Below, piece by piece: positions 1 through 64,000 of a stretch of DNA of 64,000 nt. The notes beneath the pieces were generated by a model. It did not search any database, was not told where the DNA came from, and worked only from the letters and a program-made list of their open reading frames with translations. The DNA comes from Haliotis rubra (Eukaryota). The translations under genes and the position numbers were made by a program. Every line of letters starts with the position of its first letter. Within the stretch, counting starts at the first letter, position 1. The stretch lies in NCBI RefSeq assembly GCF_003918875.1, contig NW_025766974.1, positions 1,054,001 to 1,118,000 on the forward strand. Reading direction: 5' to 3'.

Positions 1-205
1 AATAGCAAAAACGTCAATGTACACACAATTTAAAATAATACCATCTCTGTTTGACTACAGTCAAATATAACAATTACTATATGAATGTGATAAATAACTT
101 CGTGCGTGGATACATATACATGACATATATTATTCTTGTCAAACTCTATATTAATAAGTATGGCCGTTCCAAAAGAACGTCGTTCAGTTTACAAACCGCA
201 CTAAA

Positions 206-2521
206 TCAACGGGCTGACTTTTTGATAACTACTTTTGATTGTGACGGGATTGGAACAGTGCCCTCTAATACAATGAACTTACATCTCTCCATACAGATAC
301 ACACAAGCAGTGGTCGTACATCTTTCACGTCACTATCTCCACCACAGCTACCTAACATCGTTCTATTTCGAAAATAGGAACTTCTCACTTTGGTAACTGT
401 GTACTGAAGACTGCTATACCACGTGTAGGTAGGAGGTGGTGGTGGTGGTGGTGTCTCTCCTGTGACGACCGTCGTGTGGGTAGACGTGATCGTTGTAGCA
501 CGCACATGGCTCTAGCTGAATAATGGACTTAACTGATTATTAAAGAGACGGACAATCTTACTTTCACGATGTACTATTTTGAATAAAGAATTAATTAACT
601 ATTCTGTTAGATTTATTATTTATATATGTGAACTCACACATTTTCCTCCACACATTCCAATCTGTCATTGTTAATGTATTTTTATTCCTTCCTAGAAAGT
701 AAGAGAACTCCGCACAGAACCTAAGCAGTCCAACAGGAAGCCACATGTGGTACGTTGGTTTCGTCTTCATATTTCCGCTGGTTTCAATCTCTGGAACATG
801 TTATCTTTGAAGAGCCATGTCACCATCCAGTGCCGGGACCAGAAACAGCCAATCAATTCCGTTCTCTCCCTGTTGCTAGGCAACCATGTTATACCTGTAA
901 CGGGACACCTTTCCTGGTGACAACATCATTTATAGATGTGGGTCATGTGGTATCGGCAACAGCTGCCTTGCACCATTCCGTGCTGCTGGATCACCGAAGG
1001 GCTTAATAACCTGCAACATACAACACATGTTTACTGTGACAGCCCTAGGCCGTAATGCGCATGCCGGGTATGATACAAACGCCATCACATATCTGTTTTC
1101 ATTATCAGCATAAATTTACATCTAACAGTTTAATGAATATTTCTAATCCGTTGTCATGGTAACAAAACGCATATTTGTTGCAGATGAGGTTATTAGGGAC
1201 CGTTCATTATTTATGGCTAGTTGATTTTGAGTGTTGGGGGGGGGCACCCATTTTGTTCTGGGAGGTAGGGGGTCATCAATTTTGTACACATGTAAATATA
1301 AATTTATTGAAAAATTATACTTAAAAATTATGGGAAAGGGAGGGGTCATTGGTTTTGTACATGATATGCGGGGGGGATGAGTTATTCACATTGTACATGC
1401 TTCTGTATAAAAATCATCATCACCGCCTTGCCATAAATTATGAACGGCCCCTTACTGATCTAAGAGGTGGATCTCTACATGTAGCTGGTCAGGCCCGAAT
1501 GATCTGTTTACACTCTTTGATGTCGTGCTGTTGTCACTGACGCGGTAAACAAGTCTGGATTTCGGACAACGAATACCGCGTCAGGACATTGATTGATATA
1601 CAGAGCAAAATCAGACGCCCTGACCCGCGGAATGATGGCAGAATCTTGGTGTTGTTTCCCCAAGTCTGTGTTCTGGTGAATCCTGACCACACATTCACAC
1701 ATGTCAAGGAATATTTCTGTAAATTAGGGATCTCATGAATAAACAGTGTGCTTCCCTGAAGAATGAATGTATTGACAAGATAGGAACTAGGATGGCAGAA
1801 TCGAATAATTTTGAAAAAAGGAAGTGCGAAATATGCGGATAATATTGTCTGATCATTGTCGAGAAGGCGCGGGCTTGAGACAAGTCAACAAGGAGTGTAG
1901 TTGGGTGTTTCCTGACGTTTAAATGTTAAATGGCAACAATTGGTGGAAGGTCCCACTGGATTTTAACAATACTGAATGAAATGCAATGAGCATGACTACA
2001 ATATATTTCATTGTAATATTATTTTATTTATCAAAGGGAATATATATTTAATGTTTATGAATAATTTCGTGAAAAATACGCTTATTATACCACAGAGACA
2101 GACAATAATCACTCATGGTTTGTCAGCTGTCAGCCTGTTTATTAAATTGTACATCCGCTCTTATAATCTTGGGAGTGGAACGACATTTTCCAAATTCCCC
2201 CAAGCTGTTATATATCGTGACTTACATGAAAAGAAGTCGGGCACTATGTAATAAAGCTGCGCGATTTAAATCGACCTTAAATCACGATGTTATTCAATCA
2301 TTCAAACCCGAGGAAAACCCGTAGGTCGTATGTAGGCAGTGGCTTCAATGTAAATAAGTCGTTCTTGTGTACCTGTATGGAGAACATATACCAAGGCTTC
2401 ACCCTTTCTGTCTGTGCAGGGAGGAGCAGTGGGCTAGCGATCCCATTGTCCCTGACCCCTGACAAGCGTGTAGGGTGACGGAATGCATGTACCCATACAC
2501 ATAGCACGTACATCACTGTGA
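206..2521 (-). pseudogene. Disabled multi-exon trypsin-fold peptidase-like gene (exons 2521-2373, 1716-1120 split by a MITE, 1010-721, 515-206)
   Basis: GT-AG junctions with matching phases (1, 0, 2). Conceptual translation shows CVVRI, RASDFAL, VTTARH (His motif), GIDWLFL (Asp motif) and TMLGSCGG followed by LVCI (nucleophile motif) in canonical order. About 8 in-frame stops; local frameshifts possible. Confidence 0.55.
1196..1451. mobile_element. PIF/Harbinger-type MITE (256 bp)
   Basis: TIRs GGGACCGTTCATTATTTATGGC / GCCATAAATTATGAACGGCCCC; TTA target duplication at 1193-1195 and 1452-1454. Confidence 0.8.
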
Positions 2522-4051
2522 CTGAAATACCGTCTCAATTCACAGTTCACAATATATCAATTATATTCAAGGAAGACCCTCCGTACGCCGAACCTATTCT
2601 CACGTAGCGCACCAAAACACATTCTGACCTGTCCATGGTATTGACATTTCGTTATCCATACGAAATTAGATGGCTCGAATTTACAATAACCTATTGTAGG
2701 AATACCTTAAGTATTATGGGGAAGGAACGAAATAATTAGAAATGGGCAAAAATGATTGCTCTGAACAGATAATCAACATGGATGTAAGTTTGTGACCAAC
2801 ACGCCGTGTTGCGTGGCGAAAGGCTGACGATGAACGTCATGACCAGTCGTTTGCCAGGGCCAGGTGTAATCACTGCGGGTCGAGATAAAGTCTGACTTTT
2901 GTTTCAGGGAATGATTTGTGGGGTTAGGTTTGTCGACGAGAGCTACCCCGTACAGGACAGATGATAGATTTATAGTGGGGCTTGTTCAGCCCTCACCCAG
3001 GGAGGCCGACAGGAGGTTGCTGGGAAATGTTGACAAAATAGGACAGGGTCGGTGGATCACGCATTTGCTTGAAGGTGACTACAAATCAGTATTGCCAAGT
3101 AGTAAATCACAGATTTTGTTCTTTGAAGTTTCATGGAAATCTGTCTTCTGCAGAAAGATGTTTGATTTAGTGCTAGAACACACTTTCAAAAATATTAAAA
3201 AAGCATGACACCTTTCTTTCTGAATCTTTGACAAAATAACACTTACAATATTTTATGTATACAGCGTTGACTCGTTAAAAAAATCTGTCAAATATCAGAC
3301 TATCAGTCAAAAGGAGGTACAGTTACACAGAGTCTGGTGACTGGTACACAGAACAGATGTTCTTTTCAGCTACATCCACACTGTTGTGCTTGTATTCATT
3401 GTACCGATAATAGAAGATATTCCTGAAAAACCTTCACTTTATTCAAATAACACTTCAGCTTTGAAACGTTAAATAATTTAATATACAAAAGTTTCTACAT
3501 TACACACATGAAAGGTAATCTATTCATAATAGATTTGTCGGTTCGGTTGAACACCTTCTACCCTGCTTATTCACACAGTATGTAAACTCTCACGAAACGC
3601 GTATCTGTGGTTTATTGGGTCACAAGCCAGATGCTTGGCATACTTCCACTTGGGGGAGGGGGCAAATCTACCCATAATGCCTTCACAGGGCAGCGGGGTG
3701 TGAAATGTTATTGGCTAATGATACAGCTGCGCACTCCTATGTTAACAGAGGATGTAGAACAAGTATCCTGAATACAATGTACAAAGAGGAGGATGGTGAT
3801 GTGAAGAGGTGCTTGGCAAGACAACCGACCATACCGTAATTGGAAATCGGTTAATGGGAGGGCATCATTTTCCCTTGAGAAACCACGGAATATAACAGAC
3901 AGGTTTTATTTAAGTCTCATATATAATCATGTGTATCTTACCTGAGGGTTTATATGTTCAGACAAACATTCAAATTATGGTTTTATGCCTGTGGTTAATC
4001 TTTAAGCCCTGTAATTCCATACACTCCTACCGTGGTTTTCCCATCCCAGTA

Positions 4052-4077
4052 TTACAATTTGTATTCCATGATTTCAC
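4052..4077 (-). CDS. Candidate terminal coding exon (G-EIMEYKL-stop); the alternative candidate is 3422-3370 (G-ISSIIGTMNTSTTVWM-stop)
   Basis: Acceptor cttcag at 4078-80 gives a phase-1 continuation to TAA; the sequence alone cannot distinguish it from the 3422 acceptor (tttttcag). Confidence 0.4.
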
Positions 4078-4470
4078 CTGAAGTTCAGCAAATAACCACC
4101 ATTTACGATTTTCGTATGTAACCCAATGTATGGGAACGCGTTGGTATGACGTCAGTTTTGCGAATGTGTTGCCTGGAAATTTCACACTGGACGGACAAAG
4201 ATACAGTGGATGGGAGCATTTGCTACCCTGATATGTGAACCCAATGAAGAATAATTAGGACAATGATAAATAGAGTGGTTGAAAGGTTGTGGAGAAACCA
4301 TGAATTAGAGTCGTGCTGGTACATATTTTTCAAACGTGTGAATGACTAATGTGAAATGCCCAGATGATTTTCGGTATCCGATCCGATTAAACAACGTTTT
4401 TCAACCAATCAGACTGTAGCAGACACTCCCATTAACTTTAGTGTTTGGTAACGGGCGGGGCACAACTAAC

Positions 4471-4575
4471 CTGCGAAATCTTCTCTTGGCCCGGGGGAGA
4501 CAGGTGGGCTCTCCACCCCCTCGTCATCTATGTAGTTGTCCAGGAACTGGAAAGCCTCAGCGGTTACTTGGTTCC
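4471..4575 (-). CDS. Coding exon 5 (G-NQVTAEAFQFLDNYIDDEGVESPPVSPGPREDFA)
   Basis: Acceptor ctctttcag; donor CAG|GTTAGT; 105 nt, open in phase 1-1, continuing exon 4. Confidence 0.8.
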
Positions 4576-5439
4576 CTGAAAGAGACATCACTTTTAATGT
4601 AAATCATATTCATAAAACAATCCTCAGAAACAACGTCAGGAAGTTGGCCTGTATCATGAATTGTGAAAATGCTGAAATATAATATTGTTATCATTATATA
4701 TAACCATATTACATGTATTTGACTTTTATCTGTCTAGTTTGTTCTGGGCATATCATCTTCCATCGTTGTCCTATGAACGCGTGCCCGTGACATCATATCA
4801 TCGAGTCTGGGCGCGACAACTTTAATCGGTCGTCCTTTAATCCGGTGGCGTGTGCACATCATCCGGGGGATCATCATCATCATCATCCGTGGTACCCAAC
4901 TGCGGTAACATAACAATACATCCACCATGTCAGTGACCCTTCTATCCGTTCTCGTTAGTTGCACATTACGAAAGCCGGGGGATGCTGAAGACTTTGTATT
5001 TAACCCGTGGTATTTAGATTGATCTTTTACGGTGATCATTTTTATTTAGTCAATAAACTGTTGTCACATCTTCACGGGCTATGGCTATAGTGTTCCCTAC
5101 AGATCCACGTTAGCGATCCACTGACTCGCTTGCTGTTACAGCTTTGTCTTGTGCAAGTTTGGACCCTGGTGTGAAGTGTTAATAGGACATCGCCGTACTG
5201 ACGTTAATGTCATTGTCATTGGGGTTCTGGGGTTAATTACTCTCTCTTCCGAGTCCGATGATCGAGTCGAGTATATCCTTGATTCACTAAACCAGCACAG
5301 CGACATGACCTCATATGGATCAAGGAGTATGTCTTTGCTATAACTGCACACCAACGTGCACCATGTGCAGATGCCAAATTGAGGTGAGTTCAAGATTCTT
5401 GCACCCCTACAACGACGCGCATGGACGCGTGTGTGTGTG

Positions 5440-5662
5440 GCGAGATTCGTATTGCTTGTCCACTGAGATACCATTCTCTACTGAAACTCAAACTACGGAC
5501 TCCGAGCCAACATGTCCTATTTCATCCCCTTAATGCTGAGCACCAGGCAGGGTTCCAACAATTAGAATATTTTAAAGTCGTTTGGTATTCCGCGCCCTTA
5601 GGATCGAACCACTGACACTCCGTTCTCCGGGCAGACGATCCATGTATTACAGCACGGAGGCG
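5440..5662 (-). mobile_element. Old tRNA-derived SINE with a Meta/MESC-like central domain
   Basis: Minus strand has B-box-like GGTTCGATCC followed by ACCAAACGACTTTAAAA...CCCTGCCTGGTGCTCAGCATTAAGGGG, which resembles the MetaSINE central domain as I recall it. Confidence 0.5.
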
Positions 5663-6350
5663 TTTCAAATGGGTAGAGGGCGGCAGAAAAAATACAAGTA
5701 CACAAGTCGTGTTGTACAAGTTGTTTGTGGCAGGAAATGTTTACTCTTTACATTTCAGTGCAATTAGGCCAATTCGCCGTGTCTACCCACGCAATCGGTA
5801 TGGCATGAGACCCGCGTTTAGTTAAAGCATATCGATGCTGCAAATACAACTTGTCCGAAATAGCAGTGGATATTGTCATAGACTTGTCATGTAGTTCAGA
5901 AGAGCATATTATATAAACACATCACCAAGTCATTACAGGATCAGATTTCGGTCGAGAAGATAGCTGAACAAATGGAGAGATTCATGTAACTAGTGTCAAA
6001 TGTGGAGGTTCAACCGTATAAAATATCTGTGTGAATGACGTGGGCTACTTTGTGCGGTGAATATGACAATTAAAATTAGAAATAAGGTCCAAGTCGGTCT
6101 CTCGTGTGAACCAATTAAGGTTAAATATTGACCAATCAGAGCCTCTGCGCGGAGATGTTTGCCAGTCTCGCGCAATGTCATGTAAACATGAACTCGCGAC
6201 GGTGTTTGCATTATACACAGATGATGCGAAATAAGCAACAGGTAACGTATAAAGATGACCAAAAAACCCCAATTTTTTTTATATAAAAAGTGAAATACGT
6301 GAAATTCTTGGAAATGTCCAGATGGGATTACTGAAGGTATTTTGATATTT

Positions 6351-7997
6351 GTAAATGTAGCACTACATACACACAAGTAAATGTAGCATTACATACACAC
6401 AAGTACATGTAACATTAAATACACACAAGTAAATGTAGCGCTACATACACAAGTAAGTGTAGTGCTACATACACAGGTAAATGTAGTGCTACATACACAG
6501 GTAAATGTAGTGCTACATACACACAAGTAAATACAGCGCTACATACACACAAGTAAATATAGCGCTACATACACAGGTAAATGTAGCATTACACACACAC
6601 AAGTAAATGTAGCACTATATACACAAGTAAATGTAGCACTACATACACACAAGTAAATGAAGCGCTACATACACACAAGTACATGTAGCATTACATGCAC
6701 ACAAGTAAATGTAGCACTACATACACACGTAAATGTAGCGCTACATATACACAAGTATATATAGTGCTACATACACACAACTAAATGTAGTGCTACATAC
6801 ACACAAGTAAATGTAGTGCTACATACACACAAGTAAACGTAGCGCTGCATACACACAAGTAAATGTAGCGCTACATACACACAAGTAAATGTAGTGCTAC
6901 ACACACAAGTAAATGTAGTGCTACATACACACAAGTAAATGTAGCGCTACATACACACAAGTAAATGTAGTGCTACATACTCACAAGTAAATGTAGCGCT
7001 ACATACACACAAGTAAGCGTAGCGCTACATACACACAAGTAAATGTAGTGCTACATACACACAAGCAAATGTAGCGCTACATACACACAACTAAATGTAG
7101 CGCTACATACACACAAGTAAATGTAGCGCTACATATACACAAGTAAATGTAGTGCTTCATACACACAAGTAAATGTAGCGCTACATACACACAAGTAAAT
7201 GTAGCGCTACACACACACAAGTAAATGTAGTGCTACATACACACAAGTAAATGTAGTGCTACATACACACAAGTAAATGTAGCGCTACATACACACAACT
7301 AAATGTAGCGCTACATACACACAAGTAAATGTAGCGCTACATATACACAAGTAAATGTAGTGCTTCATACACACAAGTAAATGTAGCGCTACATACACAC
7401 AAGTAAATGTAGCGCTACACACACACAGGTAAATGTAGTGCTACACACACAAGTAAATGTAGCGCTACACACACAAGTAAATGTAGCGCTATATACACAC
7501 AAGTAAATGTAGTGCTATATACACACAAGTAAATGTAGTGCTATATACACACAAGTAAATGTAGCGCTACACACACAAGTAAATGTAGCGCTATATACAC
7601 ACAAGTAAATGTAGCGCTACATACACACAAGTAAATGTAGCGCTACACACACAAGTAAATGTAGTGCTACACACACACAAGTAAATGTGGTGCTACATAC
7701 ACACAAGTAAATGTAGCGCTATATACACACAAGTAAATGTAGCGCTACACACACAAGTAAATGTAGCGCTACACACACAAGTAAATGTAGCGCTATATAC
7801 ACACAAGTAAATGTAGCGCTACATACACACAAGTAAATGTAGTGCTATATACACACAAGTAAATGTAGTGCTACATACACACAAGTAAATGTAGTGCTAT
7901 ATACACACAAGTAAATGTAGCGCTACATACACACAAGTAAATGTAGTGCTATATACACACAAGTAAATGTAGCGCTATATACACACAAGTAAATGTA
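6351..7997. repeat. 26-bp minisatellite (GTAAATGTAGYGCTACATACACACAA), about 65 units, with an internal palindrome; in the intron between coding exons 4 and 5
   Basis: Direct tandem array with 24-bp variants; ATGTAGCGCTACAT is a perfect 14-bp palindrome. Confidence 0.97.
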
Positions 7998-9346
7998 AAA
8001 GCAATGCAGAATCAGAAAATCAGAGTTTGTGTTATTAATTTCCCTTCAAATAATGTTTAATTCATCTCGAGACTACTTTACACCATCACGTGTGCTGTCT
8101 TCTGAGGCAATCTCGATTGAATTTAAAATGATAATATTTCAGTCTTCATTGTGTAAAATTAGTTATTGCGTTCATGATAGCAGAGATTACTGTATATCAG
8201 TACTATACTTTGCTGTACATGCGGGATAAACAAACTTAACGCTCAGATAGATTGCGGCGTAGTACTATATTGTTAAACTTATAGTTTCGGTGACTCACAA
8301 ATACAGTGCAATATCACGAACAGTCTGTCATTCAGGAATGACATTTCATTACCTATTGGTGAAGTTTTATCACCTTCCCATGTGTACATTTCGTTATAAC
8401 GCCCTGGGCGCTTCTACGAGTTCGGAAACGCCCGTCTCATCGCTGATTGAATCTCACAGCCACAACTACAATCGACACCTTTCATAAAACCCACAGATGT
8501 ATCCGGGATAAAACAACAACACTTTATTACAGCCATAAATCCCATCGATCATGTGTAACCTTCCCACCTCAGATGATCAACATTTATTGATGTATTTGTT
8601 TGCGAATCCTGGGCGTGGTGGTCGGACAACTGTCGGTTTAGTCAGCCTTGTAATTCCCTACGCTTAAATTACGGCCTGTGTAAGTGTGTACTCAGTCTGT
8701 CCAATCTGTACACGACATACCAATACGAAGGGGAGACAACTGCAACTGTTTTAAGACAATGTGAAATTATACCCTTCACGCTTCCTCCACAGCGAAATGG
8801 CGAGTTTATTTATCTGTTCTAACAGTGTAGGAAGATCATGTTTTTACCATTGATCGGTATATTTAACAATGCCGTAAGTTTGTTGGGATGTGCCCCCATG
8901 TCAAGTCGATGTGAAAAGGGTTTTGGAATCCGATCTAAGCATACGTGATACCATATTTCCAATATTTGCCTCGGACATTGTTTAGTGTTTGTATAATGTA
9001 ATATAATCATCAAATATAGAAAACAATTAATTTCTTTTGGAATCGGCATTCCGCACCGTCGTAGGTACAACAACTGAAAACGTCGGTGTTTATGTCCAGC
9101 TACTAACGTGAAGATATCTTCTAATGCTCACCATCATATCAACCAGTAAATGGAAAGTCAGCATTCCGGTTGTTACGACTTGGTTATAATGATATTGATG
9201 TTTGTAGTGATACATTTAGCACTGATCAAATTATCTCGTTGGGATAAACAGACTGTAATCAATATTATGTGATCGATAATGTTCGGCGAAAAATACATGG
9301 GCGAGGCCTACAGTCGAGATCTGTGGGGCCAGGAGAGTTAGACATT

Positions 9347-9800
9347 GCGAGATACTAAATGTAAGGTTAGGCATGTCGAGATACTAAATGTAACGATAGA
9401 TATGTCGAGATAATAATTGTAACGTTAGACATGGCGAGATACTAAATGTAAGGTTAGGCATGTCGAGATACTAAATGTAACGATAGATATGTCGAGATAA
9501 TAATTGTAACGTAAGACATGGCGAGATACTAAATGTAAGGTTAGGCATGTCGAGATACTAAATGTAACGTTAGACATGGCGAGATACTAAATGTAAGGTT
9601 AGGCATGTCGAGATACTAAATGTAATGTTAGACATGGCGAGATACTAAATGTAACGTTAGGCATGTCGAGATACTAAATGTAACGATAGATATGTCGAGA
9701 TAATAATTGTAACGTAAGACATGGCGAGATACTAAATGTAACGTTAGACATGTCGAGATATTATATGCAACGTTACACAAGTCAGTTCTGAATGTAACGT
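9347..9800. repeat. 29-bp minisatellite (CGAGATACTAAATGTAASGTTAGRCATGT), about 15 units, with an 87-bp trimeric higher-order repeat
   Basis: The same variant recurs at 9348, 9435 and 9522. Confidence 0.93.
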
Positions 9801-10764
9801 TACACATGTCACGACTGCTTGGTGTAGCTTTAGTTACGTCAAGATACTATATGTAAAGTCGACAAACTCGATTTACCACAAAACAGATACAAAGAGAAGC
9901 GTACGATAGTCGGGATACAAAGAGTCAGGTAGACTAAGTCACTGAATATTTATAATTTTGATTGTAACAAATAAACCTATTTAAAGTGAAAAGGAGCCCC
10001 AGGGAGACCAGAGATTCAGAGACCTGAACCTGAGGAAATCTAGACTTGGTTCATTTAGGGCTTTAGCACTGCAGGGAGGGCTAGGCTGTAGGGGAAATAA
10101 TGTTGTTCAGGGACTGTGAGACAGACTAAGAGTCAGGGGGCATAGATCTGAGTTAGCTGAGTTTGGATACATCACACAGCTAACAGTAAAACAAAATATC
10201 TGTTTGTAGGGTTCTTGCTGAGCCGACACAGCCTCAAGAATTGAACTGACACTGTAGCGTTTTGTCCACAGGAGCTTACAGCCCCAGACTAGGGATGTGT
10301 TCCACGTTACAGCCCCAGACTAGGGAATGCAGTCATGGGTCCAATAGGTCCGTGATTCGGAACCAGCTGAGAGGCGCCGCGGTCTACTTATTCATCTACT
10401 TGAGCCACATCCACGTTCAAGGTAAACAGTTAAACCTATTATAACTACCGTGTGTCAGGTGGTATAGTACAGAGAGGGCAACTCGGAAGAACTTGTCCAC
10501 AATCCCGAAACTCCCCAAGTATAAATCAAATATATACATTTACGTGGTGGGCCTATTAGTCATGTGAGGGTATTTTGAGAGGGTATTTTCATCTCCGTGG
10601 AAATGTCTTTGCACGACTTCATTATGAATGTCACTTAAACTTTTGAAAAGAGTTGAAGGTGAAATGACACAAAGCGATCGCCAGGTCAAATATTTGAAGG
10701 TTTTAATACCGTAAGACCTGTATGATTACTCCCTTTAAAATCACCGTTGTAGCCTTTAGTTTTA

Positions 10765-11030
10765 TTACTGAGATCTCACAAACAATACGAGACAAAATAC
10801 AATGTTCACGTGTTGGTCCGAGATCACCTAACTAGCATGAGATCCAAACGACTGTATACTTAAGTCCGAGATTTCCCCACCAACATGAGAAACAAACTAG
10901 AGTTCACCTGCTGGTCCGAGAGGTCCAAAACAGCACGAGAAACAAACTAGAGTATACCTGCTGGTCCGAGATCTCCAAAACAGCATGAGAAAGAAACTAC
11001 TACATACCTGTAGGCCCGAGATCTTCCGAC
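10765..11030. repeat. ~50-bp degenerate tandem repeat whose last unit overlaps the exon 4 3' end and splice donor
   Basis: CCGAG ends at 10822, 10870, 10920, 10970 and 11020. Confidence 0.85.
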
Positions 11031-11850
11031 TGTGTGGCGCTGAGAGGGGGATGAAGACTACCATCAGTTGAGTCCAGCCTCTCGCCAGTCGCAGGATGTT
11101 TCACCTCCCGCATCCCGGTCGTGATGTGGATCGAGGTGTCTGACACGTTCACTGGAACAGATGACGTCACATCGTCCACATGTGAGCTCGCACGATCCAC
11201 GTGACCTGATCTGACTTCACTGGCACGAGAAGGTACAATTTCTGTTCTGATAGAACTCGCTTTCCGAGAGTCTGCAGACCCCTCTGTTTTTTCTATAATC
11301 ATTTCTTCCATCCGGGCTACTATTGGGTTTTCATAGGCCTCGTCCTTTTGTATTCCAAGTTTATTGGGAACAGCATACACAGACCCTTCGTGCGTATAAT
11401 GCTGTGTTATAACCTCAGTCTTTACTGGTTTGGGTTTTTGCTTTTCATCGTCTGTTTTATTATAAAGGGGTCTTGTGCTCATTCCGTTCTTATCCTGCAG
11501 CTTCATGCTGTCTGTAGCAGCAGGCTGGGAAACTGTTGGTGGCGGCACTCTCACGGGAGCTTTATTGTCGAAAGCTGGATTGTCATAAGCTCCTTCCCTC
11601 AAAGAATCTAAAGATTGTGACTTTTGTTGCGAAACTTTCACGTGACCGGCTGAACTTGGCCTGGAATGGTCTTTTCTTGATTTGTCACTGTTTGACTGAT
11701 GCGAATGACCGGAATGTCGTTTAGAGTTATCCCGCCTGTCCTTGGGTCGACTACTAAGGTCACTGTGCGATCTGTGTACCTTCTTGCTGTCTCTGTGATG
11801 GCGCTCAGCAGAGTTGCGGTTAATGAGGCGTGACCGCGAGTGTGTCAAAT
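11008..11850 (-). CDS. Coding exon 4, long Ser/His/Arg-rich disordered segment (D-LTHSRSRLINR...SEDLGPT)
   Basis: 843 nt open exon inside the 304-aa ORF 11000..11914; acceptor tttcag; donor CAG|GTATGT; phase 1-1. Confidence 0.9.
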
Positions 11851-12145
11851 CTGAAATCAACGAGTTTTTGTTGTTGTACCTTATATAAAATGATACCGTT
11901 GAACACAATATCATTTCCTCTCACAAACATGCTATACTCAGCAAACTATTGCTGAGAACAGTGAAAGGACAAACATGAAAAACATCGTCTGGAAACCTCA
12001 TGGTTTCTTTAACGGGACCTTTGCTTCAATTTCTTTGTGAATAGAACCATTTACTCTGTCATGCTATACAGAATATCGACGAACGGTGTTAACATCTCAC
12101 CAGATGATAGGGCAAACATTTTAGGTTACAGACTTAGTTACTCAC

Positions 12146-12277
12146 CGTTATATTCATATATACTTATAACACCGGGTGCTCTGGATGTGTCAACCACTTC
12201 ATAGACAGGGGCCAGTTGCTGACTGTGGTATATCCTCACATTGCCCTGGTATACTGCATGGCCCGGAGGCGGGTGTG
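12146..12277 (-). CDS. Coding exon 3 (A-HPPPGHAVYQGNVRIYHSQQLAPVYEVVDTSRAPGVISIYEYN)
   Basis: Acceptor ttacag; donor G|GTGAGT; 132 nt, open in phase 1-1; not listed in this frame by the ORF track. Confidence 0.85.
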
Positions 12278-12287
12278 CTGTAAGTGG

Positions 12288-12289
<2 letters not shown>

Positions 12290-12322
<33 letters not shown>
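12290..12322. repeat. (ATC)n microsatellite just upstream of the exon 3 acceptor
   Basis: About 11 ATC units. Confidence 0.95.
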
Positions 12323-14012
12323 GATACCACCACCGACTTCATTATCAACGATGTCATTATGTTAATAGACGTAAAGCCAATCAACCTTTCTTCCCTTCGA
12401 CGACACATTAGTCGAAACAATAATAGCATCAAACAATAGAGAACTGAAGGTGAAAACACCTCTCATCATTTTACCAAAGCACGTGCAAATTTACTTTAAA
12501 ATGAAGTTTGCTTTATAAAGGTTGATAAGAAATACATACCAATTTGACCACAATCTCTCCCTTCCCCAGTTACAAATACAGTGTGAGGAGAAAGTTGAGG
12601 GACTTGGTTCTGAACCAGATAAAACTGTTGTGATAGCGTGGGAAAAGGTCTAAGTCGATATAAATGTCAATTTGCCAACATTTCTTTCGGTTTACGAAAT
12701 GAATAAAGCGATTGTGATCACGTCTAAAATAAACGACTTTCAAAACATACCCACGCATGCAAGAAAGGACTTTGAAGAAACGCTTCCTGTTATAGAGCAG
12801 CGTAATGTTTTAAAAAGGCTGTATGTGTTTGTTGCTGATCGGGCTTATTGGCGTTACATGCGGAGCTACATTAGTGAGACACCTCAACTCGATCTTTTAG
12901 CAGTTCGTAATGTTTGTTTGTATCTGCCCAAATGTTGATGTGTAAACGTATTCGTCTTAACCACATAGCCCTTTGGGGTTTACATAGTTGACAGAGCCTC
13001 AGCTCGCCAGAAACAGACGGCATTTCTGCGTCTCAGTACGAAAACACTTTTGACATTCAAAGTTTACATTCTTCTCTGAGAATGTCATTATAGGGTTTTG
13101 CTCTACAAAGGCATACACAGAGAGGATGTATGGGTAAAGTTTAAATCTCTTGATTACTTGATGGAGTCACAGTCAATGGCGGATTGTGTTGGGAACACTG
13201 TTGTATTGTACTATAATTAATACTAAACTGTACAACAGAATATTGTGGGCTTTCAGTTTCGGTTATAATGCACGTCGACACCGGGGCGTTTGACAATACG
13301 TATTGTAGTGTTCACATCAAGCACTGGGATCCGAACAATGTGTTGGAACGAAGCAGGGAGGGGGTCACAGAGTTCTACACCCAGGCGGACTATACTCTAT
13401 ACATGCTATGATTTCAACACGAGACTGAGACCTGCGTTCAGGTTACCTACACACTTGCTCCTTGTTAAGCCTCAAACAAATAGAACCACTGTTTGAAGCA
13501 AATGCTTTCATTGTGTATGAGCTCCGAGTGCCCAAAAATGGTAATCAACATTGTTCACGTAAATTCAAAACAGCCAATTTTGCTGAATGTGCACAAACAT
13601 CCCGACCGGACTAAAGTCGAAATAAATGCAAGGAGACCGAAGATGGGGTCGAACAGAAGTTTAACAGTAATTTTCAATGAGGATCGACATTAACGACGGT
13701 GTCCACAAGCGTTATCAGCTCACTAACCCCCGTTCGTTAGGATAAAGATATTCGTCTTAAAGACATAAGGCCAGATTACTGTTTTCCTTTTCACCCTTGT
13801 GTAATCAAAGCTGCTGTGTCATATGATATAAGGCAATTAAACGAAATTGCGAAAATTGGCGTAGATAACAGTATACATATTTATCCGTTAAACCTCCGCC
13901 AGACGCGATTACACGCCCTTGGTCTAGAACCCTAGCATCGGGATTACAACTGGTTTCATACATTCTATAATAATAATAGTCCACGTCCAGGATGAATATC
14001 TTGCTCAAAGCG

Positions 14013-14600
14013 CTAAGAAGGAAAAGGAGTATTCAGGAAAATGCTTGACGGAACAACTGAGTCTTGAAAAGAATAGGTTGGAGAAGTTTGTAGTTCTTGA
14101 GGGAGAATGTTCCACTGATAAGCTGCTGAATGGGAAAACGCCCGTTGTCCATAACTGCACAGTTTGACTTTGGGCGCAATGAATAGCTGTTGAGATTCTG
14201 AGCGGAGCGCTCTGGATGGAATGTAGGGCTGGAGGAGGTCACAGAGATAAGCTGGAGCAATATGAGAATGACACTGATAAGCTAGACAGAGAAGTTTGAA
14301 ATTGACTCTCTGCCAATGAAGCTCTTTGAGGATCGGGGTGATATGGTCTGATTTTGGAGAGAGTGAAACAAGTCTGGCTGCTTTGTTCTGGATTGATTGG
14401 AATCTTCTGATGCCATGTTTTGGAGAACCGGCTAGGAGGCTGTTGCAATAATCTATCCTTGAAATTATTAATGAAAGGGTCGGTGTTTTTGTAGCATCCT
14501 TGGTCAGACATGCTCTAATTTCCCCAATGTTTCTTAGCTGTAGGTGACAAGATCGAGAGGAGTGGCTAACTTGTTTGTTCAAGTCAAGGTTTGAGTCTAC
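14013..14600 (-). mobile_element. L2/CR1-group LINE fragment, C-terminal part of ORF2
   Basis: ORF 14013..14582 contains SRIDYCNSLLAG...IQNKAARLV...SDHITPILKELHW...FKL...PAYL...RALRS...YGQRAFS...WNILP, the typical L2 post-RT region. Confidence 0.9.
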
Positions 14601-14714
14601 ATTCTACTATACAAAGACACATTTCTCCGACACCATTATTTGAAAACATGCTACACGAAACAGATCATCGGGGGTGTAATAAGAGGTGTTACTGTATACT
14701 GAGTTTCAACCAAC

Positions 14715-14968
14715 CTTGCAAACGTAGCTCCGAAGATGACCTCTGAACCCCAGGTTCCACTCGATATTTGGGGTTTGGTCTGCCGTAGTACAGCCCCTGA
14801 TTGGGTGCTGCCTGGTACACTGCAGGCGCCTCAACCCACAAGCCATTCCCCACCTTAGGAAGGCCCCTGGGGTCAATATGACTGAGTGTAGAGTGTTGAC
14901 TTTGATGGCCAGAGTCAGAGGGAAGATGGTGGAACTGCTTCTCATGTCTCTTCTTCTTCCTCTTGGAC
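14715..14968 (-). CDS. Coding exon 2 (E-SKRKKKRHEKQFHH...SSSELRLQ)
   Basis: Acceptor cacag at 14969-71; donor G|GTTGGT; 254 nt, phase 2 to phase 1; lies in ORF 14689..15102; polybasic stretch directly follows the TM helix. Confidence 0.85.
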
Positions 14969-17900
14969 CTGTGAGGTGTTAGAACATCAAACAATGATAT
15001 TTGTCTCGGCATGATATCAGTATAGACTACAATACACAACACATTCGTCAGTGACTTTGTGAAACTGTTTACAGTGTCAAATATTAAATATAGTGTTGGC
15101 ACCTACACATCACTTACCACATTCTACTGGCGTTACTGGTAGACTGACTGAAGGCACACCTACTCTGGCCGTCTATATCTGTGTATTCCCACCTACGTAT
15201 GATGACAATGGTGGGAACCTGTTTAAGATTTAAGGACGTGGGTAGGTCTGATTCACCACAGAAGCACAGCCTAAGAAGATAAGATAGGAGCAATTTCGGA
15301 ACAATCTGTGAAGCTTCAGTAGTTCTCTGTGTTTGTCACGGTCTGTTTGGGGAAAGGTATGAGACACACTCAATCTTGGGTCATAAACAGAATGATCACA
15401 CTTTAAATTCATAGATCTGGCATGTATATGCTCACTATTTGCATATGTCACTGCACAAAATTGACCCTGGAGCTTGTGGAACACCTTAACAAGATCCCCC
15501 AAAACAGTTGACCCCGGAGTTTGAGGATTACTTTCAGAAGTAAATATTTCTTCATTTAAAAAACATTCAATTATTTGAAATATTTTATAAATGTGTTGAA
15601 CATTTGATGAATTTTGACAACTGTTGACAAACGGCTATATATGGCTTCAGCGCCCAGGGAGGGTATGCGACATCTGCCTGTTTAAATGTACGTACTTAGT
15701 ATTCCGATGATATTAATACATGGTGATGTAACAAGCCGCACAAGAAGTACATCTAAGAGCATTATATGGATAACTAAATAGCCATACTTAACATCAGACC
15801 ACAGAAGGATTACATTCCCACGGTTAATATAATTGATCACATCTGCGCTAAACATTTCCAACAGGTCTCAGAAGGAGAAAAAGGTCAGCAAAATATTTTT
15901 AAAAAATTTAAGTTTTATCAGTTGCTATTGTCATATATTTAACACGTTCGTCTTCATACAAAAAGATGGCTGACACGTCTCCATCAACTCTCCACTTATG
16001 ACACAGCCATCTATAGATGTGACAGTTGGATTGATTTCTGTGTCGTGACTATGCCATTTGTCACGCTAGTATGGTTATCCGGTGCTGAACAATGTAAGTG
16101 CACTGCAACAGTCAACGGTCACGGTTCGACGACAACATCTGCATTATTTAACGTCGCTCTGTGTATACCTGAAGTATATACCTGACCTACTCTCGCTGTA
16201 CAGAATATAACACACCGAATAGTGGCGTATCTCAGATGATGGATCATTTTTTACAAAATCGTTTTCGGTTTCCAGTCCATAAAAAACACATTTAAATGGT
16301 TCTGTGGGAATTGTAATTCTCATCATAATCATAGTTTCACCCAAAGACCTCAAAACAACGTCTGGTGACCATTTTTCACCAAATATATTTTACTTTTTAT
16401 TTAACATATTTGATTGATTGTATTGTTCTGCAATCACACCGCATAAATCATATTCCAACGAAACCCTTTCGTTTTGGGTCGCTACCCCACTGTCACTAAA
16501 GGGAAACAAACCCAAAAATACAAGACTAACGGATCAATCATATTTCGTCTTTAGATATAATTGCCACATTACGAGTGACAAGTTACTGCCAGGTAATTGA
16601 GTCTTTTCCCGTCAAACAATATGAGACTTCTTGCACGGAAATGTACCATTTTGGCCCTCAATGTAATCTCCCGATGAGGTGGAATAACTGCTGATAAGAA
16701 GTTTACTTAACAAGAAAACACGGAAATAGACGTTATTTCCTGCTTACATGAACAATATCGACATTCTAATTATCTAGAAGTAATGTGCATTATATACAAG
16801 ATACCAAAATATCATTTCCTATTATATGAAAAAACTGCCCTTCCATTTATCAACAAAGAATCTTCAGTGTTAAGTAAAAAATACATTCAGAAGATTCATT
16901 CAATGACGAGTAAGGTGTGATAATCAATACTACTTTGTTACCAATACATGACATGACCTGTCTCAAGTAATCACTTCATCCATGGCAGGGTAATGGAAGG
17001 ATATGCATATATGTTATGCTGATATTACTACAAATATTTTACACTAAGAATGACATTCCGCACGTATTATCGCAATGACTCCTATGTACCACCTTGGCAC
17101 CAACCTTCATCACAGGTGAGCTGGCAAATACCACGGAGACCGTCTAAATGACAAGATACAAGATGGCAGAAACTGGGGCAACTAATAAGCTCCAGATAAG
17201 CTTCAGTGTACATACTTATATCAACATATAGAAGGCACTTCAAAAAGAACGTATTCCAATGAAGGGAGAGTTGCGGTAGTAATGTCAACACTTAGGCTCT
17301 CAGTATCATCACACAGGCGTCATGACGGCTAATGGTTGCCGACCACGCCATTTACTCCATTACGTGGTACATGCACAGCTTTACACCACGGCTAAACCCC
17401 TTTTTCATCTACCATTGCTAATGGTTTTGGTTGGAAAGACGGTCATTCGATACCCCTACACTTATAGCTAAACGCAATACTTTGGCAATAAAGGCTGTTT
17501 TGGTCCAGATCGTATCATCCTGGAGCCAGCGACGTATGTATATCTTACTATAAAACAAATTCTCTCAAAATCTGTTTACATATGAATGTTGACTACTTTA
17601 TATACCAGCACCATTACCGGCACAATGTAATGAGGTCGAATATATTTTAATGATGCTGATTATTTCATAAAAAAAAGACATATAATTCCGACTGAGACGT
17701 CTAATGTGCCACGAAACTTAAATGTGGGCCAACAAATAAGACTAGTGATGTATGATCCTGTCGAACATCTGTTTAAACGAATGGTTTTGCTGTACATTAA
17801 TCTTGCAATGAATTTAAAATATTTAAAAACATATTTTGATACATATATTTGCTAAAGATAAAGGAGAAAATTATTTGATAATTGCTTCATGCAAAACATT

Positions 17901-17971
17901 ATTCATAAATTAAATGGATTACTTAAACTCATTGGTCTTTTAGAAGCTGGTGATTATTTGTAGAAACTCAC

Positions 17972-18069
17972 TCGCAAGAGCAGCAGATGATGCAGGCAAT
18001 GACGCTGATGATGAGGATCCCGCCCCCAACAGAGCCGCCGATGATGTAGCCGAGAGTGGCGTCATCCAT
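17972..18069 (-). CDS. Coding exon 1 of an uncharacterised single-pass (type III-like) membrane protein: MDDATLGYIIGGSVGGGILIISVIACIICCSC
   Basis: ATG at 18069 in context AAAAAC-ATG-G; acceptor tgctag just upstream (exon starts 18081); hydrophobic TM helix followed by CIICCSC; donor GA|GTGAGT, phase 2, matches the next exon. Confidence 0.85.
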
Positions 18070-21000
18070 GTTTTTTGTTACCTAGCAACATACACAATGA
18101 CATAACATCAATAAAACCATACGAGCATTTTTTTGCAAAAGGTCGGGAAAGTAATTAACAATATGAAGAGTTCAAAATGTCACGAAGTGTTACTACCACA
18201 GTCTCAATTTGCTCGTTATTAAAGTACTTGATGACATGTTCTTTGATGTCATCCATCATCTGGGAACTAAAAACAGATGGCACGTTGATGAAGCACAAAA
18301 CGTTTTGTCTCATTATACTAAAATCAGTCACCTTCTCATCATATTACCACAAGGTCATTAAGATAATCATTTTGCCCAACTGTATGAAATACACGTATTA
18401 GACACAATTGAAATAAAAATACACATGCACATAACAAACACAAAAGCACACACACACACACGCGCTCCCCCCTCCAAAATGACCCCAAAAAAATTAAACA
18501 CCCCCCAAAAAACCCAAACAAACAAAACAAACAAAAACAAAACAAAACAAAAAAACAAAAAAACAAAAACATAATTAAATCAGTGAAAGATCAGACACTT
18601 TCGTTTTAAATCAAAATAAAAGAAACGGGTCGAGCTGTTTTCAAAGTACAAAATATGGTCAAACTGCAAATCTCATAAAATACCTGCACTGTTCGATACC
18701 ATGTAACATCTGTTGCATTCTGAACCTATTTCATACATATCAAATCAGCTCCTTGAAGACTTTGACAAACTTCCAAATACCCCCATGACCAAATGAGTTC
18801 GACACAGCCGTGTTTGTTGCCTGTGTGTTATATAAACCTTTCAAGAAGGGAATGTGAAGTACGGAATATACTATTCGAGATTATGTGCATATGTAGATAT
18901 ACCAAAAGGCTCTCGGCACTATTCAGGAACAGAATGTTATCCTGCCCTACTGAAAAGAACCAGGTTAATCTATGCCTGGATGAACATATTGATTTGAACA
19001 GCCAATAAACAAACGCCTTAAATAGATATGTCAAGGGCTTGACAACGATCTCTTTGTTCTCGGTTTTATCCGATGAATATACACAAAGCTGTTTGATAAA
19101 ATCAATTTCGTGTGAATCATAAACAAATTTTGCCATTGTATAATATTGATGATAAATATACGTTGACATTTTTTGCACTATGTCTAACAAATTCCTTCTT
19201 TGAACGAAAACAATTGACAAACAATACAGTATTGACGTTGTTAAAGGTTCTCGAATTTACTGATAGCAATTTTGCAAAAAACTTGAAAATTTCATTGCCC
19301 ACTTTTATTTCTAGGCAGTGTCCACAAACAGGTTCGAAAAAAATGAATGTGAACCAAAAAATTAATCACCTAAAGAATTTGAATTATTTGAAACATGAAA
19401 GAAATACACTGAGTGTGTCACTCTCTCTGATTCTAGCCTTCGCGGTGACATTTTGAATTTTGGCGTGATATTAATATAAAATAATATGGTCACTCCATTT
19501 TCAGCTAATTTTTAAATACTATTTCCTCTCCTCCCTCACCAATTAAAGGGAATTAAAACAACCACAAAATATCAAATGGTCGTTCCCTTTTTGAATATGT
19601 AAATATACGTGAAACGTTAGTAGGTTGAGCTCGTCTTTCTTGTATCATTCAGGGTTAGCTAAAGGGTGGTCTTAACAATGCTGTACATAGCCAGGTATGA
19701 ATGAACCCTAATTATGTTTTCAGGCTGTGGACTATACAGTTTAATAACACTATTTTCATGGTATTGTGCATATCCTTGACCTAGCTCAAAGGTTGCATGA
19801 CATGAATCTGAATGAGCATTGAAGAGGCTTTCCAAGAGCATTGCAGTTTCTGACACCAGTGTAGTGCGTGAGTAGAATTCCAGGATGGCAAAACAGCGTG
19901 TTTCAATTACGACAAGTGTTATTTACATGAATGCGTCACAACGAGTATTTCGTTTCACGGTTTTCATTTCCATCAAACATTGCATTATTTATTAGGAGGT
20001 AGGTACAAGTGCACAATGAACTTGTATGTGGTGGCAGAAAAAATATCAACCTCGAATTCGTACATATCTGTGATATTCCAGACACGACTCCGTGTTGGGA
20101 GTGACTACGTATTTGTACATAGAAGAGTTTAAAGAGCTGTGGATATGTATGGGGCAAAACATCCTAAAAACGTACAAAAAACGAAGTATCACGACGCTCG
20201 AATATTGCCAAATAGAGGGATTCTTTGTCAATAGTTTTTTCATATAAAATATTATAATTATTTGTTTTAGGTGCCAGTTATCACGAATTCTAAATTCCAT
20301 TTGCTGTTAGAGATACACATCTCCACACACGGGCATTCGAGGTGCCATATTAAATGAGTGGAGATTGGCTACATACCTTAAATGGCTGCGGTGGTCACTT
20401 ATCATCATAAACACTATACATCAGTGTCACGGTAAATTCCTTGTTACACAGTTCTTTCTCTCGTCTATGTTATACCTTGTCCCGCCACACTCCCATAAGT
20501 TCCAGGGTTGTACTCATTCGCGCGCGACGGTGTAGTAATGATCGCCTGAAGAAACCATGTAGTCACACCAGATCATCAGCGAATGGCGACAATATTCAAC
20601 TCGGCCGCATCACACAGATTCAATGTACACAGGACTTAACATATCAACATTTGCTTCCCATTTTGGACTTAAGTATACTGTCGTAACCTTAGCATGTATT
20701 CACATCAAGTCATGTGGTCAACTGGCTCAGTCATTGGTTCGTGATGTCGTCTGCTTGTCTCGTGCACACCTGTCGTCTGCTTTGGCAGCTACCGCGGGAT
20801 TTGCGGGGTTCGATTACATGTGTTCGGTCTCTCTATTGATTTGTTGAGGAAATCTTTGCTGAGAACATTTTACACTGACAAGTCGGGTAACTTTAGCCAT
20901 GTGGGACGAATCATTACTGGCCGCTGTTACCGGCTTATCGCAGTATACCCCACACCTTTGTTGTAGTCTACAGACTAATACCACAGTCTTGGGTTGTGTA

Positions 21001-22331
21001 ATTGGGACATTGCTGTAGATTAAGATACTAGTAATTACTGCAATGGAACTTAGTGTAGCAGAAAGACTTTGATTATGGTATTAGGGAAAGTTACGCGAGA
21101 TTGATATAAGTCACCTACAAAGTCACTGCGGGGTTTATAATATGGTAGAGATTGTAGGCACAGGTAAACTAATAGGACCTAAAACTAGGTCTCACTCTGG
21201 GAATCAAACTGGGATCTGATGAATGACGTGCCAAGTCGCTGTCATTTTTTATCCACACTTTATTTGTTGTATCAGGACAACATGTCAGTATGAAAAAATA
21301 ACGGCATCGAACTATCGAAAATAATTCTTTCTCAACTGGAACCGAGATATTTGGAGATGTTTCGTAATATTAAACCTAATTGAATATACAAGATCTCACC
21401 TTACGTGTGACTCTATGTCGTTGAAAACTGACAAAATGGCTGTCAGATCAGAGTGTTTGAAAGAATCATCAAGTTGAAATCCATACCCGTGTTTATTCGA
21501 CTGACCTGAAGGTAATCTTATACAGTCTGACGTGTGAGCCGGCCCATTACCACACAGATAAACGCATCGACCGGGCACTGACGTAAATGCCCCAGACCCG
21601 ATAGAAAATGTTGAAAGTGTCTTCCCTGTCCATTGAAACAGCGACACAGACAAGAGGCTTGTCTTTCATGAACAGCTTCTGCTGTCAATGGACATGGGAA
21701 TGACGGTATGTGTTGTTAGGTATTATAGCCCCATTACTTTGGGTGTCACGTATTAACTTAAACTGTCACGTGACTACCACGAGCAATCGCATGTGACAAA
21801 ATCGATCATCGATCTTCTGTCAGAAATAAGCTCTGAGAGTTACGAACTGATCCCACGCTTTGTCTCTCAGGTATTGATTGTCTGGTGGTTGGAGAATATA
21901 CGACATTTTTAGACATCACAAAGTGTTACCCTTAAGATTGTATACGATCTTCCCATATCCTTCTCCCTACTTATGTCCCCATGGACCTCAGCGGGAGGTC
22001 TAGAAACGTAATCTGTGATCACTTTTACTGCACCTTCGACAAGAATATACAGGCAATATATTCCGGTAACACTACGTTGCATAAATGTACCTGTTGGCAG
22101 TGTACACGGGACGTGGACGTTCGGCGTGTCAATATCAACTCTGTATTGAAGTCGTGTGTCACATTTTCTAATGACACATATACTTTACTACAGTTGTAAC
22201 ATATGTTACGTGGGCTCATCTATCTGCGTAGAAAATCATTATATTAATGGTTTGTTCTAGACATGCGAGTTAAGGTTGTGTGGACTGTCACGCATGTCAT
22301 GTGATATCTGTGCAATTAAAACCTATAAAGA

Positions 22332-22602
22332 AGACCACTGTATGGACATGCCTGCTGAACCTGCTCAGAGGACCACTGCATGAACATGTGGGGCTGATGA
22401 ACCAGCATAGAGGACCACTGTATGAGCATGTGAGATCTGATGAACCTGCTCAGAGGACCACTGTATGAACATGTGAGGGCTGATGAACCTGCATAGAGGA
22501 CCACTGAATGAACATGTGAGGGCTGATGAACCTGCATAGCGGACCACTGTATTGGACATGTGGAGCCTGATGAACCTGCACATAGGACCACTGTATGGAC
22601 AG
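22332..22602. repeat. 43-bp minisatellite, about 6 units (GAGGACCACTGTATGAACATGTGAGGGCTGATGAACCTGCATA)
   Basis: Period measured 22453 to 22496. Confidence 0.92.
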
Positions 22603-23384
22603 CTGAAGGCTGTCATGTCAGTTATTACGTAAACACAAGCAAACAAGTATGTCTTCTGCGAGTCTTCATTCATTTAACAAATGAGTAATGATCCATCCGG
22701 TCTGTTTTACAGAAATCAGACACCCACACACCCATGTTGGTAGCATGCTATAACATAATCCCTTGTCTGTTTTTCTAGCAGTTACCACGAAAAGAAAATG
22801 ATGAACCCTTAACATGTGATTCTGGGAATGGTTCTATCATTTCATAGTGCAGACAAATATTTGACAGTGCCAGGAAAAGACACGAGCAGTCCCAGAAAAA
22901 GAGAAGTGTCGTTGACATATCGCGACAACACGTCCACAGTAAGTAAGCCAGGCAGAATACAAAACCAACCAAGTTTTATAAAAGTCTTAAACAACAGTAT
23001 GGAAAACTATAATAGGTTATTTCTTGTTCTCAGAAAGTGTTTATTTAGTGAATAGAGGTTGCATGCAAGACACAGAGTTCAGGCGCAGTGCATCGCCTTT
23101 TAAACATGTGGAGTTTGTCTAAGTTGAAGTGCTGTGGAGACAGAGAAAACTCTTTTTACCCCATGCCGTGAGACAGAAGGATCGTGTGTGTTCACTTCAG
23201 GATGGAGGGCTTAAAGGGGTGAGATGCGGATGCAGGGGCTTTCGTTACAATCTGCCGGGCAGGCTGAACAAAACCGTGTTATCCTGAGGAATTTCTCATT
23301 ATGCAAAGTATTGCCAACATAGTGGTCTATTCATGAGGTTTATGAAAACCCAGGTAATAGCCTGGTTCGTTCATGTGATGTCGT

Positions 23385-23640
23385 GTTCTTGTGTAAGAAA
23401 AAGACTAGTAGATATTATTGTGCAAGTAGTAAATCAGTAGATGTCCTTGTGTAAATAGGAGACCAGTAGATGACCTTGTGTAAATAGGAGACCAGTAGAT
23501 GTTCTTGCTTAAATAAGAAAAGTAAATGTTCCTGTGTAAATAAAAGCCCAGTAGATGTCCTTGTGTGGGTAGTGTCTTGTGTAAGTAAAAGATCAGTAGA
23601 TGTTCTTCTGTAATTAAATGACTATTGGATCCTTGTGTAG
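23385..23640. repeat. Degenerate ~29-bp tandem repeat (AGTAGATGTCCTTGTGTAAATAGGAGACC)
   Basis: Recurrent AGTAGATG...TTGTGTAA units, period 29 at 23465/23494. Confidence 0.75.
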
Positions 23641-24270
23641 TTGTGCTTTTAGATGAGATTGCTTTTGATTAAGGACAGGATGTTGTCGCTTCTACTATTA
23701 TTTAACAAAGTGATACCTTTGTCAGGCAACCTTCTCGTCCTTTGATGAAAGTACTAAACGATGGATCTGATATTTCAAATAGTTTCTCCGTAAAACATCA
23801 TACACGCACCATCAACACCCAACGTTGTCAAGCAGTTATATATTTCTGCCCCCAGAGTAAGCGCAATGGTGTTGACCGACACACAACCATGACAATAGTG
23901 AACGCTTCAAGCGGTCCGTCTTGTAAGCCAAAATATCAACGGTCCTTGGAGGCCCTCTGATCTGATCCCCGTTGACCATGAATTCACCCGGGCCACCCAG
24001 TTTATCATCCAGGACAGGTACAACATAAAGGGCTAGTGTTGACACTCAACCCCCACACTCGGTTCTTCACACAATGTAGGGCTACGTAAATCAACGCTGA
24101 CCACTAGGTGGCTGGAGAAGGTCAAGACAAGTACCCTCTATACCCAACTCCCGACCCTGACCTTTTCCTCCCAGTTGAACCACACCCTGTAATGTTCAAC
24201 TCCTGCATACAATGCCCATTAATGGAACTGTCACGGTATCCCTCCTACAAGCGCCTTTAACTGTTTACAG

Positions 24271-24500
24271 TTGTTTGTTTGTTGTTCAGCAACATTCCAC
24301 GCACCTGACACGGCGGCATTCGGTAACTATTCGTGGCTGGATCCAGTAATTAACTTGATGCGCATCGATCAACGAAATTAGGATACGATGACAGGCATCA
24401 GCCAAGCCTGCGAGCCGGACCACTCGATCCCGTTAGTCGTCTCTGACGACATGCCTTGATGGATTGAGACCACTCTGGCCCAGGTCCAACCCCACGGGTC
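24271..24500 (-). mobile_element. Diverged copy of SINE family B (structured non-tRNA head)
   Basis: GATCCCGTTAGTCGTCTCTGACGAC...CACGGGTC and an (AAAC)n tail align with the 43714-43984 copy. Confidence 0.75.
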
Positions 24501-24519
24501 CAGCAGCCCCGAGTACTAT

Positions 24520-24760
24520 ACAGCATCCATTTTATCCTCTCCCCATCTCTTTTTCTCTCATTCCCTCCCCTAGCAAGATACCCCTGTCTCTACCTTTGAC
24601 CTCCTATAAAAACCTCCCTAACCCCGTCACCCTTTGTACGTTCTTTCATCACTCTCCTTGACTTATCTTGTCTTCTATCTAGGCTTACAATTGATGTCAC
24701 TAAATTCAGCACTTGGCGTGTTGGGTACACTGTGTGGAATAAATAAGTTTAAACAAACGT
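24520..24760 (+). mobile_element. Possible LINE 3' UTR remnant
   Basis: C/T-rich tract ending AATAAATAAGTTTAAACAAAC; no coding match. Confidence 0.3.
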
Positions 24761-25127
24761 ACTAACAAGACTATACACTCAGCACGACTGAACATTCCGC
24801 CAACTCCCCATGCTATAGTTACCTAACTATCGTGTCCTCCTTGAAAGAATTCAGCTGGTCACATCACTGGTACTATCGACGCCAAGTGTTTGCTGAGAGA
24901 TCACGCCCTTTCAGTGACGGACTGACTGGACAACATCATCCGGAATGACTGACATGGGGCCATTTCTGGTCATTTCTGTTATGTAACGCGGTAAGCTATA
25001 CTATGTCTATTTATAACGGTAATGTTGCAGATTACAGCGTAAAAGCAAATTTATTCAATCACACTCGCATGTCTCTCGCAACCACCTACACCTGGTAATT
25101 TAGGTTTCTTAATAACAACCATTTTAG

Positions 25128-25250
25128 AGTCAGCGAGTGGTTGAATTTTTATTCCGCAGTCAGTATGTTCTGGTTATACCAAAGTGGGCTGAACATGATC
25201 GAGTCTGGACGAAGTAAACCAGGAACAGAAAACACGAGCAACGATCTACC
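25128..25250 (-). mobile_element. Degraded 3' fragment of SINE family B
   Basis: GAGTCTGGAC and GAGCAACGATCTAC similarity plus a tail remnant. Confidence 0.5.
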
Positions 25251-26029
25251 CATCATATTTGCTTTAGTCGACGCGTATCTGTAGAGTATTGGGAACCATT
25301 GTGCAAGAGAATTCCTTCGGGAAAAGAAAGGTTTGAAAGCTATGGTTACACCAGCCTGAGAGAGTTACTGTTGCTGAACGACGCAGCAACAATTTTGAGA
25401 TTCTTCACGGCGAGGTAACACCAAAACTAAACACAATTCGCTGATAAGTACATCAAGAAAAAAACATAACACAGCAGAAATTCTGCAGCATCTTGACGCA
25501 TTGTTCTTTGTTTTGGGGAATATGCTAATTCATATAAAAAGGAATGTCCAAACTATTAACATTCCAGGCGTCATAGCTTCACATCTGCGCTTTACACGGA
25601 CCCATCACCCGTTTTATGTCTTGTGTGCCGATATGAGCGGAGCCTCGCTGACAGATATACCATTGTTGTGTGCCACATCCTTGTAGACGAAGTACAATGG
25701 CAGGTAAAAACAAGCACGTAACACTACACCTAGACGAGGTTTTCCTCGGGATTTCATCCTATTCATAAAGCGTTAATTTGTAAAGAGTGTTTCTTCTTCT
25801 GAATTATTTAGTTACGGATAACTTTGTGTCTCATGTTATTTGGTGGGAAAAAACTTTCTACAGAAAACCGTAGTCCGCACGGCAGGCTTTCTGAAGCGTA
25901 TGCCTTTTGACGACTCCTCCAACAACCATCAACCACACACTCCCAACCACACACTTCCAACCACACGCTCCCAACCACACGCTCCAGACCACACGCACGC
26001 ACGGGCGCACAAACCCTCTATTCCATCTG

Positions 26030-26140
26030 GGTAAGGTTTTAATCCGCTTTTAGCAATATTCCAGCAATATCACGGCGGGGGTGACCTAAAATGGGTTTCA
26101 CATATTGTGGGGATTCGAACCCGTGGTCTTCACCGTGATG
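26030..26140 (-). mobile_element. tRNA-derived SINE family A, partial
   Basis: CCGCTTTTAGCAATATTCCAGCAATATCACGGCGGGG...GGGATTCGAACCC. Confidence 0.8.
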
Positions 26141-27095
26141 ATATAACAACCACTATTTAGAAATGCGCCTCATACCAAAAGACGTTAAGATGTGTTAGAT
26201 GTTGTTACCGTGCCTTGTGTTCGGAATACAGGTGAGAAACCAACAAGTTGGTTGGAGAACACTGTGTCTGGGTGCGTTATCAGCTTTAAACTGAGATGTT
26301 GTGTCTAAGTGACTTACCACTATAAAACCAACATATGTCGCGACCAGTACAAGCAGCTGCACATACACGTGCACGTATGTCGTTATATAAGTGTCATAGT
26401 CTTGGACGCACCGTAAAAACCCATTTCACCTCTCTTCCTAGAAGCAAATCAAAACTTCCGACATTCCCAAGCGTCGCCCACAGATTCGAGCCAGCTGGGG
26501 GTGTCGGTGCCCGTCCCGCCCAGACAGAACAATGCCCCTTCATGATGGTGCTGTCACCAGGGGCGTGAGACGTTAGACAACTGTTTAATATCCACCATGA
26601 ACACTTCGTTCCGCGGGCGGTAATAAACACGCAAGTGTTGTACGACCCAGGTTCAACAGCCGGGGGCACCTTCACTACCTCTGGCTAGGAATGTCAGAAC
26701 ACAATCCATCTCAATCTACCAGTGTTGTTGACACTGTACAAAATACTAGGTTAAAACACGATACGGGTGAATGACATGTGCCGCGTCTCTGAAAATGTTT
26801 ACTTCATAGATTGTAGTTGTCATTGTTGGTTAATGTGACCAAATGCTGGCGGCTACCCGAAATAAAGCTGCGATTTCCTCTTAAATAATCATAGCATGTA
26901 TCAGTCTTCTTCGTGAGATAATCTTATTGTATCTTCTGATTTTGTTCAACATCGCCCTCATCAATACTCCTGCTTTATAAACACCACCACCCCCACCCCC
27001 CCACACACGCCATCCATACACTCCTACACACACGGACCTTCTTGCACCTGTCTCTGCGACCCTGCCATCACATTCTCTACCTGTCAGTAAACACA

Positions 27096-27225
27096 TTTGT
27101 TTGTTTGTTGTATACCCCCGTACCTTGCAATGTTTTCAGCTGTATGACAACAGTCAGTAGGTTATGGAGTCTGGACCAGACAATCCAGTGACATAATAAA
27201 CATCGATCTACTCAACTGTGATCTA
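27096..27225 (-). mobile_element. SINE family B 3' fragment
   Basis: GAGTCTGGACCAGACAATCCAGTGA...CATCGATCTAC with a (TTTG)n tail. Confidence 0.7.
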
Positions 27226-27994
27226 GTGACGTGCAAGGTTCATTTGTTGAATATACTGTTCAACGTATTTAGAGACCATCTGATTGTGCTTATTGTTAAT
27301 TATATAAAAGATTAGCAATAGTAATATGAATATATCGGGTGGTCCGAAACTTCTTTTAAGTAGAAACAACCCAATACAGAGTGCGATAAAGACTGCCATT
27401 TCCACATTTGAACAAAAAGAACATTTCGGTACTATTCTCCAGAGTTTTGTGTATCCAAATATCCGACTACTGGGCGAACTAGATGCCAAATCAATTCCAT
27501 GCAGTATTATTGTAAAATATCCCATGAATTTTGTTCTAAATTCCTGTGCTCTAAAAATGTTTCATCATACCGTTTTAATGTGTACATTAGCATTCCTTGG
27601 TGCAGCTTTTAGATAAATAACAAAAGCTGTGACAGTCACATTATTAATATAAGTTATACGCCCACTATGGTAAACGTCACACGGCGTGCCGTACATACAC
27701 TGTGTCTGGGAGGTGAAGGAACCCCAGCAGGGTTGGGAGATCGCGTATCTCACCATACCATTACCAATATCTTGTGTACAGCATGGAGCAATGTTAGTTT
27801 TACTGATTATTTCGTGTGCATTGATATACAGACTGTGGATATCAATTAAAAATATAATAAATTCTTTGAAGTAATGTGCTCGTCTATCATCATGATGTCA
27901 GATGTTATTATCCTACATAGATCATACACTTCAAACAAACATGACATACAGCTGTATCAAACTGTACATGCTTGTAGACATTCCAGCAGCAGGG

Positions 27995-28171
27995 GACCCG
28001 TGAAGGTCCGGGTTAGAATGTGCCTTCAGTAACCCATGCTTGTCGTAAGAGGCGACTAACGGGATCGGGTGGTCAGGCTCGCTGACTTGGTTGACACATA
28101 TCATCGGTTCCTAATTGCGCACATCGATGCTCATGCTGTTGATCACTTTATTGTCTGGTCCAGACTCGATT
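27995..28171 (+). mobile_element. SINE family B, lacking its 3' tail
   Basis: GACCCGTGAAGGTCCGGGTTAGAAT...TGTCGTAAGAGGCGACTAACGGGATC...GTCCAGACTCGAT. Confidence 0.88.
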
Positions 28172-28303
28172 AATATATAAAGTATATACCTTGTCATATA
28201 TACATAGCTGTATCAGTATGGCCATACCAACAAAACATAAAGTGTAAATACAAATACCTACAGGTACTGTATATACTGAGGTTTGTAGCTCATATAGCAT
28301 GTA

Positions 28304-28468
28304 GGGGCGGCGGGGTAGCCTAGTGGTTAAAGCGTTCGCTCGTCACGCCGAAGATCCGGGTTCGATTCCCCACATGGGTGCAATGTGTGGAGCCTATTTC
28401 TGGTGTCCCCCGCCATTATATTGCTGGAATATTGCTAAAAGCAGCGTAAAACTAAACTCACTCACTCA
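28304..28468 (+). mobile_element. Full-length tRNA-derived SINE family A with a 15-bp TSD
   Basis: A box TAGCCTAGTGG, B box GGTTCGATTCC, tail GCTGGAATATTGCTAAAAGCAGCGTAAAACTAAA(CTCA)n; TSD CTCATATAGCATGTA at 28289-28303 and 28465-28479. Confidence 0.93.
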
Positions 28469-28901
28469 TATAGCATGTAAATATACCATGTTGTCACCTG
28501 TAACAGTGGCGTAACCTTGCTGTCAAGACTGTGGTACGAAGTCTACAGGTTCAGTAATTGAACATGAAATCCCTTAACCACTTTACAATCCACCCAGATG
28601 GATCTACCCCGAGACTGATCCGAGAAACAATTGAAGTGCCCCACCCATATCGGCCACCGTCACTGTGGTTATGTTTTCCCATTATCTCGGATCTATAGAT
28701 ATAATCTAAGTTTGTTTTACATGACATGAAACCTGGATTTAGCTTTTGTGCGCATTTAATACACACAAAAGTAGGTGATTAGGTTTGGTGAGTCGGCGAC
28801 TGCCTGGCGTCTAGAATTGCAATGGAACTGTCGATGTAAACAGAACGGTCTGATTGACTCAAAAACAGAGCCATGACGTGGAGGAGCCTTGTGTGGATAG
28901 T

Positions 28902-29144
28902 GTGTTTGTTTGTTGTTTAACACCGCACTAGGCAATATTCCAGCTGTACGATGACTGATTGTAAATAATCGAATCTGGACCAGACAATCCAGTGATCAAC
29001 AGCATGAGCATCGATCTGCGCAATTGGGAACCGATGACATGTGTCAACCAAGTCAGTGAGCCTGACCATCCGATCTCGTTAGTCGCCTCTTACGACAAGC
29101 ATAGGTTGCTGAAGATCAATATTCTAACCTGGACCTTTACGGGT
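28902..29144 (-). mobile_element. SINE family B, full length
   Basis: Colinear with 43714-43984; (AAAC)n tail. Confidence 0.9.
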
Positions 29145-29290
29145 ATTTCGTATATTGAACATTTTGCAAAACTGACCTGCGCAGATGAAGTATAGAGGTG
29201 CTGAGTTAGTACTATAGTGAAAGGTTTTGTTTCATCGACGTTTGAACTAAGTTTACTAGAACTCTGGGTTGTAACTCTATGTGTCGGTTT

Positions 29291-29455
29291 AGTGAGTGAG
29301 TGAGTGAGTTGGGTTTTGTTGCCGCTTTGAACGGCATTATTACCAAGGACGCAATCGGGGTGAATATGGTTTGGAACCCAAATCACAGGTCTTTGGCGTG
29401 CCCAGATGACACAAGTCTGTACAGGGAAGTGCGACTGGGCCAATTGTGCCCCTTG
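29291..29455 (-). mobile_element. SINE-like element with the shared (ACTC)n tail but a different body
   Basis: (GAGT)n TGGGTTTTGTTGCCGCTTTG tail signature; body unlike families A and B. Confidence 0.45.
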
Positions 29456-32400
29456 TGTATTGCTTTGATAAGCTCCGCTGTTTGTCAATTTTAAAGAGTC
29501 TCGACGCTTTTCATTCTTGGAATAACGTAAATAAGGAAAACTTGCCACTATCACAAGAAAGGGTCACACATGGTTTCTGCTGTTATACGGGTTCCCTCCA
29601 GTATCACCAGGTAATTCTCATACAATGTTGCAACATCAAATAACCTGATATCAAACCAAACAGGAATAACGGATCGATCCAGGGATCTTTTTAACATTCA
29701 GGTGTGGAAGAGTCTCTGCAAATTTGACCTTCAGATTGTTTCTACAAACACTTCCGCTGACACTAAGCCCTGTGTGGGAATTAAACACAGCGTTAAATTG
29801 GTACGAAAACAAGGACAAAGGTTGAAATTCAATAACCGCACTGGTTTTCATGTTCATTGCCATTCAGCTCATTGGTATGGAATGTCTAATCGAAATCCTA
29901 AACTTTGATGACACAATAAAAGATAAGCTTGCCCAGCAAGGCGGTGTCCGAATGTCTGACCTTCACACCCTTGGGTCTCTGCCGGTCATGACCTCTGACC
30001 CTTTAGGTACGCTCGCTTCGTAAAAGTTTGTGTAAATCAGAGCTATCAAGTCCAAGGCGTGGGTTTGACTGGGGTTTCAGTATGTCGACCAGGCGGAAAT
30101 ATTGCTTGTGCCCTACACATGAAGTTCAACAGAGCATGGAATCCACTGGTGCAAGCTATCAGCCGAAGCCAAGCTTTCGGCATGAATCACATCCTTTCAT
30201 TATGAACGTTAGGGGTGCATAAAGGGGAAATGGTTAGTAAATGACGAGGCCACGAAGCTGGCATGAAGTAAGTCATTGTGTGTATCAGATGGCGTAGACG
30301 GTGGCACGAGGGTCTCATTATCTGTATGACCAGATCATAAGGTGGGGTTCACTTGTAGACTGGGATTGTCTCAATATTGTTGGTTTATATCACATGAAGC
30401 CATGCCACTTACTTCGCGGATGAGTGAACAACAGAGGATATTTACTATATAAGATAAAGTACTCATCAAAAATCGATATCCACAAGATGTATAAGAATAT
30501 ACCTGTGGCTTGAAAGAAACACGTAACATTAAGATAAATATACATGTATACGAGATGTATGACGACCGACAAATAAAACACTTGTTAACCAAATATGCAT
30601 GAATCTACGTCGTGGTTATGAAAGCAGATATAATATATATCTAAAGACCCATGAAAAACATATTTACCAGAAGAATTAATCATAAACATATATCAGATAT
30701 ATATTTATATTACTATTTATTACCGAAGTCGTCAAATTGAGGAAAATAAACCAAAATCTACTTTCAAACATAGGCTCGCTACCCGCCGTCGCCGCATGTA
30801 GAACGCAACGTCATAGAAGAAACGTGACGTCATAGCATTGTTCATGACGTTACGTCACCATGACAAAGTGATATTTTTCCCTGGAGCGTCGTATGAAAAA
30901 TATGAACGATATTTTCGCCCTCGTAGATAATAAATATTTATAAGACTTCAGAAACCATTGATTAGTTGTAGTGTTAATTACTTTCCGTATGCATGAGTAA
31001 TATCGTATCCACCGTACATATAGATAATTAGTAGAAATGCATATCCATATTTCCAAAATGTATCATTGTGATCTGTGAAGTCATGAAAAGAAGGTTGCTA
31101 ACGTGATCCTGGATCGACCGTGTGTACTCAACCATGAAACAATCACCATAAACTGTTTACCTTCCAGTCGGATTACAACGACCAGTTCGTTTCATTCGAC
31201 ACTGGCACATTAAGACACAAGTCGCCATTTTTTATTTGTCACTTTAGATGGACATAAACAATCAAGCAAACCCAGGAGCACGATATAGATGGATACGTCA
31301 TACAGTATAATAGACTGAATAATGAAGGATACACGTGATTGGAACCGTACATTGCTCCATGACGTGAGCTGGGGTCATTCTGGTGTTCTTGCAGCATAGA
31401 ATCCGTCGTGAAGTACAATTGTACAGTACAACACAGGAACGCTGAGACGGGAGGAGTGGAAATGAGTTGAAATAAAATGTTGGCCTTATCCCAGCCATAT
31501 AACGAAGACTAGGAAAAGATGCTAGTTTGTTATAAGTACAGCTTTAGCAAAGCGCTGAATAATTCCGGAGATCAAACGTTCGACAAGTTTATAGGTTCTG
31601 AATAATTATGATTTCGAGGAATCCGACGCAGCAATTCAGACGGTATTACCTCATATCATATACGTGAAGTAATTTTAAGTGATAAGTAATTAATGAATTC
31701 AAGTTGTATATGTCAGTTTTATTTGCGGCGTTTCCCAAACGTTTGATGACATTTACACCGACTCTGTAATTGCCCTTGAGGCAGCGACACGGCATATCTG
31801 TCATTCATCAAACGGATGGCAGAGTGCCCGGGGCAGGTGTGCAGGTCAGAGATAGATGTCCGTGGTTGGATCTAGGAAGGAGCCGCAAGGCAGACTAAAG
31901 CAGGTTTAAGAAAGTACATGTAATTACTAACAACGAAGCATGTCATTGTAACATGGAAGTGTTTGTTGGGGTCAGTTTAGACCTGAGGGGTGGGGACAAT
32001 ACGGACACCTTGCTGTGTCTCATATGGATGTGACGGGCGGCATATGTGGTCAGTGCCTGGAAGGGTCACCCCAGGGCAGGTATTGTCTGAACAACCTATC
32101 GTAGGGGTCTGGAAAAGGTCAAAATATACATACACATGTCCCGTCACATTCATAAACGCCCGGAAATAATAATGGGGCTTATACCAGGGAAGCATGTCTT
32201 GTATATCATTATACTGTTGTACATACTTCACAAATAATATACACACTAAAATATAAGTATGTTCGTGTTGTTCAGTGCGGGAACATACAGCCATGGACTT
32301 CCTCCCGATACCTTGTCATTAGCCGCGTCACTCATGGCAAGCATGTAGTGGGTGTAATAATGTTCCACACTATTCTGTCGGTACATAAATCCCATACACA

Positions 32401-32688
32401 ATCATTCTTGTTCGACAAAGCATGGCGGTATGTGGCATATGGCAAAGGTACTATTTACCTCAATTATTTCCAAGGTGTTTAAAGACAAGCTGAAGCCAAG
32501 ATTCTTGGGGACATTCAGGTGGAAGAGTCCTACTACATCCCCTAATTACCCTGTCTGTACCAGCCAACCGTGTCTCGAAAATGACGTCGTCCATCGAGGT
32601 GGCCATTTTGACGGAAGATAGAAATACGTCACAAAGCCTGTACTGGGTTCCCGGCCAGCGAAACAAGGAGACAACGTCATGTGCTGAT

Positions 32689-32870
32689 GGAGTGAGTGTG
32701 TGGGGTTGGCTTAACGCCGCTTTAAACAGTATTCCAGTTATAGCACGGCGTGCCAGCTTCATGTGGGGGGAAAAGCCCCAAGTGATGAAGGTCTTAGCGT
32801 TCATGACTCTGGGGGAAATCACAAGCACGTACAAGGTATACCTGGACACAAAGTCAGGGGTGTTGTCGGT
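32689..32870 (-). mobile_element. SINE-like element with the shared tail and a different body
   Basis: GAGTGAGTG...TTAACGCCGCTTTAAACAGTATTCCAGTTATAGCACGGCG tail signature. Confidence 0.5.
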
Positions 32871-33839
32871 TAATACAGATAACTCCAATATATAAAACAG
32901 TGTCTTTGACAAGGAAGTGTACTTGTTCTTTGTGCATGCGGCATACGTTAACAGCTCAGCAGCTTATTTTAACTTATAATTGTTAAATACATTGAAGGGA
33001 TCACCATAATATTTGATTCAGAAGATTTTACAAATACATGAGGGTTTAGTAAACAAAACCTACACGCAGGAAAACAAAGTCTTTCAAAGGTCATTGACCT
33101 CCGTAGCCTAATCTTTTAAACATAATAGTGGTGTCCATATTTTCAAAGGGTAATATTAATTCTGTCAAATTTAATGTTCAAATCAAAAGTGATCCACAAA
33201 TAGTTGAAAACTACTGACGATACGTGTAGAATATACGTACTCGTTTGTGTTCCGGTGGTCAGACTAACACTTGATTTGCCTTTGTAAACATGAATGCAAT
33301 TTTCATATTGATGATCACATGAGCAGTATGGGTTCTCAGAGGCATATCTTTCACATTTGACTGAGTGTATTTATCAGCTCTCTTGTACTGCCACGAGCAT
33401 TGTCGTCCGCCTCTCCGATAGAAGGGAGGACTACTTGGTATCACACTATGTACGAACGCCAATAATCGCCAACTCACTACACAAAGGAAGCAGCATAGCA
33501 TTTACTTAAACAGACTAACAGAAACGCCCAAGACTAAGGCGTGATTTGGTGTTTACAGATTTATGGAAGATTTGACATGACTTAGGACAAAGCCTTTGTT
33601 GACATGGAAAACGTTGTTTATATAGATAATGACTGGCCTTCTACAGCGGTCAGTGTGGTCAGACAAGACTCGGGGTGACTCTCTTGTCGGGAACTGTCTT
33701 CGGCGCTGACATCAACTGTCCGTCATTGCTACGTTCTTACCTTATTACTTCGAAACTGCTTTTAACACGTTTATATAGTATCTGGATTAGGTTTATCGCA
33801 GTCAAGTGTAATGGTAATATTTTGAATGTTTTTAAAATG

Positions 33840-34067
33840 GGTGAGTGAGTTTAGTTTTGCGCCGCACTCAGCAATATTCCAGCTATATGTAAATAATCAA
33901 ATCTGGACCAGACAATCCAGTTATCAATATCATGGGCATCGATCTACGCAATTGGCATACAATGACATGTGTTAACCAAGTCAGCAGCCTGACCACCCGA
34001 TCCCGTTAGTCGCCTCTTACGACAAACATGGGTTACTGAAGGCCAATTCAAACCCGGATCTTCACGG
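33840..34067 (-). mobile_element. SINE family B
   Basis: (GAGT)n tail through CCCGGATCTTCACGG head. Confidence 0.9.
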
Positions 34068-34539
34068 TCTTTCTTTAAAGATATATGTATATAATAAAAC
34101 CTATGTGGAATTAATTGAGTTATAGTATCAAGGAACAAAGGATTAACATATGGATTTCATCTTATTCATGCTTTCATTGAGTTGTTTCAGAACGGATGCT
34201 TGTACTTTCTTATTTGCTTGCTTAATAAAGGTACTAGCATATGTACCCGAAAGTCACATTGAAAAAATACGCTTGCTTCAATCCTTGTCAAAGCTGTCTT
34301 CCTGCAAACATAATGGACGAAATTCTAAGGTCAGTAAAGGCGATTTGTCATAGTGTCGTTAGTTATTGCTGTCATTCGGGAATATATAATGTGAATATCA
34401 GCGTCAAAAGATAGTATCTGTCATCGCCAAGGGGTTAAATATATACACATAGAAGCATAAATCACTTAGACACCAGGGCCCTCAAGTCATGGACGCCCGA
34501 ACCTTTGTTTCACTAATGTGGGTTATGTTATCGCAACAG

Positions 34540-35080
34540 CATTGTGACATTATTCCTGCCAACATCTCTGTATTGTCACATCTCACTATTCACGTCAAAG
34601 GTTCTATATTGCAAAATCTCAACATTCCTGTCAACGTGTATACATTGCACAATCGCACAATAGCCACTTAATATCATCTCACGGGGTCGTACTGTATTTT
34701 ATGTATCTTTTACCTTTTATGATATTGTACAGTATTAACCTTTTAATATATTACTGTTATATACAACATGTCCCATATGTATTTAGTGTCTCGTAGGTCA
34801 ATGTTGGCCAGACACTTTTATGAAGTGTGTGACACTTCAATAAAATATTTTTCTTCTTTTTCTACTATTCCTGTCAACGTGTATATTGCACAATCGCACT
34901 ATTCCTGTCAACGTGTATATTGTAAAATCGCACTATTCCTATCAACGAGTATATTGCTACAGCTCACTATTCCTGTCAACGTGTATTTTGCAACAGCTGA
35001 CTGTTTCTGTCAATGTCTCTATGTTTTAAGGCAATTGAACCTCTGTATATTGCAACACCGGACCATTCCCGTCAATATCT
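34540..35080. repeat. Degenerate 34-bp tandem repeat (CTATTCCTGTCAACGTGTATATTGCACAATCGCA) interrupted by a ~200-bp insertion at about 34667-34862
   Basis: Period 34 at 34865/34899; the insertion ends AATAAAATATTTTTCTTCTTTT, like a retroelement 3' end. Confidence 0.7.
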
Positions 35081-37544
35081 AAACATCGCCTCATCCCTCT
35101 TTACTCACCAGTCTCTACACTTTAACATATCATTCCCGTTAACTTCACGATACCGTACCATAACAGTATTCTTGACAACCATTCACTATCAATGTTTTGG
35201 GGCAAGTCCGCACAGGGTCATCAGTAAAAACATAGGATTAGTTACACATGTTTCTTGATCTCAAAATAAATCAATACTAAATGATCACATAACGTCTTGG
35301 TTACCATGCCAGTGTACGTCACATACATCACACACATTAGCCTACGTTTCACTCAAAGAAAGAAACAAAAACTATTTCGTTCTTATAATTTTCTTGGGGG
35401 GGGATAAAAAACGCTAATGTTTGTCAACCCATGAGCATAGGAATGCTAAGCACGCCAGAATACGCGTCCTGCCCTATTCGTCTTGTTCTAAGCGACTGTG
35501 GCGAGCGGGGTCCTTGCAGGGGGTCGTCATTCCTCGATATTCGCGACATCGACGCTGAGAGAGCACGCCCAGTTGCTTTCCATACTTTACCTACACTGGG
35601 AAGGTGAAACCGGTTTGCAATACACACGTATCGCTGCCTTCTTGGTGAATAAGGACAAATGTCACTGATCTACTGAACGTTTGTTTATGACTTTTAGCTT
35701 GAACTACATTTTACCATAAGTCACAATTTGTATAAGGTTTGCCTTTCGTTATTTTCAAGATAGGCGTTGGCGTTACTAAACCTGAATACATGGCTATGCT
35801 TGTGATATGTTAACTACATAAGCACGGGCGTTATTTGAACTTGGGGGTCATAATGAAGCACTGATACATAGAAAGAAAATAGTTTGAGTGAGTGAATATT
35901 GCTTAACGCCGCATCATCAATTGTGCAGCTATTCGTGGAGAGGACAAGTCTGTGAATAGAATGTGTCCACAGTAGTACAGTAGTACCATCCGTATTGTAT
36001 TCTGACGTCACGTCACCACATCAAGTTAGCATCAGTCAACTGAGGAACTAGTCCTGTAACGGCTAAAATAACCAAATGATAGTTTCTAAAAGTATGGTTC
36101 AAAATTCAAGATTTCTATTTATTTACACCGATAGATCGGGGAGACCATAAAATGTGGTCGATATCGCTGAAAGGTAGAACCGTAAACAAACGTCATATAT
36201 TTTATACAATAAAAACTTGATTAGCCTCAAGCAGTTTTTTACACTGAAGTCTTGTATCAGAGATAAGCATCGCATCATTTCAGACACACCAGGTCGTGTC
36301 ATCTGGACGTGAGATAGGGCATTCCGCAGTAACGCAGGGTGTGGAGGTCTGCTAGTAAGGTGAAGACAGATCAAGTGGCAGATTCTGGCCGGACCTTCCA
36401 TTTCAACCACCGATCAAGAAACAGCGACACAACTCGTGGGTGCTACTCTCCATAGATAATTGTGGTGTGTTTCAATTTGTATGCAGGCTAAAGCTGAGTT
36501 GTGTGTTGATCACATGTCATGTCTGTATCACCTGTATGACATAACATATTTGTTTTCACTCACAAAAACCAAGACTTCCAGCATGACTGATATTTACACA
36601 GGTAGGTTCAGGTGATGAGGTCAGCACGGCGTGGGCTACAGGTAACACAAGCTTGCCGTCCAGACTCGCACCTGGACAAATGAATCACGAGGTACGCATC
36701 AAACTGCATTAAGTACCTGACGGGGATTGAATAATCGTCGTGGTCACTCCACCTGACTACATGCACTCCAGGGGCTATTTAAAACCGGGATGACCTTTCT
36801 CGTACAATGAGGTACCTTTCCCCAAACTCAGGTGGTTCATAGTTCAAATGCATCACGGTCGTGTTACTACTACTAGGGAGTATCGTGGTGTATAAAGCCT
36901 TATACAACAGGTGATTTCAGACAACAAGATTCAGGAAACACAACACACTAGGGAGTATCGTGGTGTATAAGGTCTTACACCTTACAAAATTAGCTCCTCA
37001 ACGGAGATAACGCTATAATAGGCGTTCAATGCATATATAGTACCAGAAAGCAATGATTAATTTTTCAATCGTATATGTGGTAAATGTAGCGTGTAAGAGC
37101 GTAACTGATAGGGTGGCAATATGTTCAGTCAATCTGCACTGTGTACTGTGTGTGTGTGTGTGTGTGGGGGAAGAGAGGGTGTTTGGTGTTGTTGTGGGGA
37201 GTGGGGAGGGTTGGTGTGTGGTGGGGTGGGGTGGTGTTGGTTGGGTCACTGCGACCAAACACTTTAACACTAAGCCTAATACATCAGGTACAGCTCGCGA
37301 CTGACAGACCAGGAGTACTTCATCACTTCATCTCAGAAGTTTATCACCAGAAACCATAGCTGCGGTCACCAGGAATTTAGTTTGCACCTTGTATAATGGA
37401 GTGAATATACTAAAACATAATGTGTAGTAGTGAGATTTCGACTATATCACGTGCATGTCTGAATAGAGCACTATCCAGTAATGATGAGACGGTCGCCATA
37501 ACGGGAACAACGTAACGTTGTGGGGTTACAAGGAGACAATCAGT

Positions 37545-39140
37545 GGTTAAATGAGACATTCAGGGGTAAATGGAGACAACAGGGTACAGTGGGACACTCA
37601 GGGGTAAATTGAGACAACAGGGTACAGTGGGACACTCAGGGGTAAATTGAGACAACAGGGTACAGTGGGACACTCAGGGGTAAATTGAGACAACAGGGTA
37701 CAGTGGGACACTCAGGGGTAAATTGAGACAACAGGGTACAGTGAGACACTCAGGGGAGTAAGTGAGACAACAGGGTACAGTGAGACACTCAGGGTTAAAT
37801 TGAGACAACAGGGTACAGTGAGACACTCAGGGGTAAATTGAGACAACAGGGTACAGTGGGACACTCAGGGGTAAATTGAGACAACAGGGTACAGTGAGAC
37901 ACTCAGGGGTAAATTGAGACAACAGGGTACAGTGGGACACTCAGGGGTAAATTGAGACAACAGGGTACAGTGAGACACTCAGGGTAAATTGAGACAACAG
38001 GGTACAGTGGGACACTCAGGGGTAAATTGAGACAACAGGGTACAGTGAGACACTCAGGGGTAAATTGAGACAACAGGGTACAGTGGGACACTCAGGGGTA
38101 AATGAGACAACAGGGTACAGTGGGACACTCAGGGGTAAATTGAGACAACAGGGTACAGTGAGACACTCAGGGGTAAATTGAGACAACAGGGTACAGTGAG
38201 ACACTCAGGGGTAAATTGAGACAACAGGGTACAGTGGGACACTCAGGGGTAAATTGAGACAACAGGGTACAGTGAGACACTCAGGGGTAAATTGAGACAA
38301 CAGGGTACAGTGGGACACTCAGGGGTAAATTGAGACAACAGGGTACAGTGAGACACTCAGGGGTAAATTGAGACAACAGGGTACAGTGGGACACTCAGGG
38401 GTAAATTGAGACAACAGGGTACAGTGAGACACTCAGGGGTAAATTGAGACAACAGGGTACAGTGAGACATTCAGAGGTAAATGGAGACAACAGGGTACAG
38501 TGGGACACTCAGGGGTAAATTGAGACAACAGGGTACAGTGGGACACTCAGGGGTAAATTGAGACAACAGGGTACAGTGAGACACTCAGGGGTAAATTGAG
38601 ACAACAGGGTACAGTGAGACACTCAGGGGTAAATTGAGACAACAGGGTACAGTGGGACACTCAGGGGTAAATTGAGACAACAGGGTACAGTGAGACACTC
38701 AGGGGTAAATTGAGACAACAGGGTACAGTGGGACACTCAGGGGTAAATTGTGAGACAACAGGGTACAGTGAGACACTCAGGGTAAATTGAGACAACAGGG
38801 TACAGTGGGACACTCAGGGGTAAATTGAGACAACAGGGTACAGTGAGACACTCAGGGGTAAATTGAGACAACAGGGTACAGTGGGACACTCAGGGGTAAA
38901 TTGAGACAACAGGGTACAATGAGACACTCAGGGGTAAATTGAGACAACAGGGTACAATGAGACACTCAGGGGTAAATTGAGACAACAGGGTACAATGAGA
39001 CACTCAGGGGTAAATTGAGACAACAGGGTACAATGAGACACTCAGGGGTAAATTGAGACAACAGGGTACAATGAGACACTCAGGGGTAAATTGAGACAAC
39101 AGGGTACAATGAGACACTCAGAGGTATAATGGGACATTCG
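37545..39140. repeat. 38-bp satellite, about 41 units, built as a dimer of two 19-bp subunits
   Basis: CAGGGGTAAATTGAGACAA + CAGGGTACAGTGRGACACT; period 38 at 37561/37599. Confidence 0.97.
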
Positions 39141-40260
39141 ACTTTCAAATGATGCAGTGCAACTACCCGATCCTCAGTTCACAAGCATCGGAACTGGGGT
39201 CCAAACCCGCTGCAGATTCCCATAACAACATAATCGGAATAATAACATACGTCATCACGGACATCCCCGGCAGACCCTTTTAACCTTGCCATGGCAACAG
39301 CACATCAGTAATGTGTGAAACATACTTATAGTCTATACATAGTCTCTTGTAAACACAAATAATATTAATTTGTCTTAATATGGGAGATATATCAATCGAT
39401 GCTTTAGTACTTAGATGCACTTGTAACGACCTTCTCTATAGCACTTAAAATGCATTTTGACGGTCAAGCAGATTGTTTGATCTGTTGTGAAATATCGACT
39501 TTGTGGTTTACCCTCACAGCAATGGGCTGGCGTCACTATATTTGTGAGAAATTGTGAACACATATATATTCACTGACCTTTTAAATATTTAAACAAGATA
39601 TATTAGTTCTTCTCATTGTGGTTTCAAACCAGATATATGGACACGTTTATTCACATTCCTCTGGTGGCAACACAGACCTATATACTCGCGTACGGATTGC
39701 CAGGTGTGAGTCAACCAGACCTAAGTTACTTGAATTGATTGCTGATGTCGATGAACAAATTGAACCCTGCACAAAGCAAATAACCCGAGATTGGAAGAAT
39801 TTCTTTTCGAGATCTGTATTGACACTGCTGCGTGAATAACACTTGACGACTAAATACGTGTCAACATAACACATAACCCACATTCCAGTGTACAGGTGTG
39901 TATGCTAAATCCAAAGTAATATGAAACACAAGGCTAGGGGGTACCTGAAGGTAATGCAAACACAGGTAAAATACAAGGCCAATTCCAAAGAATAAGCTGT
40001 CTTCATTATCTGTCGAAGGGAAAAAGAAGTATATTTTATGCAAAACGAAACCGCCAGTTCACGTTTGCCCTCGGGTATGTAGCACAATGGGAAGGTTTCC
40101 TGTTAAATCTTATTGTTTACATAAGTGTTTGTTTTGTAGGTTTACAAGTTTGGACATTTGGACATTCGTATGGTGTCCCTACCTCTAAACGAGTAAAATG
40201 TCGTGCCGATATATACTACCCATCAAAACTTTAGACTCACCTAAAGCACTCATTATATGT

Positions 40261-40263
<3 letters not shown>

Positions 40264-40298
<35 letters not shown>
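40264..40298. repeat. (TA)n microsatellite
   Basis: Direct reading. Confidence 0.95.
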
Positions 40299-40301
<3 letters not shown>

Positions 40302-42999
40302 TTACATCGAAGATGAATTTCTCCACTAACTTGGGGGAACCAACTGCAAACTTTGTGCAGATGGATTATACGAGGATCATGCATCAAATTGCTTAAAAGC
40401 ATGTGCAAATATTGTTCCTGTGAACAGCTGCGTTTTGTTGTAAAGTTTTGTTCAGAATTCGCCAATTTTTACTGATTTTCATCATTTACTGAACTCATAA
40501 CAATAATCTTTTCAACGTTACGAATTTGTTTTACAATATATTAGTTAATGTGTAAATACCTCTTGTATGTAACACACAATCACAAATTGGGATTAAATTT
40601 GTCAGTACCTTCAAATTGAATGGAATATTTTGCAAAATCAAGTTTAGAACAGTTGACTGAAGTAAGTGGCTACGTTTACACTAGTGAGTCTAAACTTTTG
40701 ATGGGTAGTATATATTGTAACGCTCATGCTGGGTTGAATAGATTTCATATTGATAACAAAACTAATATTTTGACTCATATATTCTTGTTTCTCTTTGATC
40801 GAAGAAGAAATATGTATTCCCTCGTGAATCTGTGGTCTAATTAATGTCGCTTTTGTAAGGCACCAATTGCGATGAGATCAGATATTTTTGATTGCACTCG
40901 TGCAATTGACCGTTAAAGTATAAATACAATAGTTAGTTGGATTATGACCGAACTAAGTCACAATACAAACAGTTTGAAGTTTTATGTATTTAGTTGACGG
41001 ATTTCTAGATGCTATTGGTAGTGAAACGTGGCCACAGTTCACGTATAGATCTTACTTTCTTAGTGGATTCCTTTCAATGTGTTATACCAGAGTATATGGT
41101 CTCTGGTTATACTTCGTGTATTCATCTTTCTGCTATCTGCGGTTTAATCCCAAATTGTGATTGTGTGTTACATACAAGAGGTATTTGTTCAATAAATCAA
41201 TGACAAGTTTAGACCATCTGTAATTATGACCGAGTCAATCAAGAAATTTTGAAACTGACTGAAATATTAATTTATTTTATAAACTGGCTGAATTGATTGT
41301 ATCGTATAAACAGGCGGGCCACTTGCGTTCACAGCGTCATCAAGAACAGCAAAGGTATGTGATTCACATATTCCCAAATTAACGAATGATAATTACGTCG
41401 TAGTGTACCTTTAGGGGCGTTGTCGACAATAATCTTTAAAAATGCCGGGTTACCGGAATAACAGGGTAATACTCTAATACTCTATACAACAGGGATGTAA
41501 TAAATAATTATGCATCAGACACAAAGGCTAAATCGTCAGAAGACAACTTGATTTAAAAATAATTTTACCTATTGTATTGTAATGTACACATAATATATGG
41601 ACTCGCATGTCTGGCTACGTATCTGCCATTTCGAAACCGCTCCCATAATGGGCATATACCTAGTGGTCGGACTGCCACAATATCTGCTCAAAACACACCC
41701 GTCACTTTTTGTACACATTCTAAACACACGTGGTAAGATCTTTCAAACCAGAGGTCTTCTTTCACACACGACGACAAATCAATACACGACAATCACGCTG
41801 ACTGCCTTACCTGTGAGTTCAAAGAAGCCGATCAGGTAAATTCCAAATCCAGTGATGTTATATCCGACGTTCTCAAACCACCATTTCAGTTTGTCAGTGC
41901 TGATTACTAACAAGCTCGTCCCAGCTTGGACCTCGGCCTCTCTGAAGGAACAATCACGAAATGTGTACCCTCGGTGATGAGAGCGTTCACTGACTGAAAT
42001 ATGCCCAGCAAGCGTGTTGACTGTCACCCGCTCGCCTCGGCTGTGGCTTGTACTGGAGACCACCGCATACCTTGCCATGCATGCCTGACTTGCGGACACC
42101 GATACGCACTCGCCTCGATATAACGCGCTTACGGGGTTATTCGCAGCACACACCCGGAATTTCACTTGGTTTGTTAGATGATTGGAATGTTGAACTATTT
42201 TAACTCTCTTTTAACATGTCATGTTAAATGATAAAAATTAAACTGACCTCAACCTTCCCTCTCCCAATCCATAATTTTCGGTATATTTTGTAGAAATAAA
42301 AATTATTTAAGCATCTTGCAAATCTGAAGATGATTCACACCTTGCGACATAAGGGCACGGAATCACCGTGAATCATAAACAGATTTCGTGACAACATATT
42401 CTAAAAACGACATTCATGTGTCGTTAATCATAAGTACCCTGTGTCCACCCGCCCAACTGGTCAGTTCGCTCGCTATATTAGGGGTATCATGTCGGGTGGG
42501 TGAAATGGTGACGTTCCAATTAACCGCGCAGTAACGAGGCTGAGAGCCTTGCCCTGCAGTGACGCCAACGGGGCAATTAAAGCTATTCAGAAACATAAGA
42601 TATAAACTTGGGAAGCAGAGAATGGGTAATCAACAATCAGAGATGACAGGTAGCACTCTTACTGTGATAAAACGCCTTCTAAGTAGGCTTATCAAAACAT
42701 AAGACGGATTTATAGGCATGTATACTGTAGCAGTCCATTCTTGGACGAAAGTTGTAAAAATATTTATGACGTTCAGATCTAACCTTTCTTCGACATCGTC
42801 ATTTTTGTGTATTATTTTTAAGAGAGGGGGCTACAATTGATCATTGCAACGGCACTGTTTCGGGCATATAGAACAAGTTTCAATAGCAACACGCACGAAC
42901 AGATATTGTCTTTTGAAAGTGGTCAGTGTTTGTCTTTGAGAATACGCTCAGTACAGTAAAGTACAGCTGTGGGAGCCGTGCCAGTTTTCACTTGTCGCG

Positions 43000-43220
43000 G
43001 TATTTTCCGTTTTCGTACCCTCACTTTAGTAACCGTTTTAAACCTTTTCTAAAATGTCTAGAAATCGAATTATCTTGTCACAATCTATGCATTTCTTTGC
43101 TAGACGGCCGCTATTTTCCTGGAAGTAAGTTCTTATATACCAAACCGAAACGGACCAAACCGAAGCCCTTGTACCGCATTACGTAGCGTACAGTGGTACG
43201 AGCGTACCGTTTCACCTCTA
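43000..43220. mobile_element. Possible terminal remnant of a hAT-like non-autonomous element
   Basis: Subterminal AACCG/ACCG motif cluster ending GTACCGTTTCACCTCTA; partner TIR not located. Confidence 0.35.
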
Positions 43221-43713
43221 GTACACAAAGTACGTGGTCTTGACTACCAGTTGTCAGACTTCCAGTTTTTTTGGAAGCCTTGGTTGCTGAGTAGGTTAGA
43301 TGGCTGACTTTGTGAGCTGGTCATTTGGATGCCTCACGCATCCCCAAACAACTGGACTCTGTACATTACAAAGAAGGTGTAATTCGAAATATAACGCTTG
43401 TTAAGTACAAGTACGTTATATCACTATTACAAAGTTCTATATAAGTCAAGTTTGTTAAACACATATTAACATAACAATACTATTGACAACTGTTTTAGCC
43501 CAGGCTTAAGCCACCAGCAATCAAAGGAAGGCCAACGCTGGGTAAGATACCCATATTATCTGTGAAGTGATTATATAAACTCTAGTGTCTATTGATACTA
43601 TCAGGTAATAGTTTCCTCTACATTTGTGGCTTGATCATTAGCTGTTACGTAGTAATAAAGCCATACTAAATAATCTCAACAGTCCCACTCCATCTTCCAT
43701 CACTTCATTGCGA

Positions 43714-43984
43714 ACCCGTGAAGATCCGGGGTAGAATAGGTCTTCAGCAACCCATGCTTGCCACAAAAGGCGACTATGCTTGTCGTAAGAGGCGACTAAC
43801 GGGATCGGGTGGTCAGGCTGGCTGACTTGGTTGACACATGTCATCGGTTCCCAATTGCGCAGATCGATGCTCATGCTGTTGATCACTGGATTGCCTGGTC
43901 CAGATTCGATTATTTACAGACCGCCGCCATATAGCTGGAATATTGCTGAGTGCGGCGTAAAACTAAACTCACTCACTCACTCAC
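43714..43984 (+). mobile_element. SINE family B, best-preserved full-length copy, with a duplicated 22-nt hairpin module
   Basis: Head CCCGTGAAGATCCGGGGTAGAATAGG; tail GCTGGAATATTGCTGAGTGCGGCGTAAAACTAAA(CTCA)n; imperfect TSD TCACTTYATTSCG. Confidence 0.93.
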
Positions 43985-44763
43985 TTTATTCCGCATGAGC
44001 TACGGAGCAAGTCTCGCCGACAGGAAGTGCTATGCGTTAGTTGTACGTGCATGCGTCTCGTATAGTATTGTTTGTTGCACATTTCCGTCGTTGTAGTCGT
44101 TGTAAGGGAATAGCGGAAGAACACACAGCTTTACATCACGTCGGGACCTCGGTATATTGGGAGTGTGCGTGTTTATAATTAAAGGGCGACACACACGTCG
44201 TGCCGTAATGCCGTGTAATGGACGTTAGAGACGTGATACGTCAATGGCCAAATCATAACTCCCTTGGCTTGGCATAAGACAGCCGAGTAATTCTCTCCTC
44301 ACAACCGGTGCCAGACACGGACTATGTGTGTGAGGTGGTTCGTTGTAGACAGCTTGTAGTGTTATTCCTCACACTGTTCAACAACCACGAAGCTGTTGAA
44401 TGCACCATGTTTAGAATTAAACACTTTAGCTGAATACCTCTAAAAAAAACACGAGTACAGAAGTCTGCTTGTAAATTGGTTCATTTGCTGTTCGTGTTTC
44501 CTGCACCAACAATGTTTTTTACTATAATTAAATTATGCCAACATAGGACTGTAATAGTCTAATATGGCAGGTCTGCAAGTTCTGGCGTATTGTTGTTGGT
44601 CTGCCATCCCTGATAACGTGTGTGCAAGGGCACGATTCTACCTGTTATTTAGTCTCTGAACATCTGTTTAGCACACCATCGTTACAAATGAATTTTAGAG
44701 TTGTTGTTTGTGCTTATCCGGAATCTCATTGTTTCCAAACAGACTATGAATTTCAGTTCTCTA

Positions 44764-45072
44764 AACCTGCAAACTACAGCTGCCCTTCACCCAAGGCCTG
44801 CAACCTACAGTAGCCCTTCACACTAGGACTGCAACCTACAGTAGCCCTTCACACTAGGCCTTCAACCTACAGTAGACCTTCACACTAGGCCTTCAACCTA
44901 CAGTAGCCCTTCGCAGTAGGCCTGCAACCTGCAGTAGCCCTTAACGCTTGACCTACAATCTACAGTAACCCTTCACCATAGGCCTGCAAACTACAGTAAC
45001 CCTTCACCATAGGCCTGCAAACTACAGTAGCCCTTCACCGTAGGCCTTCAACCTACAGTAACCCTTAACGCT
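44764..45072. repeat. 31-bp minisatellite, about 10 units (AGGCCTGCAACCTACAGTAGCCCTTCACACT)
   Basis: Period 31 at 44825/44856. Confidence 0.92.
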
Positions 45073-45242
45073 TGATCTGTCTATCATGTTCTCATTTCTT
45101 GGTGCTCGCGGTTCTTTGTAATATTGGAAAACAACTGTAAAGAAAACACAGAAAGACAACCCCTTTCATATTAACTGAAAGGACTGTGTGGAATGTGCGT
45201 TGAAGTCAGAGACCCATTTTAAGGCGGTTGAGCCGGAACACT

Positions 45243-47372
45243 GCGATCCTACTTACACAACCACCTGGTAATCCTGTCTAGCGATCCTACTTATACAACC
45301 ACCTGGTAATCCTGTCTAGCGATCCTACTTACACAACCACCTGGTAATCCTGTCTAGCGATCCTACTTACACAACCACCTGGTAATCCTGTCTAGCGATC
45401 CTACTTATACAACCACCTGGTAATCCTGTCTAGCGATCCTACTTATACAACCACCTGGTAATCCTGTCTAGCGATCCTACTTATACAACCACCTGGTAAT
45501 CCTGTCTAGCGATCCTACTTATACAACCACCTGGTAATCCTGTCTAGCGATCCTACTTACACAACCACCTGGTAATCCTGTCTAGCGATCCCACTTATAC
45601 AACCACCTGGTAATTCTGTCTAGCGATCCCACTTACACAACCGCCTGGTAATCCTGTCTAGCGATCCTACTTATACAACCACCTGGTAATCCTGTCTAGC
45701 GATCCTACTTACACAACCACCTGGTAATCCTGTCTAGCGATCCTACTTACACAACCACCTGGTAATCCTGTCTAGCGATCCTACTTACACAACCACCTGG
45801 TAATCCTGTCTAGCGATCCTACTTATACAACCACCTGGTAATCCTGTCTAGCGATCCTACTTATACAACCACCTGGTAATCCTGTCTAGCGATCCTACTT
45901 ATACAACCACCTGGTAATCCTGTCTAGCGATCCTACTTATACAACCACCTGGTAATCCTGTCTAGCGATCCTACTTACACAACCACCTGGTAATCCTGTC
46001 TAGCGATCCTACTTACACAACCACCTGGTAATCCTGTCTAGCGATCCTACTTACACAACCACCTGGTAATCCTGTCTAGCGATCCTACTTATACAACCAC
46101 CTGGTAATCCTGTCTAGCGATCCCACTTACACAACCACCTGGTAATCCTGTCTAGCGATCCTACTTATACAACCACCTGGTAATCCTGTCTAGCGATCCT
46201 ACTTATACAACCACCTGGTAATCCTGTCTAGCGATCCTACTTACACAACCACCTGGTAATCCTGTCTAGCGATCCTACTTATACAACCACCTGGTAATCC
46301 TGTCTAGCGATCCTACTTATACAACCACCTGGTAATCCTGTCTAGCGATCCTACTTACACAACCACCTGGTAATCCTGTCTAGCGATCCTACTTATACAA
46401 CCACCTGGTAATCCTGTCTAGCGATCCTACTTATACAAACCACCTGGTAATCCTGTCTAGCGATCCTACTTACACAACCACCTGGTAATCCTGTCTAGCG
46501 ATCCTACTTATACAACCACCTGGTAATCCTGTCTAGCGATCCTACTTACACAACCACCTGGTAATCCTGTCTAGCGATCCCACTTATACAACCACCTGGT
46601 AATCCTGTCTAGCGATCCTACTTATACAACCACCTGGTAATCCTGTCTAGCGATCCTACTTATACAACCACCTGGTAATCCTGTCTAGCGATCCTACTTA
46701 TACAACCACCTGGTAATCCTGTCTAGCGATCCTACTTATACAACCACCTGGTAATCCTGTCTAGCGATCCTACTTACACAACCACCTGGTAATCCTGTCT
46801 AGCGATCCTACTTACACAACCACCTGGTAATCCTGTCTAGCGATCCTACTTACACAACCACCTGGTAATCCTGTCTAGCGATCCTACTTATACAACCACC
46901 TGTTAATCCTGTCTAGCGATCCCACTTACACAACCACCTGGTAATCCTGTCTAGCGATCCTACTTATACAACCACCTGGTAATCCTGTCTAGCGATCCTA
47001 CTTATACAACCACCTGGTAATCCTGTCTAGCGATCCTACTTACACAACCACCTGGTAATCCTGTCTAGCGATCCTACTTACACAACCACCTGGTAATCCT
47101 GTCTAGCGATCCTACTTATACAACCACCTGGTAATCCTGTCTAGCGATCCTACTTACACAACCACCTGGTAATCCTGTCTAGCGATCCTACTTATACAAC
47201 CACCTGGTAATCCTGTCTAGCGATCCTACTTACACAACCACCTGGTAATCCTGTCTAGCGATCCTACTTATACAACCACCTGGTAATCCTGTCTAGCGAT
47301 CCTACTTACACAACCACCTGGTAATCCTGTCTAGCGATCCCACTTATACAACCACCTGGTAATCCTGTCTAG
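45243..47372. repeat. 38-bp satellite, about 56 highly homogeneous units (GCGATCCTACTTAYACAACCACCTGGTAATCCTGTCTA)
   Basis: Direct tandem array; almost all variation is at one C/T site. Confidence 0.98.
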
Positions 47373-47596
47373 ACCACATAAAGTCGCTTAAGGTTAAGAA
47401 AAACACACAGCTGAACTAAATGTGGACATACTTTCATATATAAAATGTAGATAAGATGGGAACACCTATTCACGAAATTCACATCGTTAGAAAGATTGTG
47501 GTAAAACGGATGTTTGGCGTTGAGTCGAGTCTGTGACACTGATGGTCCACGAATACTTTACAGCCCAGTATTTCAGTATATTTGGGTACGCTGGGA

Positions 47597-47740
47597 TGAG
47601 TGAATGAGTGAGTTGGGTTTTACGCCGCTTTTAGCAATATTCCAGCAATTATATCACGGCGGGGGACACCAGAAATGGGTTTCACATATTGTACCCATGT
47701 GGGGAATCGAACTCGGGTCTTCAGCGTGACTAGCGGACGA
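47597..47740 (-). mobile_element. SINE family A, 5'-truncated
   Basis: Tail and B box present; flanking duplication CTGGGATGAG. Confidence 0.88.
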
Positions 47741-50675
47741 CACTGGGATGAGGTAATGTGTGATCCATATTCGACACATAGCGAGTCAGGCTCCACGCCA
47801 CTGTTAACAATATTTTAAGCATTGAGTGGTCTGTGTCCAAAATATTGTCCAGATTGGCGAAACCCGTGAACATGGGTGTGGCGGTGCTTATAAACCAGGA
47901 ACAGTAATCAGGGCGTACCTTGGGACTCCCAGTGACGGATCACGGGTGAATGCTTTGCGCAGCGAGCTGCGGTGGCTCCCCGTAACAGCGTGTCCAATAG
48001 CAGGCTTGGACACGCTGGGGCTTGGTGTTGGTTGGAAGAAAAGAAGACGTGCAGCATACTTAAATGCTATTCCTTAAGAAGGTGAGGTCGAAAGAGATTT
48101 AACAGCGTTTTCGATTATCGCACTTGTTTCTATGTATGTACTGATGGATGGAATAATGGATGGATGGTCCGTGCGTGTTGGTGTATGTGTGTGAGGGATG
48201 AGGGTGAGGATTTGGTTGTGGTATGTTCCTGCTGGTACTTATCCAGACTACTGCCTGGTTTATAGTGCTAGCTAACTCACTGACATGCCATGCCACCGTC
48301 AACCGCAGAGGCAACACTCACAGACGCAATGCACTGCCTTCGAGCCGAGAACTTCTTCTTTTATCCTCTTATACCGAGCGCCAGCCAGGATAATATAAAG
48401 TATCACCATATAATCGATCTTCCGTTCTATGCACTGAAAGGATGAAGACAGTTCTATTCTTCAAGAAAGCGTCACCAACATCTGCCAATGTGGTTATAAC
48501 ATCCACCGTGGCGCAGTCTGAACGGTCAATCCTCTCCACAATGGACACATGTCACAGTATGGTCATACCACATAAGCGACCACTTGATTACATGGCATGT
48601 GGCTGTTGTTGTCGACATAACTCGCCCCAGTCGGGGATTATGTGGATAACATATGTCATGTCCACTCACCCCGTTGTCGCCGTTGTACGTTGTACACGTG
48701 TTGTTACCCGACAGGCTTCGCCCCCTCCTGTCCGTGACGTGATTTATAGCAACAACTTGAAGTCACTTCTCGGGAGTGCTTGTCCTACTAAACTTTCTTG
48801 TTTGACGTGAAACCATTACGAAGAAATGTTTGTGTTGCTTGAGATATGTATCTTGCCCAGTCTCCCGTGGGCTATACTGTCGCGTTTCATAACCCGGACC
48901 AATAGCTTTTATGTTATGTGCATGTTTAAACCCGGATTGGCGTAGATCAAAATAGTTCCAAAACCAGGGTCCAACCTGCACGAAGTAATCTTAAATCAAC
49001 ATCAGTCGTGATTCCAATAGTTCAATACAATTATTGAGAACTAAGCTATCTTCATATGCTAGAGGATACATATTCTTGTTAACACGCATATATGTTTTCA
49101 AGTCAAAATTCACAATTTCATATTTAATGCAGTCCTAATGTGGACTCCCACTGTAACCCTCACCAGACACAAGAGTTTGACCCTACAGTCTACAGGGCAA
49201 CATTGTGAAGCTTATTTCTGTTGTCATCCCCTCATACCACAGGGACATTGATCAATAAAACGGATATATTGCCCGAATAAAACAATACTCACACAGTAGA
49301 TTGTTTATCACCTACAATTCAGTCCCTGAACCCACGATAGACGTAATTTACGAAAAGGATGCCTTGTGAGTCGAGATTCACCCTACGACTGAAAAATTTA
49401 GACTTTCATTTAGGGCTTTACGCTATTGCAGGTGGGGGTGCTCTTACTTATTTCAAAATGTAGTTTCTGTATCTTTAATTACATGTGATACGTGTAATAC
49501 AATACATATTTCTGCTAAATGAGATACTAGCATGTCATTCACCTGACGAAGGGACAAGGAAAAGCCCGGAAACGTTGTGCATACAATAAAGAAGAAGTTG
49601 ACATCCATAACATTTTGTCTTATACGAGATACTAGCAGATGTATATATGTAATGAACAAAGTCTCTTATGACATCAACATTCTTTGGGGACATGGCAGTT
49701 GTGTCTCATGTCAGCTCAAGTGTCTTCTGTGGTGTCATCTCCCCTCACATCCCTCTTCCACGTTTGTAACATGCATCCTATAACCCTCCCACCCAGGGAA
49801 CATACAGGACATGCCTCCATCCCCAAAACGTGTATTGACCTTAAATGACAAAACTCTCTTGGTAATGGCCACTTACCGTAATCCAACCCGTCAAGACAAA
49901 GGTAAAATAAAAACGCAATACAAAGTCCCCTCCCATTCGAACTAAACCCAAACCCATTAACCTCATCCTGCCAGTCCTCCATGACACTCAACGCCATCCT
50001 TACCCCCATGACTCATCACGTGACTCACCACCCCTACCGACGTCCACACTGGGCTGCTCGGAAAGGTGGTATCGGTGGTGTCACTTCTATACTGAGTTAC
50101 CCCCTTGATTCCAGAAACCCGAGGTAAAGAAGTATGTTTGCGTATTGGCAGAGTCTAGTAACATAGACTAACAACAGCCCTGCACTACTGATGCAGAATC
50201 TTCCAATATTTCCTCTGGTGCATCCATGTCTGTCCATTCCTCTCTTCTCTGTCTCGAGAGTGAAAAACAATTTAACCATTGAATGAAATTGGGTGACTAG
50301 GCCTGATAAGGAAGACAAGGTTAGGGTTTTAAGGCTGTAAGGCTTAAGTGAGTGGATATATGATACGTCAGAGACGTCTGAGCTGTTGCCTTGAATAGGA
50401 CAGATTTACAAACAATATTAGATCACAGTTTCATAAAATGAGTCATTCAGTAGGACCAGCTGCTGTTGGGGGGTCCTACGGTGATGGCATAAAGCTTACA
50501 TCAGTGAGATGTTATGTACCGTAACGCCATTTAAACGTTGAATTATAATCAATGTCCAAGCACGTGTATCATCACGCGTGAATGCCTAACAACGTTGTAA
50601 ACATTTGCTATTGTTCACCACAACATTTAACAACATTCATTTCAGACATATGACGGGAGCCTGGAAATAATCTGA

Positions 50676-51095
50676 CCTTGAACCATGTAAGATACCATGT
50701 AAGAGACTTAAGAAGATATTTATGTTTGTTAAGATTCAATGCATTACCATTACGATGTAATATTAGATGGAAGGAAACTATGAACACAGATGTAATTTGT
50801 AAGATGTGTAATAGTAATAGAAATGAAGATGAAGTCCACTTCCTATTTGAATGTGATAGATATGTAACACTACGAACAACTTATTTACCTCTATGGAATA
50901 ATTTAACAAATGCTTGTAAATTCATAAAGTTAATGACTTCTAATGACATGGTACTTTTATTGAATGGTGCTAAATGTATCAAATAATCTCTTAACTATAT
51001 ATTGACAACACAAATGTCTGCCTATTGCCATTATGTACAATATAATTTATATTGCTTTTTGTACATGGGCCGATGGCCTACAAACTGAAATTAAC
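50676..51095 (+). mobile_element. 5'-truncated LINE 3' end with a C-terminal CCHC zinc knuckle (RTEX/Crack/Daphne-like; clade uncertain)
   Basis: LR...LPL...RW...CKMCNSNRNEDEVHFLFECDRYVTLR followed by a short 3' UTR. Confidence 0.8.
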
Positions 51096-53001
51096 TTCAT
51101 ATACATCATAGGTAACACGTCACGACTTTCTGGGTACCTGGGTACGATTAAGCCCTTACCTTGACCTTCCAATGCCGGAAGTACACATTTTGAATCACTG
51201 CCAAATAAAGTCTGTGTTTACCAGTCAACTAAATGGAATCATGTGTTGGAGAAGGTTTTGAAGAAAGCCGATATATATATATACTTACAAGACCTACTGT
51301 ATCAACACAACGACTCTGGTTTTGGATATGATCTTGCATGGGGCAATGCCCTGGTGTCTTCCTTGCAGATAATACATCTTTGCAAGCAGAAGTCCCACGG
51401 GCTTGCAGAAACTACTTTTTATGGCTGAAACGTACTCAAACCAACGGCTGTAAAACGCCCTATATTACCATTTAGATGTGCAAGAAGGTGTTAACGCCAC
51501 TTTCAAAGCTATATCTGCGTAAAATATATATACAGGATTATTTATCAATAGAGACAGATCGTCTCTCGATGACCGCAGCTTGAAAGAAAATCGGAAAATT
51601 ATAGGTCTTGACGAGAACATTAGCTTGTACTTTCGTTTATGTTCGTATATGTGAAAGAATTGTTTTGCCGTACATGGGCAATGATTAGATTTGAAAATAT
51701 ATGGCCACATTTAGGAGAAAGGGCTAGAGCACTTTTGTACGTTTTGCTAGAATACGAATATGTGCCAAATCTGTAGGTATCAAAGGCGATCTAAAGCACA
51801 TACTACAGGCATTATTAGGCGATAGGAATGACGAATTACCAGTTTTCTTCTATCTGTTTTGCATTTTCATGTCCAAAACAATAAATTGTTTCATACCGCT
51901 CTATATAATCTTGGTCAGTCGAATTTACAACTTGAATGCAAAAGAACAACCTATCTTGACTTTCCTCAGGAACAGATTCCATTTGCTGCCAAGACCAAAC
52001 TAGTGGTGAGAAATATATAAATGGACCACTGACACTCAGTGATGACACCAGGTGTTCACGACAAATGCAACCATGTTCTGCCCTACTGGTAGTACCCACC
52101 ATTCATCGATTTTGCCTAAAAGTAAATATTTATTGCCTGACGCCACACAACAGTACTCTTGCCATGCGACCACGATATGTAAATGTTACATAAATCTGCA
52201 TAGTTCTTCACATAAGAAAATCAATATAAACAGCCATGATCGTCATTTGAATTGCGCATAGTGTAACAAGCATCGTTTCATTATTTCTTCTATATGTAAA
52301 ATCTAAGGCACGCTTATCCTCTGTGCTGTTCACTTGCCCTTGTTCGGCATACATGTATTTAACGAAAGGTTTGGGAGAGAAAGACAAGCTGCACTGTTCT
52401 CAGACACAGATCAGTAGTCCCATTTCAATGGAACTATCAACCATTGTACTTACATAACTTACTTATCATGTTTAAGATACAATGGCAACAGTTTTCTTTG
52501 GTGCAAATTTCCATTCTTTTATTCATATACAACCCCCTTAACTGTTTCCTCTGTGACCGTCATGTAGCACACTACTGTCTTGTGTCTGCCTCCCCTGTAA
52601 TCCGACATAGAAAACTGCCCTTCATGTAGTTATGCTTGATGCTTCTTACCCAACACAAAGATTCAGTGTATAAATGTCTGTATGTGCTCAGTTCGTGTAA
52701 TAAATGGGTGCCGAGACATTGTCGTTATTCATCTATTCCTAACAATGATATTTATTGTTAGTGATGCACCAGAGTAGTGTTGTGTGTGCTGTCAACATGG
52801 TGGTACTGTGTGATTTCTTGGTAAATATATTTTGTAGATTGGCCCCGTCGTCGTTTTTACAACGTATTCCGATATACTAGTACAAAGATGTCCTTCATTG
52901 TTCGTAAGTTAATACGTATTTGCAGTCAGAAACAGGCAGGTTTGTTTAAGGGTTAACAAATACATGCATGTTTGTATCTAAAGACTACAGTACCAGCTGC
53001 G

Positions 53002-53452
53002 GTTATATGGAGAATCTCACTCAAGTGTCTTCTGATATCAAATATATCTACACGAGTTGATAAAGTTACAAATATCCTGGCTTGCCGGCTTTTATCAACG
53101 AGTCACAGTGTTGATATATTTGATATCAGAAGGCACGAGGGTGAGATTCTATTTATCATAAAAAATCCCTCTTCATTACTTTTTACTGAAAAATGCACAC
53201 CTCTGAACAGGGCACTGTCATAAGACTTGCAGTGCAGCGATGTCATAGCATTGTGACGTCATCAAGTTCATGACGTCATAGCATTGTGATGTCATCAGTT
53301 TTGACGTCATAGCATTGTGAATAATATAATTGATGATGTCAAAGCATTGTGATCTCATGTAATTGATGACGTTAGGGCATTGTACAAAATCTTCTATCAA
53401 AACGATATCACACAATCAATATCTCCAGTGGAACACAGTTTTGGATAATAAA
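53002..53452. mobile_element. Non-autonomous element with a ~140-bp internal fold-back (53011-53150) and a TGACGTCATAGCATTG repeat block
   Basis: AGAATCTCAC...CTTCTGATATCAAATATATC is inverted against GATATATTTGATATCAGAAG...GTGAGATTCT; outer boundaries approximate. Confidence 0.6.
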
Positions 53453-53721
53453 CGTGTTTCTATTCTTTGATGAAAACCTGATACTGAAAGTATGAAAGTT
53501 CGTATAAGCGTTGTTCAGTTGTTTAACACTGACGCTAGTTGAAACCAATGATTGAACCAATCAAACCAGAGAAATCAAATTACTTGACAGTTTTTGTTTG
53601 TTTTTGTCTAACAGAAACATGGTCTGTACACGTGATCGATATTGTGAGCATGAACTACGGTAGATAGGAATAGTGTTTATACGCCCTTTTACTGTACAAT
53701 GACAGATCAACAGATCAACTA

Positions 53722-53775
53722 AGGTAGCTTGGTGGTTAGACCGTTCGGTCGTCTCGCGAGAACCCGGGTTCATCT
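53722..53775 (+). mobile_element. Isolated tRNA-like head fragment of SINE family A
   Basis: GGTAGCTTGGTGGTTAGACCGTTCGGTCGTCTCGCGAGAACCCGGGTTCA. Confidence 0.55.
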
Positions 53776-53789
53776 CTTTAGGGTAATGA

Positions 53790-54500
53790 ATGTCCGACGA
53801 TTGACTGAGCGTCATATTGATAGCTCAGTATGCATTACCCAAGACAGAGTCCATTCCACAGAATCACAGAAACGTGGACAATGAAGTAAGTATCGTCTCA
53901 ATGGGTTCCAAAGCCTCTGACATTTGATAAAAAAATGTACCTGACACAATATCGCTCATGATAACCTAGCCCTGTTTGTAGCTGATCCTGAATGGTTCTT
54001 GTGGCGATCGATCTGAGCACTCAAAGACTGTCAGCTGGAAAGGTTGCGTTTCCTGTGTTTGGGTAGTCATAAGAGATTGTCATCATTGGGGTTACTTTCC
54101 AAATGGACCGACAAAAACGGACAGCAACATGCTGCACTTCTAAGGCAACTACGTAATGACTCCCAGAAAAGGAAAGCTAAGAAAAGATGCTCGCTTCCAT
54201 TTGGACAACAGGGCCGTGTTCTAATCTATAGGATGTGGTTACTGTCCGAAAAGTGGCTATGAACCTATTGAGTAAGCTCCTTATTCTGCTGATCGTGTAC
54301 CGTCTGTTCCCAAACATGATGAAAGGGCTAGCCGGTGTCCAGTTCGACACGGACAGTGACGTCACAGTGTATAACTTTTTGGGCAGGCAAGAGAAAGGCA
54401 TATACGAACCTGGGATAAAAACCTTCGACATCATTGGTAAAAATGTATCAGTATTTAGGGGCACAAAATAAAACATTGAAAATGAAATAGGTTAAATGTC
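53790..54500 (+). mobile_element. Decayed mariner (DD34D-type) transposase relic
   Basis: Across frameshifts: HTH-like RRLTERHI, MK*VSSQWVPKPL (WVPxxL motif at 53902), SAGKV, RFHLDN, APYSAD, LFPNMMKGLAGVQF...YEPGI, W*KC. Confidence 0.8.
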
Positions 54501-54977
54501 TGTTTTCTTTTGAGCCTTCATTATCTCCACCACCTAACAGAGGATTAAAATCATACTTACGCACTAGACTCTTTTGGTTGACTCCAGTACGCCAAGTAGC
54601 ATTGGTAAAGCCAAGCTTGTTTCACGGCAGCTTTACAGTAAGACGTCAATCACACAGTGAAAGCTAAAAATATTGCCTAATGCCACTTAACTGCGTGTAA
54701 TACAGCCTACCATAGGCACTATTGTGTAACACATGTATGTGGGTGTTCCACCTGACTGACGATAACACCAGCTCGCGGGTCCCAGCTTCAGTACAGTACC
54801 AGTCGACAGATGTTTTGACAGCATAGAGATTGATTGACATATCATGTCTTTCGGTAATGTAAACATGAAATATACACGTTCTAGCTAAAGGATGTTCCTG
54901 GTCGTTGACGGACGTGTCGGGTCCATTTCACACGCGATTATCTTCATTACGTTTACTAGGCATCAGTAAGTAGGTAA

Positions 54978-55131
54978 GAGTGAGTGAGTGAGTGTGGCTT
55001 TTCGACGCTCTTAGCAATATTGCAACAATATCACGGCGGGGACACCAGAAATGTACTGCACACATTGTACCCATGTGGGGAATCGAACCCCGGTCTTCAG
55101 CGCTTTAACCACAAGGCTACCTCACCGCTCC
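54978..55131 (-). mobile_element. SINE family A with an internal deletion
   Basis: (GAGT)n tail, GGGAATCGAACCC B box, TTAACCACAAGGCTACC head. Confidence 0.88.
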
Positions 55132-56699
55132 CGGTAAGTATGAAAAATGAAAATAAACAACCAATTGCAGGTCTCAATATTTATTACTCTTTGCGACTCG
55201 CACAGTGAACATTAAATCTAGCTGACAAGGTACTGCGATAATTCCTTTTCTCTTCAATAGAAACGTTATTTCGCATCACGAATCAGTTCGATGAAATCAG
55301 ACGAATAGTTTTTTGAAAATGTGACATTTTTCGTAAATGGTTTAACAGCTCATTGTTGTAAATACGGTCTTGTGACTTGGTAAATCCCATGCTGACAAAG
55401 CAATGTAAATCAGGACGTATCTGGGATTCAAACTCGCCAGTGGAACCTGGCATAACAAAGGGAGGCAACTGTACAAAGGACTGGCGCAGAGTCATGGGTT
55501 GTAGGGCTGTACGGCTATAGGGCTGTAGGTTTCGTAACCAGGACGACTGTCTTCATTCGCCTCCTCGCGGTATCCAAGAAGTGACAGGCAGTAAACCGTG
55601 GCCCGTTGTACTCATAGACACCCACTACTGATATATCCACAATACATTATATGTAAGACTGTATTCGCAGTACAACGATCAGTTACTTCGTCAGAATAAG
55701 CACGACATGACATACATACACACACGCACCCGCGCGCGCACACACCCACACAGCCCTTTCCAGGTTCACGAAGTCCATTCCTCAAGAATTTATGACAGAC
55801 AGAAGATGTTATTGTCATATACACAGTCCCTGTTGAGCCGTGACAATATGGAGGGTTTGAAATACGCTGATAATTCCACTTCCTTCATGCATGTATATGA
55901 TTATATGTACTAGGATAAATAACTAATGCATTAATATACACCACGGGAACGGTTTGGCGATGTTAATTTATTCATATATTCATATTTCGTTCTAATATTA
56001 ACCACACACACAGCTCGTTATATACCTAATTAAGCCAGATGTTTTACTTGTCACGTTCGTAGTTCGTATACAGTGAACGAGTAAACTATTCGTCCATGGA
56101 CAATCCCATTGGAAAACAGCTATGGGCAGCACTGAGCTCGATTCAAAACCAAAGTGACATGGATGCCATATAGTACAAACTCTCGTGCACATGGATTCCG
56201 AGGGTTCCATATTTTTAACATGTGTGGTAAAATTACAGAATAGGTGCCATGCAGGTATATAAGAAATACATTCGGCACACACACGCACGCACACACGCAC
56301 ACACACGCGCAAACACATTATTTATATGTGTTTTTTTGTGTGTGTTTGTATCTCTACCGTGCAGCCCAACATGTACCAGATATACCTGTCACACTGTTAT
56401 CGAATTGATATTACAGTTTCTGTGTATTGAGTTTCAATCTAATTAAAGCACTGCAGTCATTTGTTGGCTCGGTAATAGACAAGCGAGTGAACTGCTATCT
56501 TACACAACACCAGAAGGTCGTGGTATTGCCTCCGCCGAATTGATTTAACTATGACTGCCAGTCTATCTGATTTGAGGTATTCAATAAAACAGAAGGTAAC
56601 TTTGTTAAATACCAAGTATATATGCACACATGCAATTAGGATTCTTTCGTCCAGTTCGGCAAAGTAGCTCGTTACCCTCGTGTCGCTATTGCATCTCTA

Positions 56700-56895
56700 G
56701 GGAACTAGTATGATCGTGGTTTCGAATCCAGTTTGCTCCGGTTCAGCGTCCAGGTTTGTCGGCACCATTCCGTTGCGTGCGGGTTTCACCTACGTGTGAG
56801 ACCTCCATTACCTCTGACGTCCCTCTAACATCAGTCTGACACACTGCAGCATAATTGGAATGGGTTTAAGATTGTGCGTGAACCCATCTCACTGT
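56700..56895 (+). mobile_element. Old degenerate tRNA-type SINE
   Basis: GGTTTCGAATCC B-box remnant and a degenerate shared tail. Confidence 0.35.
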
Positions 56896-57770
56896 CGCAC
56901 TGACTGACTCCTTGTTTTGCCCCAAGCATCCTCCCTTGAATCAACAAACCTCGAAGTATGCGATTTTATTATGTTCTATCAGTAACATATTCTATAGTAA
57001 CAAGTAAAAAGTCTGGCATTGTCTAGCAAATCGTGACTTTAAGCCGGGCGATAAATCTTTAACCTCCTTGTTTAGCTGAAAGTTTGTTTGGTTATAACAA
57101 ACACCGCCTCGCTCAACTTTAATTATTTACTACATATATATGAACACGTGATGGAATTTAATAACTTGATTGATTCAAATAGATACAATATGCATGACAT
57201 AAATTTACATTATACATAGTATAATCTCGCAGATTCCAATCTAAATGAAAATAATATAATATCAATTTATGATACCAATAACGCTGAGCTCAATTTATAC
57301 AATACCAATATGGATATATGTGTACCTGGTATAGGTGAAATTAATCTGATTTCAGTTTGCAGATAATGAGGATTCGGATGGTGTATAAATGCCGCCAGGG
57401 CGACGTCGGTATGTACAGCGACAGCACAACGACGACAACTGTCACAGACAACGCTCAATCTGAATATGAAAAGGCCCACCTGTCAACTGCAGGGACGAAG
57501 GTCTTATATTTCCGGTTCCGCCTGGACACGCGCATGTCATGTACATTCGGCCTTGAAGAGTCCACTTGTGTTGAGACAATTCATGTACATGTGTATTACT
57601 GTTATATGTGTTGCATTGTTACACAGATGTGGCGTTACAGGAAGGATGGCTGGAGAATATGACAGTCGAAATGTATCAGTCCGCCATTATTCCAGATTTA
57701 GGATCATGTTAGGTATTACTGGTGTATACTGGTTATGGTGTGATGTGCTCTATGTGCCCTCTATGTGCTC

Positions 57771-57900
57771 CCACGCCGAAGACCCGGGTTCGAATCCCCA
57801 CATGGGTACAATGTGTGAAGCCCATTTCTGGTGTCCCCCCGCCGTGATGTTGCTGGAATATTGCTAAAAGCGGCGTAAAACCAAACTCAGTCAGTCAGTC
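57771..57900 (+). mobile_element. SINE family A, 5'-truncated, with TSD
   Basis: CACGCCGAAGACCCGGGTTCGAATCCC...(CAGT)n tail; TSD CTATGTGCTCC. Confidence 0.9.
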
Positions 57901-58793
57901 TATGTGCTCCATTACATAGATGTGGCAGCCATCTTGGAGACAGTGTGACATTTAATGATCACAAAGTTGAAACTTCATGTCATCTGTCATATATTTATGA
58001 CCCTCAAACCGTTATTATATGTTAAGGAAAATCACAAAGCTAAATTAATAAGAAAAAATAGTTACCACATGTGTCCAGTTTTTGACACTGTCAAATATAG
58101 CTCGCGATTTAGAATGTGCAGGGGTTTGTACGGGCGAACAACTGCAGCAATGTACATAGCGTGGCGCCCTTGTCGTGATTATAGAGACGCTTCCTTGGTT
58201 TCAGACAGCGCGTTATCGTGTTATCTATGGAAATCTGACAACTAAACGGTGTATTCAGTACAGTCACGTAGAAGTAATCGTCTTTGCTGGAATATACAGT
58301 GTATGAATTAGGCAACTGGTATTTTCCTGAAAACGTATATGAGCAGTGTTAATGCCGCTTAAAGTATAATGGTTCACGTAGGTTGGGAGGGCGAGTGGGG
58401 GAGTTTTAATTTATAATACCTGAATATATTGTTACTGTCGACTATGAGTTGAAATGGATAATACACGGTACACAGACCCTTTTGGACATTACAGGCAGAA
58501 TAAGCTACTTCGTCTTGGTTGTCGAGACAGATGAGGAAGGAATGGTTGCAATGTGTGACTGTTTGTGTTCATGAATGTGAATCATTTGTAAGCACGTCCT
58601 AACGAGTGTACTAAACATAATCCTGACCCCATGGCACATGCTACACACGCGCGCAAGCACGCACGCACACTGTCAACCTACTGACACTGCAATGTGTTAT
58701 CAAAATGACACAGTATGCTAGAAACAAGAATAAGCACAACTGTATTTCCATGCCAAGGACTACAGAAACCAGCAACATGTATCTTACAGATTA

Positions 58794-58958
58794 TGAGTGA
58801 GTGAGTGAATTTAGTCTTACGCCGCTTTTAGCAATATTCCAGCAATATCATTGTTGGGGACACCAGAAATAAGCTTCACACATTGTACGCATGTGTGGAA
58901 TCGAACCTCTTCAGCGTGAGGAGCGAACGCTTCAACCACTAGGCTACCCCACCGCTCC
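58794..58958 (-). mobile_element. SINE family A, near full length
   Basis: Head AACCACTAGGCTACCCCACCGC; flanking TACAGRTTATGA duplication. Confidence 0.9.
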
Positions 58959-59355
58959 TACAGGTTATGACAGAACAAAAGGGTCACTGCAGCTCTCGTG
59001 GATTGCGTTCACTATTTGGAGCAAAATGTCAAGTAACCAGCCTTACTTTTATTGTCCTATTCATGGCAATGTAATCCGTACCTGTCCTCTTGTTCGGCAA
59101 CTTCAAAGATCACATAAACCTAGAACAGAGTTATGAAGGCATTGTAGTGCGATTGTTCACGTCAATGAGCTCTAACACCGATATTTATAGCCACGTGGTG
59201 AGACAAAAATATAACTATACTAATTTTTTCTAAGTTTTACTGACATCTGTTGGTATAATTCAAACCACGCTTGAGATACTACATATTTAATTCGAGATAA
59301 ATCCCTAAACAGCTTAATACGTTTTCAAGTGTCTTCAGTGAGACAGCGCTGAATA

Positions 59356-60631
59356 CATAGTATGACCAGAAATTATTGAGAATTTTAGGAATATGTTTAA
59401 TTGGATTTCTAGTATAAACAACCTTGACCAGCTATCAAGTGCTTGGTTTCAATTCAAGAGAGACAACTCCGTTAATCCTTTTTCATTAGTTTGTGAAGAG
59501 TTATACCCTTTGTTTACTTGCTAGCAGACTACATTTTCAGTGATCCTCAGTATGGATGATTTAGAGAAGTGGAAGTTGATTTTAGAGTATTATAACAAGG
59601 ACATCAGATCAGCTAAAGTGATTTCAAGTAGAACAGGCATCCCTTTGTCCACTGTTTATCGTGTTTTGAAAAATATTGCAAATGGATATGGCATTGAGCA
59701 CCAGGGAGGCGCAGGTAGGCCCAGAAAATTGACTGTCGGTGACATGAGGCGGCTTGGTATTCTTGTTTCTAAAAACAAACGAAGGAGTTTAGAAAACTTA
59801 AGGCTGGATATGATTGATAGAGGAACTGTGCTGTCTGTAAGGAGACAATTAGAACTGAACTGCATGCAATGGGTTGGCAGAAAATTCGAGAAATTCCATC
59901 ACCGATCATGAAACCTGAACAAAAGGAGCGAAGGTTGAACTGGTGCTTACAGCATAGAAATCTTACTGGGACAATGTGATTTTCTCAGATGAAAGTTCTG
60001 TGTGGCTGTTTCCTAATACACTGAAATTCTGGACCAAACAAACTGAAAAACCTTTGTATCAGCGCCCAAAGTACAGTCCGACATTTAACGTGTGGGGTAG
60101 CATATCTGTGTTAGGGGCAACGCCCCTCTGTGTATTTGAAGGGAATATGAACAGTGAGCGGTACAAGGATAGTCTCGAGGGACATTTCCTTCCATCTGCT
60201 CACGTATTCTAAGGAAATGTTTTGATTTTCCAGCAGGACAACGACCCAAAACATCGTTCAAAGCATTCACAGGCCTGGTTTGGGACGCAAAATATGACAT
60301 TATTATATTGGCCCTGACCTAAATCCAGTAGAAAATGTTTGGGGACTTATGAAGGAAAGTGTCAATAAGAACAATCTGACAAATATTGCCATAAATGAAA
60401 GAAGAGGTGGTCCGATATTGGGACAGCATGGACCACGACTTTCTAACTTCTTTGATCAGTAGTATGCCCCGCCGCATTGCTGCCCATGGTGACTTGACAA
60501 AATACTAACTGTTCACCTGTCTTTGAATCTGGAGTTATGTTCTGCTAATATTCACATTTAATACGTGAGTAATGAGTGAAAAAAAATAAAAATTACAATC
60601 TTTAAATTCTCAATCATTTCTGGTTGCACTG
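59356..60631 (+). mobile_element. Tc1-like (DD34E) DNA transposon, near full length, transposase frameshifted and inactive
   Basis: TIRs CA(TA)GTATGACCAGAAATTATTGAGAATTT / AAATTCTCAATCATTTCTGGTTGCACTG with TA flanks; HTH and GRPRK, then IFSDESS, VWGSIS, FQQDNDPKH, DLNPVENVW motifs in broken frames. Confidence 0.93.
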
Positions 60632-61780
60632 TAATTAGCATAATTCAGTGACACTGTTGTGACATTGTAAAGGGATGCATCACAACTTTGTGGAATACAG
60701 ACAGGAATGTTTTGGTGATTTCTTCCTGAATGATATGATATTCACTTATCACTCCTCTAAACATAAGAAATATTCCCAAATATCAATAAACTGCTTTTAA
60801 TAGTATTTAAAAATCATAACGTATTTTGCAAATTATACTTGAAACTACGATAGGTAACTCTTCGATTGTCTGTGCATGTTCACTGGCAATCCTTGACCAT
60901 GGTCATACTCATGGAGACGAATATGGGAAAAGATAAAAGTACAAGTGTTCCTTTATGTATTTCCAGATTTTCAAGAATGACAAGAAACCCGGAAAAGAGA
61001 ATAGGAAAACTTGCACTTCCGTGTGTTCCTTTATTCGTTTCCATGAGTATATTTTACAGGCGCTTCTCTGGATCTCCCTCACTACATCGCCTGTTGGATC
61101 TTACTGAGTGACAGGTTTAACGGGTAGCATCAGCATCGATCCTGAACTAGCGCAATAAGTGCAAGTTAAGTTCCTTCTGATATAATACCAAAGAATATTA
61201 AAAACGACTTAAGACAGAAACCATTTAAATATTCTGCAAAAAAACTATGAACGTGCATCCATCAAGACTACACGCTTACATGGGTTTATAGTAGCCAGGT
61301 ATAACATTAATAGTATGTCACTGGATAAAGCTGAATGCTCGTGATAAGACAATACAACGGTGAACGTTTCTGTGGGCTACTCTCTGTCAAGACCGGGCAT
61401 TACGTTTTAAGCGTTGCTAATTCTCTTTGATCTTTGCCTTGACAGTGATCTTCATAGTGGTTAACATTTATGTAATAGTTGCCGGGATTTATTTAAATGT
61501 ATACACGGCAAATCTCGCCGTCCATAGAACCCTGGAAGATAAAAAAAAGGCAAGTGTTGAAGATATTCCCAGGCGTTGGACGCACGACGTGTCCTTATCT
61601 CAAGGTGAGAGCTGCCCCATCCTTTATTAGCCAGTATCTTCAAACATGATTTTATCGCCAATCAAAATAATCTATACTCTGTATTCTTTCGTTACCTTAT
61701 CTCGTGTTCGAGTATACGTAATTTATAGCCGGCTTGATAACTTACATATTACATTACATTACATCACATTACATCATTAT

Positions 61781-61848
61781 GTGTCCCCCGCCGTGATATT
61801 GCTGGAATATTGCTAAAAGCTGCGTAAAACCCCACTCACTCACTCATT
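61781..61848 (+). mobile_element. SINE family A 3' fragment
   Basis: GTGTCCCCCGCCGTGATATTGCTGGAATATTGCTAAAAGCTGCGTAAAAC(CACT)n. Confidence 0.85.
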
Positions 61849-62005
61849 CGTGACCAACTCGTGTTATTCCGGGAGGTTACGCAAAGGGGCGAGTGGTGAC
61901 GAATGCCGATGGGCGAGAATTCGCTGTTCAGAGTTGCCTCCCTTAGACGTGCATCTACGATCCATGGTTCCGTTGTCTGGTACGATGATTAACGTGTCAC
62001 TATGT

Positions 62006-62065
62006 ACCCGGCTTGTTGGCACCCGGCTTGTTGGCACCCGGCTTGTTGGCACCCGGCTTGTTGGC
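62006..62065. repeat. 4 perfect copies of a 15-bp repeat, ACCCGGCTTGTTGGC
   Basis: Direct reading. Confidence 0.95.
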
Positions 62066-62380
62066 TTGACTGAAGTGGTAAACGTCTACCACCTGCACGA
62101 TATCGGGCGTGGACGCGGCGTGAGATAACTCAAATAGTGGATAAAGCGGAATGGACAGACTTCGAGTGATGAGATACCAAGAATACAACTGTATGAATAC
62201 CATCCTAGCTGACTCGTCAGGCGCGCACTACGCTAAATAAGTTGTCTCCAAGATGTACCATACAGCAGGTTAACTGTACATTATGTTGTTTGATAAAGCG
62301 TCCTGCGTTTTATGAAAGCATATAACGTTACAGGGATGCTTCATTTTATACAAAATGTGATACCATGTTTTATTTAAATG

Positions 62381-62394
62381 CATAGGCGGATCCA

Positions 62395-62433
<39 letters not shown>

Positions 62434-62571
62434 GAGGGGGTGCGCACCCCCTTCTTGTCCTGAAATTTTATAAAATGACCATTGAAACTATCGTGAAGAT
62501 GAAGTGTGCACCCCACCTTTCTCAATAGTGTGCACCCTTTCTCCTTTCTCACAAAGCTGTAGCCGCCCCTG
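62381..62571. mobile_element. Short MITE with GGCGGATCCAG / CTGTAGCCGCCCCTG ends, containing a (GT)n microsatellite
   Basis: Imperfect TIRs and repeated GTGCRCACCC motifs; TSD not clear. Confidence 0.55.
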
Positions 62572-63433
62572 CAATGTTATCAGCAGACAGTCGTGTGTCA
62601 CATCCACGCGGCCTGGGTATTTAGGTTAATGACGAATATGCACGTTTTGTCATTCATGATATATGTGACTGGAAAATATGACAATCCTGTTCTTGTACTA
62701 AAGTAGTTGACTTCTTAAACTGCTACGGGGCTTCTCGGGGAATGAACCAGTCTGAACCAGTGATGAATTTCGAAGAATAGTGTAACAGACATAAACTTGT
62801 GATTCCACACTTCAACTATAGCGCCTTGTAGTGTTGCGTCAACTTTTAACAGGTCATATCGAGAGAGCGGGTCAGTGAGTTAGAGATAGATAGATCCGAA
62901 CTTTCGAGTTCATTCGCCATTATTCGCCTTTTTCAGTAACCTGCACCTTATACCGGATTAAGTCAAGTATTTACGTGAGAAGATCCAACCTATCTTTAAA
63001 TGTTTGTTGTGTCCCGAGAACAGCTCTAAAACGTCAAAATGGAGTTCATTCAGTGATTACTTTCTCCATGATCTTATTGACAATATGTTGTTGTGTCTAT
63101 CAATACTGTACCGTTGGTATTTTTAACAGAACACAACGACAAAATATAACCTGTTTTTATGCATTTATTTGTATAAAATTATATATCACATAATCTGACA
63201 ACAGCCATATCTCCATATATATAATTTGTTATATTACAATATGATATCATACAATTCTATATCTTTCTATACATTATACAAATTCTATACATTACACAAA
63301 GTAAACAACATTGCCGTTTTTAACAGCTAACAACAATTTATTGCCACCGATGCTAAATGATTGCATTTTTCGACAGTTTCCTAGTACAATATAGAACAAA
63401 CTTTATGGATAACAACTTCTTTTTATTCGTGAG

Positions 63434-63473
63434 TGCGACGTTTCGATACAGATTCTTGTACCGTTGTCAAGCA
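63434..63473 (-). ncRNA. Minimal type I hammerhead ribozyme variant in the pLTR
   Basis: UGC-UUGACAA-C-GGUACA(agaauc)UGUAUC-GAAA-CG-UC-GCA; U3/A8 replaces C3/G8; stem II intact; loop-less palindromic stem III. Confidence 0.7.
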
Positions 63474-63832
63474 TAATGGAACATGAAGAAGGGAGAAGTA
63501 TATATATACTGAATGTAACCATGTAACAAAGAAAACAACATTATTAACATAATTGGCTAGGCAGAAAGCTGATGAAGCCAGAGAGTAGACAAAGGACAGG
63601 CGTGGAAGCCAATGATGTACAAATACAGTAGATTGGGCTTGGTGGATGAGTGCATCATAAGCGGATGGAATGAAGTATCCTTGGTCTCGGTTGATGGTGG
63701 GCTTTTGGCGTTTGATGTGGATGGCTTCGGTGAGCTTGCGTTTAGTGAAGTCTGTTTACTTGTTAGAGAGAATGGTGATGTCAGACCACTCTATTTGATG
63801 ATTGGGGCTTCCCCCTTCTTCATGTTCGATTA

Positions 63833-63872
63833 TGTTTGACAACGTTACAAGAATCTGTATCGAAACGTCGCA
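63833..63872 (+). ncRNA. Second hammerhead copy, in the inverted pLTR
   Basis: UGU-UUGACAA-C-GUUACA...UGUAUC-GAAACGUC-GCA; one stem II mismatch relative to the other copy. Confidence 0.6.
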
Positions 63873-64000
63873 CTCACGAATAAAAAGAAGTTGTTATCCA
63901 TAAAGTTTGTTCTATATTGTACTTCCCAACTTCTAACATGCCACTCCAAGAAGTTTCCTAGTATAATGTAATAAGATGACTTTTAGAAATGATTGAACTA

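Follow-up and report, generated by a model that had tools for sequence, protein, structure and literature searches.

The window, the whole 64,000-nucleotide (nt) stretch of Haliotis rubra DNA that we analyzed, carries on its minus strand a real gene, expressed as spliced RNA, that encodes a protein of 479 amino acids (aa) in six coding exons. Its coding sequence of 1,440 nt runs from 18069 down to 1003, a lower end that lies beyond the coordinates given in a preliminary description of this DNA. The features are as follows.

18082..18084, minus strand: in-frame stop TAG four codons upstream of the ATG, read directly from the sequence and conserved in H. rufescens.
17972..18069, minus strand: coding exon 1, 98 nt, ending in phase 2; the initiator Met, a 7-aa, predicted extracellular stub, a transmembrane (TM) helix with GGSVGGG, and the CIICCSC cluster.
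14715..14968, minus strand: coding exon 2, 254 nt, the same length in H. rufescens; polybasic SKRKKKRHEK, the conserved IDPRGLPKVGNGLW island, Y84, and the Haliotis NPKY.
12146..12277, minus strand: coding exon 3, 132 nt, phase 1-1, present in RNA contig pieces; GHAVYQGN, invariant RIYHSQQ, PVYEVV, and SIYEYN.
11008..11850, minus strand: coding exon 4, 843 nt, phase 1-1, the middle of the tail, predicted to be disordered; KKVxRSHSD, AYDNPAF, ATDSMKLQDK, NKTDDEK, HYTHEGSVYAVPNK, and AYENPIVARMEEMI.
4471..4575, minus strand: coding exon 5, 105 nt, phase 1-1, spliced at tttcag before GG and at GCAG before gttagt; GNQVTAEAFQFLDNYIDDEGVESPPVSPGPREDFA, containing the invariant AFxFLDxY island, followed by base 1 of a Gly codon.
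1003..1010, minus strand: coding exon 6, a micro-exon reading GT TAT TAA (cag followed by GTTATTAA) that completes the Gly codon, adds a C-terminal Tyr and the stop (...FAGY, stop), with the 3' untranslated region (UTR) continuing below 1003.
1..1002, minus strand: probable 3' UTR, judged from the length of the transcript contig.

The 5' half of this model rests on Logan contigs from three coded, unlabeled runs of one study (X1, X2, and X4), which cover exons 1 to 3 plus the start of exon 4. Spliced contigs from all three runs join 17972 to 14968; exon 2 is present as the pieces 14715-14966 (X1) and 14715-14833/14869 (X2, X4), and exon 3 as 12146-12277 in X1 and X2, with loose contig ends at 12146 that, once reverse-complemented, read as the opening 30 nt of exon 4 (from 11850). 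Exons 1 to 4 are confirmed by these spliced contigs. The in-frame TAG at 18084-18082 closes the frame unless its AG serves as a splice acceptor, and the X1 contig (2,860 nt) begins at 18083, agrees with the genome, and carries no extra letters ahead of that point, the 5' end of a Logan contig being in itself no proof of a transcription start. Seventeen of the 23 aligned relatives likewise begin with a short stub and then the TM helix, and the other six are the Met-Asp-Cys form described below, a truncated model, or a fragment. The TAG, the contig start, and these 17 starts together support the ATG; the upstream exons with a signal peptide and ectodomain that the preliminary description had allowed for were not found in the frame, at the 5' end of the RNA contig, or at the starts of the orthologues.

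Exon by exon, the structure agrees with the NCBI model of H. rufescens. Exon 4 is similar to H. asinina and H. rufescens proteins at E = 1e-157 and 1e-148, respectively, and exon 5 agrees with the orthologue proteins and with the H. rufescens exon. The micro-exon is the sole AG-GNTAYTRR site downstream of exon 5; H. rufescens has the same acceptor and the same 8 nt, and its annotated coding sequence ends there too; the gastropod orthologues terminate in ...GY, MY, or DY. The earlier gene model therefore stands in its N-terminal exons and falls in its last: the exon placed at 4078-4052 on the minus strand (4052..4078; ...GEIMEYKL and stop, acceptor 4080-4079) is not an exon, its acceptor AG being AT in H. 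rufescens and GEIMEYKL being absent from all orthologues, and the true last exon is 1010-1003. Once the 14-nt leader and the 1,440-nt coding sequence are subtracted from the X1 contig, ~1,400 nt of 3' sequence are left.

The protein has the layout first claimed for it: a stub of 7 residues (MDDATLG), a hydrophobic helix with GGSVGGG (G11xxxG15 and G12xxxG16), CIICCSC at residues 27-33, E-S-KRKKKR across the exon 1/exon 2 junction, and a domain-free tail of ~446 aa holding 16 of the protein's 17 tyrosines. All of the motifs listed at the outset (VYEVV, IYEYN, AYDNPAF, VYAVP, AYENP, NYIDD, and EAFQFLD) were located in it. Searching the exons and eight orthologues against Pfam at E<=1 returned no family for the tail, only subthreshold noise in the TM segment. 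An AlphaFold2 model of an orthologue, built on a 23-sequence alignment, predicts a confident TM helix (residues 3-33, pLDDT ~88-95) and a mostly disordered tail, with two short helices at 337-349 and 444-455 (pLDDT ~60-69), the remainder at pLDDT <50, and no second hydrophobic helix; in all, 344 of 475 residues have pLDDT <50. Two Asp precede the TM helix and six Lys/Arg follow it, a distribution that fits the positive-inside rule and thus predicts an N-out, C-in topology. Of the 17 relatives whose TM exon is intact, 16 keep at least one juxtamembrane Cys, and the TM sequence A-I-I-G-G-S-x-A/G-G is common to gastropods and bivalves.

A HMMER profile search of 1.84 billion representatives recovered a family of 34 at E<=1e-3, spread over gastropods, bivalves, and cephalopods, in which every named member is a mollusc protein labeled "uncharacterized" and the rest are unlabeled. 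No nonmollusc relative appeared in this exhaustive search or among the matches listed in two further database searches, where only molluscs occur and one of which was saturated by low-complexity words and contributed little. A literature search by ten LOC and locus-tag identifiers of family members found no mention in the papers covered. The gene is thus lineage specific and undescribed, as had been proposed. Against H. rufescens, dN/dS is 0.18 overall, 0.09 over residues 1-165, and 0.06 over the C-terminal 39 residues; the gene, on these ratios, is under purifying selection. The cephalopod members, at ~22-26% identity, retain nothing beyond the N-terminal islands and the C-terminal helix, and the Tyr-rich middle is therefore not universal. 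In four molluscs the family gene lies at a conserved position upstream of erlin; we did not find erlin within 10 kb downstream in Argonauta, Aplysia, or Sinanodonta, where genes and intergenic regions are larger and the comparison is uninformative. Gastropods, bivalves, and cephalopods split at roughly the Cambrian.

In the tail, seven tyrosines reach at least 75% conservation over 23 sequences, and their seven columns together hold a single Tyr-to-Phe change. Conserved positions account for 7 of 16 tail tyrosines versus 43 of 423 other residues (Fisher p=8e-4), and tyrosine is, judged by this alignment, the best-conserved common residue type in the tail, the single Trp being conserved as well. 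Y134 is Tyr in 23/23 sequences, Y158 in 21/23, and Y143 in 18/23. The contexts are IYHSQ (+1 His and +3 Gln in 22/23 at Y134), VYExΦ (+1 Glu in 16/18 at Y143), and (I/V)YAxP (+1 Ala in 11/13 and +3 Pro in 12/13 at Y320), and an Ile, Val, or Leu stands at -1 in six of the eight recurrent tyrosines, that is, the seven conserved ones plus Y320 (P ~4e-5 given 11% I+V). Within the single sequence, motif counts exceed those of shuffles only modestly: YxxP is found 4 times versus 1.3 in shuffles (p=0.03), and YxN is not significant. On both points named beforehand as able to overturn the preliminary reading, upstream coding exons and a lack of Tyr conservation, the outcome favors it. Seven tail tyrosines are kept, whereas the Grb2-type YxN tyrosines of the two LAT-like motifs, AYDNPAF (Tyr in 9/23) and AYENP (5/14), are not. 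About half of the conserved positions have no tyrosine basis, and the non-Tyr islands comprise LPKV..LW, KKVxRSxSD, ATDSMKL, NKTDD, NPIxxRM, and AFxFLDxY.SDDE; the AFxFLDxY island, the EAFQFLD region singled out beforehand, is invariant across the orthologues.

The family has a second, putative way of reaching the membrane. In Littorina, Babylonia, and an unlabeled transcriptome, the TM exon is replaced by a 5- to 6-aa Met-Asp-Cys first exon that splices onto the same polybasic exon, and this form of the N terminus occurs in caenogastropods and heterobranchs. Such a swap of anchors within the same gene suggests that what is conserved is the need to tether the protein to the membrane via Cys and basic residues, rather than a role as a receptor or outside the cell. 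Intron 1 and the upstream sequence to 64000 were scanned with strict and relaxed patterns, but no Met-Asp-Cys exon came to light in the Haliotis window, and tblastn for the TM exon at the Aplysia locus gave only low-complexity noise.

We hold with even confidence that this is a type III (N-out, C-in) single-pass membrane protein whose disordered tail bears linear motifs, a phosphotyrosine and multimotif scaffold analogous, not homologous, to the vertebrate transmembrane adaptor proteins (TRAPs); such a function is plausible. The Gly-rich TM helix, S-acylatable cysteines, and polybasic patch would hold the tail at the inner leaflet, probably of the plasma membrane. There, Src- or Abl-type kinases may phosphorylate the conserved Φ-Tyr sites (IYHSQ, VYExΦ, ΦYxxG/N, and (I/V)YAxP), and the phosphorylated sites would recruit SH2 or PTB proteins, on the kinase and SH2 specificities that we presume for these contexts. 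The non-Tyr islands would add partners or regulation through RSxSD, which we take for a site of the kind used by basophilic kinases or 14-3-3 proteins, through two helices (NPIxxRM, and AFxFLDxY with the acidic SDDE next to it), and through SPPxSP. The strong conservation of the Gly-rich TM helix argues against a pure anchor, to which the specific TM-TM contacts that it suggests would be needless. We infer topology, acylation, phosphorylation, partners, and cell type, and the raft association, palmitoylation, tyrosine phosphorylation, and immune role put forward in the preliminary description would likewise be candidate properties.

The same motifs could be trafficking signals, namely YxxΦ for AP complexes, [FY]xNPx[FY] for PTB domains of the Dab/Numb/ARH type, and an acidic CK2 cluster, in which case the protein would cycle between membranes or act as a membrane-bound endocytic adaptor. 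YEVV conforms to YxxΦ; YDNPAF is a mirror form of the FxNPxY class, with its Asn and Phe better conserved than its Tyr; an NPxF-type motif recurs in bivalves at another position; NPx[FY] occurs 2 times versus 0.08 expected; and nearly all members carry an SD[DE][DE] stretch after the C-terminal helix. The invariant IYHSQ and FLDxYL, however, are no classical sorting signals, and the aliphatic -1 residue and (I/V)YAxP fit kinase substrates better. We judge sorting as the principal function unlikely, although it is compatible with the scaffold model and the two are not exclusive.

The polybasic KRKKKRHEK directly following acylatable cysteines, the resemblance of the Met-Asp-Cys plus polybasic N terminus to the palmitoylation signals of GAP-43 and PSD-95, and the predicted disorder of the tail would also suit an organizer of the membrane cortex like GAP-43, MARCKS, or paralemmin, which would bind acidic phospholipids or calmodulin and shape cortical actin, for example in neurons, with the Tyr islands secondary. 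Conservation is nevertheless centered on the distal motif islands and the tyrosines and not on the basic patch alone, and we recognized no IQ-like motif; this account seems to us quite improbable. It is more doubtful still that the protein is an auxiliary subunit of a receptor or channel, its Gly-rich TM helix packing on a partner helix as in DAP12, FcRγ, or CD3ζ and its tail relaying for that partner or regulating it. The TM motif shared by gastropods and bivalves, the dN/dS of the N-terminal region (the lowest outside the C-terminal helix), and the weak, subthreshold Pfam matches to the dimerizing TM segments of syndecan, EphA2, and ErbB speak for such packing, but the helix is uncharged, in contrast to those of DAP12-type adaptors, a TM-less isoform is made in several species, and the GG motif is missing from the TM helices of cephalopods. 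Similarity between disordered proteins soon fades beyond detection, and a very divergent orthologue of a named bilaterian protein, its tail drifted past HMMER detection, would accord with the low identity already reached in cephalopods and might be sought through positional orthologues upstream of erlin, but we consider it highly improbable given that the profile search gave only molluscan or unlabeled matches, the further searches listed only molluscs, and no Pfam family matched at E<=1 besides the TM-segment noise.

Transmembrane adaptors organize signaling in vertebrate lymphocytes and mast cells, and we found no description of an invertebrate counterpart in the literature searched. Src-family kinases and Csk are conserved throughout animals (PMC3492796). 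We advance, as a tentative proposal with the balance somewhat against it, that the scaffold favored above represents the first TRAP-class membrane-anchored phosphotyrosine scaffold family outside the vertebrates, independent in origin, kept across gastropods, bivalves, and cephalopods, equipped with two interchangeable anchors, and serving as a hub from Src/Abl-type kinases to SH2/PTB effectors. If this is so, an independent mollusc family with the same layout would constitute convergent evolution of a signaling solution and an entry point to tyrosine-kinase signaling for mollusc immunology, neurobiology, and aquaculture, with a small set of invariant motifs and a natural swap between TM and lipid anchors as usable handles. 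Were the Tyr motifs unphosphorylated, a well-defined, conserved orphan family would still stand, with motif islands in need of partners.

Among known systems, the TM-juxtamembrane segments of syndecan, EphA2, ErbB, and orthoreovirus p10 share the Gly-rich (GG/GxxxG) TM helix and the basic residues after it; p10 has Cys as well. The TM helices of syndecan, EphA2, and ErbB dimerize. The Pfam matches to these four have E values of 0.007-0.1, fall below the gathering scores, and cover the TM segment only; unlike syndecan, EphA2, and ErbB, the mollusc protein has no ectodomain, glycosaminoglycan (GAG) sites, kinase domain, or syndecan C1/C2 boxes. Syndecan membership was rejected on the best scores of 13.9-15.9 bits against a cutoff of 25.2, confined to the TM segment, and on the missing ectodomain. 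The TM-less mollusc isoform (Met-Asp-Cys-x-x and a Lys/Arg run) is, by analogy, comparable to FRS2, with a disordered docking tail that would be anchored to the inner leaflet by lipid and charge. GAP-43 and PSD-95 carry N-terminal palmitoylation signals that are anchors of Cys plus basic residues; in contrast to FRS2, GAP-43, and PSD-95, the mollusc protein lacks a PTB, PDZ, or IQ domain.

The closest likeness is to LAT, LAT2/NTAL, PAG1/Cbp, and LIME1, which have the same stub without a signal peptide, TM helix, juxtamembrane Cys, and Tyr-motif tail. By their published definition, TRAPs expose only a few residues outside the cell, cross the membrane once as a helix with Cys beside it, and extend a long tail that has Tyr motifs but no domains; most carry a juxtamembrane palmitoylation motif (PMC4861716); the layout of PAG is described in PMC3492796. 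The mollusc protein, as first suggested, matches that layout in its stub, single TM helix, juxtamembrane Cys, and domain-free Tyr tail; the Cys cluster would be a candidate palmitoylation motif. Its tyrosines also show the sequence features expected of SH2-docking sites, with seven conserved Tyr, no drift to Phe, an aliphatic -1 residue, and fixed +1/+3 contexts, and would be candidates for such docking. Homology to LAT, LAT2, PAG1, or LIME1 was not found, either in Pfam at E<=1 or among the 34 profile matches, which include no named vertebrate protein. There are also differences from these vertebrate adaptors: the family is molluscan, its TM helix is Gly-rich and conserved, its best Tyr contexts are IYHSQ, VYExΦ, and (I/V)YAxP and not repeated YxN, many of its conserved islands are free of Tyr, and in some mollusc species the TM helix gives way to the Met-Asp-Cys anchor.

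The locus carries a minus-strand gene of six exons whose predicted product, a protein of 479 amino acids, opens with a membrane anchor and continues into a long tail punctuated by conserved tyrosines. Translation of the open frames recovers every element listed in the preliminary description, in the order MDDATLG, a hydrophobic stretch with GGSVGGG, CIICCSC, KRKKKR (encoded in the following exon), then an extended tail containing VYEVV, IYEYN, AYDNPAF, VYAVP, AYENP, EAFQFLD, and NYIDD. Canonical GT/AG sites together with reading-frame phase gave the gene model, whose coding sequence spans 18069-1003:

18069-17972, minus strand, exon 1
14968-14715, minus strand, exon 2
12277-12146, minus strand, exon 3
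11850-11008, minus strand, exon 4
4575-4471, minus strand, exon 5
1010-1003, minus strand, exon 6

Intron 1 is in phase 2 and the remaining introns are all in phase 1, so exons 3, 4, and 5 are each skippable with the frame kept. Exon 4, whole or partial, is present in 18 public runs from six studies. We mapped four runs on 12140-18139, the interval of exons 1 to 3. Contigs from three small RNA-type runs of a single study (X1, X2, and X4) are exon-only, with introns absent; all three runs hold the joint 14966/17970 (14968/17972 with a cut of +2), contig pieces coincide exactly with 14715-14966 and 12146-12277, and a loose end at 12146 matches, in reverse complement, the initial 30 bases of exon 4. 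Together, the joints, the exact exon pieces, and the loose end confirm that exons 1 to 4 are present in spliced RNA. A non-gene reading of the locus was excluded. All six exons of the Haliotis rufescens gene can be reconstructed (98, 254, 132, 846, 111, and 8 nt), and the translation of that gene equals the database protein exactly.

The fourth run, X15, is of DNA type; it covers the entire mapped interval, as genomic DNA would. X15 (labeled organism A) is about 3% different from the window's introns (over 3.06 kb, 98 differences plus 41 gap letters). RNA contigs under the same organism label show 0 to 2 differing positions per exon, a pattern that indicates either a sister taxon or high heterozygosity. 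The window is free of N runs. An interspersed repeat in intron 2 (13940-14580) reaches 10 to 40 times the single-copy depth in the DNA-type run and also draws diverged RNA contigs (15 mismatches); Pfam returns nothing for a 189-aa open reading frame there (14013-14582, minus strand). A (TCA)n/(TGA)n triplet run at 12279-12334, immediately 5' of the exon 3 acceptor, was masked as repeat in read mapping. Two tandem arrays lie in intron 4 (6351-7997 and 9337-9810), a minisatellite of 26-bp x 64 with 90% matches and one of 29-bp x 16, and they account for the repetitive CVCSTTFT-type open reading frames of this intron.

An in-frame TAG codon at 18084-18082, kept in H. rufescens, lies just upstream of the ATG, and the 2,860-nt X1 contig starts at 18083, 14 nt 5' of the ATG and free of foreign letters; a Logan contig is no proof of a cap site, and the AG of that TAG could in principle act as an acceptor. 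Met, 5 to 9 residues, and a transmembrane (TM) helix open 17/23 aligned relatives (part NCBI models, part open reading frames from de novo transcript contigs), the other six being fragments, truncated models, or starts of the Met-Asp-Cys type. Since 17 of the 23 begin with this same stub and helix, the short N terminus proposed earlier stands, and upstream exons adding a signal peptide and ectodomain are not indicated. The proposed 3' end at 4052 has to be moved: the true coding sequence runs to 1003. Orthologues end in ...FAGY, the exon 5 donor GCAG/gttagt is good, and the sole downstream fit to AG/GN-TAY-stop is at 1012-1011, giving the exon GTTATTAA; this acceptor and all 8 exon bases are identical in H. 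rufescens, where the annotated coding sequence ends. The last exon previously assigned (4078-4052) was rejected; its acceptor AG is AT in H. rufescens, and its peptide occurs in no orthologue. The X1 contig has ~1.4 kb left over, by which 1002-1 would be 3' untranslated region, and 206-2521 is assigned to intron 5, exon 6, and this probable untranslated region.

Conservation in the tail is confined to short islands, between which lie low-complexity spacers that vary. With Φ for a hydrophobic residue, the first islands are DPRLPKVxxxGLW, ΦY84, VY127Q, RIY134HSQQ (its Tyr, Ser, and neighbors invariant or nearly so), PVY143ExΦ, and ΦY158. They are followed by KKVxRSxSD, ATDSMKL, NKTDDxK, HY313xYxGx(I/V)Y320AxPxK, and NPIxxRMxxM, and by GKxITxxAFxFLDxY457LSDDEG...SPPxSP; islands of the Haliotis protein include IYHSQQ, VYEVV, VYAVP, YDNPAF, RSHSD, and AFQFLDNYIDDE. 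In cephalopod members, nothing but the C-terminal helix and the N-terminal islands is kept. Tyrosine is the best-conserved common residue type of the tail, and the lone Trp is likewise conserved. Across 23 sequences, 7/16 tail tyrosines reach at least 75% identity, versus 43/423 other positions (Fisher p=8e-4). Those seven columns hold a single Tyr-to-Phe substitution in total, which argues that the hydroxyl group matters. Y320, a Tyr in 13/18 aligned sequences, brings the recurrent tyrosines to eight, six of them preceded family-wide by I, V, or L (P about 4e-5 at 11% I+V). Motif counts in the single Haliotis sequence are only modestly above shuffles, so the case rests on conservation and not on counts.

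Among these tyrosines, the context downstream is fixed as follows:

Y134: +1 His and +3 Gln in 22/23
Y143: +1 Glu in 16/18; +3 hydrophobic
Y320: +1 Ala in 11/13; +3 Pro in 12/13

Src/Abl-family substrates typically carry an aliphatic residue at -1. (I/V)-Y-A-x-P is both the Abl-type optimum and a pYxxP ligand of Crk/Nck/Abl-type SH2 domains, pYExΦ is of the Src-family SH2 type, and pYxxQ is of the STAT3 type. The two YxN tyrosines, both in contexts listed in the preliminary description, are unconserved (the AYDNPAF Tyr in 9/23, the AYENP Tyr in 5/14); what is retained at these sites is N..F and NPI..RM. The tail's Tyr and Asn-Pro motifs might serve as trafficking signals, a reading that we consider unlikely, if the foremost of the alternatives, and one partly compatible with a scaffold.

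An AlphaFold2 model, fed with the 23-sequence alignment, places a confident TM helix at residues 3-33 (pLDDT about 88-95) and short helices at NPIVARMEEMI (337-349) and AEAFQFLDNYI (444-455; block pLDDT about 60-69), with no further structure and pLDDT <50 in 344/475 residues. Pfam at E<=1 gives no family for the H. rubra exons and, for eight full-length relatives, only sub-threshold TM-juxtamembrane matches (Orthoreo_P10, EphA2_TM, Syndecan, and TM_ErbB1). Two acidic residues precede the helix and six basic residues follow it, which by the positive-inside rule would put the tail in the cytosol and leave the N terminus outside. In 16/17 relatives with an intact first exon, one Cys or more is present where the helix reaches the cytosol, and the helix motif A-I-I-G-G-S-x-A/G-G is kept between gastropods and bivalves.

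Several relatives possess a second way of starting the protein. A single Littorina saxatilis gene yields two isoform classes, one beginning with the TM exon and the other with Met-Asp-Cys-Phe-Asn-Leu, which share the continuation KRRRKKERDQKKF... Its relevant features (locus L007, span 10001-26800) are:

10001, TM exon
25083, alternative first exon
about 26760, exon 2

The alternative exon, ATGGATTGCTTTAATTT/gtaagt, has 17 nt, encodes Met-Asp-Cys-Phe-Asn, and lies within intron 1, 15 kb past the TM exon; both first exons splice to the polybasic exon 2. The same pairing recurs in Babylonia areolata isoforms X1 and X2 (P0017/P0071) and in two transcript contigs of one unlabeled species, and the Aplysia (P0014) and Elysia (P0030) models open with M(D/E)CIC and then a basic run. 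The Met-Asp-Cys exon was not found in the Haliotis window. In these relatives the alternative first exons yield a TM-anchored isoform and a TM-less one, the latter probably held by lipid and charge. Two interchangeable anchors, each combining Cys with a basic patch, suggest a conserved N-terminal role in holding the tail at the inner leaflet, and the swap is an indirect argument for acylation of the cysteines. Cys3 beside a polybasic run resembles the N-terminal S-acylation signals of GAP-43 and PSD-95; that the protein is a cortex organizer like GAP-43 or MARCKS is a slightly poorer prospect than trafficking. Poorer again is a subunit paired through its TM helix with a receptor or channel, which the conserved GG helix favors but the TM-less isoform of relatives opposes.

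The comparison with H. rufescens gives a dS of 0.30 and a dN/dS of 0.18 overall, falling to 0.09 over residues 1-165 and 0.06 over the last 39, with 0.25 in the middle. The nearest relatives, by identity over exon 4, are all called "uncharacterized protein":

H. asinina, 475 aa, 90%
H. rufescens (LOC124137241), 482 aa, 86%
Gigantopelta aegis, 529 aa, 38%

A profile built from the closest sequences retrieved, from 1.84 billion representatives, 34 proteins with E<=1e-3, of which 27 had E<=1e-10, and we named members through cluster look-ups and further searches. They comprise gastropods (Lottia, Patella, Littorina, Nucella [two paralogues], Babylonia, Pomacea, Lymnaea, Bulinus, Aplysia, Plakobranchus, and Elysia), bivalves (Argopecten, Pecten, Ostrea, Crassostrea [LOC105341834], Saccostrea, Tegillarca, Pinctada, Sinanodonta, and Solemya), and a cephalopod (Argonauta), without exception "uncharacterized" or "hypothetical." No relative outside Mollusca appeared among the named profile, cluster, and database matches, and ten family gene identifiers were absent from the literature searched. 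The family is unnamed and unstudied, and new in that sense; NCBI gene models already exist. That it is a divergent, unrecognized orthologue of a named bilaterian protein is the least probable of the alternatives.

An erlin gene (Band_7/SPFH), one exon of which matches human Erlin-1 at E=7e-19, lies 6 to 9 kb downstream on the same strand in four relatives:

L001:36064-37263, H. rufescens
L002:22890-26900, Lottia
L003:24441-26763, Argopecten
L007:57708-59097, Littorina

The microsynteny is common to gastropods and a bivalve and is a handle for finding positional orthologues. For Argonauta, Aplysia, and Sinanodonta, no erlin turned up within 10 kb; relative to the Haliotis window, its position would be beyond the window start.

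The best-supported reading, which we put at about even chances, is a disordered scaffold of many motifs, tethered to the membrane, with Tyr islands that would be phosphorylated by kinases and used as docking sites, with Ser-based and helix-based islands adding further regulation. Such a protein would be a functional analogue of the vertebrate transmembrane adaptor proteins, an idea that would be notable if confirmed and whose present basis is architecture and conservation. The Haliotis protein displays the architectural features of that class (defined in PMC4861716; for the layout of PAG, see PMC3492796) that are readable from sequence, yet it shows no homology to LAT, LAT2, PAG1, or LIME1.
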